Below, in pieces: positions 1-64,000 of a stretch of 64,000 nucleotides of DNA. The position numbers were made by a program, and so were the translations under genes. The DNA comes from Macrostomum lignano. Taxonomy: Eukaryota. The stretch's first letter is position 1. Every line of letters starts with the position of its first letter. Under the pieces are notes generated by a model. The model worked only from the letters and a program-made list of their open reading frames with translations. It was not told the DNA's origin and searched no databases. The stretch is from contig NIVC01002142.1 of the NCBI GenBank assembly GCA_002269645.1, positions 12,472-76,471 on the forward strand, written 5' to 3'.

Positions 1-460
1 GCGCTCGGGTGCACCTGCACCAATGAGCAATCTCTAGCCAGATGGGCCGGACATTGCCCTCTAAACCCTCCGTAATTCCCACTCCCCCATCCCGTCTGCC
101 CCAGTTTGTCGCGTACCCAGTTCTGATTGGCTGGGCGACCCACCCCACCCCAAATTACCTCTAGCCTCTGTGCTCAAGTTTGCTATTATGTTATTATGAT
201 TTTGTGCACTGTTATGTCGGCCAATTGGCTTTCAGAAGTGAATTGATAGTCCTAATCTGTGACCCTAGAGATTTAGGGTGCGAGAATGAAATATACGCAC
301 AAATAAGTTGGCGGTGGGCGAGAAGGTTTGCTCTGACTACACCCTTAACTATTGCAAGATGAGCTCTCAAATTAAGCTACGCCTAAGATAACCCGCCCGC
401 TTTGCCTCGCAGCGATTAGAGCAGCAAACAAACAGTAAAATATTCTACTCAAAGTCTGAC

Positions 461-3400
461 CCGTCATTGGCAAAGTTCGGCCCAACGCGGAAGCTCAGAG
501 AGCCGTCAGACTCGCAGACCAGCACCGAGCAGTTTGCCCTGTCCACAATGACCACGCGACGCTGTTTGCAGATTCGAACTCGGTGGGGTCGCAGATTCCG
601 AATAGCCTCATCGGCGGGGCCTGTCACAGTCAGCCGGCCGATCTGGCTGCCCCTGGAGTCATACGCCCGAATGGCTCCCGATGGCTGCTCCAGGATGAAG
701 CAGCGGTCGGCCAGCCCGCCGGCAGAGACGGCCCGTTCCGATGCGGCGAGCGTCAGCAGCACCAGACTAGCGATGGCGGCAGACGGACTGTCGGAGTGGC
801 TTGCGTCGGTGTCCTCACTGCAATTCAGTTTCCTGCGCCGCTTGCATTATTAACAGCAGATTAGTGTGCCGGTGTGTAGCAAGTGGGGACTGAGAATCTG
901 GGAGGCTGGCACAGCAACTGAGGATCTGGGAGGCTGGCACAACAACTGAGGATCTGGGAGGCTGGCACAGCAACTGAGGATCTGGGAGGCTGGCACAGCA
1001 ACTGAGGATCTGGAAGGCTGGCACAGCAACTGAGGATCTGAGGATCTGGGAGGCTGGCACAGCAACTGAGGATCTGAGGATCTGGGAGGCTGGCACAGCA
1101 ACTGAGAATCTGGGAGGCTGGCACAGCAACTGAGGATCTGAGGATCTAAGAGGGTGGCACAGCAACTGAGGATCTGGGAGGCTGGCACAGCAACTGAGGA
1201 TCTGGGAGGCTGGCACAGCAACTGAGAATCTGGAAGGCTGGCACAGCAACTGAGGATCTGGGAGGCTGGCACAGCAACTGAGAATCTGGAAGGCTGGCAC
1301 AGCAACTGAGGATCTGGGAGGGTGGCACAGCAACTGAGGATCTGGGAGGGTGGCACAGCAACTGAGGATCTGGGAGGCTGGCCCAGCAACTGAGGATCTA
1401 GGAGGCTGGCACAGCATCTGGGAGGGCGGCGGACCTACTATAGATTTAAACTGGGAATGAGTAAAGCGAACTGGGAAGGTAACTCTGGATCAACAATTAG
1501 TCGCTGCTAACATCTTCTCAGGGTGCAGGCCGCCAGCAGTGCGGGGCGCGCACAAGCCGCCATCGCAGCAGACGCCCAGCTGGCTGTCCGGCAGCCAGCA
1601 CATGTCTCTGACAGCGCCAGCCAAGCTCAGTCTGACCATTCGAACAATGCTTGAGCAGTCGCTGCTCAGGCACAGAATCCTTGGCCCCTCATCGGTGAGC
1701 ACGGAGACGAGGATGCCTTCATCGCTGGCCAGAACGCAAGGCCTGCTCAGTGACAAAATTTCATCAGGATGAGCAGCCTGCAGAGTCAGCGAGGCAGCCA
1801 TTTTAAATGCATTCACTTTGAAAGCGTAGAGACTGTAGCCATCTGGTTGCCTGGCAACCTCATCAACAACAAGCAGATTCTGCAACTTGCTACTCCAGGC
1901 CAGACTAATCGGATGCCTCAATCTGTTCAATTTTTTACTTTTATTCACGACAGTCTTCCAAGCGCTGGGATGCTGGAGCGAAACAAACAGAATGCCTTTG
2001 TCGGAGCAGCAGATGGCCAGCAGACTGCCAGTGCTGACCGCGTCTTCCAGGTTTTCGATGCTGTAGCTGGACAGAGAAAAAACGATTTCTGTTAAAATCT
2101 ATAAAGTTGGTTAATTATTACACTTGTAAATTCCAAAATTCAGACGCTTGCTGCGTGAATGTTCTCGCCAGTAAAGACAGAGACCATTGCATCGCAATAA
2201 TCCAACCAACCTGCAGCTGAATCTCGGTCCAACTTGAAAGCGCAGTTGACCATCTGGTTGGCAGACGGTCACAGTTTGGCCAGCTTGATCCAGGATGATA
2301 AGCAGCTGGCGCTTGTCGCATACTCGGATGCGGCTGGGATGCGGCGACAGCCGAGACACGCCAAGGCGGCCCAAATCTGCTCCCTCGGAGCTGAATGCTC
2401 GAATCTGGGACTCTGCGAGGGTGGTAGCGAAAATCCGACTGGACAAGCAGGCAGCCGACAATACGTAGCTTGATGTAGATACAGAGGCTGCGATGATAAA
2501 AGTGGAAAAGTCGACTCCACCAGTAGGCGACACCTTAGTCACAGGCTGAGCAGTCGGCATAGTCTCCTTAGACTGCACCGATGTTGATAGTTGGGCACCA
2601 CTGCCAGCACTCACCAAGCCTGAGCGCAGTTCTCTGCAATTTAAAAAACAGTAAAACTAGAAAACGTCAATATTCGGCGCTATTACACTTTAATGAGGGG
2701 TGAAGCTGAAGCGGTCCTCTCACCTGCGACAAGTATCGTCAAAGAATTTCTCAGGAAATGAGCTACAAACTCCATCAGCAGAGCATAGTATCAGTGTCTG
2801 GCTACGCCAACACATGTCAGTAACTGTTTCCATGACCGAGAGTTTAACAGTACCGATCAAGGAAGTACATGTATCGTTCATGCTGACAATCTGTGGTCCC
2901 TCACTGCTCAATACAGAGAGCAGAATACTGCTGCTGCTGCACAGCACGCACGGAGTGGCCAGGGACTTCACTAGCACACTGGATTGGGACACGAGAATCA
3001 GTCCGATAGTGGATGCAGCTTCATTTCCAACTGAAAACATTTTAACCATGTACTGACAGCTGTCAACTTCATCGAGAACTACTAGCTGTTTAAGCTTCGA
3101 GTGCCACTCCAACTGCACAGGACGCATCAGTTCGATTATCTTCTTTGGGATGGCCGTTCGGACCGAAATATTGGCAAAGTACACAGCAAAGATGCCGTTG
3201 CTCGGGCAGCAGATCATCAGCCGGCTCTCCGTGCTCACTGCGTCTAATGGCAGCTCCAGCAGCCTGAAATATAAAGATTTAGGCCCTTTAATTCGGATTT
3301 ACTATTGGTAACCATTGTTAAATGTGAATCAACGGCTTTCATGACTCCAATGCAAAATACAAACATATTAGAAAACTCGAAAAAGCATTGATTACATTAA

Positions 3401-4310
3401 GAGTTTTGAGCTACCTTTTCTTGCTGAACTTTGGCCCAACGCTGAACTCAAGCCGACCGTCAGGCCGACACACGGCCACAACACCGGCACTTTTGTCAAC
3501 TACAATCACCAGCTTCCGTTTGCTGCAGACCCGAATGCGATGGGGCTGCAGAGCCACCGCAGACCCATCAGGGTTCGTCACAGTCAGGTCGCGGATCAAA
3601 ATTGCTGGACTAGAAGAATTGCAAAATCGAATAACATTTGATGGCTGCTCCAGGACAAGGAGCTGGCCTGACAGGCTGGCGACAGACACGGCCTGTTTTG
3701 ATGCACCAGTAGCTGACGCAGCCTGTTTTGATGCACCAGTAGCTGACACAGACTGTTTTGATGCACCAGTAGCTGACACAGCCTGACTTGACGAATCAGT
3801 AGCTGACATAGCCTGTTTTGATGCACCAGTAGCTGACACAGCCTGATTTAACGAATCAGTAGCTGACACAGCCTGTTTTGATGCACCAGTAGCTGACACA
3901 GCCTGATTTAACGAATCAGTAGCTGACACAGCCTGTTTTGATGCACCAGTAGCTGACACAGCCTGACTTGACGAATCAGTGGCTGACTCAGCTCCTGAGG
4001 CATCAAGAAGTTTCTTCATCACTCTGAGCAGTTCGCTAGCCGCAGACTCCGCCGCAGCCTCATCCCAAGAGCAGCTGACTGCCCAGCTGGACTCATCACT
4101 TAGAGCCTCATCCAGGACAGCCTCAGCATCCAGCAGCTCCTCTAGAGAGGCTGGCAGCTCCATATCGACGATGGCCCGCAGGCGGTCTCGAGCCCGGCTT
4201 CGGCTGGCCATCTCCGCGGCTACAGCAGTCCGGCGCCTCTGCACAGCCAGTTGAAGCTGCTCAACGAAGCTGCTGGGCTGCGGCAGGGCGTCAACGGCCG
4301 GCGAATCCAT
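461..4310 (-). CDS. Multi-propeller gene C: helical N-terminus + 10-aa repeat linker + tandem divergent NHL-like beta-propeller units (3' end probably beyond the window start)
   Basis: Hand-built exons: 4310-3415, 3263-2724, 2633-2211, 2066-1512, 832-461. All introns are GT..AG and phase 2, and internal exons are multiples of 3. NHL-like blades include PHRVRICKQRRVVIVDRANCSVLVCESDGSLSFRVG and LRHPISLAWSSKLQNLLVVDE. A further donor (GG|GTCAG) at 460 suggests more exons outside the window. Confidence 0.75.
888..1420 (+). repeat. 28-bp minisatellite array (CTGAGGATCTGGGAGGCTGGCACAGCAA), intronic in gene C
   Basis: Direct tandem repeats; they produce the spurious PPRSSVAVPASQILSCC ORFs. Confidence 0.95.
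3690..3990 (-). repeat. Coding 30-bp minisatellite (QAVSATGASK/QAVSATDSSS), ~10 units, gene C linker
   Basis: In-frame tandem repeats inside ORF 3411-4310. Confidence 0.9.
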
Positions 4311-5286
4311 GCTGAAATATTATACGTTGCCATGGAAACTATAAGAAACCGAATTTCTAGGCTCTGAGTCCTACCCTAAAGTTAAATGAAATGAAGAAAA
4401 CAATGGTCATAAAATGTCAACACGAGCTGACAGGGCAGCCTTTGTTATTTTCATAGAGCATTTAATATAGAAAATATGGCACAGTGTTGAACAAATAGTT
4501 TCTCTGCAATAAGTGTTGAATAAATAACACATTAATAGGCAATCACCGCATACACTGAAGAGTCGGAAAAGTCGCAAATAACGATTCAGTGGCACCACAA
4601 AAGCGTTAAACTACAGCACAGCTTAAAATAATAATTTACCGCGTGGTTGGCCACCGGATAACATCGAAAATAAACGAATTATAAGTAGAGGATAAGTAGA
4701 GACTCCACCTTATGAGCTTAAGTTTACAGACTAGTCTTTAATTATCCTCTTGCTTGTTCTCTCCTATTCCAAGTCCAATTTTTGTCGCTTTTTTCGCAAA
4801 ATCCAGCTTTCTGGTGTCACTGTGAGCAGAATGACGTATCATTTGTGTGCATAGGTTACTCGGGCTCCGCTTTTATGAGCTTAAGTTGACAGGCCCTTTC
4901 AAATTATCAGCACTCAATTTGATACAATTAAAAGGTAAATTTTAATTTCATAGTCGTTTTGTCATCCTTTTAACAAAAGTCAAAGACTAAAGCCCTAAGC
5001 CATCAGGCTCCGATTGACGAGTAGTTTGACAGTTTGGTCCGGTTCCGGTTATTCCTGATTCTCTGAGAGCATAAATATCCACGAGCCTGATGATAGTGAA
5101 CCTGATTTACCAGCCTAAATCTTGAATAAAAAAAATAAAAAATCACAGAGCTGTGGGCATCATGCCCCATTCCGCTGACTCCTGAGCACCCATACACACA
5201 CTCACTGGTAATTCGCACTATCTACTTAAAGTACTAGTAGGCAACTTAGCCAATCTACGAGTAAATGCATGCAAACTCAACTAACT

Positions 5287-8200
5287 TCAGGTGTCAAGAA
5301 TCAGCTTTCCACCGCAGCACAGCCAGAGCTGCCGCCCCGCCCAGCTCATGTCGGTGACGGCGCCGCCATCCGCAGGCAGCTGGCAGTCCGCGACGGTGCT
5401 GACAGCCGAGCAGTCGTCGGCCACGCTCAGCAGCCGAGGCCCCTCCTCGGTGAGCGCAGACAGCAGGAAGCCGCCGCTGCTGCTCAGCACGCTGGGGACG
5501 GCCAGGGAGCGAACGGGGTCGCGAAGAGCGGCCTGGAGATGCAGCGTGGCAGCAGTAGGGCTCTTCACGATCTGGAAGGTGCTCACGGAGAATCTGTCGG
5601 TGGAGACTTCGTCAAGCACGATGAGCAACTGGCGGGAGCCGCTCCAGGCCAGGCGGATCGGCCGGCGCAGCTTGTTGCGCTCTTTTTTTATTGTGGTTCT
5701 CCACTGGCTGGGCTGCTCCAGGGACACCAGGTAGAGGCCCCTGTCAGGTGAGCAGATCGCCAGCAGCTCGCCAGTGCTGATGGCGTCTGATGGCTTAGAA
5801 AGCAGAAAGCTGCAGATCCGGAAGGTGAACAATGAAATTAATTTTTACAGGCAATTGAGCAAAGATGATTACAATTTCAATTCGCCTTACTTAGTGCTGA
5901 ATCGAGGACCAACAGAAAACTGCAGTCTACCCTCCGAGCTGCACACATAGACAATTTGACTCAGCTCATCAATGAGAATGAGAAGCCCGCGCTCCTCGCA
6001 GACTCGAATTCGCGCTGTCTGCGGGCTGAGCTTTGAGCCGTCAGATTTGGTCAGCGTCAGCAGCTGCCTGCTGGCCGGGCGATTTCGATCACAGTCCATT
6101 GACGTCACAAGGACGGATCTGGAAGTCGGCTCCAGAATGTACAGCTGATCAGACAGGCGGGCTGCTGAGGAAACCAGGATGTCAGAGGTGACATCAGCTG
6201 GACTCTGCTGTTTTGGCGCAGCTGTCTCCGCTGATGGGGTCCAACTGCTGCAGCTGTGGCGGAATTGGCATGGCGGACATTAAAAGTTTTTAGTGACACT
6301 TTTGGCTCTGTGTTGGCTCGGTTCTTATCAGTAATAATAAGCCAGCAAGAGCAGCCGAACAAAAATTGAAGCGAGCGAGTGACAATTGAAGCGACCGAGT
6401 GACAAGTGAAGCGAGCGAGTGACAATTGAAGCGACCGAGTGACAAGTGAAGCGACCGAGTGACAATTGAAGCGACCGAGTGACAATTTAAGCAACCGAGT
6501 GAAAATTGAAGCAGCCGAGTGACAATTAAAGCAACCGAGTGAAAAGTAAAGCAACCGAGTGATGATTTAAGCAACAGAGAGAAAATAAAAGCAACCGAGT
6601 GACAATTGAAGCAACCGAGTGAAAATGGAAGCGACCGGGTCGATTTGGCAAAATACAACAGCTGAAAAAAACATTTAGAATGACAAACCTCTCATAGCTA
6701 ATTTCCGGCCAGAGTAGTAGCTTGTTTCCATGGCAACAAGCCAGCTCTCGCTGCCACCAAAACAAGTTAGTAGCCAATGAAGAACCCGCATCTTCAACGG
6801 TAAACTGTTGCACTGAATCGCACTGACTGCCAGACAGCAGAAGAACTTTGGATCCGCTGGTACCGCTGACAGACACCAAGATGCAATCCCGGCCGCACAG
6901 CAGACTCGGCCTAGTCAGCGACTCAACCGGAACTCCACCCGCTGGAGATCCTTGCGGAGACAGCGCGGCCGATGTCTTGATGACAGTGATGGTAAAGGCC
7001 AGGATTCTGTACGCACCGGGTCGCACTCTGCGCCCGGTGGACGCAGCCGCGGTCTCGTCGGCCACCACCAGCCACTTGCGCGAGGCCATCCAGCCGAGAC
7101 GCACCGGACAGGCGAGGTCGCAGCGGCCTTTCCGCACGGTGGTCCGCCAGGCGTCCGGTTTGGTTAGCGACACCAGGTAGAGAGCGAACTCGGGACTGCA
7201 GATGGCGAGCAACTGACCGGTGCTGACAGCGTCTTCAGGGGCTTCCAGGCTGTAGCTGCATTGGAAACAGTCAGTTAGCAGTGCAGAATGAGTGCTTGAT
7301 ATAGTAATATTTTAACTGAAGGACCAGATAAAGAATCCCATAGCGAGACTCGGACAGGCGAGAGATTGGATGAAAGAAAAGATAGAAGATAAGAGAGAAG
7401 AACGGAGAGAGAAATAAGAGGGAAGAGAGGAGAGGGAGAGGGAGAAGAGGAGAGAGGAGAGAAGATAGGGAAGAGAGGGTACAGGAGAGTGAGAAGAGAG
7501 GGGAAAGAGAGCTCAAAAAAGAGACACCAATCTTGAGCGGGCCGGATTGCTATGGTGAAGTTTCAAATGACCGGAGGGCCGGACTGAGAGGCTTCTCGGG
7601 CTGCATGTCTCCCATGGACCGGAATCTGGCGACCACTATTTTACCGCGTAACCCTGACACCGGACTACGAAACCCTGCAGTCAAGCTTAAAGCAAAGACT
7701 GCAACGGATCGAAATTCTACTGACTCCCTGTGGCTGGTAGGAACAGTAAGAAGGGATTCCAACGAAGCGACACTGAGCTGCCCAACCCGAACCTCGAAAA
7801 TTTGTGTTGCAGAAAGTGTCTTTTCTCTTTATGGACTTTGTCAGTTTCATTATGTATGGAACTCTGCAACTGCGAATTATCTTCGATACACGGCAGCTTA
7901 TGAACTATTGAGCTCAGTAAACTCACGCGTCGCTAAACTTTGGCCCAACCTGGAAGCTGAGCTGGCCATCTGGCTGGCAGACGAGCACCGCACTCGGGTA
8001 TACGATGAACACCAAGCGACGGCTACGGCAAACTCGAACAGCGCGCGGCTGCTGCGATGCAACTGACGCAACTGACGCAGCAGCTGAGCTGGTTACTGAC
8101 AAGCTGCTAATTTGGCTTGACTGCGAGTCGCAGACTCGAACAGCTGGAGACTTCAGCTGAAGAAAAAAGCACTGGCCCGACAGAAATGCAGCCGAGTAAA

Positions 8201-10025
8201 TTTGTACCGACGAGCCCATTGTAAGCAGAGTCTGGGGTGGAACAGCTGAGGCTCCAGGCTGAGTAGCTTTGCTGAGCTCTGAAGCTTGACTGTTGGTCAG
8301 CTTTGGAAAATACTGGTATTCTCTGCAATGGAAATAAAGCAGCACACAGCTCAGGTTGTTCCGCAATCAAAATGTGACAGTTCAGGCTCTCTCACCTGCC
8401 ACAATCAGTAACCTGTCCACCGGAGCAAACAAGCAGTGTCTGGTCACTCCAGCACATGTCAGTCACTGGTTCCCTGACCGATAGGCGAACAGTTCTCAGC
8501 ACTGAAGTGCAGGCGTCATCCATGCAGACAATCTGCGGTCCCTCAGAGCTCAGCACAGACAGCAGAGTGCCGCTGCTGCTGCACAGCACGCACGGAGTGG
8601 CCAGGGACTTCACTGGAGCACTGGACTGGGACTTTACTTTTAAATTAGCAGACGTCTTTGTCAGGGAGATGGAAAATGCGTACAGTTTATAGTGACACTT
8701 TCCAACTTCGTCAAGAACGATTAGCAGCTTCGGCTTCAACAGCCACTCTAGACGCACAGGCCTTTTGAGCTTGAGCAGCTCCTTCACGAGTGTCGTACGC
8801 CAACTCTTAGGACGTGCGATGGACACCATCAAGATCGCAGAGTCTGGACAGCAGAATACGAGCTGGTCACCTGTACTCACTGCGTCCTCTGGGTGTTGCA
8901 CGAGCTTTCTAAAGTGGAATTCAAGCTTTAAATGAAATCGTGCAAAAGTATACTTTATTAAATCGGGTTCACTAACTTGTGGCAGCTGAACTTTGGCCCA
9001 ACGCTGAACCCAAGCTGACCGTCAGGCCGACAGACGGCCACAACACCGGCACTTTTGTCAACTACAATCACCAGCTTCCGTTTGCTACAGACCCGAATGC
9101 GATGGGGCTGCAGAGCCACCGCAGACCCATCAGGGTTCGTCACAGTCAGGTGACTGACCGAGGCTGCAGCGCCAGGAGAGCCGAAATTCCGAATGACATT
9201 TGATGGCTGCTCCAGCACAAGGAGCTGGCCTGACAGGCTGGCCACGGACGCAGCAGCCTGTTTAGATGCACCAGTAGCTGACACAGCTTGACTTGACGAA
9301 TCAGTAGCTGACACAGCCTGTTTTAACGAATCAGTAGCTGACTCAGCCTGTTTTGACGAATCAGTAGCTGACACAGCCTGACTTGACGAATCAGTAGCTG
9401 ACACAGCCTGACTTGACGAATCAGTAGCTGACACAGCCTGACTTGACGAATCAGTAGCTGACACAGCCTGTTTTGATGCACCAGTAGCTGACTCAGCCTG
9501 ATTTGACGAATCAGTAGCTGACACAGCCTGTTTTGATGCACCAGTAGCTGACACAGCCTGTTTTGATGCACCAGTAGCTGACGCAGCCTGTTTTGATGCA
9601 CCAGTAGCTGACACAGCCTGACTTGACGAATCAGTAGCTGACACAGCCTGTTTTGATGCACCAGTAGCTGACACAGCCTGACTTGACGAATCAGTGGCTG
9701 ACTCGGCTCCTGAGGCATCAAGAAGTTTCTTCATCACTCTGAGCAGTTCGCTAGCCGCAGACTCCGCCGCAGCCTCATCCCATGAGCAGCTGACTGCCCA
9801 GCTGGACTCATCACTGAGCGCATCATCCAGGACAGCCTCAGCATCCAGCAGCTCCTCTAGAGAGGCTGGCAGCTCCATATCGACGATGGCCCGCAGGCGG
9901 TCTCGAGCCCGGCTTCGGCTGGCCATCTCCGCGGCTACAGCAGTCCGGCGCCTCTGCACAGCCAGTTGGAGCTGCTCAACGAAGCTGCTGGGCTGCGGCA
10001 GGGCGTCAACGGCCGGCGAATCCAT
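5287..10025 (-). CDS. Multi-propeller gene B (~1136 aa, three A+B NHL-like units)
   Basis: Exons 10025-8977, 8908-8396, 8322-7927, 7255-6689, 6253-5891, 5809-5287 (TGA). They sum to 3411 nt in frame, and all five introns are phase 2. The N-terminus MDSPAVDALPQ is near-identical to gene C. Confidence 0.78.
6370..6640 (+). repeat. 20-bp minisatellite (GAGTGACAATTGAAGCGACC), gene B intron
   Basis: Tandem degenerate copies seen directly. Confidence 0.9.
9255..9715 (-). repeat. Coding 30-bp minisatellite, ~15-16 units, gene B linker
   Basis: In-frame tandem repeats inside ORF 8958-10067. Confidence 0.9.
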
Positions 10026-10089
10026 GCTGAAATATTGTTCGTTGCCATGGAACTTATTGGAAAGCATAATATTGTAACGTAAGTAGCTT

Positions 10090-10350
10090 TAGACGAGTAG
10101 CCTAGTGGTCCAGGTGCGGTCCAGTCTCGATTCCAAGTGCAGTCACTTAATTTTTGGGGCTAAATTAGAATCTCGGCTTGGCTCTGCTCGTGCGATTAAC
10201 GCTCTTGATGACCAACCCCCAAGGCACAGTGAAGTGTACATGCCTAACGATAAATAAAGTTAGGGCCGCTGTACACTCCTGTGTGAGTGTGTGCCTGTGC
10301 GTATGACTGCCGCGCGCTTGTGTGCCTGCTCAGAGGGAGTCGGCGGAATG
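10090..10350 (+). mobile_element. SINE-like element (family 1), between genes A and B
   Basis: tRNA-like head GTAGCCTAGTGGTCC. The body GTGTACATGCC...AGGGCCGCTGTACAC..TGTGTGAG is shared with 15650-15800. Confidence 0.55.
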
Positions 10351-10945
10351 GGCAGTAATGCCTCTCGCCGGTTGTGCGACAATGTCGCAAAATCTGCACC
10401 ACGGGTGCACACAGCCCCCTTGACTCTAAGTAAACACAGCTACCTTTACTAGAAAGACGTGGGCCATTTTTGAAGCTATAAAGAAAAAATGCGGATTGTT
10501 TTGGTGCTGTAGCAACTGATTTTAGCATCAGTTGGTTTCGTGAAAATTGAAAAATAAATTTATTGGATAACCAACAGTAGAACAAATATAACTTTTGTTA
10601 GATAAATAAATAGATATGAAGAGTCTAACAGCAAAACAGGCATAAAATACTACTACTGGAAAAATTTCCTTCTAGTCATGGTAAATTATTATCGAGGTGA
10701 AAAAACTATGCATCATCTAATCAGACACTTCTTAGCAATGTAAAACTAACATCGAATGAAAGCCAGTGAATAAAGAATCAACTGTTCTCTTTACAAAAAG
10801 GGTAAAAGCTCTTAAAATGTTGCAATTGTATTGTAATGTTTTAACTACTCCTAGCTAAACTATAGAAAGTCAGGCAGAATAGTTTAATACTTGATAGTCA
10901 GAATACTCAGATTTCCCGAGATGATCTATTAAACATCTAGACGAA

Positions 10946-13900
10946 TTAAACACTGGAAATCACTGGTCCATCAGGCTGGACTGATGACGTTGAAGTGATG
11001 GAAGACAAAGACGGGGCCAAGTCAGGCTTAATCAACTTGCCACCGCAGCACAGCCAGAGCTCCCCCTTAAGCCAGCTCATGTCGGTGACGGCGCCGCCAT
11101 CCGCAGGCAGCTGGCAGTCCGCGACGGTGCTGACAGCCGAGCAGTCGTCGGCCACGCTTAGCAGCCGAGGCCCCTCCTCGGTGAGCGCAGACAGCAGGAA
11201 GCCACCGCTGCTGCTCAGCACGCTGGGGACGGCCAGGGAGCGAACGGGGTCGCGAAGAGCGGCCTGGAGATGCAGCGTGGCAGCAGTAGGGCTCTTCACG
11301 ATCTGGAAGGTGCTCACGGAGAATCTGTCGGTGGAGACTTCGTCAAGCACGATGAGCAGCTGGCGGGAGCCGCTCCAGGCCAGGCGGATCGGCCGGCGCA
11401 GCTTGTTGCGCTCTTTTTTTATTGTGGTTCTCCACTGGCTGGGCTGCTCCAGGGACACCAGGAAGAGGCCCCTGTCAGGCGAGCAGATCGCCAGCAGCTC
11501 GCCAGTGCTGATGGCGTCTGATGGCTTTGACAGCGACGAGCTGAAGATGCGTAAAGGTGAAGTAAATCATCAATTTGAAAGATGGAGCTAGCTTTTGGTT
11601 TGATATCTATGACAGATTGGTGCTGTATCTGATACTTTTGGCAGCTGTTTTTTAAGTCCCTTTTATCTTAACAAACAAAAGCTGAGCATTCGACCCCAGC
11701 CACGGCCAATAGAAAGCAATAATGTACTATGGAAATATCTCCTAATGCAAATACTGAAAGATACAATGTAAACCTTTGTTGCACCAACCCAGTTGAATAC
11801 GCATTCTCAAGATAATAAAGATTCCAGTTGCCTCTTGTTACGGCTTATACAGTGCTGGCAACTCCCAGCTTGTACATAGCTGCTTTCTAAGTCAAAGCAG
11901 GCTCACTGTTGCTGCCTCCAGGGGTGACGCAAACAGCCAATGCGTACTAACCGCTGCCAACTCTGCTTAACTAGCAATCCCTTGAGCTGGCTGATAAGGA
12001 CAAGCAAAAAAACTAAATGATGAAGCTTCAAACTCACTCAGTGCCGAATCGCGGTCCAACTGAGAACCACAGTCCGCCCTCCGAGTCGCAAACGTGAACA
12101 GCTTCAGCTGACGGGTCAAGCAAGATGAGGAGGCCGCGCTCCGAGCAGACTCGAACTCGCGCTGGCTGCGGCACGAACTCGGCCTGTCCCGACTGGGTCA
12201 GCCTTAACTTGTCGGCCGACAAATGGCCAAGCGACTTGGACAGCTGGACAGAACCGGATGGCAGTTCAAGGACGAAGCCTCTGTCAGGCGATAAGAAGGC
12301 CGCAGACTCGACGTACGGTTGGCACGAGGCGTCGCTGTAGCTGGAAGAAATCAAACAAGTTCTCTATTAACCCGATAAATAAGAAATACACGATATTAAA
12401 TTTGAAAAAGGCATAGAGAATGCCCGCCTTATACTACTGCTAGCCATTTGATGAGAACATACATGTAGCACTAGCAGTAGTGCAGTAGTGAGTTGAAGTC
12501 AGCTGTTACTAGCATATTCACTGTTCTTGATGAAATCATTATAACTATGATACTAACCTTTCGTAGTGAACATCGGGCCATAGCAACAGCCTGTTGCCAT
12601 GGCAACCAGCCAGGCGCTGGTCCCACCAGAACAGGTCGGTTACCGCCAGACTGTCAGCAGTTGCCTCTCCATCGGAGAATTGCTGCACAAGCTGGTGGGC
12701 TCCAGCGGCGATGAGCACTATAATATTTGAGTTGTTCGGCCTGCTGCAAGCTGCCAGGATGCAGTCCCGACCGCACAGCAGGCTCGGCCTAGTCAGCGAC
12801 TCAATAACAACCGGCAAGCACTGCTTAAATAGCGTAGCCGCTTTCTCGTTTGAGCTGATAGAGAACGGCTGGATTCTGTAGAAAACCCTATCGGGCAATT
12901 GGTCGGCTACGACTAGCCACTGACGGGAGGCCAGCCAGGCCAGGCGCACCGGACAGGCGAGTCCGCAGCGCCGTTTCGTGACGACAGTTCGCCAAGTGGC
13001 TGGGCGTTTTAGCGACACCAGGTAGAGCGCGAACTCCGGACTGCAGATTAGTAGAATGCTGTCGGCAGCGACTGCATCCTCGGGGGTCAGCAGGCTGAAG
13101 CTGCGAGTAGTTATTTAGAGGCACAGGCAGAATTAAAACTAGCCGAGAAAATTTGCAGCAAGAAAGGTACCAGCTCAGAATTGCAGCAGCTGTCTAATTT
13201 TAGAACTTTAAATCAAAAAATAGAAGTGAGGAGGAAAGGAGAGAAAAGCAAAGAGAGCTGAGACGAGACACAAAATCCTGAGCGGTCGGGATTGCTATTT
13301 TGAAGTTTCAAAAGACCCGAGGATAACAGTACATGTACAGAACACACAATTTTACAGTTAGAGAAGCTGGGAAAGAAACTACAATGGATTATTTGAAGAT
13401 ACCTGTAAACCATAAACTATTGTCTACTGGTAATTATTGCAATCATTTCATATAGAATCCCATCTTACGCATCGTTGAACTGGGGCCCAACGCTGAAATA
13501 GAGCCCACCATCTGGCCGGCACACATGCACAGAGCAGGCCGCCCTGTCCAGCACTATCACCAGTTGAAGCTTCTGGCTTGCCCGGACACAGTGCGGCCGC
13601 AAATTGGAAATTGTCTCTCCACTAGTCGGGTCGGTGACTGCCAATTCGCCAAGCTGATTGCCAAACGAATCGTATACTCGAACAGCTTGAGTAGGCTGCT
13701 CCAGCATATAGCACTGGCCAGACAGGTAAGCAGCTGATACAGCAGAGGCATTCGCTGTGCTTTTAGCGAATCTTGGGTCGTTCGAGTCCCTTAGCTTTCT
13801 GCAACAAAGTTTTAACGTTGCTTTTTTAGGCTTTAATTTTAGTCACTTGTGCAAGAAAAGTTTGGAGACACGGAATCCATATGGAAATAGGGATGTGTTC

Positions 13901-16900
13901 TGGAAAAACCGACCAAGGGAAGACTTCCCGACGTAGGGAAGACCACCTTGAGAATTGCTACTAACCAAGTGTTTTGCTAGCCTCGTAAATTGTTCATGGA
14001 AATTAACTCTACAGACTGAGTGTCTCAGCCAATCTTGACACTGTCGCAACCTTCCGACACTTACTTAAGAGTGCGTCCGACAGAACGCAGCTGGGCTCCT
14101 AATACTGGCATGACATGACAACTAATTTTAGATTTCCACAGGTCTACTTTTTAAAATTCGTTGGGTCCTCCGTGTCACCGTAAGCGACGCGGAAAGGCCT
14201 GGTGGCGACGCCTGTTGTATCGATAATAGGCAACGAATTTTTCGAACAAAGTAACGATGGTTATTGATTTCCTGGTAGCTATCTCGTCGTAGCTGATTGG
14301 TTGGTTTCCTTCCGGACTGAATATTTTGGGAATTTAAAAAAACGGCTCACTCCGGAACCAGGAAAGAGAAACGTCATTTATTGTGCGGTAAATGACGATA
14401 AAATAGATTGTAAAAATTATGAAAACAACCAACTTTTCCGGATGAAAACTGCAGCTTCCAGAATCCACCGTCCATAAGGCACCATCGCTGCAGATTCCTA
14501 GCCGGTTGTCCGGCAGCCAGCACATGTCTTTGACGGCACCGGCCAAGCTCAGTCTGACCACTCGAACAATACTTAAGCAGTCGCTGCTCAGGCACAGAAT
14601 CTTGGGCCCTTCACTGGTGAGCAAAGAGATCAAGATGCCCTCAGCGCTGGCTAGAATGCAAGGCGTGCTCAAAGATAGAAGCTGATCTGGCAAGACAGCA
14701 CACTGTTGCAGCATATTCGGTACAAATTGCTGCTGCACAGAGAAGGCGGCCAGTCCGTAGCGATTTTGGCCAGCCTGATCCACTACAAATACTATTCGAC
14801 GCTCGCAGCTCCAAGCCAGACGAACCGGGCGGTTCAACCGAATTTGGTTCTTTTTAACTGTCATTTTCCCAACAGTCGGCCCGTTCAAAGACACAAGAAA
14901 CAGGCCGCGATTCGGATTGCAAATTATCAGCACGTCGCCTGTACTGACGGCGTCCTCGCTGTTCGCTAGGCTGTAGCTGAAATACGGAAAATATAAATAT
15001 CGTCCTTAATGACTGCTAACAAATTGAAGATGAGTAGCACTATGTCAAATACAGTAAAATGCATGCCAGTTACTACACCACATCGGGGCTGAGAAGGCTC
15101 TCGTACAAAATTAACCTGGTTGAATTCAAGAGGACCACTAGAACTTACCGTTGTACCAGGACGTAACACTCGTAAATAGTGCAAAATAATCATGAAGGCC
15201 CGCTTGTTCACGAGTCCGTACGTGTATTTATAATCGATTTTCTACAAAAAAGCATCCTATTCGAACCACAGAAGCTCCAGAACAGGTGTAGTTATAATTT
15301 GTCAAGGCTTTAATCTGCTTAATCTACGATTACGAGCTGTTTGTGATGGAATCTTGCAACTCGTTTAAAACTTGCTGTGCTCTTTATGCAGATAAACTGT
15401 TAGCGTTACTAATTCAACAATTAGCTTGCAATAAATTATCAGACGGGTTTTTAGCTAATTTCTTATAAATATGCTTTAGCTGTCATAAAGTTATCTCACT
15501 AACCCTACGCTGTATATATGCTATGTTGTACTGTTTTAGAATTATTATTGTAAGTGCAACTGATTCGGAGTTATGAGCATTTAAATTTTAGCTGCAATGC
15601 AAACAAATAAGGCCTTCAAATAATTTTGCAATATTTGCGAGTGTTACGTCCTGGCACTCTCGGAGAGTGTACATGCCGAACATGATGAGAAAGTCAGGGC
15701 CGCTGTACACCCTGTGTGAGCGTGTGGGTGCTCAAGGTTCAGCAGAATGGGCCTGACTGCCCAAATAATAATAATATTGATTTATTAATCAATATTATTA
15801 TTAATCAATAATTTTTTGATTCTACCAATGGGCAGATGTGCAACCGACAGCTCAGCCGCAGCTATTGCGCAGCGCATCTAAAGGTTGCGCACGGCTGTTT
15901 AATCTAGCTGGCACTCATTTTAAAGCTGGGTGAACTGAAGCAATTTAAGGACACAAATTGGTCTGAGTAGGCCGAGAATCGAACCCCTGACCTTTTAGTC
16001 GAGAGTCCGACGCTCTAACCACCAGGCTACAACCCCTCCAGGCAAACATAGCGCACACATATGTGGCAGCAATTGAAGCTCAGATTCAATTCAAACAAAA
16101 TTTCGACTAAAAATTTAAAAAACTAACAAATGTGCCGCAATAGCAGAGCGCACCTACAAAGACTGATTAAACTTGTACAATGCAACTCTTATCCTGCAAC
16201 CGCAGCTCGGAGCTGCTACCCCCAACTCTACCCTGGTTCGATAAAAACCATCGATACCAATTCCAACCAACCCACCAGCTGCTGAATCTCGGTCCAACTT
16301 GAAAGCGCAGTTGGCCATCTGGCTGGCAGACGGTCACAGTTTGACCGGCCTGGTCTAGGATAACAATCAGCTGACCTTCGCTGCATGCTCGGATGCAATG
16401 GGGACGAATAACTATTGCAGATCCATCGTGATTGGTCACGTTAAGGCTACCAACACAGTTCCAATGTGAGTTGTACACGAATATAGAATGCGTTGATCGC
16501 GAGACAACGAAGCACTGATCTGACAGACTGGCTATGGAGACAGAGTCTGTAGCTAAGATAGGCTGATAGCAGGCAACTGTCTCTACCACATCTGCTAAGT
16601 TAACTACTGAAGCTGTGGGTGAGACAGGCTGAGTGGGCGCTTCAGCACGCGAAGCAGCTTTTTTCTTACCAACTTTTTTAGTCACAATTGCAGACTCAGC
16701 GACAAATGCTCTACAATAAGAATGAACGGAAATGACAATCAATGATACAGATTAAGCTGAGCAAAATCATACATTTAAATAGCTCTCACCTGTCATCAGC
16801 ATCATCAATAACCTCCTGTATCGCACAGACTTCTCCACCGGAGCAGACAAGCAGTGTCTGGTCACTCCAGCACATGTCAGTCACCGGTTTCCTGACCGAT

Positions 16901-18203
16901 AGGCGAACAGTTCTCAGCACTGAAGTGCAGGCGTCATCCATGCAGACAATCTGCGGTCCCTCGGAGCTCAGCACAGACAGCAGAGTGCCGCTGCTGCTGC
17001 ACAGCACGCACGGAGTGGCCAGGGACTTCACTGGCTCACTGGACTGGGACTCTGATTTCAGTTCAAATACATATTTCTTCTCCTCGGTAATGGAAAACAG
17101 GTTTAACAAGTACTGACAGCTGTCAACTTCATCAAGCACGACCAGTTGTTTGATCGTAGAGTTCCACGCTAAGCGTACAGGATGCGTCAAATTGGTAGTT
17201 GAGTTTAGAAAAGCTGTGCGCACGGATGGCCGGTAGAGGCAGGCCATGAAGAGGCCGGTGGTAGGGCAACATATTATCACGAATGAGCGTGCACCCACTG
17301 CGTCTTCAGGCTGCTTTAAATGCCTACGAAAAATAAAATGCGGGAAGGAAAATAATTTACGTATCAGAAACTTATGGAAAAGAGAGCGGTGAGGAAAATT
17401 CAGAGATTAGTGGAGCGGTGAGGCAAGTTCAGAGTATGAATAAAGATCGGAATTTACTTTTTCTTGCTGAATTTCGGCCCAACGCTGAACTGCAATTCGC
17501 CGCCAGCCTGACAAACAATAACAACACCGGCTGATTTATCAATCACTACAAGCCTTTTAGCGCTGTACTTCCGAATGCGGTAAGGCTTCACAACCACTGC
17601 ATTCGATTCAGCATCCGTTATTTTGAAGTTTCGGAGACTGCCACCGAGGCAGTCGGTAAATTGAATAACACCCGATGGCTGATGGAGATAGACTAACTGG
17701 TCAGACAAACAAGCAACTGACTCAACCTGATGAAACGTGTCTGTGGCTGACTCAGCTTGGTGAAGCGAGTGGGAGCCTGACTCAATCTGATGAAGCGAGT
17801 CGGTGGCTGACTCAATCTGATGAAGCGTGTCTATGGTTGACTGTATCTGGTGAAGTGAGGCTGTGGCTGACTCAGCCTGGTGAAGTGAGGCTGTGGCTGA
17901 CTCAGTCTGTTGAGACAAGTTGGAGCCCATTGCTTGATTTAAGATACGGAGCAGGTCTCGTGTTGCCGACTCTGCCTCAGCTTCATCCCATAAACAACTT
18001 ACTGCCCAGCCTCCTGTCGCCACTAGTGCCTCATCCAGCGCAGACTCCGTATCGCAAAACTCCTGCAGCGAAGCTGGCTCTGCGTCAATCAGCATTCGCA
18101 ATTGTTCTCTAGCTTGATGCCAATCATCCAGCTGCAGACTAATACTGGCTCGCTGTCTCTCCGCGGCCACTAGTAGCCAATCAATGAAGTCCCGCGCAGA
18201 CAT
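10946..18203 (-). CDS. Multi-propeller gene A (~1342 aa, four A+B NHL-like units)
   Basis: Exons 18203-17458, 17323-16790, 16710-16276, 14976-14434, 13798-13469, 13100-12558, 12340-12038, 11540-10946 (TAA). They sum to 4029 nt in frame, and all seven introns are phase 2. B exons begin with (P)EDAVS(T)G-like motifs and end in V(T/K)DM(C/S)W or TDLFW; A exons end in DG.L.F.VGP.F. Confidence 0.78.
15650..15800 (+). mobile_element. SINE-like element (family 1) 3' part with (AAT)n tail, gene A intron
   Basis: Homologous to about 10230-10340; ends in AATAATAATAAT. Confidence 0.55.
15830..16040 (-). mobile_element. tRNA-derived SINE (family 2), gene A intron
   Basis: On the minus strand: A-box-like TAGCCTGGTGGTTAGAGC and B-box GGTTCGATTC, then a TTCACCCAGCTTTAAAATGAGTGCCAG core. 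A partial second copy lies at 45850-45960. Confidence 0.7.
17670..17900 (-). repeat. Coding 30-bp degenerate repeat (QAESATASLH), ~7 units, gene A linker
   Basis: In-frame repeats inside ORF 17454-18203. Confidence 0.8.
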
Positions 18204-21200
18204 TCAAACGAGTGAACTAACTACAAGTGCTGAAGTTTAAAAGCTCTGCGATTATAAAACACACTAGATTTAATAAAAATTCATTCTTTGAATTTAGGGG
18301 CTGAGGCTGAGCAATATGCCAGGAAATTGATGCCATATGCTCACATGCTCAATTATCTGTTTCTCATACATGCTAGTCTGGGGCTTGTTGTGCCATTTGG
18401 GTAAGACATGTAATGCACATGTACATGTAAACCAAGGAGAAAGCCCGGGCTGCTGTGTTGCAAACTAAAAACTCCCAGGCAAAAGAGTGAAGTGGAAACT
18501 AATCATATGAACAAAGAAAAAAATGACTAAGCATCATCCTACTTTCTAAAAATGCAATATACAAGCAATGCAACTTCGAAAAAATTCAAATGAGCTGACA
18601 AGTCATAAATCATAAATATTTTAATAAATATACTAAATGTAGGACTTAAAGGCATTTTTTGCCTTTTCTAACATCTAAGCTAAAATATTTGAGTCCAAAG
18701 TATAAGCTTATAGTTATTAGTAAAAAGCCAATTAAAGTATAGTAGAAATTAATAATGTATCAAATATAAAATATAGCATGATGTAGTCATAGTTACTTCC
18801 TACAGATAATTGTATTTACTTTTTTTTGTATTATACCACTATAAACAACTCTAAACAGTTATAGATTCTAATTAAATAGCTGAACCTAATTTGTACCAAT
18901 TACAATTACAATGTCTAAGTGAATTCTAATTAGTGTCAATAAGAATTGCAATCAAGAATCAATGAAAATTTATATTATAGCTATTCACAATCTAGCAACT
19001 ACTCTAAGCTAGGCAACAAACTAAAATAAGAAGACTTTATTTGTTGAGCTTTAACATTTCTATCATTAAGCTGCTTTAAATCTTCTAAAAGTAAGTTTTT
19101 TTAACAATTTTTTTAATGATCCATGAGAATTTGAATACCAACAAGGATTCAATGACCTATAGATCCTTTACACTAATAAAAAGAACTTGCCAAATATATG
19201 AAAAGTTAAAGAAAAATATTAAAATCAATTAAAAATTAATTTAAATATATTTTTTAATATTTGATTTATTCTTTCCTAATTCTTACCCAAAACAAGCTAT
19301 TTTAAGATCTATGAGAAGTCTACTACCTCATAACAAGCTGGCTTCCAATGGATTTGGCAACAATCTATTTTGGCAATAGGCCTAGCCAATTTGGCAAATG
19401 CTATAAAGTTGAAGAAAGCTTTGACACTAGTTGAAATTTAACATATTGCCACTAGTCTTTGCCATTTAAATTAAGGTAATTTTGTTTTAATCATATCAAA
19501 TAACACATTTTCAAAAAGATATATAAAAGCTATATTGTACCTTAAACAATTGTGCCCTAGACCTAAACAATCAAAATAGCCAAAACCCTTGAAACAATAG
19601 GCCCTACCTACAAAAAACTTAAAATATATAAAGGGACTATGAAATATATTTTTTTTCTACAGCTAATATTGATAGGTCTATCCTTAGGTTAATTTCTTAT
19701 TTGCTTTTGAGAATATATATAATTTGGAATAATAAAGGCTGCTTTCTAACTTAGGGCAACCAACAAAGCCTGCTGATAAAGACATTTTTTTCAAAATTTC
19801 AATGTTATCTAAAAAAAATATTAGTATTAGTTAAGTTAGTTAAGAATAAAAAACTATTATATTACATTGGTTGGCTCTTCCTTTAATAAGATAAGGATTT
19901 TTTACAATGCATTATTTACAATATAAGTTATTTCAATTTTAAAACTATGTGAGCCCTTAGTTTTTCATTAATAGGCCCTATTTAATGTCAGCTTTATATT
20001 TTTATTAGGCTGGGCCTAAATCTTTTTAAGAAAATGATAGTGTTATTATCTAAATAAAAACAATGTAACGTACATTTATAAAAATATTTCCCCATGAGAA
20101 AAGTATCTTTCTTCTTCTTTTTTTAATTTATTTGTTATTGTTTTTCGTCAATGTATTTGCATTGCGAAGGCAAAGAACCTACTTTAGACTTTAGTACTTT
20201 GCATTTAAATTTGACCTTTGCATGCAATTTGTATTTTTGGCAAGTCAAAGGACCCTCACTGAATTCCCTAATCTCAATGTTATTTACTTGACCCATCGTG
20301 GGCTCGCTAATAACAATAAAATGGTGATAAGGTCCTAGATGATACTTGGAGGTTACAGCAGGCTGACCATGAGGAACTAAATGCATAGTGAGAGTGAGAC
20401 GACTCTGATCAAAAATAGAGCTAATTAAAAAGTATAATTAGACGCGCAAGAATTGCGCTCTTCTGCTCGACAGTTTAAGTATTTTTTCAATCGATATTTT
20501 TTTAAAACATTAAGGGGGTGTCTTTTTGGTGGGTGAATTCGGTAGTTAGTAGTGAGACGTCAGACCCCCGGGTCAGACCTGCGTTGTAATTTTCGTATTC
20601 GGTTTTTAAAAACAAGCAGCTACTGATTTTTATTTCAATCTACAAATTTTCTAGTTATTTGGCACATAAAAAGGTAAATGACTGGCATCTAACGCAATAA
20701 AAACTAGAAATATAGGCTTAAGCCTTACAATTTGTTAATATTTGACTGAAACACTTACGGCTTTATTCAAGCCAACTGCACATCTCGAGCTTCCGCCCTT
20801 ACGATGCAGAGTTTTTTAATCAATCGAAAACTGGCCTAAGCAGTTTTCAAGAGCTACTAGAGCAGTTTAGACTTGTCCACTATCGAAGCTTGGTTAGAGA
20901 CAACGGAGAAATTCCAAATAAATTGTCCATATATAGTCCTCTATGCACATTTTGAAGATATAGAAGCTCCGCCTGGGTGAAGGCCAGTGACAAACAAAGC
21001 CAGAGCTGACTAGACACATGTGGCCGATGTGCTGATAAAATTTAAAGGCTTAGCAAGCTAGGCCGCACTGAGGCGCAGTGCTGTTAGCACACAAGGGTGT
21101 TTTAAATACTACACTAGCGCCATAGAATAACACTAACTTTAACGGTTTAGTTATGAGAACTGTGGAGTGTGGACCATCTCTACATGCATGTACCATTGTA

Positions 21201-22123
21201 AACTCCTTAAATTCACGAAGGCACTTTAAAATTTATTCAAGTGTAGTAGTATATGCTTTATTAACACAGTGCAAAAATAAATCAAGTCATCCCAAAAGCT
21301 TTTGCGCTTATTTTTTGGGTGATTGTTCATAACATCCGCTGTTTCACTTTATCCTTCGGAATTTCAAGCATATGATCATGCTTTTTCGCTCTGACTAATT
21401 TTAATTCGTAGAAAATTCGCGCAAGAACTTTCCGAATAACCGGATATTACATTATATTAAACTATAGCCTCAGGTGTAGGAAATTGCACAAAAATATGCG
21501 CATGCACACGCTAGCCAAATCTATCTATGAAAATGTTCACAACATTAGATAAGGAATGCGCCTGACTGCTAAGCAGGAACTGACGTAAATAGAAAATAAA
21601 AACATAGGAAAGATAAAATAACTGAATTTTTTTCAATCTCCGTGAAACAGTGCGCGCACAATGGATTTCATAGGGAATGCACTATAGATTAAAATGAATT
21701 TTCAAAGTGCATCCACTCAGCATTCGAGCTGTCACTTACAGGGCTCAGACTATAATAACTAATATTACTAGGAAACTGTGACTCATTGCAATTAAAACAA
21801 GCAGATTAAAAAAATGCGCAGTACTAGCTAAATGTCAATACTATCAAATAACAATTTGTAGCTACATTTGATAATAATGATAATCCAAGATTAAAACATC
21901 AATAAAGGGAATTATAATTAGACAGTCGCGTTAAACAAAAATACCTACTGACGAGCCGTAATCCAAGTAAGATTATATATGTATATTTATTTTTATCGTA
22001 TCAAAAATTATAATAATACACCGAGGCGATACTATGAGCTGGAAACAGCTGATCATGGATAGAAAATAACAGACATATGCATAAGATTACCAATTAAAAT
22101 TTAGCGTTTAATTATCGCATTGT

Positions 22124-25100
22124 CTATCCGGAATTTATTGAAGACTCGCGTGGAATCTCCTGATGTTGCGGCGGCTGCTGCTGCTGCTGCTGCTGAAGCT
22201 GCTGCTGCGACTGACTGCCGGACAGTCTGGAAGCCGCCTTGGACGACAGGCCGGACAGAAAGCCGGACATGGCGCTTCCGGCGTTGTAGATGGCGCCGCC
22301 TGTTTGTGAAAATGGGGATCAGATCAGTCTCCCCTCTCCCACCCATTTCCTCACCTGTCTCCCCTCCCCCACCCATTTCCTCACCTGTCTCCCCTCCCCC
22401 ACTCATTTCCTCACCTGTCTCCCCTCTCCCACCCATTCCTCACCTGTCTCCCCTCTCCCACCCATTTCCTCACCTGTCTCCCCTCTCCCACCCATTCCTC
22501 ACCTGTCTCCCCTCTCCCACCCATTTCCTCACCTGTCTCCCCTCCCCCACTCATTTCCTCACCTGTCTCCCCTCTCCCACCCATTCCTCACCTGTCTCCC
22601 CTCTCCCACCCATTTCCTCACCTGTCTCCCCTCCCCCACTTATTTCCTTACATGTCTCCCCCCACCCATTCCTCACCTGTCTCCCCTCTCCCACCCATTT
22701 CCTCACCTGTCTCCCCTCCCCCACTCATTTCCTTACATGTCTCCCCCCACCCATTCCTCACCTGTCTCCCCTCTCCCACCCATATCCTCACCTGTCTCCC
22801 CTCCCCCACTCATTTCCTCACCTGTCTCCCCTCTCCCACCCATTCCTCACCTGTCTCCCCTCTCCCACCCATATCCTCACCTGTCTCCCCTCCCCCACTC
22901 ATTTCCTCACCTGTCTCCCCTCTCCCACCCATTCCTCACCTGTCTCCCCTCTCCCACCCATATCCTCACCTGTCTCCCCTCTCCCACCCATTTCCTCACC
23001 TGTCTCCCCTCCCCCACTCATTTCCTCACCTGTCTCCCCTCTCCCACCCATTCCTCACCTGTCTCCCCTCTCCCACCCATTTCCTCACCTGTCTCCCCTC
23101 CCCCACTCATTTCCTTACATGTCTCCCCCCACCCATTCCTCACCTGTCTCCCCTCTCCCACCCATTTCCTCACCTGTCTCCCCTCTCCCACCCATTTCCT
23201 CACCTGTCTCCCCTCTACCTTTCAATCCCTCTCTCGATCTCTGGCATTTGCCGAACTCTATATGCACTCATAAAGCGGCGCGTCTCACTTACCAACCACT
23301 TTACCGGTGTCTTCTAGAGCTCTGCCAGTCGACTGCACAGCGCTAGACACCTTTCTGCCTTGGTCTGTGCCCGTTAAAAACCTGGAGAAGAAAAAATTAT
23401 AACACAAATAAGCACAAAATTTAGACTTACATCTGTCAAATCTTTAAGCACAAGTCCCAAATCAAACGAAAGTCCAAATTCATGTAAAAAGCTTAAACTT
23501 CTCCCCATTCTCTCTACTTCTCACTATTCTCTTTGCTTCTCACCATTCTCTCTACTTCTCACCATTCTCTCTACTTCTCACCATTCTCTCTACTTCTCAC
23601 CATTCTCTCTACTTCTCGCCATTCTCTCTACTTCTCGCCATTCTTTCTACTTCTCACCCATTCTCTCTACTTCTCACCATTCTCTCTACTTCTCACCATT
23701 CTCTCTACTTCTCACTATTCTCTCTACTTCTCACCATTCTCTCTACTTCTCACCATTCTCTCTACTTCTCACCATTCTCTCTACTTCTCGCCATTCTCTC
23801 TACTTCTCGCCATTCTTTCTACTTCTCACCATTCTCTCTACTTCTCACCATTCTCTCTACTTCTCCCGATTCTATCTACTTTTTAAGTTCTCATTGTTCT
23901 CTCTACTTCCCATTGGATCTCCCTGCAGCTAAGTTGGGCCAATTCAGGCCGCCAATCCTGTCTTCAACTCCAATTTCGCATGCCTCGCCCGATACAGAAA
24001 CACAAAGCCAAGTCACCGCTCACTGGTTCAGCCTGACGCCCAGCGCGCTCTGACCGTGGCATGGATGCCGCCTGGACGCGCCAGCAAGGCCGTGGCGCGG
24101 ACCGGCTAGCCAGGCCCGATAGTGAAAGGTGGCCCGTAGGGCTCGCACGTAGCTGGCGTTGAAGTCGCCTTCCTCGCTGGATGAGCCGCTGCCGCCGCCG
24201 CCTCCTCCTCCGGATTCGTCGAGAGACGAGTTGGAGGCGGCGGGCTCGGCCCCAGCGGCGCCGCTGCTGGAGTCGGCCGTCAGTAGCAAAGCGGTGAGGT
24301 AGGCGCGAAACTGGGCCCGCAGCCAGTCGTCTGAGCCTTCCCATTCTGCAGAGTAGCGAAATAGAAATATAAGACTAAAATAGCGGCGCTAGGCTGACTA
24401 ATAACACATGCGCCAAAACAAGTAGTATATAGGGAGTTTTTCGGGGAATTTTAAAATCCCAGGGAGGGCGGCGATGCCCCAGCAGCTGAGGATCTGGGAG
24501 GCTGGCACAGAAACTGAGGATCTGGGAGGCTGGCCCAGCAGCTGAGGATCTGGGAGGCTGGCACAGCAACTGAGGATCTGGGAGGCTGGTCCAGCAGCTG
24601 AGGATCTGGGAGGCTGGCCCAGCAACTGAGGATGTGGGAGGCTGGTCCAGCAGCTGAGGATCTGGGAGGCTGGTCCAGCAGCTGAGGATCTGGGAGGCTG
24701 GCCCAGCAGCTGAGGATCTGGGAGGCTGGTCCAGCAGCTGAGGATCTGGGAGGCTGGTCCAGCAGCTGAGGATCTGGGAGGTATGTGTCTTAAAAGCCCC
24801 TACCGGATCCAGCAAACAGATCTTCATCCTCCAGCGTCAGCTCTCCGTCGGCATTATCAGCCGTTGCCGCGCCCGCCGACGTCGCCTTGTCCAGCAGGCG
24901 CTGAATGAATGCCTCGTCGGGGCCGGTCAGCCGCAGCAGGCGGGCCAGGCCGCGGTCGTAGATGGCGAAATCGGCGGCGTCGGCGCCAAGCAGAGCGTCG
25001 ATTCGGCGCCGAGTCTGCGGCTGCCTGAAAAGTACATTGTTGGCGCCGAGCAGGCAGGCGCGCACGTTGGCGTCCTCTAGCAGGCCGATCTGCTGCAGTG

Positions 25101-28100
25101 ACACGTAGGGCAGGAAGATGGCCGACTCGGCGAACAGGGCCAGCGGGAAGCCGCAGTCGTCAATGTCAAAGGGGCTTCGCGGAGGGGGTGGAGACGGCGA
25201 TCGAGGCTGCTGCTGCTGCTGCGGTTCAGCAGCCGGATGCTCCGCTGTCGCTGCAGCCGCGCCTGGAATTCCGGCGCTGGAGACGCGGGCGATGCCGGCA
25301 CGGACGCTGGAGATGAGGCCGGTGGCGGCGCCGCCCAGCGCGTCCTGAAGGCGGCCGTGCGGCTGCGACTCCTTCGATGCCGGTGTTGACGGCGGCGGCG
25401 GTGGAGTCGGCGTAGTTGGCGAAGCCGCCGTCGACGGCAAAGCGTCGGTGTCACGCTCGATGCTCACAAAGTCGGAGTCGGAGAGATTCCTGGAATGAGA
25501 AAAAGGTTTTGTCACCTAACTATTACTTATATTGCCCAGCAACTGAGGATCTGAGAGGCTGGCTTAGCAACTTTGGATCTGGGAGGCTGGCACAGCAACT
25601 GACACTCTGGGAGGCTGGCCCAGCAACTGACACTCTGGGAGGCTGGCTTAGCAACTTTGGATCTGGGAGGCTGGCCCAGCAACTGAGGATCTGGGAGGCT
25701 GGCCCAGCAACTGAGGATCTGGGAGGCTGGCCCAGCAACTGACACTCTGGGAGGCTGGCTTAGCAACTTTGGATCTGGGAGGCTGGTCCAGCAACTGAGG
25801 ATCTGGGAGGCTGGCCCAGCAACTGAGGATCTGAGAGGCTGGCTTAGCAACTTTGGATCTGGGAGGCTGGCACATCAACTTCGCGTGTAGGAGTGTCATC
25901 TTCAAAAATGAAACGCACCGAAAATTATAGCGACTCTTGAAGACAGCGCCGCAGCGGCTGAGGCCGCATTCAATGAGGCTCGGATACAGAGAAGCCAGAG
26001 TCAGCAGAGTGTTGCCAAGCTGCGAGGCCGGGTTCATGTGCACCAGAACACGACGCTCCAACAGGATCAGTTTAAACAGCACTAGCAGCTTTTGACGGTA
26101 GCGCAGCAGCAGTTCCTTGACTGATAAGCCTATTTGCAATGAGTAAAATTTCCAGGATTATAAGATTAGTATAGGCTTATTAAAGACGACTTTTAGCGGT
26201 CAGAGCATGAATCTCAGTGATTAGGGCATGAATCTCAGTGGTTAGGGCATGAATCTCAGTGGTTGGGGCATGAATCTCAGTGGTTGGGGCATGAATCTCA
26301 GTGATTAGGGCATGAATCTCAGTGATTAGGGCATGAATCTCAGTGATTAGGGCATGAATCTCAGTGATTAGGGCATGAATCTCAGTGATTAGGGCATGAA
26401 TCTCAGTGATTAGGGCATGAATCTCAGTGATTAGGGCATGAATCTCAGTGATTAGGGCATGAATCTCAGTGATTAGGGCATGAATCTCAGTGATTAGGGC
26501 ATGAATCTCAGTGATTAGGGCATGAATCTCAGTGATTAGGGCATGAAACTCAGTGATTAGAGCATGAATCTCAGTGGTTAGGGTATGAATCTCAGTGGTT
26601 AAGGTACGGATTCAGACGTTATCTTACGCTCGTACATAATAACCCCGACATAGAAGTGGGAATCTGGGATGTCAGGACGCTCCATTAGGCCAAGTTTTTA
26701 TCTAGAATTGGCGATGAAAGCAAGCAACTATACCTGAAAACACCTGAGTAGACACCGAATTCTTAGTGACAGCTCGTTTAAAATCCATAAAAGTTTCCTC
26801 CATAATTTCTACTCGACTGAAATCGCGCAGCTCAAAGTAGGACTCCGCCACGTGACTCAGCCGCTGCCTGATGGCGCCAAATAGCGGAGCCCGGCTGACT
26901 ACGACAACAGACTTCTGCACCGAGCTGCGCGTCACGTCCTCGGACTTGGATACCAGCTTCTGCGGGAACAGTGAGGACCTGGATTTCTATTCACCTGTTG
27001 CGCAGGAGACTAAATTAACCGCATCTACAAAGCTATTGTGGAAGACCCATGATCCCCTAGCAGACCACACCTATCCCCATGATCCCCTAGCAGACCACAC
27101 CTATCCCCATGATCCCCTAGCAGACCACACCTATCCCCATGATCCCCTAGCAGACCACACCTATCCCCATGATCCCCTAGCAGACCACACCTATCCCCAT
27201 GATCTCCTAGCAGACCACACCTATCCCCATGATCCCCTAGCAGACCACACCTATCCCCATGATCTCCTAGCAGACCACACCTATCCCCATGATCCCCTAG
27301 CAGACCACACCTATCCCCATGATCCCCTAGCAGACCACACCTATCCCCATGATCCCCTAGCAGACCACACCTATCCCCATGATCCCCTAGCAGACCACAC
27401 CTATCCCCATGATCCCCTAGCAGACCACACCTATCCCCATGATCCCCTAGCAGACCACACCTATCCCCTTGATCCCCTAGCAGACCACACACACCTATCC
27501 CCATGATCCCCTAGCAGACCACACACACCTATCCCTATGATCCCCTAGCAGACCACATTTATCCCAATGATCCTCCAACAGGCCACATCTACCCTCCATG
27601 ATATGATGTACCGCAGCAATCTCACATCGGAGTCGATCTGCCTGTAGCAAGCCACGCAAAACACAGATCGTTCACGATCTGTCAGAGATGGCAGCACAAA
27701 ATAGACATGATCTGGAATAAATAATAACATACATACACATAAGTAACACAGTTTAAGCTATTCAACTGATACACAGTGATCAAATTCAATAATAATCAAA
27801 GAAAAGCACCCTGCTCATAATTATGGGCTCCATCTGGCAGGGCCAAATATGGCAGATTTTGCCACTCCTCTGGCAGCTCGCTGGCATCGTGGCCTTGACC
27901 AGGAAATAGTGGCGGATAGCAGTACTCCAACTAAAATATAAGTATATATATAGTTTTGCTAAATTTAGTTAAGGTACTAGACAAGGGTAGACAACCTGTA
28001 CCCTGCCCCATAAGTTCTTCATATCATATTCAGCTCTTAAACCTTAGCAAATAGCAACTATAGAGTTGCAATATGACATACTTAAGCAAATGCAATATAC

Positions 28101-31100
28101 ATTTCCAAACATAAATGCTAGCCAAAAAAATTTTTTGTTTAATCTTCCTCTTAGTCCTTTCATACCTTAACTCTCTTCCTCTCATTTTCCTCTCACTCTT
28201 CTTTTTGCTATCTATTGTCATCTTTTCTCTCATACAGATTACAAATAACAAAATTACAAATAAATACAAATTGTGTTTATATCATCCATGCACAACACCT
28301 GGCCAACCCTGTCAGCTAGCAAGGGGCCCAGCCAAGGTAAGTGTAAAAAATGTCTACCCAAAATATAGACAGTACTAATTAGATAATGAGGCATTTAGCC
28401 TTAGAAATACAATGATAGCTACTGCTGTCATTTACCCAAAATTTGGTTAATTTTTGCTTTACAGTTTCTTTTACAGGTAAGTTGCATTTTCAGTCAAAAA
28501 GTAAGTTGCATAACCAGTATAAATCAAGAGGGTTATGCATGCATGATTTATATAAATAGGCTAATCTATTGTCATCTATACAATTCATATACCTTTCAAA
28601 AAGTCTAGTAATTGGGATAGACTTAAAAGTTTTAGAAGACTTGAAAGATTTTTCCTAATAATGCTTATGACATAAGCTTTTAGGCATTAAAATATATATG
28701 ACTATATACTTATATGGCTTCCCAATAAGTATTTATACCAAAAAATAATTTTTCTAATATATTAGAACAGGTTGTTATTTCATATATGACCTTCATATAA
28801 CTATACAATTTTAGACTTCACCTGGCCATTTCTATTGAAAAAAACATAAGTTGTTATTAGGCAAAAATAGCTATAATTCGTATTGTAACTTTTTTATCTG
28901 ATAGAGATTCATAGTTTGTTAAAATAATGATGATTCTAAATTCTGCATCTTTATACATATATAACTTAATTATTGAATAATTAGTAGGCCTATAGACCTA
29001 TCTTATTATTTATATATAGGCTAGATTATTAATTCAAAAACCAATATATATTATACTTACATTGTTAACTAGATAATATGCATCTAATTATAAAGAAGAT
29101 AAATTCAAATCTAGCCCAATTAATTTTTAAAAGTTTATAGGCCTACTAAATAGGGCTATCCTGCAGAATCATTCATTAAATTATTTTCTCAATGGGAACA
29201 ACTTGTGTCTTAACTCTAAAGTTTAGAACAATGTAAGAAAGTAACATTGAAATGACAAATGTAAACTAGATACCAAGTTAGTTTGCTATAGTCATGTCTT
29301 CACATACTTGACATATTTAGAGTGAGTGGCCAAGTAGGTAATAGTGGACAACCTAGTAGTACTAGGTGAATATTGGGCAAAATTAATGCAAACATGCATC
29401 TGAATTCGCATGGTAACATGTCCATAATTCCAAAAAAATGATGTCTGTTGGCATGCCCTTAATAATAAAGTGATGTGGCATGGCATGAACCATACATGCG
29501 CAACAGTCGGCCAAGTTGGCCTATCCGGCCGACCAATTTGGCGGCCACCCAAGGAAGTTGCAAAAATGCCCACCCAAAAAAAACACAAAGAAGTAGTACT
29601 AAATAGCTGACAAGGCTTTTTAAGACAGTCATAGTTACTCCTGCCGTTTACCCAAAGTTGCGTTAATTTTGCTTTCAGGTTTTTTTTACATGTAAGTCGC
29701 ATTTTTGGCCAGAAACTATGTTGCATTTTTGTTAAAACTAAGTTGCACGGCCGATCAAATTTTGGAGGTTGGGCATGTATGGCATGAACTACAGTTTGAG
29801 AAAATGTCTATGGCCAAAATCACTACATCAACTCTGTGCATTTAAAGGGAGATAGGCTTGGGGTTAGAAATTTTAGCTGCCAAGCTGAGAATACTGGGAT
29901 TCAAGTGCTCTTCACTTCAAAATGGCTGGATAACCTTCTATCCCAACATGGATTGTGCCACCTCAAGATGTTTGTCCCAGTGCTGGAATTCGTAAAGATG
30001 TGACTATAAATATAACAAACTAACTCAGCATCTAGTACACATTTTGTCATTTCAATGTTACTTTCTTACATTGTTCTAAACTCAAAAGTCAAGATGCAAG
30101 CTATTCCCATTGAAAAAACAATTCAACGAATGCTTCTGCAAAACCAGTGTGCGGATCATGTACCCGTGTACGCCGGAAAAAATTCGGGCGTCAAGGACTT
30201 TGTACGCCAGTGTACGCCAAAAACAAAAAGTTGCACTAAAATGTACACCAAAAATTCCTAAAAAAAGGTCATTCGGTTTTCACGAGTAGAGTTTTCTAGG
30301 AAATGCTTTGGTATGAAAAGTGTCTTTAAAATATTACGAATTTTTTCAGTTTAAACAAACTTAAATAATACCTACAAAAAAAATTATGAAAAATTAATAC
30401 TTACAGCAAAATTTTACACTAATTTAATTTTTTTTAACTTAAAATAAGCAAAAAGTTTATCATTGACGATATAAATTTTCCTTTACTTTACGTAAAAACG
30501 TTAATTTACTTTACAATTTTCATGCACGGCATGAATTTATTCACCAAAATTTGTACGCCAAAAAAGTATGCGTGGCTGTGTTACTTGTGTACGCCAATAG
30601 TGTACGCCAACAAAGTGCGCCAGGGGTTGTGTACGCCGATTGTGTACGCCAAGGACTTAGGGTGGCCGTTTTGTACGCCGGAAAAGTTCCGGCGTACATG
30701 CATACCATCCGCAACCTGGCTGCAAAATAGGCCCTAGCCCTAAATGGAAATATTGTTAAAAGACCTTTAAATGCAACTAAAGTTACCCTTAACTGCAAAA
30801 AGGCCTACTCCTTGTACTGCTTTCCTTGTAATAAAAGCTAAAGTATTTTCTAATATATTTAAAAAAGCCCTACAGCTAACGGTGTTTTAAGCCATACTAT
30901 ATTTTAAATCATGTTATAATTTATATAGTAGACTAGGAATAAAAGTGTTTTTATCATTTAGCTTGTCCATTATAAAGATGAATTTTAATTCACTACATAC
31001 ACAATAACAAATCCATTCTCTAAAAAAGTATTTTTACACTTAGATTTAGGCCTTGGGGGCTAGGCCCACACACTTACTTGAACTCCCCGCTTGTGATGAA

Positions 31101-31143
31101 ATCCAACAATCAGAATATTCAGAATATATGAATCATCCATCAT
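22124..31143 (-). CDS. AVL9: AVL9 late secretory pathway protein homolog (DENN-like), ~660 aa, 9 coding exons
   Basis: Exons 31143-31078 (ILIVGFHHKRGVQ), 27930-27810 (EYCYPPL..LPYLALPDGAHNY), 27711-27626 (CYRQI), 26959-26734 (VTRSSVQKSVVV), 26129-25919 (KLLVLFKLILLERR), 25489-24804 (GFPLALF..LPYVSLQQ), 24345-24024 (WEGSDDWLRAQF), 23381-23293, 22299-22124. They sum to 1983 nt in frame. The motifs match AVL9 as I recall it. Confidence 0.93.
22325..23220 (+). repeat. ~30-bp C-rich minisatellite (CACCCATTTCCTCACCTGTCTCCCCTCTCC), last AVL9 intron
   Basis: About 30 tandem copies; source of the Pro/Ser-rich pseudo-ORFs. Confidence 0.95.
23495..23905 (+). repeat. 19-bp pyrimidine minisatellite (CTCTCTACTTCTCACCATT), AVL9 intron
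   Basis: Tandem copies seen directly. Confidence 0.92.
24478..24780 (+). repeat. 28-bp minisatellite family array, AVL9 intron
   Basis: Same unit as 888-1420. Confidence 0.93.
25535..25875 (+). repeat. 28-bp minisatellite family array (variant units), AVL9 intron
   Basis: Same family, with variants CTTTGGATCT and CTGACACTCT. Confidence 0.92.
26205..26600 (+). repeat. 21-bp minisatellite (GGGCATGAATCTCAGTGATTA), AVL9 intron
   Basis: Near-perfect tandem copies. Confidence 0.95.
27045..27560 (+). repeat. 30-bp minisatellite (CCCCATGATCCCCTAGCAGACCACACCTAT), AVL9 intron
   Basis: About 17 near-perfect tandem copies. Confidence 0.95.
30144..30719. mobile_element. Non-autonomous DNA transposon (MITE) with 8-bp TSD, hAT-like
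   Basis: Imperfect TIRs CCAGTGTGCGGAT...GTACGCCGGAA and TTCCGGCGTAC...ATCCGCAACCTGG. Flanked by direct repeat CTGCAAAA at 30136-30143 and 30720-30727. Contains many internal TGTACGCC motifs. Confidence 0.8.
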
Positions 31144-31812
31144 TAGTACTGAATGAAAAAGGTTGTCTTGATAACAAAAGCTGTAGACAGTCAATCTTAC
31201 ACCAACAGATTAAAAAAAGTAATGTAACGACTTTCACAAAAATTCTAATTATTGTTTGTATAGTGATTACGGTCAATTATAACATTTTCCTCTTTTCTAG
31301 GAAAAGCATAATTTTTAATTTTTGTCGCATATGATGCTGGTTTAAAATCAAGCTTCCTTTTTTTGCTAATTTTAGAGAAAACAAATATTAAAGGCCACAA
31401 ACATTTTTCAGTAATAATTTTTTTAGATGGACTTACTCTATTCGCCTTTTTTATTTTCGTTTTTTATTTTCGACCAAAAAGTTTGTCAATATGACTTTTG
31501 TTTTCTCCGAAATGACTGGTTTCCAGGGTTCCAGTTGTCAGAAATGCTACAAAAACTAAAGCTAAATGGGCATAATAAATTGCAGAGTAAAAGTTTGCAT
31601 GTTAAGGCCAATGGGGAGTGCTGCTATAGTGCTAGGCCTTATATACATCCTGACTTTCCAAATCGAATTTAGACCTAGTCCGGCTTAGATGCGATTTCAC
31701 ATCCTAGCACCAGAAAAAAACCTAGGACACTATTAACCTTAACCTAGACATTTATATTTATTCTTATATTTCATTTTTATTAGAGATATTAGACTTATAA
31801 AATATATGAGGC

Positions 31813-33135
31813 CCTGAGGGGCACTAAAAAGTTCTGAGCCTTGGTGTGAAGGAGAGAGAATTTGGGCAAATGCATTCAGCTATTTTCTACATAGTCTCCC
31901 TTGACCAAGATGCACTTGTGACATCTTGATTGCAGTGCTTTGATGCCACTCTGAAAGAAAGAACTAAATTGAGCACTCCTCTAACCAGGAGGTTGCATCA
32001 TCTTTCAGTGCATCATCAGTGTTGAATTGCTGCCTATAAGTGCCTAGGCCAAGTGCTTAAAATGCAAAAACAAGTGAAAGTTGCTAGGGGCAAGGTCTGG
32101 TGAATGGGCAGGGTAGGGCAGCTCTCAGAATCCTGCAATGCTGACAGCTGCCTTTGCCAGCCCATTGGTATGGGCAGATGCAGTGTTGTGCAGTAGTACT
32201 ATAGTTGATTTTCCTTGATTGCTGTGCATAGATAGGTGATCAGATTGGCGTTGTAGGCACCTGCGACTGTTTGCTTATGTGGCAGAAAGTCCAGCAGCAG
32301 TGGGCCTTTGGCATCTCAAAAGATAGTGAGCATTATCTTGCCTGCACTGCATACAGATACAATCTATGTGACTATGTCTTTAATGATAGGCCTACAGATG
32401 AACCAAGTGGCAACCATTGCTTCAACTCTTCCTTTGACTTGGGATCATGGACATGGTGGGGTGGTGGATCCATGTCTCATCACCAGTCATACAGCAAGAT
32501 AGAAAGCTAGCAGGATCTAGATCGTAAGTTTGCAAGACAAGTTTTGTATATTGTAACTGTGTAGATTTCTGGTCACTTGTCAAGATTTGTGGGATCTATT
32601 AGGCTAAGACCTTTGACAAATAAAGATGCTAGTATAGGATCTTAATAACCTGTGGTCAAAGAGCCTAGTGTCTACTGCAAGTTCCCTGACCTTTACCTAT
32701 TAGTTGCTATCTATCAACTAGGGTCTGGATACATAGGATATTGTCAGCAATGATAATAGGCCTAGTCTAAGTGCATCCACATTGAGGGTCATCCTCTAGA
32801 GTTGTGGCCACACTTGAACTCGGATTCTTAACACTTGATAGTGACATATGAGGGGGTAGCCCCAGCATACACACCAGCCATACAACTTTGGATTTCAGTA
32901 GGTTTTGAGCTTTCTAAGATCAGGAATTTGATTATTTCCCTATACTTAGTCTTCAGTTCTTGAGAATTTGCCATAAGTAGCTAGAAGTATTAAGGTGCTA
33001 TGGAACTTAAGCAATGCCTAGAGAGCTGAAAATTTTGTCAAAGAATATTAATATATTGTTTTAGAGCATAGGTTTTTAGCACTTTGTGACCATGGAATCT
33101 TAGTCAGGCTTAGAACTTTTTAAGTGCCCCTTGTA
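31813..33135 (-). mobile_element. Full-length degenerate mariner (Tc1/mariner) transposon, ~1.3 kb, transposase pseudogene
   Basis: TIRs at 31815-31841 (TGAGGGGCACTAAAAAGTTCTGAGCCT) and 33106-33135. Minus-strand remnants TGDETWIHH, HSPDLAPSNF (compare YSPDLAPSDF), and C-terminal GDYVENS; multiple stops and frameshifts. Confidence 0.9.
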
Positions 33136-34246
33136 AGCCTAATACATAGTAGGCCTACGAGTATAAGGATCTATAGGTTAGCCAGTTTCCAGTTCATTTA
33201 TTTGCTAATAATTTGTCTATTGAGTAGTCAAAAAAGACCTTTTTCTAAAACTGTTTGTCTGCTAAGAAATGGGTATAGGGATTGGAAGTGGAATAAGGAG
33301 CTGCTTAACAATCTTTGTTTTTTTAAAACACTGGGTCTTCTATCATTTTATGAAACTATTTTATAATAAAGTCTTAAATAATAATAATAGCTAAACTAAA
33401 AACTAGCCAAATGGAAATGGTAAAACATGCTAAAAAGTAGGCTAAAAATCAACAAATTTGATATATATAGGCCTAATCAATATAAAATATAAGTTTGTCT
33501 ATTCCATTCTATTTCTATCCTTATCCCTATTTTCTCATTGTTATTTATTTTTATTATATATAGTTTCAGTTTTTTGTGCTTAACTAATATAGGCCTAGGC
33601 CTATCTTAGTTTATTAGGCCATGTAATTGATTATTTAAAAATGATGTTTGTTGATATATTGTTTTGTTGATATACCTATTGTCTAGCAAATTTTTGTAGG
33701 AATGCTATTAGAAACCATCATAGTATAGATAGAGCCTATTATAATAACTTGGGTTCCACTATAACCAATTTTTTCTATATCTATAGGCCTAGCCATGTCT
33801 AATTTTTTCTTTTAGCCTATCTATATAACTAATGAATTTCTTATAACTTTGGCATTAAAGTAATATCATGTAGTTTTGCCTATTAGTCATTAATAGATCT
33901 CATTTTCTATGCAAAAAATGCTAGGGATTGCATTTATCTTATCTTTAGCCTCTACTATCCCAACAATACCATGTGCATATTTTGAAAATCTGCAATTTAA
34001 AACCCTAACCTTAGGGACTTAAGAACTTCCCTAGGTCACTAAAGCCTTTTGCATTGCAAATAAAAAACCACTTGTCTTACTTTTGACCCCTTTTATCATA
34101 ACTACAATATGCACATAGTATTGAAAATCTCTACTGCTTAAGTCTTTAACACCAGAATTTTGGTGTCATGACAAACTCTCTGATGCAAAATTTGATTACC
34201 TTTACCTTGGCCCTTCAGCACAGCGCCTTTCCCCTGCATAGCAACA

Positions 34247-36073
34247 ATGGCAGAGAGCACCAGCTCAGATATCCTAACCGCTGTAGACGAGTTGCACTCG
34301 GCTGGCAAGGAGAAGGAGGCGCGCGACCAGCTCAAAGCTGAGCTAGCCGCCGGCCGGGAGAGCGCCGAAATCTATTGGCGCCTGGCGCGCGAATGCCGCG
34401 GCCTGGCCAACCGCTGCCCAGACAGCGAGGAGCAGCGCAAGGCGCTCATCTACGAGGCCTTCGAATCGGCTAAAAAGGGCCTGGCAGCCGAGCCGGACAA
34501 CTGGTCCTGCCACAAATGGATGGGCATCCTGCTTGACCTGACTGGCCGATTTGAGGGCACTAAGAAGCGCATTGAGAACTCTTTCCTTGTTAAAGAGCAT
34601 TTCACTAAGGCCTTGGATAAGAAGCCGGACGATGCAGTTGTGCTGCACTGCCTCGGAGTCTGGTGCTACGAGGTGGCCAATCTGTCCTGGCTGCAGCGGA
34701 ACATGGCTGCCGCATTCTTTGCTAAGCCGCCCACTTCAACCTACGAGGAGGCGCTCGAGTATCTGCTGCGCGCTGAGAAAGGTTACTGAGGCCTTTTCTG
34801 TAATTGGATCCTGATGTACTGTGTTGGCATTTGGCTATTATAAATAGTCGGAATCTGGACTCGAATTTGTTGAGATCCGATATTCTGGATTCTAGTTGTC
34901 TGGTTTCTAGCTGTCAGGATCGGGGCTCTAGCTGCCAAGATGTGTTCTAGCTGTCAGGATCTAGGTTCTGGCTGTCAGTATTTGGGATCTAGCTGTCAGG
35001 ATCTGGACTCTAGCTGCCAAGATGTGTTCTAGCTGTCAGGATCAGGGATCTAGCTGTCAGGATCAGGGATCTAGCTGTCAGGATCAGGGATCTAGCTGTC
35101 AGGATCAGGGATCTAGCTGTCAGGATCATGGATCTAGCTGTCAGGATCAGGGATCTAGCTGTCAGGATCAGGAATCTAGCTGTCAGGATCAGGAATCTAG
35201 CTGTCAGGATCAGGGATCTAGCTGTCAGGATCAGGGATCTAGCTGTCAGGATCAGGAATCTAGCTGTCTGTTGTCAGTACCTGAGATCTAGATGTCAGGA
35301 TCTGGGTTCTACTTCTAGCTGTCACGATCAGGTCGAATTTCGTCATTCGGACTCTAATTACTTTAATCCCGAATTTAGCCGGGTCTGCACACTAAGCTTC
35401 GTGATCTGTGTTCGCAGCCTTCTTAATTCTCGACGTAATTTTTGCGGACGGACTGAATGCCTTTTTCACATTGCAGCCAGTCCAAATTTCTACGCCTCCA
35501 ACCTGAACTACATCGGCAAGGCCTATTATCAGCTTAAAAAGCTGCCGGAGGCGAAGGAGTTCTTTCAGAAGACCATCAACCACGAGGCTGACGGACACGA
35601 TGATCGAGAGGTGAGCTGTTGTATTATATTTTTCAGGTTGATTGACTTTCAGCTGTCCATATTTATGCATTAACCTGAGAGCCTCATAGGTCATCAGCTT
35701 CTACCGTCACCTTGCCAGTTCCTCAGTTGCTGGGCCAGCCTCCCAGTGTCAGTTGCTGGGCCAGCCTCCCAGAGTGTCAGTTGCTAGGCCAGCCTCCCAG
35801 ATCCTCAGTTGCTAGGCCAGCTTCCCAAATTCTCAGTTGCTGGGCCAGCCTCCCAGAGTGTCAGTTGCTGGGCCAGCCTCCCAGAGTGTCAGTTGCTGTG
35901 CCAGTTCCCAGAGTGTCAGTTGCTGGGCCAGCCTCCCAGATGCTGGGGGCCTAAAGCATTGTGATGCCGCAACAGCAAGGCCATTTTGCAGTGTTACATA
36001 GCTTGCAGCCCTCGCTTTGCATGGAAATTTTCAGGCCAAAAAGGAAGCGGCCAGCCTGATGAAGAAGTGCTGA
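34247..36073 (+). CDS. RMDN1: Regulator of microtubule dynamics protein 1 (TPR-like, FAM82B), ~235 aa
   Basis: Exons 34247-34781, 35477-35610, 36035-36073 sum to 708 nt in frame. Motifs YWRLAR, CHKWMGI, IKEHF-like VKEHF, WCYEVANLSW, PPTSTYEEAL, SPNFY. Confidence 0.9.
34900..35290 (+). repeat. 21-bp minisatellite (CTAGCTGTCAGGATCAGGGAT), RMDN1 intron 1
   Basis: Tandem copies seen directly. Confidence 0.92.
35715..35945 (-). repeat. 28-bp minisatellite family array (reverse orientation), RMDN1 intron 2
   Basis: CAGTTGCTGGGCCAGCCTCCCAGA units. Confidence 0.9.
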
Positions 36074-37179
36074 TTGAACCGAATGGTGTGCTGGTGTTCC
36101 CATTAACCGTTATATAAGAGACTAAAAGTTTGCGTTAGCGCAGATTCTGGTTATTCCTTCGCTTCCGCAATAACGATTTTTCCATTCTAGCAATTGTAGC
36201 CAATCTCCGCTTGTTTTGACAGGACAAATTCCGCGTAGTTAATAAAATTGTTACCGTAATAAAACCGTAATTTTAATAATTCATAGACAGGCTTATTCTC
36301 GCTACATTCAATATATGCTTTGTGGACAATAAAGAGATTTGTTTAGAAATGTTCACTCACTTTATTTTAGTTCTAATTTATTTGTTATAGTTTGCTGACC
36401 AGAATTTCTAAGAATGAATCCCAGACTTTCTTTTCATTAAAATAAAGTCTACTGATTTAAAAAAATTGTTTTCAAAGTTGTATGAAAAAAAATTTTATGA
36501 GCCCGACAGATCTGGTTTCTTTTATTATCAGTCTAATTTTCTATTTTTGCTTCTTATCGCTTCTGAAGATTTTTCACTTGCTGAATGAGAATAGCGATTA
36601 GTTTAGTAATATATATTACTGCAAGTAGTGACTGAATAGTGTGCAGATGTCCATAAAGTCACGTGTTAATGCTGTGTACACAAAATGTTATATGACTGGG
36701 GTTACATTTTTCCAGCGCAATATAGAGACTTATAAACAAAAACGTAAAATTGACTGGGTTGAGGAAAAAATTATTAAAGCAAATAAATGAGATCGTATTT
36801 TCATGAACTGGATTATGTAATTTAGATATACGATAGTTTAGACATGTCAAAGTAAAGAACTCGTTAAAAATGATGCCAGGAGGACACCAAGACAGACAAA
36901 CTTGGCCATAGACTATAAATTCAGAATTAAAATCAGACGCGCAGCCTATCCAAAACGAGGACAAGTCCTCGGTTTAACTCAACTTTCTCTGAACTGAAAA
37001 TTTGTACTCTGGCTCTGGCTCCACCGATCCCAACAGAAAACCAATTTGCTGTAGTAAAAATTTCAAATCAATTATTCTAAGTTTACCCGTTCAAAGGTTT
37101 AACAAAATTCTCGTTAACTTTAAAAAAATAATATTTTGGAGCTTCGAATTTTTACATAGTACACTGTACTTAATAGCGC

Positions 37180-37575
37180 CTGCGGCGCCAAAATAAGTGC
37201 ATGCGGGGCTAAATGAGTGCATGCGGCGCTAAAATGAGTGCATGCGGCGCTAAAATGAGTGCATGCGGCGCTAAAATGAGTGCATGCGGCGCTAAAATGA
37301 GTGCATGCGGCGCTAAAATGAGTGCATGCGGCGCTAAAGTGAGTGCTGTGGCGCTAAAATGAGTGCATGGGGCGCTAAAATGAGTGCCTGCGGCGCTAAA
37401 ATGAGTGCCTGCGGCGCCAATATGAGTGCATGCGGCGCTAAAATGAGTGCCTGCGGCGCTAAAATGAGTGCCTGCGGCGCCTATATTAGCACTGATTCTA
37501 AAAATTTATGGTTTTGTACATGTAGAATTCTTGGCTTTGTCCCCCCACCATAAAATCCATGGCGCCGCCCCTGCT
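37180..37575 (-). mobile_element. Repeat element carrying a 21-bp minisatellite (GGCGCTAAAATGAGTGCATGC) with a conserved flank
   Basis: Both the array and the flank (GAATTCTTGGCTTTGTCCCCCC..AAAATCCATGGCGCCGCCCCTG) have an inverted homolog at 63375-64000. Confidence 0.7.
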
Positions 37576-37657
37576 ACAAACCACAAATAAGTTTGCCAAT
37601 CCATCGCTAGAGCTTCAGAGACGCGCTTTCCCAGAAACCCATTAAAGAATAATTATT

Positions 37658-38452
37658 TCAATCCAAGTGTTCTTGCAAACTTTGCACCTGTTCAATAGCC
37701 ACTGCCAGCAGCCGGCAGATCAAGCCTCGCTGTCCAGTGCAGCAATATCTGTCCAAATGCACGGGCTGGAATTGCAGCAGTTGACTAGCACAATCTTTCG
37801 GCACTGTGCCAAAGAATCGCCGCTCCAGCTCCATGGCGGACATGTCGTACACAGATTCCAACAGGTAGCGCCAGGTCATTGGTCGGCCCTGCCAGTACTG
37901 CGGATGATGCTCGTTGCGGCTGTAGTGCAGCTGCAGGCCTCTCTGCCAGGCCTCTTCATCTGGTTGGCCCAGTTGGTTGCTGGGGTACCAGCGCTGCGCG
38001 TAGGTTACTGTCTCAACAAACTCGAACTTGCTGTCATCGTGTCGATCGATCTGTTCATCCGTGGGATCCAGCTCCGGCTGAAGCTCCGGTGTTAGGCAGC
38101 CTTCTGTTAGCAGAATCTTCTTCACTTGGCCCACCATTACACCGTTGAATAGCTGATAGCAGTGCTTCACTTGGGATTTGTGACGGTTCACATACTCATA
38201 ATAAGTCTTCACATTCAGGTCCAACCATAGCAGCTTAGTAAAGTCGTGAACGTCTGGTATTTCTGCAGCTGACTTGCGCAGCATCTGCAGCTCCGACTCA
38301 GCCAGCAGTTGCCTGTCGCTAGGCCAAAGCGATAAAATTATTTTCATTATGCAGCCGTATGGCGAGAGCAGGCGTAAACTCTCTCGCTGTCCAGATTGGA
38401 CACCTGCGGTGCTGATGAATTTCTCTTTGGTATCCGCCGCTGCCATCTGCAT
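37658..38452 (-). CDS. Intronless HD-superfamily protein, DUF5662-like (264 aa)
   Basis: Single ORF with YVNRHK, RHDDSKF, HYSRNEHHPQYW, MTWRYLLESVYD. This matches the H..HD.SK..H...N.HH..YW..E...D pattern I recall for DUF5662. Confidence 0.72.
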   Translation of the reverse strand: MQMAAADTKEKFISTAGVQSGQRESLRLLSPYGCIMKIILSLWPSDRQLLAESELQMLRKSAAEIPDVHDFTKLLWLDLNVKTYYEYVNRHKSQVKHCYQLFNGVMVGQVKKILLTEGCLTPELQPELDPTDEQIDRHDDSKFEFVETVTYAQRWYPSNQLGQPDEEAWQRGLQLHYSRNEHHPQYWQGRPMTWRYLLESVYDMSAMELERRFFGTVPKDCASQLLQFQPVHLDRYCCTGQRGLICRLLAVAIEQVQSLQEHLD

Positions 38453-39310
38453 TGTTGCGGATTTGCTGTTGTTGAAGCTCTCGCTAATTTTTTGTGGTAT
38501 TTGCAGACTGCTCTAAGCTTTAGGTTCCTACAAATGGGATAATTCTTGTGCTGCAATGGCTAAAATTAATTTCTCAAACTGCATCTGAACGGTGAAATCT
38601 CTGGTGTGAATGCAGTAAACAAGCCGAGAGGTGGTGCCATGGAATTGCCGCGGCCTCCCCATGGACTTCACTGCATGGGCAGTACATACATATAGTTAGG
38701 CATTTAGATCTCCTGCACAGCATACTCTGCTCTAGCGCGAGTGTAATGTGTAATCGGAAACTTCATTTCGCTATATTTTGTTCGTCCCTCTTTTTACGAT
38801 TCTAAAAGATGTCGTACTATATTACGAGCGTATTCGAGCTATGCATATATGCATGTCTCCTAGTAGCGAGTCCTAGCCATGATGTTAATTAGAAAAATTA
38901 AATTGTATTGAACGTATAACTTACAACCAGCTTTAGCTGATTTAAACACCCTTTATTTTTAGGCTAGCTATCTCCTTCTTTGAGATATTACTGTTCACAC
39001 GTACATGTTGCTCGTTCCTCAAAAAACGAAGCAATTAAAAATATGACAATTAAAAGGTACGCGTAGATTGCACTATAGGCTGCTATTTTCTGTGCACCAA
39101 GTGACCGATCGGCAGTTCGCTTCAGAAATGCACGTGATATGTCGTACTCGTACTCGGTTCTAAGCTATCTAGTTTTATCCTTCGATATAGAGCACCGTCT
39201 ATCTTTACTTTTTACCACGTGTATTTTTTGGGTTTTATTGACCTGAAACAAATTCCTTATGATCTAAAACAATATGCTGCAATTGTAGCTGATACATGAC
39301 ATGCACATGC

Positions 39311-39491
39311 ATATTTCCATTGTTCATTTGCTTGCACAGTATATATTGCACTTTTATTCATGTATGCTAGATATATAGTAGCACTTTTTAGCATATATAT
39401 AGCATATATATTAGCATACATGTCTTATATACCTAGCATACATAAATAAAATGCTATGTATACAGTGCAAGCAAATGAACAATGGAAATAT
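39311..39491. mobile_element. ~180-bp hairpin/MITE
   Basis: Perfect 27-bp inverted repeat ATATTTCCATTGTTCATTTGCTTGCAC (39311-39337 and 39465-39491), continuing imperfectly inward. Confidence 0.75.
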
Positions 39492-41686
39492 TCTTGGTCT
39501 ATTTACTTGGCATCGATTTTTCGCTTTCGAGTTGCATTTTCACTGGCAACAAGTAATCAGTAAACAGGGAAACATGATTATTTTAATTTTAAATTGAAAT
39601 AGAAACAAAAAAATCGTAACTTTAAAAATTCGAGTTTTAAATCTAGAAAAGTTTCTGCGCACAAAACGATTTGTTTTTCTAAGTGTGCATCACTAAGTGG
39701 CTATGATTTAACTGTTGATATTCTTGGAAGTCAGTTTAGTGTCAGTGTCAGTCATTACTCGAGGCCGTCAAGGGGCACAAAATTTTTTATTTATTTGATT
39801 GAGATTACCAGAATGCTAGAAAGTGCAGTTCATTAACTTTTTGTCATGCAATGCATATTACCCATTTGAATAATATTTCATTCCGTCAGATGCAAATCTG
39901 AATATCACACTTTCTTAGAATTTCATTTTAGTGAGAGATTAAGAGTAATTTTTATTATTAATAATTATTATAACTAAAAAAATTATATGTATGACAATTC
40001 AGTTGCAATAAAAAATCGGGTTAAACATCTTGCTTGTAGTTGCATTTGGAATCAAGATTTTTTCTTGGCCCTGGTATAGTAGGCCTATTACTATTAACTA
40101 AGTACAGTATTATTAGTAAGACCTATATTCTATTCTAATTTCTTGATCCTATTTTAATTTCTATGCATTTATACCCATAAAGTCTTGTTGAAGTCTTTGA
40201 AAATATTTTACTTATTAAGTTATAAACATTTTTATTATGCTAAAAGAACAACTTTAGTCTTTAGATAACTTTGTTTTATTGACAAGGCAGTGATTATTTG
40301 TCCGGTACCAGCTGAGCTGCGTGAATTTATATGCCACTCTGCACATCTTTTCTAGCAAGGTATACTAGCAACTAGTGTAATGTTAGAGTGTCTTCCTGAT
40401 GATTAGTCAGTACTGAGTTCAAATCTGTAGTGATGACTCCACTTTTTATTGTAACAATTCCAATTTTTATTATTGTAACATATTGTTACTGTAAAATATG
40501 TTAAAATGTAACAAAATGTAACAGTATTGTTACATATTGTTACATTTTAATATTGTAACAATTGTAATAACTATAAGTCCTTACTTTGGCATTTGTGTTA
40601 TATAGCAGCAAATCTTGTTATTAATTTTGACTATACTATGACTACTATTTACTATGAAATTAAAACATACCAATATGTATAAAATAAAATATAATAAAGG
40701 TAAAACTTATACAAAACTGCTAGATTGGGCAATGACATATAGACTAGGCCTATGCCCAAGTATTTTTTGCCAAAATTTCTAGAATTTCTGAGAAATAGCA
40801 CTATTTAATCACATCAAATTTTTTCTGCTTTCTAGCCTAAAAGTAAACTGCTACTTTTTTAGTATTCCCTATATTTTACAAGTTTTTATCGTATATCTAC
40901 ATCTATACTGCGCCGGACAAATAACTTTACTATTATTTATCTGGTACTAGACAAATAATAGTTACGTTATTCATCTAATACTGGACAAATAGTCACTGCC
41001 TATTGACAAACTTGCATAGCTTGTTTTAACTATTGAAAAATTTTATTTCATCTATATTCTTACATTTTAGGTCTATTAACAAATTTAAAATAAACCCTTC
41101 TGCAATAGAAGAAATTTGATATATTGAATATGCTATACTATATTAGTGTTTAACTTGTATTGCTTTAGTTTACCCCGTTATTATAAAATGGGTACCAACA
41201 TTAGCTAGAAACTGAAGGTGTATAGCAACCTAGTTCTTGGACTGAATAGCTATACTAGTATTAGACACAAGTCTAATAAAAAAGATTATTAGGTATAAAA
41301 TTTTTATTAAAATTAATTGACTAATATTAAGAATTTTGTATTTATAGATTGATAACTTTGTATTAATAATTTATGAGTTTATAATAAATTTATTGTTCTA
41401 GCACTTATTGTAATGCCAATAAGACCAAAAGTTATATATAGACCTATAATATTTGCTGTTGAATATTAAATACCACAAGGCTATAACATTCTATATATGG
41501 TTATATAGTGACATTTAATTTGTATTGCTAAGATATCTAGTTATAATTTCTTAGGATTTTCTATATTGATAGCATAGATTTACATATTTATGCTAGATGT
41601 AATTGTGTTAAGTTAAAAAACTTTTATCAGGGATTATTGCTATTGCTATTAAAATTTAAATTCAATACTTAATACTTTCTGACAAG

Positions 41687-44600
41687 ATGAATGGCAATAA
41701 CTCTGCAATTAGTTTGGATGAACATGTCAGTAATGGCAATGGCATAGCTGCTAAATCTAGCAAACCAATGAGACAAAACAGCACCTACTCTGACTGGGAG
41801 GTCGAAAAGAACAAGAATAAGCAGTTTCATGAAGACTTCACAATTAATAATTTCTTCTGGTAAGAAACAAGCTGTGAATGCTGTATGAAAACACTTGGTT
41901 GTTTTCTAGGGCTATGATGCTAGATTAGCAATCATTGTATTCATTCATCTATGATATTGGATAGATTAGTAATCATCATATTCCTTCATCCATGATATTG
42001 GCTAGATTAGCAATCTATTCTATTCATTCATCCATGATGTTGGCTAGATTAGCAATCTATTCTATTCATTCATCCATGATGTTGGCTAGATTAGCAATCT
42101 ATTCTATTCATTCATCCATGATGTTGGCTAGATTAGCAATCTATTCTATTCATTCATTCATGATATTGGCTGGATTAGCAATCCATTCTATTCCTTCATC
42201 CATGATATTGGCTAGATTAGCAATCTATTCTATTCCTTCATCCATGATTTTGGCTAGATTAGCAATCCATTCTATTTCTTCATCCATGATATTGGCTAGA
42301 TTGGCAATCCATTCTATTCCTTTATCCATGATTTTGGCTAGATTAGCAATCCATTCTATTCCTTTATCAATGACATTGGCTAGATTAGCAATCCATTCTA
42401 TTCCTTCATCCATGATGTTGGCTAGATTAGCAATCCATTCTATTTCTTCATCCATGATGTTGGCTAGATTAGCAATCCATTCTATTCCTTCATCCATGAC
42501 ATTAGCTAGATTAGCAATCATCATATTCCTTCATCCATGATGTTGGCTAGAGTAGCAATCCATTCTATTCCTTCATCCATGATATTGTCTAGATTAGCAA
42601 TCCATTCTATGCATTCATCCATGATATTGGCTAGATTGGCAATTCATTCTATTCCTTCATCCATGATATTGTCTAGATTAGCAATCCATTCTATTCCTTC
42701 ATCCATGATATTGTCTAGATTAGCAATCCATTCTATGCATTCATCCATGATATTGGCTAGATTAGCAGTCCATTCTATTCATTCATCCATGATGTTGGCT
42801 AGATTAGCTATCCATTCTATTCCTTCATCCATGACATTGGCTAGATTAGTAATCCACTTTACTATCATTAGCAGTGTCATACACGACACGCAAGCATTCC
42901 TACTGTAAGTAGCAATCAGAGAAATTGTCAACTCGCAACCGCAGGCGGACGCACACGATAACCTGTCTGGTGGTTCTGTGTGGCACCTTGATCTACGTGA
43001 CCGGATTCGAGGAGCCCAGCGCCAACACGGAGTTCAATACTAAGCGCGGTATTCTAGCCGTACTGCTCGTGTTTCTCTTCTACGGGGTCATCTACACGCC
43101 CGATGGGCCGTTCGTGCGGCCTCACCCGGCCTTCTGGCGATTCGTTCTCTGTCTGAGCGTAGCCTACGAGCTCGGCCTCATATTTATCTTGTTCCAGGTG
43201 CGAAGTCCCAGACTGGCCTGATTTTGTCATGTGGGGGCTTCGGAGAGTATTGCATAAAGCATTTATGTATTTATGTAAAGCTAGAGCTCGTATGTGGGAT
43301 TCAGGATTCAGGTATAGTGGTGTACATTCACAGTATAGTAGTGTACATTCACAGTATAGTGGTGTACATTCACAGTATAGTAGTGTACATTCACAGTATA
43401 GTGGTGTACATTCACAGTATAGTAGTGTACATTCACAGTATAGTAGTGTACATTCACAGTATAGTAGTGTACATTCACAGTATAGTAGTGTACATTCACA
43501 TTATAGTAGTGCACATTCACAGTATAGTAGTGTACATTCACATTATAGTAGTGTACATTCACAGTATAGTAGTGTACATTCACAGTATAGTAGTGTACAT
43601 ATTCACAATGTGTCAGCACTATGTACAGTACACTTACGCGTACCTGATGTGCCAATAGCAAGATGGGAAGTCGGGATTGTGGAATTTTTTTTTCCAAAAA
43701 CACAGTTCCAATTTGATCCAATTAGTGTGATATTTCACTAAGCTAGCTGTCTGTGCCTTCTGTCGTGCCTATTGACTGTACTCTGTAAATCAGATAGTAC
43801 TTTAGTACAGTCAGTTAGTACGGTCGTATATTGTAAACTGAATTATCCTTTAGTTTGCGTGCTGCTCAAGCTCAATTTCCGGAATCCTTTGAAGTTCTCT
43901 TCTCTCTAGCCCAAATTTTAATTTCCTTACCTCTTTCTCTCCTCCCCTGCCTTTATTCTTTATTATCCTTTCTTAATAAGCTGCGCGCCATTCTTAACTG
44001 TTCCTGCTATCCTCCTCGTGAGCTTGTTTGCATGTAGCTAGACTGCGCTAGTTATATTGCTTTGCCTTGTCTCTTTAATCCCCCCTTTTTGGCCTGTTCT
44101 TTGTGTAGTCATTACCATTAATTAATTTAGCGTTCGAATATCCTTTTTTGCTGTTTCTTTGTCTTTATTGTGGTTAGAAACTTGAATATGTCAATAGTAT
44201 CTCCCATTTGTTAGGTCTTTTAGAGAAATGCCAAAGCTAAAAACTAGAACAACTCATTAGTTATCTTCTTGGCAAGAGTAAATCAAATTATTTGCTGTTT
44301 TGTGATTGGTTATGGAAAATAGGACAAGCTGTTCTCTTATTGGTTGTGAAGAATCTGACAAGATGTTATCTGATTGTTTGAGAAGAATATGACAGGCTGT
44401 TCTCTGATTGGCTGTGAAGAATCTGACAAGCTGTGTTTTGATTGGCTGTGAAGAATCTGACGAGCTGTTTTTTGATTGGCTGTGAAGAATCTGACAAGCT
44501 GTTATCTGATTGTTTGAGAAGAATATGACAGGCTGTTCTCTGATTGGCTGTGAAGAATCTGACAAGCTGTGTTTTGATTGGCTGTGAAGAATCTGACGAG

Positions 44601-45397
44601 CTGTTTTTTGATTGGCTGTGAAGAATCTGACAAGCTGTTTTTTGATTGGCTGTGAAGAATCTCACAAGCTGTTTTTTGATTGGCTGTGAAGAATCTTGGC
44701 TGTGAACAAGCTGTTTTTTATTGGTTCTGAAGATCTTGGCTGCGAACAAGCTGTTTTTTGACTGGTTGTGAAGAATCTGACAAGCTGTTCTCTGATTAGC
44801 TGTGAAGAATCTGACAAGCTGTTTTCTGATTGGCTGTGAAGAATCTTGGCTGTGAACAAGCTGTTTTTTATTGGTTCTGAAGATCTTGGCTGCGAACAAG
44901 CTGTTTTTTGACTGGTTGTGAAGAATCTGACAAGCTGTTCTCTGATTAGCTGTGAAGAATCTGACAAGCTGTTTTCTGATTGGCTGTGAAGAATCTTGGC
45001 TGTGAACAAGCTGTTTTTTATTGGTTCTGAAGATCTTGGCTGCGAACAAGCTGTTTTTTGACTGGTTGTGAAGAATCTGACAAGCTGTTCTCTGATTGGC
45101 TGTGAAGAATCTGACAAGCTGTTCTCTGATTAGCTGTGAAGAATCTGACAAGCTGTTCTCTGATTAGCTGTGAAGAATCTGACAAGCTGTTCTCTGATTG
45201 GCTGTGAAGAATCTGACGAGCTGTTCTCTGATTGTTACAGTTATTACAGTTTTATTTGAATCTCTCTTGAATCTCTGAGAGAGAGAGAGGAGGGCACCTC
45301 CAATCTCAGGCCCTGACACGGTAGAAAGGACTGAACAAAGTCAATATAGTTGGATTGCCGATATTTCGAATTAGGTAAATTTTTCGTCAGGGCTGGA

Positions 45398-45484
<87 letters not shown>

Positions 45485-48027
45485 CTTCCCCTTCCCCACC
45501 GCTCCAGAACGTCCACGACGCCAGAAAGCTTTTGCGCTACTTCGACCCTGAGCTCGGCCGGCCCCTGCCAGAGAAGGACTACGGCGGCAACTGCTTGATC
45601 TACGATCCGGCCAACGCCACTGATCCGTTTCACAATGTCTGGGACAAACTGGACGGCTTTGTGACCGTGCATTTCTTCGGCTGGTGGCTTAAAACTCTCA
45701 TATTGCGAGACTATTGGCTCTGCTGCGTGCTCAGCTTTATGTTCGAGATACTGGAGTACACGCTTGAGCACCAGCTGCCCAACTTCTCCGAGTGCTGGTG
45801 GGATCACGTGAGTTCAATTTGAATAATAATAATTGATTGCACCTGCCCTAATTGGGCCAGGTGTGCAACCGACAGCTCAGCCGCAGCTATTGCGCGGCGC
45901 ATCTGAAGGCTGGGGGTGGCCACACACACCCTCAATTACCCCAGCTAATGCTGGCACCCATTCTACAACTATTTTACAGCACCACTAGGCTACAAAACAT
46001 CCTTTTTTAGCTTTTTTATATCATACAAAGTAGTTTTTATGAAATATGAGTAACCAATGACACTGTAGGAAAGTTGCGGGCACCCTGCCGCAAGCAATCC
46101 ATTCAGTTTGAAAGGCCAAGCTGGCACCCTGAGATCGAATATTTTCAGTCGCGTTCGAACTAATTAATTAACCTATTCAAGCTTAAATTTTGCAACAATA
46201 TACGTACGATTTAGCAAGCTGTCTATTAATTGAAATTTTCCAGTGGATCATGGACTTCCTACTATGCAACGGGCTGGGCATTGTGATGGGCATGAAGACC
46301 TGCAACTACCTGTCATTGAAGCCGTATTACTGGACCTCAATGTGGAACATCCCGGGCTACAAGTGAGTCTCATGTGAATCCCCATCAGATTCAGTGAAAT
46401 CCCCATCAGATTCAGTGAAATCCTCATCAGATTCACTGAAATCCCAATCAGATTCAGTGAAATCCCCATCAGATTTACCAGTTAGATCCCCATCAGATTC
46501 AGTGAAATCCCAATCAGATTCAGTGAGATCCCATCAGATTCAGTGAAGTCCCCATCAGATTCAGTGAAATGCTCATCAAATTCAGTGAGATCCCATCAGA
46601 TTCAGTGAAATCCCCATTAGATTCAGTGAAATCCCCATCAGATTCAGTGAAATCCCCATCAGATTCAGTGAAATCCTCATCAGATTCACTGAAATCCCAA
46701 TCAGATTCAGTGAAATCCTCATCAGATTCACTGAAATCCCAATCAAATTCAGTGAGATCCCATCAGATTCAGTGAAATCCCCATCAGATTCAGTGAAATC
46801 CTCATCAGATTCACTGAAATCCCAATCAAATTCAGTGAGATCCCATCAGATTCAGTGAAATCCCCATCAGATTCAGTGAAATCTCAATCAGATTCAGTAA
46901 GATCCCCATCAAATTCAGTGAAATCCCCATCAGATTCAGTGAGATCCCATCAGATTCAGTGAAATCCCCATTAGATTCAGTGAAATCCCCATCAGATTCA
47001 GTGAAATCCCCATCAGATTCAGTGAAATCCCCATCAGATTCAGTGAAATCCCCATTAGATTCAGTAAAATCCTCATCAGATTTAGTGAAATCCCAATCAG
47101 ATTCAGTGAGATCCCATCAGATTCACTGAAATCCCCATCAGATTCAGTGAAATCCCAATCAGATTCAGTGAAATCCCCATCAGATTCAGTGAGATCCCAT
47201 CAGATTCAGTGAAATCCCCATCAGATTCAGTGAAATCCCCATTAGATTCAGTGAAATCCTCATCAGATTCAGTGAAATCAACATCAGATTCGGTGAAATC
47301 CCCTTCAGATTCAATGAGATCCCCATCAGATTCAGTGAAATCCCCTTCAGATTCATTGAAATCCCCATCAGATTCAGTGAAATCCCCATTAGGTGCACAG
47401 TCGTCAGTTTTAGAGATTGAGATATAAAACGTCACGCACGCGCACCGCTAATTGCATCAATTTCGCATCTTCAAAGGTTTCTTACTTGGAGGCCCCCAAG
47501 TCTTGAGCTCAGGGTCATCATTAGACTGAAGAGTTACTAGTAAGGTTGAGTATTATTTTAGCCATAGGCAGGTTTCAGTACGCATTAAGTCAAATTCCTG
47601 GTCTTGTGCTTCTCAAACATATAATTGGTTTTGTTGTAGTTTACAACGTGTTCAGTCAGTCTAGTCTTCGGACACTTGCATACGGTTTTAGTTTTATGCG
47701 GTAGATTCTTGGTAGGGAAATTTTGTTCGCGATTTTCTCTTTCAAGGGGCAAACTGAAGCGGTTCGTGCTGCAGTTCACGCCCTATCGATGGACCGACTT
47801 CGACTGGACGCCGACCAAGTCGTTCAGGCGCTGGGTGATCATGCTCATGGTCATCGCCATGTTCCTGCTGGCCGAGGTCAACACCTTCTATTTGAAGTAC
47901 GTGCTGTGGGTGCCGCCTCCGCACTTCCTGTGCCTCGGCCGCCTCGTCTTCTTCCTGTTTATGGGCGCCACCGCGATGCGAGAGGTCTTCCAGTACCTGG
48001 ATGATCCGTGAGTGCCGGCTGCCTGCC

Positions 48028-48103
<76 letters not shown>

Positions 48104-48229
48104 AGCCTTTCTGTCTGTCTGTCTGTCTGTCTGTCTGACTGTCTGTCTGTCTGTCTGTCTGTCTGTCTGCCTGTCTGTCTGTCTGCCTGTCTGCCTGTCT
48201 GTCTGTCTGTCTGTCTGTCTGTCAGCCTT

Positions 48230-48260
<31 letters not shown>

Positions 48261-48263
48261 GAC

Positions 48264-48296
<33 letters not shown>

Positions 48297-48379
48297 GCCT
48301 GTCTGTCTGCCTGTCTGCCTGTCTGTCTGTCTGTCTGTCTGTCTGTCAGCCTTTCTGTCTGTCTGTCTGTCTGTCTGCC

Positions 48380-48414
<35 letters not shown>

Positions 48415-48507
48415 GTCTGTCTGCCTGCCTGTCTGTCTGCCTATCTGTCTGTCTGTCTGTCTGTCTGTCTCTGTCTGCCTGCTTGTCTGTCTGTATGCCT
48501 GTCTGCC

Positions 48508-48543
<36 letters not shown>

Positions 48544-48571
48544 AGCCTTTCTGTCTGTCTGTCTGTCTGAC

Positions 48572-48604
<33 letters not shown>

Positions 48605-48799
48605 GCCTGTCTGTCTTAGTGTCTGTCTGCCTGACTGTCTTAGTGTCTGTCTGTCTGTCTGTGTGTCTCTGTCTGCCTGTCTGTCTTAGTGTCTGTCTGT
48701 CTGTCTGTCTGTGTGTCTCTGTCTGTCTGTCTGTCTGTCTGTCTGCCTGTCTGTCTTAGTGTCTGTATGCCTGTCTGCCTGTCTGTCTGTCTGTGTGTC

Positions 48800-48830
<31 letters not shown>

Positions 48831-48853
48831 GCCTGTCTGTCTGTCTGTGTGTC

Positions 48854-48886
<33 letters not shown>

Positions 48887-48925
48887 ATGCCTGTCTGTCT
48901 GTCTGTCTGTCTGTCAGCCTGTCTC

Positions 48926-48966
<41 letters not shown>

Positions 48967-49015
48967 GTCTGTATGCCTGTCTGCCTGTCTGTCTGTCTGT
49001 CTGTCAGCCTGTCTT

Positions 49016-49060
<45 letters not shown>

Positions 49061-49061
49061 G

Positions 49062-49098
<37 letters not shown>

Positions 49099-49185
49099 GC
49101 CTGTCTGTCTGTCTGTCTTAGTGTCTGTCTGCCTGTCTGTCTTAGTGTCTGTATGCCTGTCTGCCTGTCTGTCTGTCTGTGTGTC

Positions 49186-49220
<35 letters not shown>

Positions 49221-49283
49221 GCCTGTCTGTCTGTCTGTCTGTCTGTATGCCTGTCTGTCTGTCTGTCTGTCTGTCTGTCAGCC

Positions 49284-49350
<67 letters not shown>

Positions 49351-49403
49351 GTCTGTATGCCTGTCTGCCTGTCTGTCTGTCTGTCTGTCTGTCAGCCTGT
49401 CTT

Positions 49404-49446
<43 letters not shown>

Positions 49447-49829
49447 GCCTGTCTGTCTCTCTGTATAAGGTGTGCCTCTCCGATTTACTTTGAACCGAGC
49501 GCGATGGGGTTGTATTAATCAAGCCGACAAAATCCCTCGTCGCCTCGCCAATTCCCATCGACACCAACCTCCTGCCCCACAGCAAGGCGAACAAGTTCGG
49601 CCGCCAGTCCTGGGTGATCTCCGCCATCATCATCACGGAGACGCTCATTTCGGTGAAGTTCGACCCGGCCACCGTGACTAAGCCGCTGCCGCGTCACGTG
49701 ATCATCATCTGGAGCGTGGGCTTCAGCCTGCTGTCCGCCTGGACGGTGTGGAACTTTTTTCTAAAGCGATTTTTCTACTCCCTGGCCGTTGCTAAGGAGA
49801 CAGCGTCACCGAAAACGAAAGTCAATTGA
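41687..49829 (+). CDS. PTDSS2: Phosphatidylserine synthase 2 (PSS family), ~450 aa, 6 coding exons
   Basis: Exons 41687-41859 (..NNFFW), 42945-43197 ([22 protein letters not shown]), 45508-45807 ([27 protein letters not shown]), 46244-46362 ([12 protein letters not shown]), 47747-48007 ([18 protein letters not shown]), 49583-49829. They sum to 1353 nt in frame. Confidence 0.94.
41905..42870 (+). repeat. 42-bp minisatellite (TCCATGATGTTGGCTAGATTAGCAATCTATTCTATTCATTCA), PTDSS2 intron 1
   Basis: About 22 degenerate copies. Confidence 0.93.
43310..43600 (+). repeat. 21-bp minisatellite (CACAGTATAGTAGTGTACATT), PTDSS2 intron 2
   Basis: Tandem copies seen directly. Confidence 0.93.
44300..45235 (+). 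repeat. ~33-bp minisatellite (TGATTGGCTGTGAAGAATCTGACAAGCTGTTCTC) with higher-order units
   Basis: Tandem copies; longer composite units recur at 44660-45110. Confidence 0.9.
45400..45482 (+). repeat. (GA)n microsatellite just upstream of the PTDSS2 exon 3 acceptor
   Basis: Seen directly. Confidence 0.95.
45850..45960 (-). mobile_element. Partial SINE family 2 copy
   Basis: GTGTGCAACCGACAGCTCAGCCGCAGCTATTGCGC is shared with about 15838-15875. Confidence 0.65.
46372..47392 (+). repeat. 21-bp minisatellite (CCCCATCAGATTCAGTGAAAT), PTDSS2 intron 4
   Basis: About 48 copies, starting almost at the donor site. Confidence 0.95.
48020..49462 (+). repeat. ~1.4-kb (CTGT)n microsatellite, PTDSS2 intron 5
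   Basis: Seen directly; explains the VCLS/DRQT pseudo-ORFs. Confidence 0.97.
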
Positions 49830-50019
49830 GAACGCGGACTCTGCCGAGCAGGCCTTGCGTTTGGTGCAATCTCAAATTGGTGATTTGTGAACTATTTAAA
49901 CTGCATTGGCATTCGCTGCTGGCTACTTATAGTAGCGGCTTGCGTTTTACAGCAATGTTTTGTTTAATACTAAGAAAATTAATTTTAAATATTGGGCCAA
50001 TCACTCAGCCGGTTACCGA

Positions 50020-50770
50020 CTTGGGACTAATCAATGAGCCCAATGACCGGACTGGGACTAATCAATGACCCAATTAATGAGCCCAATGACCGAACTGGGA
50101 CTAATCAATGACCGAATCATGAGCCCAATGACCGAACTGGGACTAATCAATGACCCAATTAATGAGCCCAATGACCGAACTGGGACTAATCAATGACCCA
50201 ATTAATGAGCCCAATGACCGGACTGGGACTAATCAATGACCCAATTAATGAGCCCAATGACCGAACTGGGACTAATCAATGACCCAATTAATGAGCCCAA
50301 TGACCGAACTGGGACTAATCAATGACCCAATTAATGAGCCCAATGACCGAACTGGGACTAATCAATGACCCAATTAATGAGCCCAATGACCGAACTGGGA
50401 CTAATCAATGACCCAATTAATGAGCCCAATGACCGAACTGGGACTAATCAATGACCCAATTAATGAGCCCAATGACCGAACTGGGACTAATCAATGACCC
50501 AATTAATGAGCCCAATGACCAGACTGGGACTAATCAATGACCCAATTAATGAGCCCAATGACCGAACTGGGACTAATCAATGACCCAATTAATGAGCCCA
50601 ATGACCGAACTGGGACTAATCAATGACCCAATTAATGAGCCCAATGACCGAACTGGGACTAATCAATGACCCAATTAATGAGCCCAATGACCGAACTAGG
50701 ACTAATCAATGACCGAATCATGAGCCCAATGACCGAACTGGGACTAATCAATGACCCAATTAATGAGCCT
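50020..50770 (+). repeat. 43-bp minisatellite (GGGACTAATCAATGACCCAATTAATGAGCCCAATGACCGAACT)
   Basis: About 17 near-perfect copies downstream of PTDSS2. Confidence 0.95.
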
Positions 50771-50814
50771 TTGGGTGTTGAGCCATGACCCGAATTCGGG
50801 CCATCCGTCTGCTC

Positions 50815-51585
50815 ATGGTTAAAGGTGCACAGTGCATTGGAGGCACAAAAGGTGAACAAAGTAGGAATTGGTGTATTGGTGGAGTGAAAGGTGAAAAAAA
50901 GGTGCACAGTGGGCACTTTAGGCGTAGAGGCAATGCAAGGGGCGTTCCTCACTATTCTTTGAACAGATTCAAAACTTTTCCTGAGTATTTGAAAGTCATT
51001 AAAACTTATCAGTATAGGAGATGTTTACTTTCGTGGTTTGTCAGGAGTTGGAAGGGGATAGCAGCGATTAGTATAGGTGTAAATGTAAATAAAGCTTTTC
51101 TATGTTATATCGGTGCGTGTAATGTACGAGTATGTAACTCTCAGTTAATTTTTTGTTACAAATTATTAATGCGTTAATATTCGTGCATAGGCATGGAAGG
51201 TGAGCGAGGTGCACAAAATAGGCACTTTAAGGGTATATTTCGAGCGTGTTTTGGAAATGCACCTGTATACATACCTTAGGTATTTACGCCGCACATGTAC
51301 ACCTTATGCACCTGCTGTGCCTCACTTGTGAGCCTGCTGTTCACCTTTTGCGCACCTCCAGTGCCCCTTACGCACCTTTACTGCCCCTACCGCCGCAACC
51401 AATTAAAATTGAGAATTCACCTACTGTCTGACCACTTCACCGATTTTACACCTTTCATGCCTCTTTTCAAAAATATTAGTGACATTTAGGCATAAAAGGT
51501 GCACTCAGTTGCATTTCCAAGCATTTCCATAGGTCACTAAGGTGCCTCTTTTGTGCACCTCGCTCACCTTTTATGCCTCTGCAGG
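50815..51585. mobile_element. Foldback-like/MITE relic with nested inverted repeats
   Basis: AAGGTGAGCGAGGTGCACAAAATAGGCAC (~51195) is inverted at GTGCCTCTTTTGTGCACCTCGCTCACCTT (~51545). AAAAGGTGAACA (~50845) is inverted at ~51335. Confidence 0.55.
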
Positions 51586-52299
51586 TGCATAACTTTTCCA
51601 ACGGGGCAAGTTAAATTAAATTTCCATTTCTAATCAACTGCAGTATCCCGACTCTTCAGTTATTGTGTTATTATCAATAAACAAATGATTCAATAATCAA
51701 ACTCCGTAGCTCGTGCTTGCCAAGTGAGTTAATTTTACCGTTCAAATATTTATTGAATTTTTGCCCAGCGAAGTGCATTGGCAAATTTAACAATAAATTA
51801 ATATTAGATTAGTTGTATGTCGGACCTAATTGTGCTGCTGACTTGCATTTATCCGATGACAGTTTATGTTTATTGAAATTTGTCAATTCAAATCTAAAAT
51901 CAACACTACCGTTCGTGTACTTTTGGATATCAAATAATTACTCTTATCTATCTATGGATTGCGCTGCTCCAAGGTCTGTGAAGTTTTACCTGTCCTGGGT
52001 TCGCTGTCGATCAGGTTAATTACTTTTATTGCCTGGAATCTGCACTCTTAAAACTGTGTTTTTCCCTTCGTTTTTGCTCTTACAGCATTGCTGCGACTGT
52101 GTGCTTATCTATGCTGATTTGCCATTTTTTCTTTGTTGTTCTGCCTGCTCTTGTGTCACTTTTTCTGGTTGACCGGCCAGCCGTTCTAAACGGGAATATT
52201 AAATCTTTGTTTTATATACCAGAGTTGTCTTAATTGTCTAGTTGTTTGTTGCTTTATAAAGTAGTTGGCTCCTTAAGTGCACTGCCACCACCACCCACA

Positions 52300-52720
52300 G
52301 TTTCCCAGTTGCTTGGCCAGCCTCCCAGATCCTCAGCTGCTGGGCCAGCCTCCCAGATCCTCAGTTGCTGGGCCAGCCTCCCAGATCCTCAGCTGCTGGG
52401 CCAGCCTCCCAGATCCTCAGCTGCTGGGCCAGCCTCCCAGATCCTCAGTTGCTGGGCCAGCCTCCCAGATCCTCAGTTGCTGGGCCAGCCTCCCAGATCC
52501 TCAGCTGCTGGGCCAGCCTCCCAGATCCTCAGTTGCTGTGCCAGCCTCCCAGATCCTCAGTTGCTGGGCCAGCCTCCCAGATCCTCAGCTGCTGGGCCAG
52601 CCTCCCACATCCTCAGCTGCTGGGCCACCGCCACTCTCCCAGATCCTCAGTTGCTGGGCCACCGCCACTCTCCCAGATCCTCAGTTGCTGGGCCACCGCC
52701 ACTCTCCCAGATCCTCAGCG
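52300..52720 (-). repeat. 28-bp minisatellite family array
   Basis: Same unit in reverse orientation. Confidence 0.93.
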
Positions 52721-53169
52721 CTCGGTCGCTCCCCTGCAGATGAAATGAGAATCTGAGCAAGCGGAAGCAATATATGTAGCAACTTGATTTTCCGTACTTA
52801 CCAATTTTCTTTACTCAAAGACTACTTTAAACGCTTGTGTTATGTAAATATCTGTCCATGTACAAGCACATCCATGCAGTTGAAAATTTACACATTTTAT
52901 ACAATATAATCAACAGTGTGTCCAAGCTCAGCTCGCTACTTCTCAAAGCCTCAGTGTCTTATAATAGAATAGAGTTTTAAGCTGGCTTTGTGTTCGATTT
53001 TTCTTTGCCTTTTGCGTCTTTAAATTTTGTCTGCTTTTGTTTTAGTTTTTAAAGCTTCAAAATCGAACTTCTTTAATTGAGTTTTCAATTCAAACCATTG
53101 AATTTGTTACCTTAGATTCTGAAAGCTCGTGTTCTGGCATTTATGCTGCAGCCTCCCCAAACTCCATCT

Positions 53170-54055
53170 CCAGAACCACACCCAGATCCTCAGCTGCTAG
53201 GCCAGCCTCCCAGATCCTCAGTTGCTGGGCCAGCCTCCCAGATCCTCAGTTGCTGGGCCAGCCTCCCAGATCCTCAGTTGCTGGGCCAGCCTCCCAGATC
53301 CTCAGTTGCTGTGCCAGCCTCCCAGATCCTCAGTTGCTGGGCCAGCCTCCCAGATCCTCAGTTGCTGGGCCAGCCTCCCAGATCCTCAGTTGCTGGGCCA
53401 GCCTCCCAGATCCTCAGTTGCTGGGCCAGCCTCCCAGATCCTCAGTTGCTGTGCCAGCCTCCCAGATCCTCAGTTGCTGGGCCAGCCTCCCAGATCCTCA
53501 GTTGCTGGGCCAGCCTCCCAGATCCTCAGTTGCTGGGCCAGCCTCCCAGATCCTCAGTTGCTGGGCCAGCCTCTCAAATCCTCAGTTGCTGGGCCAGCCT
53601 CCCAGATCCTCAGTTGCTGGGCCAGCCTCTCAAATCCTCAGTTGCTGGGCCAGCCTCCCAGATCCTCAGTTGCTGGGCCAGCCTCCCAGATCCTCAGTTG
53701 CTGGGCCAGCCTCCCAGATCCTCAGTTGCTGTGCCAGCCTCCCAGATCCTCAGTTGCTGGGCCAGCCTCCCAGATCCTCAGTTGCTGGGCCAGCCTCCCA
53801 GATCCTCAGTTGCTGGGCCAGCCTCCCAGATCCTCAGTTGCTGGGCCAGCCTCTCAAATCCTCAGTTGCTGGGCCAGCCTCCCAGATCCTCAGTTGCTGG
53901 GCCAGCCTCTCAAATCCTCAGTTGCTGGGCCAGCCTCCCAGATCCTCAGTTGCTGGGCCAGCCTCTCAAATCCTCAGTTGCTGGGCCAGCCTCCCAGATC
54001 CTCAGTTGCTGGGCCAGCCTCCCAGATGCTCAGTTGCTGGGCCAGCCTCCCAGAC
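53170..54055 (-). repeat. 28-bp minisatellite family array (~31 copies)
   Basis: Same unit, highly homogeneous. Confidence 0.95.
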
Positions 54056-55084
54056 ACTTGCATAGAATTCGTTGGTTTGAATTCTACAAAAGTAATTATT
54101 CTCCATAATCGTGCAACATTCTTCTCTGCATTCCGTTCCCATATCTCATATTTATTGTGATTTGTATGTCCATCTGCGCACCGTCTGTGAGCACTGTTTT
54201 ATTGTGCGTAGATCATTGTCAATTGTTATGCAGTCTCAAGTTGCCTTTAGGTGCGCCCGGTTTTCTTTAGTAAAACGCAAGCGGCCTGTCGCCATATTGA
54301 ATGGCAGTTTTATGTTCAAATTTGCTACTCAATAAACAGTAATCGATACAGGCTTTTTGCGCTGCTGTCGCCCCAGCACCTCCGTCTCTTACCTGTGCTA
54401 GCGGTGCCGCTTTCACATTTTTACCCCAGCTGATTAATTTATCCTACCAAATATGCAGCCTAGTACTTCAATACTGACTTCTCACTTTACTCTCTGCAGA
54501 CTCAAGTTTGTTGTTTGCGTTTTTTGCTCTCTTAGAACTTTTTGCCTGCTTTGTCTTTTTATCTTAACGTTTTTTATCCAGCTTTTTCCCTCTGTTCACG
54601 CGGGCGGCGGCGGCGCGGCTGTCTCGCTGCTCCGCCTGTGTTCTCGTCCTCGGCTGTCTGTTGTGGTGCTTTTTCCCTCAGTTTTCTAGACATCTGACCC
54701 CCAGCGTTTTGTTTGCCCCGGCACGCTACTGAAAGAAGTAGTTGCGTTTCAAAAACTGTTAAATTTCACCTTTGGTCGTACTCGGACCTGCAGCTTTTTT
54801 GAAACTAAAAACAATTCTCAACGCTGACAGTGTCAAAGTAATTATTAAATCACAATAAATTGTGGATTGATTTGATTCAATAGCCGATTTTCTAGCCTTA
54901 AAACTGATCGTTTCTACCTGCCCTCACCTGAAAACTTTTGGTCGGAGCGGTCTGGCGAGCTTTACTTTTATTTCTCTCTGTTGTCACTTAGCCAATTTTC
55001 TATATGAAATAAAAACTGGGACAATTGGAAAATCGATAACCGGTCTCACCGTGTCTCAGTCTCCCTTATGTCTCCCTTACATCG

Positions 55085-55245
55085 CAATTTATAGCCCTTC
55101 GCGTACGTACGCCTACGCAATTCTCAGCCCCCTTATGTACACCTACGCAATTCTCAGACCCCTTATGTACACCTACGCAATTCTCAGACCCCTTATGTAC
55201 ACCTACGCAATTCTCAGACCCCTTATGTACACCTACGCAATCGAC
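55085..55245 (+). repeat. 30-bp minisatellite (CCCTTATGTACACCTACGCAATTCTCAGAC)
   Basis: About 5 copies. Confidence 0.88.
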
Positions 55246-56581
55246 AGCCTCCCTTGTGTAAGTTGTGTACAATGTTCACGTACACCCACCTATTTTTATT
55301 TCAGTTAGCTTTCATTTTATGATACATATTTAGTATTTATACATTCTAGAAATTAAGATACGAATCGCACCGTCTGAGCCGTTTGAGCTAATCAATTCCC
55401 GGTAGGTGAGGGGTGACAGGTCTCGTAGTGGCTTATGGATAGTCGCTTAAAAGCTTTATAGCGTTAGCGGCAGCTGCTTAGCCGCTCCACTTCAGACTGA
55501 ACTGGCGCTCTTCCTGCGACGCCACTCCCCGATTCCCAGTGTGTTTCGAGCAGTATTATAAATTACTCGGGGCTATTCGATCCGGCCGTCCTGCCCTCCG
55601 GTCTCTCATCGCCTCCGCTAACAAAGTCCCGTCTCTTCCTCCTCCTCCTTGAGTCTCCATTATTTTTTATTGACAGAAATTCTGAGGGAAAGTAATCCCG
55701 GCTTCTCCGCCAGTCTCAGGGCGGATAAATGCGTCTGCTGCGACTAGTGCGTCTTTCGAACCCCTCGTGGATTACAAAAAAATTCATGCAGAGTCGCGGG
55801 GCGCTGCATGCTTTTGGCCGAAATGGATGAGGAGAAAAATTCCCAATTCCTGTGGGACTGGGAGATGGAAAACATCAGCCGAGAGGTAAGCAAGCTGAGA
55901 AAGAAGAGCCACGGGGATCAGGATGGGGACGGGATCAATACCTGGGTTGGGGGGAGAGAATTTATGCCATCCCTGCTGCAAGATCCATGCAAATCTTGGC
56001 ACAAATAGTAACTGGATACGATCGACAGACTCTTGCACCGATGCAGCTAGCGGGCCTTTTTCTCTCTCTTCCCATCTCCCCATCCCATCGCTGCGGCACT
56101 CCCCGATCTGGCCATCCGGCCGCACCGCGTCTTCACTCCTTCGGGCTTGCAAAGTGGGGTCGCGCCCCGCCGGAGAAAAGAGCAGCAATTTGCTCTCTCC
56201 GGTTCCCGCTGCTCCGGAGCGAAGTGAGAATTGGAAACTCAGAGAAAGGCTACACGGGGCTCCCTGCTCGGGTGACGCCCGACGCGAAATGTCAAAACCT
56301 ATCCTGCTGTCCCCGCCTCCGCCCTCTGCCCCCCGAGAGCCCTAGTTTGCTTTGGGATTGTTTTTTTTTACATTCTTAACTCCCATTGGCTGGCGTTGCC
56401 CCGGCAACCATTCTGCTGATCGGGGAGTGGCGAGGAAAGTTTTTAAGGAGGAGAGGAGGGGAGGCTGGGAAAAATCTGAGTGAGCTCGAACTGGACTGGA
56501 TATAAAACCCGGATGCTCAGTTCACACCAGACCAGCCAAGTAGTACGCGCCCCTTCCTGTTGAGATCCAAAGCCACTCAGC

Positions 56582-59500
56582 ATGTCACCCAAGAAGCAGC
56601 ACTTCAACTTTCTTCTGCTGCTTCTGCTAGTTATGGGCCAGCAGTCATTCGGTATGATCGGCAACACCTACTATTTCCGTGAGTTCTCGGAACATTCTGT
56701 TGCTGACTAACTGCTAGTAAATTAATCACCGTATACTTCCAACGCGCACATGTCCCTCAATTTTAGTGGCGGTCTACGATGCCCAGAATCGCGACCTGCT
56801 GGCCGCGGCGCAGAAGGCAATCGCCGATCTGAACGCCGGCACGCCCAGCGCTGTCCTGCCAGCCGGGAAGACCATCAACGTGACGGCTGTGCAATCCGGC
56901 TCTGAGTCGCTGTTCCAGACTGGTGAGTTACTGGAGACTCCATTTGCGAGGTGTTGCCGCATTGCACGGTAACGATCCCCCTTGCATACGAATACGTGCT
57001 GCGTGTACAGCGGCCCTGACTTTCTCAGGCATGTGCAATGCTCTGATATTTGGGTTTGGCCTCACAATCCGTGAATTGCGCGACAAAATTTCCGCGTCAA
57101 AACCCCTAGTTACTGTGGAATCGAACTCGGGGGCACGAGAGTCAGGCGCGCTACCGCTGCTACTCAACCGTGCACACCATTGAGCACACATCCGACGAAT
57201 AGACTGAAGCGCCGACAAGTGTACCTTCCACAGTCTAAATTAAAGCACTTCTGTGCCTTAAATCTCATTTACTTCGAAGTAGATCCTCTAACATGCAGTG
57301 AAATACGAGTAAATCAAGCAGCAGTTTCACCTTAATTTCTGAATACCTACCGCAGTTTGCAAGACAGGTAACGAGCACCTGCTGTGGATCGATGGCATCC
57401 TTGACTTCACCGCCCGGCCGTCCTGCGTTGAGGATCTAGCCAGAAATCTTGACGCGCCAATTATTAGGGCCTCCATGGAGCTCACGAACGATGTGCCGAA
57501 CGTTCACCCATCGCCAAGGAACTACATGCGAGCTGTGGCAGCCCTGCTGCTAAGAGACAATGCGACCCGCGATGGCATCATGGTGCTGTATGATGCTTCA
57601 TTCGGTAAGATTGCCTGTTTTCTAGTTTGTACTGCTTTCTACAAAAACCGTGCTTGTAATAGTTTGCCTACTAAACCATCTGCCACCAAAAACACAGACG
57701 CGGGCTCCATCCTGCCCTACGAGGACTACAGCTGGTATCCGCCAATCTACCTGCGAAAAATCCCTACCACAGCTGTTGAAGTGGCCACTCTGCTAGACGA
57801 AGCCAAGACTCTGCGCATTGCCGACTTTGTGGTCGCCTCTTCTGTGTCGAACGCGGCCATGGTTGTGCAGCAGGCCGGAGTGAAGTCGCTCATGGGCGGC
57901 ATCTATCACTGGTTCGTAGTCACCAAGGACTTGCAGGATTTCTCCTGCTCCGGCTGCGGCGCCGGCTCCAGTCTGTTCTTCTTCCGACAGACGGCAGCGG
58001 ACGCAACTCGGGCTACGGCGGTGTTCACTGCGGTGCAGTCGGCCACGGGCGTTGCGGTGGCCGAGAGTCGCAAGGTCGACGTATTATTCGCCTACGAGGC
58101 GGCCGAGACTATGGGCCGAGTGATCAAGGCTCAGACTGATGCCGGGTCTTTCGGCAACGCCACCAACTGGCTGGTGTGCAGCGGGGCGTACAGCCCGTCC
58201 ACGCCTGTGCGCTACAACGACTACACTGCTAAGCTGAAGGCTGTGAGCGACGCTTCGTGCTATTCCAGTCATTTCGGCAATCTCGTTTATTCATACCGTG
58301 TTAACATGCATGAACTATCCTGAACAAATTTACAGTTGCCGAGCTTCTCCAGCGTTATGGGTAACGTAGCGTTCGCCAGTACGCTGAGGAACACTGACAC
58401 GACATTCAAGATCGCCCAGATTGTTTACCCCGGCCCCACTGTGAACAATGTGAGCTGAGAGATTTTCTCATTCTTATGTAACTTGTGCTGAAAAGGGCAT
58501 CGCTTGACTCGATAACAATAAATTTCTGTCTCGGGCAGATCGGCACCTGGACCAAGGCGGCTGGCTTGGCCGGCTCAGTGTCAACCATCTCTCTCAGCTA
58601 CATGACCATCCGCAATCTGATTGTCCGACTAACTCACGTAAGAGAGCCGCACACAGCAAAGTTTGTAATGCTCTACGTATATTTTCACCATTTATTTGTA
58701 ACGACTTCATCACGCACTGACAGGATCCGCCATTCGTGATCAAGAAGACTGACGGCACATTCGAAGGCTACAGCATCGACATGCTGAAGAACTTAGCCAC
58801 CAACATGAACTTCAATTACACCCTGGTTGAGCAGACTGACGGCATCTACGGCACTCTGCAGTCAGATGGCACCTGGAATGGCATGATGGGCGCCCTCGCC
58901 AGTGGGGTGAGAAGCAATTAGGGCCTGACTTGACTGAGGCTAACTGACTGTACTGTGAGCTCGGTCAGTAATTAAATATACAAAAACAAAACGCAGGTCG
59001 CAGACATGGCCATCGGTCCCATCACGGTGACGGCGCAGCGCGAGCAGATAGCCGACTTCACTGTGCCAATCTACGACTACGTGTCGCTGCAGATTCTGCT
59101 GCTACAGCCGACCAGCTCCAAGGGCGACCAGACTTTCTTCCTCAAAGCGTTCACCTGGGACGTGTGGGTTAGCATCATTGCCATCATCACCTTCACCGGT
59201 TTTCTCATTTTCTTTGTTGACAAGTGAGTACGTTCTCTCTTTCTCTTTATTTATTATCTTCTAAAGGGCAACCTGTTACAATCACTCAGCTTAACAAACC
59301 CCGCCATTGCAGGGTGAGCCCGTTCTCCTTCCAAAACCGCTACCGGAACGATCAAATCCGCGAGGGCGAGGCGGAGGGCAAGGTGTTCACCGTGAAGGAG
59401 TCGCTCTGGTACGTGCTTGGCGCCTACACCCAGGCTGGCGAGAGCTTCGATCCCCGCTCGATGTCCTGCCGCACCATCATTGTGGGCTTCTGGCTGTTCG

Positions 59501-61941
59501 GCTACCTCATGATGTCGCTCTACACCGCCAACCTCGCCGCCCAGCTGACGGTGGACAAGCTGTCTCAGCCACCGCAGAGTTTCGACGAGCTGACCACCCA
59601 GGTGGCTATGAAGTACACCGTGATCAAGGACACCGCCTCCTACGAGCATTTCATGCGAATGAAGGACGCCGAGGCCAACCTGTACAACTACTGGCTGACC
59701 AGCGGCATCGGCACGGAGGAGACCGTCGACCAGCTGGCCTCCCTGGTCACCTGGAAGTACCCGGTGATCGAACGGTACACCACCGTGTGGAACCGCATGA
59801 CCAAGTGGGCTTCGCCACCAGCACAGAGCAGGCGCTCGACCGAGTCCGAAAAGAGAACATCGCCATCTTCCTGGAGAGCTCGCTGGTGAAATATTACACG
59901 GCCAAGACCTGCGACTTTATGACTGTCGGAGACCCGTTCGCGCCGAGACCCTACGGCATTGCTCTGCGCAACAAGTCGCCACTGCTCAAACAGATGAATG
60001 TCGCGTGAGTTGGTGCTCAACAGTAAGATTATGTTGACTTTAGCAGTGCAAGCATTAACTGGTTGCTAAGGAAATAACTTGAAGTGACATGCTCACAAAC
60101 CCATAAAAATATTAGAACTAAAGTTTCAAAAAATCAGTCTGTGCAGAATGCATTTTTTCATCTGATCACTCGGATTTCACCTCCTGTGCAAGATGGAGCC
60201 AAATCGATTGCAACCAGTTAATTAGGCTGTCGAATTGCCGCCATATTGCCTTAAGCTAAACGTCCCCCAAGTAACGCATGACAGGTTGGCGACCCGAAAC
60301 CTGATAGCTGACTGTATTGACATTTCGTCATTATTAGCAGTTATAAGGTATTGAATTTCAATGTAATCTCCGGGCCGGACTCAAATTACTCAGACCCAAT
60401 GTTTTCCACCTAACTGGTGTCTGTTGATTGCCTTAATAGAGCGGCTGGATTCAAAACTTTTCACCGTGTTCTACAGAAAAAAGCATTTTCAATAAATTGT
60501 TTAGTCAATGCATGATAGAAATTATTTAATACAAAAATTAATGAGGTGGCTGTTCAGGAGTAGGTGGCTGCTAAGGAGTGAGGTGGCTGATAAGGAATGA
60601 GGTGGCTGTTAAGGAGTGAGGTGGCTGGTAAGGAGTGAGGTGGCTGTTAAGGAGTGTGGTGGCTGTTAAGGAGTGAGGTGGCTGTTAAGGAGTGTGGTGG
60701 CTGTTAAGGAGTGAGGTGGCTGTTAAGGAGTGAGGTGGCTGTTAAGGAGTGTGGTGGCTGTTAAGGAGTGAGGTGGCTGTTAAGGAGTGTGGTGGCTGCT
60801 AAGGAGTGTGGTGGCTGTTAAGGAGTGAGGTGGCTGTTAAGGAGTGAGGTGGCTGTTAAGGAGTGAGGTGGCTGTTAAGGAGTGAGGTGGCTGTTAAGGA
60901 GTGAGGTGGCTGTTAAGGAGTGAGGTGGCTGTTAAGGAGTGAGGTGGCTGTTAAGGAGTGAGGTGGCTGTAGAGAAGCTAGTTACCTATAAAATGTGGCA
61001 GTAACAAACTTTGTTATAGCCTAGAGCAAGCTAAAAGTGACACCCCCTTTGGAACTTCAGCATCCTGTCTCTGAACGAGAATCGCGTCACCGAGACACTG
61101 AAGCAGTACTGGTGGTCGCGAGATAAGGTTACCTGTCAGGCCACTTCGTCTGCCTCATCAGGTGAGCCAGATTTGATTTGAGTCGGTTATTCTTCAATGC
61201 TTTATTATCAAAAGTTATTTTATAACATCCAATCCAATTCCACCGCCAGGCCTGAGCTTGGACACGCTGGGCGGCGCTTTTATCTTCTTCTGCATTGGCG
61301 TCGGCATCGCCCTAATCATGTTTGTGGCGGAGAAAATTGTCGCCAAGGTCTATGGCGTCGAATGGGCCAAAAATGTGCGCCTAAGTTTGCCGGGGCTGCT
61401 TTTTGCATTAAATTCTGCCTTATATCCTTGTCTGGATAAAACTTCAGAGTTCCTATTGTGTTTGTTTCCTTGAATTAGATTATATTGCGAATGTGAATCC
61501 GGAATGCATTGAGAATATTTGCGGCTTTAACTACACTATAAATCCTATAGCTTTGGTTTATTACTTGCATTTTATGAGTATAGGTATCGAAGTATCCTAT
61601 ATCAAGTCCATGTTTTTGCAAAGCAAACAAAATTTACTTTCTTAATTTTTTAGAACGCGGACGCCAAGCAGGTAAACACGCTAATGATGATGATGGGCCC
61701 GTCCACCGCCAACTTGCGCGCCTCAAATTCCTCGATTCGGCCGGCCACGGGTGGCCTGCCCAGACCTATGACCGGCCATGGCCGTGGAAGTGGCACCGGA
61801 CACGGTCGAACAGCGTGGAACCGGTCAAGTCGCCGGACGTCATGGAGCTTGAACAGGGTGCCCGTTAGAATTTGTCAAGCGATGAGCAACGAAGCTCGTG
61901 TGTCGGTGTGTTTCATCTCACAACTGACGGCGTTAACTTGA
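56582..61941 (+). CDS. Ir25a: IR25a-like ionotropic (variant glutamate) co-receptor with amino-terminal domain; 1-bp frameshift at ~59803
   Basis: Exons 56582-56651 (signal peptide), 56767-56922, 57356-57604, 57698-58242, 58336-58449, 58539-58637, 58724-58906 (DPPF..GYSIDML..YG..DGTWNGMMG), 58997-59223 (ADMAIGPITVTAQREQIADFT), 59313-60004 (M2/M3 YTANLAA; WKYPVIERYTTVW, compare IR25a WDYPVSDKYTKMW), 61061-61161, 61250-61374 (M4 LGGAFI), 61654-61941. The total of 2849 nt is one base short of in-frame. Confidence 0.85.
60545..60970 (+). repeat. 19-bp minisatellite (GAGGTGGCTGTTAAGGAGT), Ir25a-like intron
   Basis: About 22 tandem copies. Confidence 0.95.
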
Positions 61942-63374
61942 TATCGTTTATTTGTTTAATAAGGGCTGTGTGAACTGAAAGTGCGAACTAATTAAAAGTT
62001 AATGTACAGACAGGGGAAGAAAACTAAGAGCCGTTATTCTGGGGCCAGTGGGGGTTGATCAGATGTACACTGAGGGTGAGAAAATCTACGGCCAGTTGGG
62101 CGTCGGATGGGTCGAAATGTACGTTCTGTGTAATAAAACTGAGGGGTGGCGGTTCCCTTTATTCCAGGGCAAGTGTTGGGTTAGCAGATAACGGTCGATC
62201 AGTCTGTACACCAGGGGTAGGAAAAGTCAGGGTATGACTACACCGGGTCCCGGTTTAGAATAACAGAGAAGACAGAGTGAGTGGCTATCGATCGGTCAAT
62301 TTTACGTACCGTTTGCTTTGTTTAAAAAGTCCGCTTTCAGATGAAGCTTATTATCGAACTCGTTGAAGACAGATTTTTTAATATTTTTACGAGTACATGT
62401 AGTGTGCTTTTAGTTTTCTCTATTTTATCAACCCGTAGTATCAAAACAAACACTTGCACAGCAGCCAAGTATAGAGCGATACATTTATATTTCTATATGT
62501 TGTACAACAGCAGAATAAATCCCTTAGTTGTGTGTGTAGCTCATAGTTTACCTAGCGCAACCGAACTCCTGTGAACTCATGGGAAAGCACTTTAACTGGC
62601 TGTGCAAATTTTCTAAGCCAAATCATATCAAGGCTTGTGTGAACTATGTAGTTATTTTTCCAGGTTTTTGTGACACTTTAATGCATTATTGCTTGGCTAA
62701 CTGTAATCGACTCTTGCCCGAGATGCGCACTGAGCAACATGTTAAAGTTTCCACCCGAACCAGTGGTCAACTTTTCTCAGACCTCAACCCCATGTGACGC
62801 ATCAACGGTTGGTGCTGATGCACAAGGCCTTAGCTCAGGCTGGTGAGGAGACAGTTTATGGAGTTATGGCTCTTGTAGACCACTAGGTTTTGGGGCGGTA
62901 ACTTAACATGTTGCTGATGTTATTTATTCAAATGCACAAGATCAATATTTTAAAAAAGATCAATCGAATCAAAACTTTTTTATGCTTATGCATCTATTTT
63001 TTTATATAACATTACCTACGCCGCACTGACACTTGGTTTTTCTTCTCTCGTGCAACTCTGTTTTATGAGGTGAGGTGGTGCATCTGAAATTTATATTCAA
63101 GCGTTTACCGCTTAGCACTTTTGTTTAACCTTGGAGTTTACTAAAACCAGACAAATATATATACCTGGTAACTCTTTTGTTTTGACGCACGCCAGAATTG
63201 ATATTTGCCGCGGCAACTACTCTCTGTTGCAGCTGGATTTGCGCCAGAAATATTCATTCAATTTTCGCTTTTCCCAGTTCTTTTAAGTTTTATTTACTGT
63301 ATGGTACTCATTAATCGAAGGATGTCGCACAGCAGTTAAATTGGATTTCTAGAACTAGGCAACCAAAAAATACC

Positions 63375-64000
63375 TGTTCAGCGGCGTCACCGTGGATTTT
63401 AGGGGGGGGGGTCTGTCAAAGTCAAGAATTTTACGTGTACATGTAAATAACTAAATTCCAACATGTACATTTTGAGAATCGGTGTTGTGAGCATTCATTT
63501 TGGCGCCGCAGGCACTCATTTTGGCGCTGCAGGCACTCATTTTAGCGCCGCAGGCACTTATTTTGGCGCCGCAGGCACTTGTTTTGGCGCTGCAGGCACT
63601 CATTTTGGCGCCGCAGGCACTCATTTTGGCGCTGCAGGCACTCATTTTAGCGCCGCAGGCACTTATTTTGGCGCCGCAGGCACTTGTTTTGGCGCTGCAG
63701 GCACTCATTTTGGCGCCGCAGGCACTCATTTTGGCGCTGCAGGCACTCATTTTAGCGCCGCAGGCACTCATTTTGGCGCCGCCGCAGGCCCTTGTTTTGG
63801 CGCTGTAGGCACTCATTTTGGCGCCGCAGGCACTCATTTTAGCGACGCATGCACTCATTTTACGCTCGTAGCGCGCCGCAGGCACTCATTTTGGCGCGCA
63901 GGCACTCATTTTGGCGCGCAGGCACTTGTTTTGGCGCTGTAGGCACTCATTTTTGGCGCCGCAGGCACTCATTTTAGCGACGCATGCACTCATTTTACGC
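63375..64000 (+). mobile_element. Second copy of the 21-bp-minisatellite element (GCAGGCACTCATTTTGGCGCC), runs off the window end
   Basis: Flank CAGCGGCGTCACCGTGGATTTTAGGGGGG..CAAAGTCAAGAATT is homologous to the reverse complement of 37500-37575. Confidence 0.7.

What the first reader, a model, noticed from the sequence alone, without database searches (positions are those of the whole stretch)
461..17458. All 16 introns of the propeller genes are phase 2: a symmetric exon cassette that permits mix-and-match splicing
Seen: every internal exon is a multiple of 3 (e.g. 534, 435, 543, 330, 543, 303 nt in gene A) and every intron I could define is phase 2. Any A donor could therefore splice in frame to any downstream B acceptor. 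The first exons of genes B and C are also preceded by TTTCAG|C ATG, an acceptor that is phase-2 compatible, so read-through chimeras across genes would stay in frame. Inference: this architecture could generate combinatorial propellers, analogous to Dscam-type diversification. It may instead only reflect origin by duplication of one two-exon unit.
Basis: partly seen in the sequence, partly recalled or inferred. Interest (0 to 1): 0.7.

Follow-up and report, generated by a model that had tools for sequence, protein, structure and literature searches.

The report
Duplicated two-exon propeller modules, flatworm genes
Three neighbouring flatworm (Macrostomum lignano) genes are built from repeated two-exon modules that each encode one six-bladed propeller domain; all their introns share one reading-frame phase because they are copies of two ancestral introns, and no public gene model shows the exons being shuffled during splicing.

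Summary
On the minus strand lie three tandem paralogous genes: A 18203→10946, B 10025→5287, and C 4310→461, which runs off the window. In my models all 16 introns are GT-AG and phase 2, and every internal exon length is a multiple of 3. RNA-seq-derived GenBank models support 15 of the 16 junctions.

The Dscam-like interpretation is not supported.
- The 16 introns are copies of only two ancestral positions. One lies inside the propeller, between blades 2 and 3. The other lies between propellers.
- The within-propeller intron sits at the same place and phase in distant single-propeller paralogs.
- Each exon pair encodes a complete NHL-like six-bladed propeller (AlphaFold pLDDT 88; best fold matches Thin, TRIM71, TRIM2 and Brat NHL domains).
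- All 23 public protein models join the exons consecutively.
- I found no intronic docking/selector complementarity above chance.

The TTTCAG|C before the ATG of B and C is real. It matches the published M. lignano spliced-leader trans-splice acceptor motif, in an operon-like array with gaps of 920 and 976 nt. The only chimeras are three older UniProt models, apparently MAKER predictions, that fuse B to C through this acceptor. These are probably prediction artefacts.

Verdict: an ordinary case of symmetric-exon module duplication in a gene family seen almost only in M. lignano.

The parts
17458..18203 (-). Gene A exon 1 (746 nt): ATG at 18203, helical N-terminus, 30-nt coding minisatellite, blades 1-2 of propeller 1
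   Evidence: Donor GAAAAA|gtaaat, phase 2. No transcript-derived model covers this exon in A. Homologous to B1/C1.
16790..17323 (-). Gene A exon 2 (534 nt), type b: blades 3-6 of propeller 1
   Evidence: P0024 (PAA60530.1) is 100% identical from an internal Met in this exon onward.
16276..16710 (-). Gene A exon 3 (435 nt), type a: linker plus blades 1-2 of propeller 2
14434..14976 (-). Gene A exon 4 (543 nt), type b: blades 3-6 of propeller 2
   Evidence: Same junctions in the homeolog.
13469..13798 (-). Gene A exon 5 (330 nt), type a: propeller 3, blades 1-2
   Evidence: Part of the AlphaFold-modelled unit.
12558..13100 (-). Gene A exon 6 (543 nt), type b: propeller 3, blades 3-6
12038..12340 (-). 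Gene A exon 7 (303 nt), type a: propeller 4, blades 1-2
10946..11540 (-). Gene A exon 8 (595 nt including stop), type b: propeller 4, blades 3-6
   Evidence: 95.7% nucleotide identity to B exon 6.
10027..10032 (-). TTTCAG acceptor directly before C-ATG of gene B (first exon base 10026)
   Evidence: Fits the [T/C]TNCAG spliced-leader acceptor motif of M. lignano. Lies 920 nt downstream of the A stop.
8977..10025 (-). Gene B exon 1 (1049 nt): ATG 10025, helical N-terminus, 15 copies of a 30-nt coding repeat, blades 1-2 of propeller 1. A second possible acceptor, CAG|CCC, has its first exon base at 9992.
   Evidence: Junction confirmed by the B-like model P0034.
8396..8908 (-). Gene B exon 2 (513 nt), type b
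   Evidence: A 218-nt patch is 97% identical to A exon 2.
7927..8322 (-). Gene B exon 3 (396 nt), type a. Most like the unit-3 exons A5/C5, weakly.
6689..7255 (-). Gene B exon 4 (567 nt), type b, ortholog of A6
5891..6253 (-). Gene B exon 5 (363 nt), type a, ortholog of A7. An alternative acceptor 6 nt downstream (6247) is used in the ML2 models.
5287..5809 (-). Gene B exon 6 (523 nt including stop), type b, ortholog of A8. It contains the cryptic donor CT|GTGCTG (GT at 5320-5319) used by the fused ML2 models.
4312..4317 (-). TTTCAG acceptor directly before C-ATG of gene C (first exon base 4311)
   Evidence: Lies 976 nt downstream of the B stop. Used as a cis-acceptor in the UniProt models P0001, P0003 and P0023.
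3415..4310 (-). Gene C exon 1 (896 nt): ATG 4310. The inner acceptor CAG|CCC has its first exon base at 4277. At the equivalent site the GenBank CDS of the C homeolog begins.
2724..3263 (-). Gene C exon 2 (540 nt), type b
2211..2633 (-). Gene C exon 3 (423 nt), type a
1512..2066 (-). Gene C exon 4 (555 nt), type b
461..817 (-). Gene C exon 5 (357 nt), type a. The donor GG|gtcaga at 461 opens an intron that runs off the window start.
   Evidence: In the homeolog the gene continues with an 870-nt exon and a 517-nt last exon.

Best explanation
The region holds three tandem paralogs of a Macrostomum lignano gene family. Each protein has a helical N-terminus, a variable 10-residue repeat tract, and then three or four NHL-like six-bladed beta-propellers.

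Each propeller is encoded by an exon pair. Exon 'a' holds a linker plus blades 1-2. Exon 'b' holds blades 3-6. There are only two kinds of intron:
- The a|b intron lies in the loop between blades 2 and 3.
- The b|a intron lies between propellers.

Both kinds are phase 2. The a|b intron is older than the multi-propeller genes. The b|a intron had to share its phase for the module to be duplicated in tandem without breaking the frame.

Module duplication gave a four-propeller, eight-exon gene. Gene triplication, loss of module 2 in gene B, and patches of gene conversion then produced the present array. The '16 of 16 phase 2' pattern is therefore inheritance, not design.

Splicing is constitutive and consecutive as far as transcript-derived models show. 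The AG in front of the ATG of B and C is most likely a spliced-leader trans-splice acceptor that resolves an operon-like transcript.

Shown here: gene models, phases, homology of intron positions, the propeller fold, consecutive junctions in public models.
Inferred: the order of duplication events, the trans-splicing role of the acceptors, absence of minor isoforms.
For: -
- Exons alternate between two homologous types, and junctions fall at the same alignment columns: GPxF plus 2-3 codons for a|b, and after the last strand for b|a.
- Orthology groups are {A2,B2,C2}, {A4,C4}, {A6,B4,C6}, {A8,B6,C8} for type b and {A1,B1,C1}, {A3,C3}, {A5,C5,B3?}, {A7,B5,C7} for type a. So B lacks module 2.
- Distant single-propeller paralogs (at most about 35% identity) on another contig have the a|b intron at the same site in phase 2 (P0045, P0010, P0008). 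The two-propeller member P0009 has a phase-2 b|a intron. N-terminal introns in the same family are phase 0 or 1.
- AlphaFold2 of unit A5+A6 gave pLDDT 87.9 and pTM 0.88, with 24 strands forming 6 blades. The junction residue 96 lies between strands 84-89 and 104-108.
- The top Foldseek matches are NHL domains of Thin, TRIM71, TRIM2/3 and Brat, with TM 0.65-0.70.
- A profile search against PDB sequences put TRIM3 NHL first at E = 7e-4.
- RNA-seq-derived GenBank models give consecutive junctions, all phase 2. How those models were made is described.
- Gene-conversion-like patches of 95-97% identity sit within otherwise 76-86% identical paralogs.
- The spliced-leader acceptor motif [T/C]TNCAG and the 1-kb operon criterion come from PMC8629364. 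The gaps here are 920 and 976 nt, and the motif occurs at 10032, 4317 and 18235.
- In another array (L004), the annotated starts of the 603-aa gene and P0010 lie 2 nt after TTTCAG. That array has intergenic gaps of about 600 nt to 1.8 kb.
Against: - I could not examine any read-level RNA data. The GenBank models come from an assembler run that drops minor isoforms (TACO --isoform-frac 0.75), so rare skipping isoforms cannot be excluded.
- A intron 1 has no transcript model.
- Genes B and C are not annotated in GenBank on this contig, only on its homeolog.
- Three UniProt/ML2 models do contain an in-frame B-to-C junction.
- B exon 3 is only weakly assignable to module 3, so the deletion scenario for B is approximate.
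- The GenBank B-like model has two phase-0 GC-AG gaps of 60 and 240 nt inside the 30-nt coding repeat. I read these as repeat-collapse artefacts.
Confidence: 0.85

Rival explanations
1. One reading: the symmetric phase-2 cassette is used for combinatorial, Dscam-like alternative splicing. Any 'a' donor joins any downstream 'b' acceptor within and across genes, generating many hybrid propeller proteins.
For: All 16 junctions are phase 2, so every skip is in frame. An a(i)+b(j) hybrid would still have 2+4 blades. B and C homeologs appear to share one transcriptional-unit name (Mlig023818 g1/g2), so cis-splicing between them is physically possible.
Against: - None of 23 public models shows a skipped exon.
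- Each exon pair is a separate complete domain, not an alternative for one position.
- Half of the in-frame combinations (a-a, b-b) would give incomplete propellers.
- Inter-intron complementarity is no greater than in shuffles: 11, 8 and 9 nt observed, and 64, 98 and 51 of 100 shuffles reach the observed value.
- Uniform phase is fully explained by descent.
Confidence: 0.03
2. Low-level in-frame read-through ('conjoined') transcripts are real. In a polycistronic B-C (or A-B) precursor, a donor of the upstream gene is sometimes cis-spliced to the TTTCAG|C acceptor of the next gene. This would give giant proteins with seven or more propellers alongside the normal separate mRNAs.
For: Three UniProt models from the ML2 assembly (A0A1I8FRI7, A0A1I8J615, A0A1I8J625) join CT|GTGCTG (exon end 5321, 33 nt before B's stop) to AG|C ATG of C, in frame. 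B-like and C-like genes carry one transcriptional-unit prefix.
Against: - The donor GTGCTG lacks the GT[G/A]AG consensus of this species.
- The same annotation set also fuses unrelated neighbours (P0005).
- The RNA-seq-based GenBank models end B at its stop and start C separately.
- The C-like CDS begins at a different, phase-0 acceptor.
Confidence: 0.1
3. The models are wrong and the phase uniformity is an artefact of choosing splice sites to fit a frame.
For: Several junctions score poorly with a generic splice matrix and had to be placed by paralog homology. Examples are A introns 4 and 5, B introns 1, 3 and 4, and C intron 4.
Against: Independent transcript-derived GenBank proteins reproduce 15 of 16 junctions residue for residue.
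Confidence: 0.02

Closest known systems
Symmetric-exon protein modules spread by intragenic tandem duplication (exon-shuffling rules of Patthy; classically class 1-1 modules such as EGF, Ig and LDL-receptor YWTD/EGF units). This comparison rests on established knowledge.
   Same: A self-folding domain is bounded by introns of one phase, repeated in tandem in frame, with module gain and loss between paralogs (here gene B lacks module 2).
   Different: The class here is 2-2 rather than the common 1-1. The module is two exons with an internal intron of the same phase. The proteins show no signal of being extracellular mosaic proteins.
Dscam1-type clusters of mutually exclusive alternative exons
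   Same: Tandem homologous exons with identical phase, so substitutions stay in frame.
   Different: Here all copies are included consecutively in every public model. Each pair encodes its own domain. No docking/selector complementarity was found. Exon types alternate (a, b, a, b) rather than forming a cluster of variants of a single exon.
NHL-repeat six-bladed beta-propellers of TRIM-NHL proteins (Thin/TRIM32, TRIM71/LIN-41, TRIM2/3, Brat)
   Same: Predicted fold, with TM 0.65-0.70 over about 285 columns. Weak sequence-profile similarity (TRIM3 NHL E = 7e-4; Pfam NHL E = 0.008-0.04). A helical region lies N-terminal to the propeller.
   Different: No RING or B-box was detected. There are three to four propellers per chain instead of one. 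Sequence identity is 12-16%, and the Pfam NHL match is below the gathering score.
Spliced-leader trans-spliced operons of Macrostomum lignano (PMC8629364; PMC5730564)
   Same: Same-strand genes under 1 kb apart, with a [T/C]TNCAG acceptor immediately before the downstream start codons. Homeologs of B and C are named as g1/g2 of one unit.
   Different: Spliced-leader reads could not be inspected here. Two candidate acceptors exist per gene: TTTCAG|C, and CAG|CCC 33 nt downstream.
Conjoined / read-through gene models
   Same: An upstream-gene donor is joined to an acceptor at the 5' end of the next same-strand gene, in frame (the ML2 models).
   Different: The donor is a weak cryptic site inside the terminal coding exon. 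Support comes only from predicted models.

Membership tests
Dscam-type mutually exclusive exon array | Tandem homologous exons of equal phase | tested here: met
   However, two exon types alternate rather than forming a cluster of variants of one exon.
Dscam-type mutually exclusive exon array | Only one variant of the array is included per mRNA | tested here: not met
   All 23 public models, including the RNA-seq-derived GenBank models, contain every exon in consecutive order. Read-level data were not available.
Dscam-type mutually exclusive exon array | Variants encode alternative versions of the same structural segment | tested here: not met
   Each a+b pair forms its own complete six-bladed propeller.
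Dscam-type mutually exclusive exon array | Docking/selector complementary intronic sequences | tested here: not met
   The longest inter-intron complementarity is 11, 8 and 9 nt in A, B and C. It is reached by 64, 98 and 51 of 100 shuffles. This was a crude exact-match test.
Symmetric-exon module duplicated in tandem | Repeated units are homologous, with introns at homologous positions and the same phase | tested here: met
Symmetric-exon module duplicated in tandem | The intron position predates the duplication (present in single-module relatives) | tested here: met
   The a|b intron is in phase 2 at the same site in P0045, P0010 and P0008.
Symmetric-exon module duplicated in tandem | The module corresponds to an autonomous folding domain | tested here: met
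   AlphaFold2 pLDDT 87.9, closed 6-blade propeller.
NHL-repeat beta-propeller | Six-bladed propeller fold closest to solved NHL domains | tested here: met
   The top 17 Foldseek matches are all NHL domains, E 1e-9 to 1e-7.
NHL-repeat beta-propeller | Match to Pfam NHL (PF01436) at the gathering score | tested here: not met
   14.5 and 16.6 bits against a cut-off of 20. The PDB profile search hit on TRIM3 NHL had E = 7e-4.
TRIM-NHL protein | RING and B-box domains N-terminal to a coiled coil | tested here: not met
   No RING or B-box hit in Pfam for A, B, P0029 or the paralogs. UniProt's 'RING-type domain-containing' name for P0001 is not reproduced.
Spliced-leader-resolved operon (M. lignano criteria of PMC8629364) | Adjacent same-strand genes at most 1 kb apart | tested here: met
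   The gaps are 920 nt (A-B) and 976 nt (B-C).
Spliced-leader-resolved operon (M. lignano criteria of PMC8629364) | The downstream gene is spliced-leader trans-spliced (leader-containing reads at an acceptor) | tested here: inconclusive
   The motif is present. The GenBank CDS of the C homeolog is 5'-partial and starts exactly after CAG.

The most novel reading that the evidence does not exclude
B and C (and possibly A and B) are co-transcribed. A fraction of the precursor is cis-spliced from an upstream phase-2 donor into the TTTCAG|C acceptor instead of being trans-spliced. The uniform phase 2 of the whole array would then let operon read-through yield in-frame giant multi-propeller fusion proteins, as the three ML2 models depict.
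Probability: 0.1. Interest if true: 0.5.

Novelty: new member of a known kind. Interest (0 to 1): 0.2.

Why it matters
The result is mainly cautionary. Uniform intron phase across many exons looks very improbable until shared ancestry is counted, after which it reduces to one or two events.

The locus is a clean, young example of module duplication with symmetric (2-2) exons. It includes loss of a whole module in one paralog and precise loss of one intron in another.

It also documents a family of proteins with three to four NHL-like propellers per chain, found essentially only in M. lignano. And it shows how a trans-splice acceptor next to a start codon can lure gene predictors into in-frame fusions.

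If real B-C fusion transcripts exist, the locus would be a test case for competition between cis-splicing and spliced-leader trans-splicing in flatworm operons.

Tried and rejected
- The search for homologous proteins performed poorly on this family. The gene A query returned only P0001. A B6-C1 junction query returned nothing, although P0001 contains that exact sequence. I therefore could not mine assembled RNA contigs for junction evidence.
I used the six-unit alignment A2 instead.
- The generic splice-site scoring placed several junctions wrongly. These were resolved by paralog homology and later confirmed by the GenBank proteins.
- ARAGORN and Rfam found nothing in the window, so the tRNA-looking stretches are not callable tRNAs.
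- A literature search for the gene identifiers found no paper.
- P0001's 'STK|PSD' junction has no canonical GT-AG solution in this sequence. I treat it as a prediction or assembly artefact, not as a phase-0 intron.
- I rejected the two phase-0 GC-AG 'introns' inside the 30-nt repeat of the B-like model as repeat-collapse artefacts. Their lengths, 60 and 240 nt, are multiples of the repeat unit.

Full report
**What is there**

The region is eukaryotic, and its genes lie on the minus strand. Open frames alternate between two homologous exon types.
- Type 'a' ends in F-x-V-G-P-x-F.
- Type 'b' begins near x-E-D-A-V-S-T-G.

I placed GT-AG junctions using frame and paralog homology.
- Gene A runs 18203→10946 with 8 exons.
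- Gene B runs 10025→5287 with 6 exons.
- Gene C runs 4310→461 with 5 exons in the window, then runs off it.

All 16 introns are phase 2.

**Identity of the sequence and independent support**

- The best public match is from Macrostomum lignano.
- The window is identical to NIVC01002142.1:12472-76471 of assembly GCA_002269645.1, also called Mlig_3_7.
- GenBank models of that assembly derive from a genome-guided RNA-seq transcriptome: StringTie and TACO plus a de novo assembly, cut into genes at trans-splice and poly(A) sites (PMC5730564).
- PAA60530.1 (P0024) equals my gene A from an internal Met in exon 2 to the stop. This confirms A introns 2-7.
- A collinear copy, 92-99% identical (L002, NIVC01002143.1), carries A-like, B-like and C-like models.
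- Mapped to DNA, these have 15 real introns, all phase 2, with the same splice-site sequences as in the window. They include the donor that corresponds to window 461.
- The C-like gene continues with an 870-nt exon and then a last exon. The ancestral intron between modules 3 and 4 has therefore been lost in C.
- Only A intron 1 lacks a transcript-derived model.

**Why the phases agree**

The junctions fall at only two alignment positions.
- The a|b junction lies 2-3 codons after GPxF.
- The b|a junction lies after the last strand of the unit.

An AlphaFold2 model of unit A5+A6 is confident (pLDDT 87.9, pTM 0.88). It shows 24 strands forming six blades.
- Exon a gives blades 1-2 and exon b gives blades 3-6.
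- The a|b junction lies in the loop between them.
- The best structural matches are NHL propellers of Thin, TRIM71, TRIM2/3 and Brat, at TM 0.65-0.70.
- A sequence profile weakly finds TRIM3 and TRIM2 NHL domains and NHLRC2. Pfam NHL stays below threshold.

A profile search of 1.84 billion representative proteins found only 20 relatives. Essentially all are from M. lignano.

Distant relatives on another contig carry the same introns.
- Single-propeller relatives have the a|b intron at the same site and phase.
- A two-propeller relative has a phase-2 b|a intron.
- Their N-terminal introns are phase 0 or 1.

So the a|b intron is ancestral. The b|a intron shares its phase, as in-frame tandem duplication of the module requires.

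Exon orthology shows a four-module ancestor that was triplicated, with module 2 missing from B. Patches of 95-97% nucleotide identity lie within otherwise 76-86% identical paralogs and point to gene conversion. The 16 introns therefore represent one or two independent events, not 16.

**Test of the mix-and-match idea**

- I mapped 23 public protein models of these genes and their homeologs to the exon set. All follow consecutive exon order.
- Complementarity between introns does not exceed shuffled controls.
- Each exon pair is a separate domain, not an alternative for one slot.
- Of the in-frame skips, only a-to-b joins would keep a six-blade propeller.

**The acceptor before the ATG**

TTTCAG|C ATG is present before both B and C. 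The two copies are one duplicated sequence, and homology ends about 27 nt upstream of the ATG.

The published M. lignano spliced-leader data fit this site (PMC8629364).
- Thirty percent of the species' genes are spliced-leader trans-spliced.
- The acceptor motif is [T/C]TNCAG.
- Same-strand genes at most 1 kb apart, with the downstream gene trans-spliced, are classed as operons.

Here the gaps are 920 and 976 nt. Gene A also has CTTCAG 27 nt before its ATG. In the other array (L004), the annotated starts of the 603-aa gene and P0010 lie 2 nt after TTTCAG.

The B-like and C-like GenBank genes are named Mlig023818 g1 and g2, which is consistent with one transcriptional unit cut in two. The C-like CDS is 5'-partial and starts exactly after CCGCAG, 33 nt inside the ORF.
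- The spliced leader ends in ATG, so it would supply an in-frame start there. This is inference.
- That acceptor is phase 0 and would be out of frame with phase-2 donors.

**The one piece of support for chimeras**

Three UniProt models from the older ML2 assembly join a cryptic donor in B's last exon (exon end 5321) to TTTCAG|C of C, in frame. They are P0001, P0003 and P0023.
- The donor lacks the species consensus.
- The same annotation fuses unrelated neighbours elsewhere (P0005).
- The RNA-seq-based models keep B and C separate.

I regard these fusions as prediction artefacts. Low-level read-through transcripts remain possible.

**Verdict**

The explanation is ordinary: duplication of a two-exon, symmetric-phase NHL-like propeller module, followed by tandem gene duplication, with trans-splice acceptors at gene starts. 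The Dscam analogy fails three of the four features tested.

Noticed in passing
window 3685-3992, 9254-9702, 17717-17913: A coding 30-nt (10-residue, S/T/A/Q-rich) minisatellite lies in exon 1 of all three genes. Copy numbers differ: about 10 in C, 15 in B and 6.6 in A. The B-like homeolog's exon 1 is 510 nt longer. The GenBank B-like model has two 'introns' of 60 and 240 nt inside it, which look like repeat-collapse artefacts.
   Followed up: partly
window 4277 and 9992 (first exon bases after CAG), minus strand: A second acceptor, CCGCAG|CCC, lies 33 nt inside the ORF of B and C. The GenBank CDS of the C homeolog starts exactly there. The species' spliced leader ends in ATG and would be in frame, giving M-PSSFVEQ... 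instead of MDSPAVDALPQPSSF...
   Followed up: partly
L002 20900-21769 (just beyond window position 1): Gene C has a single 870-nt exon where A and B have two exons separated by a phase-2 intron. This is a precise intron loss in one paralog.
   Followed up: partly
window 889-1420; also 24478-24781, 25534-25880, 35723-35940, 52306-52695, 53181-54054: A 28-nt satellite (ACTGAGGATCTGGGAGGCTGGCACAGCA) lies inside C intron 4 and recurs at five other places in the window on both strands.
   Followed up: no
window 6364-6637 and about 7380-7500: A 20-nt minisatellite lies in B intron 4, and a purine-rich (GA) low-complexity tract lies in B intron 3.
   Followed up: no
window about 15960-16030 and about 10090-10140: Short stretches look tRNA-like by eye: one in A intron 3, one in the A-B spacer. 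ARAGORN and Rfam report nothing. They may be degenerate tRNA-derived repeats.
   Followed up: partly
window 5287-10025 and 461-4310: Genes B and C have no GenBank gene model on this contig. Their homeologs on NIVC01002143.1 do.
   Followed up: partly
window about 22124-27247, minus strand: The upstream same-strand neighbour of gene A is an Avl9-domain gene with a 636-residue product. Gene A is named g4 of its unit (Mlig001956).
   Followed up: no
window 19000-64000: The rest of the window is unusually rich in long minisatellites with periods of 19-43 nt. It also has a 1.4-kb (CTGT)n tract at 48019-49464 and a C-rich 30-nt array at 22327-23216. These explain the strand-skew spikes in the composition profile.
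   Followed up: no
L004 (NIVC01001995.1:80715-107346) and L003: A second tandem array holds five mostly single-propeller family members. Some intergenic gaps are about 600 nt. A RING-finger gene lies next to a two-propeller member. This hints that the family descends from TRIM-NHL genes.
   Followed up: partly

What the first reader, a model, noticed from the sequence alone, without database searches (positions are those of the whole stretch)
461..18203. Tandem array of three large multi-propeller (3-4 x NHL-like) proteins: candidate uncharacterised recognition or defence gene family
Seen: three head-to-tail paralogs share the layout helical N-terminus, variable repeat linker, then (A exon + B exon) repeated 4, 3 and at least 2.5 times. 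A exons carry about 2 blades and B exons about 4, so each pair could form one six-bladed propeller. Established: TRIM-NHL proteins (Brat, LIN-41, TRIM2/3) have a RING and/or B-box, a coiled coil and a single NHL propeller. I see no RING, B-box, signal peptide or TM segment here, so these look like cytosolic multi-propeller proteins. Inference: tandem duplication with module-number variation and patchy divergence resembles rapidly evolving immune, allorecognition or RNA-binding restriction families.
Basis: partly seen in the sequence, partly recalled or inferred. Interest (0 to 1): 0.82.

Follow-up and report, generated by a model that had tools for sequence, protein, structure and literature searches.

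The report
Flatworm tandem multi-NHL-propeller gene trio
Three neighbouring genes of the flatworm Macrostomum lignano each encode a soluble protein made of a short helical head, a variable repeat linker and three or four divergent NHL beta-propellers; the family is real, unnamed and found only in this species, but nothing tested supports an immune or fast-evolving role.

Summary
Window 461-18203 (minus strand) holds three head-to-tail genes of Macrostomum lignano (contig NIVC01002142.1). Each has a three-helix N-terminus, a 10-aa coding minisatellite, then exon pairs A+B repeated 4 times (g1), 3 times (g2) and 2.5 times in the window (g3; 4 in the full homeologue).

All introns between the coding exons modelled here are phase 2 and all internal exons are multiples of 3. 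One A+B module folds with high confidence (pLDDT 89.7) as a six-bladed propeller. Its best structural and sequence matches are the NHL domains of TRIM3, TRIM2, Thin, Brat and TRIM71. No RING, B-box, signal peptide or TM segment was found.

An exhaustive HMMER scan found strong relatives only in M. lignano, including a second tandem cluster.

The immune or allorecognition reading is not supported:
- The four propeller positions are old, distinct classes conserved between genes, and g2 simply lost class 2.
- Patchy divergence reflects two gene-conversion tracts.
- pN/pS is 0.27 between homeologues and omega is 0.3-0.5 between paralogues.
- Putative top-face loops are no more variable than bottom loops.

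The most likely function is a RING-less, non-catalytic multivalent binding scaffold. That function is inferred, not shown.

The parts
17458..18203 (-). g1 exon 1: start codon, helical N-terminal domain, 10-aa repeat linker, A1 (blades 1-2 of propeller 1)
17717..17913 (-). g1 coding minisatellite, 30-bp unit, about 6.6 copies
16790..17323 (-). g1 exon 2: B1 (blades 3-6)
   Evidence: identical to PAA60530
16276..16710 (-). g1 exon 3: A2
14434..14976 (-). g1 exon 4: B2
13469..13798 (-). g1 exon 5: A3 (carries the best sub-threshold Pfam NHL hit in the window)
12558..13100 (-). g1 exon 6: B3
12038..12340 (-). g1 exon 7: A4
10946..11540 (-). g1 exon 8: B4 plus stop codon; nearly identical to the g2 last exon (gene conversion, dS 0.10)
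8977..10025 (-). g2 exon 1: ATG directly preceded by a splice acceptor (first exon base 10026), helical domain, linker, A1
9254..9702 (-). g2 coding minisatellite, 30-bp unit, 15 copies (7 more in the homeologue)
8396..8908 (-). g2 exon 2: B1
7927..8322 (-). g2 exon 3: A of propeller class 3 (class 2 is absent in g2)
6689..7255 (-). g2 exon 4: B of class 3
5891..6253 (-). g2 exon 5: A of class 4
5287..5809 (-). g2 exon 6: B of class 4 plus stop codon
3415..4310 (-). g3 exon 1: ATG directly preceded by a splice acceptor (first exon base 4311), helical domain, linker, A1; recently converted with g2 exon 1 (dS 0.095)
3685..3992 (-). g3 coding minisatellite, 30-bp unit, about 10 copies (4 more in the homeologue)
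2724..3263 (-). g3 exon 2: B1
2211..2633 (-). g3 exon 3: A2
1512..2066 (-). g3 exon 4: B2 (A2+B2 is the module modelled with AlphaFold)
461..817 (-). g3 exon 5: A3; the gene continues beyond the window start (B3, A4, B4 in homeologue PAA60524)

Best explanation
SHOWN. The region holds three intact, annotated, tandemly duplicated genes of the free-living flatworm Macrostomum lignano. They belong to a family for which strong relatives were found only in this species. Each protein is soluble and has no signal peptide or TM segment. Each consists of (i) a roughly 100-aa N-terminal domain of three helices, (ii) a Ser/Thr/Ala/Gln-rich 10-aa repeat linker whose copy number differs between paralogues and homeologues, and (iii) a string of divergent six-bladed NHL beta-propellers. 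Each propeller is encoded by an exon pair: A gives blades 1-2 and B gives blades 3-6. The exons are bounded by phase-2 introns, so exon pairs can be gained or lost in frame.

The four propeller positions form four old, distinct sequence classes that are conserved across the genes. It follows that a four-propeller gene arose first by exon-pair duplication and was then triplicated. g2 deleted class 2, and gene conversion later homogenised two exons. Coding sequence is under moderate purifying selection.

INFERRED. The proteins act as RING-less, non-catalytic multivalent binding scaffolds, equivalent to the substrate-binding half of a TRIM-NHL protein. The helical head probably mediates self-association. 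The flexible linker spaces it from four non-redundant NHL platforms that bind protein or RNA partners. The acceptor sites placed directly before the ATG of g2 and g3 suggest that the mRNAs are matured by spliced-leader trans-splicing, possibly from a shared precursor.

My confidence is about 0.9 for the shown anatomy and evolutionary history, and about 0.3 for the scaffold function.
For: Gene models: validated against NCBI proteins (100% for g1; 97% for g2 and g3 homeologues with no junction gaps).

Organism and locus.

Propeller fold: AlphaFold pLDDT 89.7, pTM 0.89, 23 strands. Foldseek top hits are the NHL domains of Thin, TRIM3, Brat, TRIM71 and TRIM2, with TM 0.64-0.71 over the whole module. 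The module profile hits TRIM3 NHL at E=1.4e-5 and TRIM2 NHL at 2e-3 in PDB sequences. It also hits genuine Pfam-NHL proteins at E=2e-6 to 9e-4 in 1.84 billion representatives.

Restricted family: 15 hits with E<1e-10, all from M. lignano. A second tandem cluster shares the same A|B intron position.

Four positional classes: 53-80% identity within a class, 31-46% between classes.

Selection and conversion.

No RING or B-box. No TM segment, and charged N-termini.

Helical head.

Trans-splicing background: about 39% of M. lignano genes are trans-spliced and about 7% of transcriptional units are multi-gene precursors (PMC5730564). Acceptors sit immediately before the ATG.
Against: No ligand, partner, expression pattern or phenotype is known, so the function rests on analogy alone.

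Pfam NHL stays below its gathering score (best 16.6 bits against a cut-off of 20).

The N-terminal domain shows no detectable similarity to TRIM coiled coils or to anything else in the PDB, and its tertiary packing is poorly predicted (pTM 0.38). Dimerisation and TRIM ancestry are therefore conjecture.

Module charge is inconsistent between genes: pI 5.7-7.4 in g1 and 8.4-9.1 in g2 and g3.

Omega of 0.3-0.5 is higher than for typical conserved genes.

Other Macrostomum species are not represented in the protein libraries searched, so 'species-restricted' may really mean genus- or order-restricted.
Confidence: 0.55

Rival explanations
1. RNA-binding post-transcriptional regulators. The propellers bind RNA motifs on their top faces, as in Brat, LIN-41/TRIM71 and TRIM2/3. 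Four different propellers would give combinatorial RNA recognition without ubiquitin-ligase activity. This is a specific version of the scaffold idea.
For: The nearest sequence and structure relatives are exactly the RNA-binding TRIM-NHL propellers. Modules of g2 and g3 are basic, with pI 8.4-9.1 and net charge +3 to +11. The head-linker-NHL order resembles the C-terminal two thirds of TRIM-NHL proteins.
Against: g1 modules are acidic to neutral, with pI 5.7-7.4. Identity to TRIM-NHL domains is only 13-17%, so RNA-contact residues cannot be assessed. NHL propellers also bind proteins (established knowledge).
Confidence: 0.2
2. A rapidly evolving immune, allorecognition or restriction gene family. 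On this view, tandem duplication and module shuffling diversify recognition surfaces.
For: The family is taxonomically restricted and lies in tandem arrays, at least 3 genes here and at least 6 in a second cluster. The linker minisatellite varies between copies. Omega of 0.3-0.5 is moderately elevated.
Against: pN/pS is 0.27 between homeologous loci. The propeller classes are positionally conserved rather than shuffled. 'Patchy divergence' is gene conversion. Putative top-face loops show 56-59% within-class identity, not lower than bottom loops at 51-57%. The array structure is conserved in the homeologue. There are no immune signalling domains and no signal peptide. Neighbours are Avl9, RMD1-3, DUF5662 and a glutamate-receptor gene.
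Confidence: 0.1
3. One giant read-through gene. The three units are spliced in frame into a single protein of about 11 propellers, using a donor inside the last B exon (last exon base 11052 in g1, 5321 in g2) and the acceptor just before the next ATG (first exon base 10026 and 4311).
For: Both donor-acceptor pairs are phase-compatible. The UniProt models A0A1I8FRI7 (P0001) and P0003 carry exactly the g2-to-g3 junction '...GRQLWL|MDSPAV...'.
Against: Each unit ends in a stop codon and restarts with its own ATG and helical head. The transcript-based NCBI annotation of the homeologous locus gives three separate proteins. The internal GT sits in a conserved codon context (TGG CTG TGC) and is expected by chance. 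An acceptor abutting the ATG is what spliced-leader trans-splicing predicts in this species (PMC5730564).
Confidence: 0.1
4. Secreted or structural product, such as an adhesive, seminal-fluid or sperm protein. Such proteins are often lineage-specific and repeat-rich in Macrostomum.
For: The family is lineage-restricted, rich in Cys (3-4%) and carries a Ser/Thr-rich repeat linker.
Against: There is no signal peptide or TM segment and the N-termini are charged. The gene identifiers were absent from the reproduction-related supplementary tables I could search, though those tables are incomplete.
Confidence: 0.05

Closest known systems
TRIM-NHL proteins (TRIM2, TRIM3, TRIM32/Thin, TRIM71/LIN-41, Brat)
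   Same: Both have a six-bladed NHL propeller, and these are the best structural matches (TM 0.64-0.71) and the best sequence matches (TRIM3 E=1.4e-5). Both are cytosolic. The overall order is similar: a helical region, then a low-complexity linker, then NHL.
   Different: This family has no RING and no B-box. Its helical head is about 100 aa and has no detectable similarity to TRIM coiled coils. It has three or four propellers instead of one. There is no filamin domain. Identity is only 13-17%, and the family is restricted to M. lignano rather than conserved across animals.
NHL-repeat-only or RING-less NHL proteins (NHLRC2, NHLRC3; Brat lacks a RING)
   Same: The NHL propeller is used as a binding module without a RING E3 domain. 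NHLRC2 appears among weak profile hits (E=0.76, not significant).
   Different: NHLRC2 has a thioredoxin-like domain and a single propeller and is widely conserved. Here there is no Trx domain, and there are several propellers plus a helical head.
Bacterial and metagenomic multi-NHL-repeat proteins
   Same: Several NHL propellers occur in one chain. They are the only non-Macrostomum hits of the module profile (P0017-P0022, E=2e-6 to 9e-4; P0017-P0020 were scanned and carry strong Pfam NHL matches).
   Different: The four scanned are canonical NHL repeats recognised by Pfam. One of them (P0020) also carries secretion-type domains (HYR, Por_Secre_tail, CHU_C). The similarity to the flatworm modules covers only blades 1-2 and is weak.
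Second M. lignano cluster of the same family (Mlig001862, Mlig025850, Mlig012073, Mlig019003, Mlig027204, Mlig019517/024364)
   Same: Same helical head motif (F..L...L.RRR..L), a variable low-complexity linker, the same A|B intron position, and a same-strand tandem array.
   Different: These members mostly carry one propeller (two in some), have a longer N-terminal helical region, and are much more divergent (E=1e-21 to 1e-40).

Membership tests
NHL-repeat six-bladed beta-propeller superfamily | Closed six-bladed propeller made of four-stranded blades | tested here: met
   AlphaFold2 model of module g3_M2: pLDDT 89.7, pTM 0.89, 23 strands in six groups. Foldseek probability 1.00 to NHL domains over 263-277 aligned columns.
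NHL-repeat six-bladed beta-propeller superfamily | Pfam PF01436 (NHL) match above the gathering score | tested here: not met
   Best scores are 14.5-16.6 bits against a cut-off of 20, with E 0.008-0.04.
NHL-repeat six-bladed beta-propeller superfamily | Significant profile-to-sequence similarity to established NHL proteins | tested here: met
   The module profile hits TRIM3 NHL at E=1.4e-5 and TRIM2 NHL at E=2e-3 in PDB. It also hits Pfam-confirmed NHL proteins at E=2e-6 library-wide.
TRIM-NHL (class VII TRIM) | N-terminal RING finger | tested here: not met
   No Pfam RING in g1, P0001, P0028, P0036, P0012 or seven other relatives (P0007, P0009-P0011, P0013, P0016, P0017). No RING Cys/His pattern in any frame of the window, L001 or L002.
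TRIM-NHL (class VII TRIM) | One or two B-box zinc fingers | tested here: not met
   Same searches as for RING.
TRIM-NHL (class VII TRIM) | Antiparallel dimeric coiled coil preceding the C-terminal domain | tested here: inconclusive
   Three predicted helices (12-51, 56-77, 84-104), pLDDT 76 but pTM 0.38. No PDB sequence or fold match. Oligomeric state is not testable here.
TRIM-NHL (class VII TRIM) | A single C-terminal NHL domain | tested here: not met
   Three or four propellers per protein.
Rapidly evolving immune or allorecognition gene families | Excess non-synonymous change (omega at or above 1), concentrated on a recognition face | tested here: not met
   pN/pS is 0.27 between homeologues and omega is 0.29-0.52 between paralogues. 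The one higher value, 0.70, is in the short converted tract. Top loops are not more variable than bottom loops. This is a coarse test with few sequences.
Rapidly evolving immune or allorecognition gene families | Copy-number or presence/absence variation between haplotypes | tested here: inconclusive
   The same three genes, in the same order and with the same module content, occur at the homeologous locus. Only the linker repeat number differs. No population data.
Rapidly evolving immune or allorecognition gene families | Expression induced by pathogens or non-self | not testable with these tools
   No expression data for these identifiers in the supplements I could search.

The most novel reading that the evidence does not exclude
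A family restricted to Macrostomum descends from a TRIM-NHL ancestor that lost its RING and B-boxes and then multiplied its propeller by exon-pair duplication. The result is four positionally specialised NHL platforms on one chain. They would act as a combinatorial RNA- or protein-binding hub with no ubiquitin-ligase activity. The three genes would be co-transcribed and resolved by spliced-leader trans-splicing.
Probability: 0.15. Interest if true: 0.6.

Novelty: new variant of a known kind. Interest (0 to 1): 0.4.

Why it matters
These genes are annotated only as 'hypothetical protein', or carry misleading automatic names such as RING-type, MMS1_N, RIC1 or Nuclear pore. This analysis gives them a fold, a domain grammar and an evolutionary history.

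A string of four different NHL propellers without an E3 module is an unusual architecture for an animal protein. It is also a clean example of domain multiplication by symmetric-phase exon pairs.

If the propellers bind RNA like their TRIM-NHL relatives, the family would be a flatworm-specific layer of post-transcriptional control, in a model organism used for stem-cell and germline research. That idea is open to direct test because RNAi and transgenesis work in M. lignano.

As an immune-family candidate, the finding is weakened.

Tried and rejected
1. Single-exon and whole-protein Pfam scans gave only sub-threshold NHL and RIG-propeller hits.

2. phmmer of g1 against PDB gave only TRIM3 at E=0.19. 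A module profile was needed to reach significance.

3. The word-indexed homologue search returned a single protein. The exhaustive HMMER scan replaced it.

I rebuilt it with exon fragments.

5. The N-terminal domain gave nothing significant, either as a profile against PDB or in Foldseek with the AlphaFold model. TRIM coiled-coil ancestry therefore remains a conjecture.

6. Expression look-ups turned up nothing. I ran a full-text search for the Mlig identifiers and searched the supplements of four M. lignano papers. One table had been truncated when stored.

7. Literature searches for Macrostomum plus NHL or TRIM found no relevant paper.

8. tblastn of the modules found no further copies in window 18300-64000.

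9. A regex scan for RING and B-box patterns in all frames of the window, L001 and L002 was empty. It would miss a finger split by introns.

10. I considered and rejected pseudogenes or TE debris, because ORFs of more than 1100 codons are intact in two loci and pN/pS is 0.27.

11. My first g3 acceptor (832) was replaced by 817 on the evidence of PAA60524.

Full report
**What is there**

The first 18 kb of the window has GC-rich coding blocks in an AT-richer background. All long stop-free segments that resemble each other lie on the minus strand.

Listing GT and AG sites with their reading phase showed a uniform grammar. Every 'A' segment (about 100-145 codons, ending ...F.VGP.F) has a good donor in phase 2. 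Every 'B' segment (about 170-190 codons, starting ..PEDAVSTG) has a polypyrimidine-CAG acceptor in phase 2 and a phase-2 donor.

Joining these sites gives three open reading frames with no internal stop:
- g1: 8 exons, 1342 aa, 4 A+B pairs.
- g2: 6 exons, 1136 aa, 3 A+B pairs.
- g3: at least 5 exons, 2 pairs plus an A exon, truncated by the window start.

All internal exons are multiples of three (303-567 nt). Any A+B pair can therefore be duplicated or deleted without a frameshift.

**Source and validation**

The only word-index hit was a Macrostomum lignano UniProt entry. Exact look-ups place the window on contig NIVC01002142.1 of assembly GCA_002269645.1, Mlig_3_7.

The NCBI transcript-guided protein PAA60530 is 100% identical to my g1 model over 1068 aa. 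It starts at an internal Met, so exon 1 of g1 is my addition.

A homeologous contig, NIVC01002143.1 (locus L001), carries the same three genes in the same order. Its proteins PAA60523 (1202 aa) and PAA60524 (1415 aa, partial) match g2 and g3 at 97%. The only gaps are in the repeat linker, two small indels, and one acceptor that I corrected from 832 to 817.

PAA60524 shows that g3 is a four-module gene in full. The observation, including the count '4, 3 and at least 2.5', is therefore confirmed.

**What a module is**

Pfam does not recognise the proteins at its thresholds. The best hit is NHL at 16.6 bits against a cut-off of 20.

An alignment of the modules supported an AlphaFold2 model of module g3_M2 with pLDDT 89.7 and pTM 0.89. 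The model is all-beta with 23 strands in six groups. The A part contributes eight strands (two blades) and the B part fifteen (about four blades).

Foldseek against the PDB ranks the NHL domains of Drosophila Thin (TRIM32), TRIM3, Brat, TRIM71 and TRIM2 at the top. TM scores are 0.64-0.71, coverage is the full length, and identity is 13-17%.

At the sequence level the module profile reaches TRIM3 NHL at E=1.4e-5 and TRIM2 NHL at E=2e-3. The alignment runs along the classic NHL motif, 'hivVD..n..V.vf.pdG.l...fG'.

**The rest of the protein**

The first exon of each gene encodes about 100 residues predicted as three helices (12-51, 56-77, 84-104). pLDDT is 76 and pTM 0.38, so the helices are credible but their packing is not. 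This domain has no significant sequence or fold match in the PDB.

A 30-bp coding minisatellite follows, with units such as SATGASKQAV, SATDSSSQAV and ESATDSLHQI. It has about 6.6, 15 and 10 copies in g1, g2 and g3. The homeologues of g2 and g3 carry 7 and 4 more copies.

No RING or B-box is present. None appears in Pfam scans of the window protein g1 and twelve relatives, and none appears as a Cys/His pattern in any frame of the window or of two related loci.

There is no hydrophobic N-terminus. The most hydrophobic 19-residue windows are propeller strands.

**Family and distribution**

An exhaustive HMMER scan of 1.84 billion representative proteins with the module profile found only 21 hits.

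The 15 hits with E<1e-10 are all M. lignano proteins. They are homeologous or allelic copies of these three genes on at least three contigs, plus a second subfamily.

That second subfamily forms another same-strand tandem array of at least six genes (L002). Its members have one or two propellers, a longer helical N-terminus sharing the motif F..L...L.RRR..L, a variable low-complexity linker, and the same A|B intron position at profile position 89/90.

The six weak hits (E=2e-6 to 9e-4) come from metagenomic sources. The four that I scanned carry strong Pfam NHL repeats.

UniProt's automatic names for the flatworm proteins (RING-type, MMS1_N, RIC1, CNH, WD repeats, Nuclear pore) are artefacts. 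I found no RING in the 'RING-type' entry.

**Evolutionary history**

A module-by-module identity matrix resolves four positional classes:
- Class 1: g1_M1, g2_M1, g3_M1 (54-66% identity).
- Class 2: g1_M2, g3_M2 (53%).
- Class 3: g1_M3, g2_M2, g3_M3 (53-55%).
- Class 4: g1_M4, g2_M3, g3_M4 (69-80%).

Identity between classes is 31-46%. The four-propeller chain therefore predates the gene triplication, and g2 has simply lost class 2.

Synonymous divergence between paralogous exons is about 1-1.8 with omega 0.29-0.52. Two tracts are exceptions, with dS of about 0.1: exon 1 of g2 against g3, and the last B exon of g1 against g2. These are best read as gene conversion.

Between the window and the homeologous locus there are 30 synonymous and 24 non-synonymous differences, giving pN/pS of 0.27.

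I also classified loops by strand order in the model, taking B-C and D-A loops as the top face and A-B and C-D loops as the bottom face. Within-class identity is 56-59% for top loops and 51-57% for bottom loops, against 68% for strands. No hypervariable face is visible. This is a coarse test, because the face assignment follows convention and the sequences are few.

**Transcription units**

g2 and g3 each have a strong acceptor immediately before the ATG (tatttcag|C ATG). g1 has one about 25 nt upstream.

In M. lignano about 39% of genes are SL trans-spliced, and about 7% of transcriptional units are multi-gene precursors (PMC5730564). The homeologues of g2 and g3 share one transcriptional-unit prefix (Mlig023818.g1 and .g2). 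This suggests, but does not prove, a common precursor.

The same acceptors are phase-compatible with a GT inside the preceding last exon. Older MAKER-type UniProt models (P0001, P0003) use that GT to fuse g2 to g3 in frame. I rate this read-through as unlikely but not excluded.

**Function**

Nothing here is measured.

The best-supported mechanistic reading is a non-catalytic, multivalent binding scaffold. A helical head possibly self-associates. A flexible repeat linker follows. Four non-redundant NHL platforms then bind partners. The conservation of each position since the gene duplication argues for distinct partners at each platform.

The nearest relatives are RNA-binding TRIM-NHL propellers, and the g2 and g3 modules are basic (pI 8.4-9.1). 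RNA is therefore a reasonable ligand guess. However, g1 modules are acidic to neutral, and NHL domains also bind proteins.

The immune or allorecognition reading is not excluded, but it failed every test available: selection, module shuffling, face variability, array stability and genomic context. Neighbouring genes encode Avl9, RMD1-3, DUF5662 and a ligand-gated channel.

**Novelty and score**

The fold is known (NHL). What appears new is the family and its architecture: RING-less, a helical head plus a minisatellite linker plus three or four distinct NHL propellers, exon-pair modularity, and restriction to one species. I found no paper on it.

I classify it as a new variant of a known kind, of moderate interest.

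Noticed in passing
window 889-1420 (g3 intron); similar translated repeats at 24375-24827, 25648-26139, 52234-52756, 53143-54160: A 28-bp satellite (ACTGAGGATCTGGGAGGCTGGCACAGCA, about 18 copies) sits in a g3 intron. ORF translations of the same kind (PASQILSCWASLPDPQLLGQPPRSS) recur at four other places in the window, on both strands. It looks like a dispersed genome-wide satellite.
   Followed up: no
window donors with last exon base 11052 and 5321; acceptors with first exon base 10026 and 4311: A GT inside the last B exon of g1 and of g2 is phase-compatible with the acceptor abutting the next gene's ATG. UniProt models A0A1I8FRI7 (P0001) and P0003 use it to fuse g2 to g3 in frame. The NCBI models keep the genes separate.
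   Followed up: partly
window 17717-17913, 9254-9702, 3685-3992; L001 3962-4925 and 10286-10713: The coding 30-bp minisatellite in exon 1 differs in copy number between paralogues (about 6.6, 15 and 10 copies). It also differs between homeologous copies (+7 units for g2, +4 for g3), always in frame.
   Followed up: partly
L003 (NIVC01002142.1, the window's own contig): On this contig the record lists only Avl9 and a 5'-truncated g1 (1068 aa, starting at an internal Met). g2 is intact but uncalled, and the part of g3 that the locus covers is also uncalled. All three genes are called on the homeologous contig.
   Followed up: partly
L001 14439-15413: In the g3 homeologue the B exon of propeller 3 and the A exon of propeller 4 lie in one uninterrupted open frame. 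The intron between these two modules therefore seems to be absent, or is in frame, in g3.
   Followed up: no
L002 (NIVC01001995.1, 89188-111498): A second tandem array of at least six same-strand family members (892, 586, 603, 622, 632 and 597 aa), present on three contigs. They have one or two propellers and a longer helical N-terminus.
   Followed up: partly
window 6364-6637: A 20-bp tandem repeat (about 13.7 copies) lies inside the g2 intron between exons 4 and 5.
   Followed up: no
window 22120-23346 and 48012-49518: Two strongly strand-asymmetric low-complexity blocks. The 2-kb composition bins covering them show GC skew -0.64 (22001-24000) and AT skew -0.68 (48001-50000). They produce long spurious ORFs (PSPTHFLTCL... 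and SVCLSVCL...).
   Followed up: no
window 24790-25515 (-), 34247-34789 (+), 37658-38452 (-), 59224-59889 (+): Neighbouring exons encode Avl9 (E=5e-19), RMD1-3/TPR (E=1e-22), DUF5662 (E=1e-20) and a ligand-gated ion channel of the glutamate-receptor type (E=1e-19). This is ordinary housekeeping or neuronal context.
   Followed up: partly
L001 26936 onward; P0004: About 10 kb downstream of the g3 homeologue lies a large Ig/I-set gene. One UniProt model (A0A1I8J9V1, 1733 aa) chimerically fuses family B exons to a sequence carrying the automatic name 'Ig-like domain-containing protein'.
   Followed up: no
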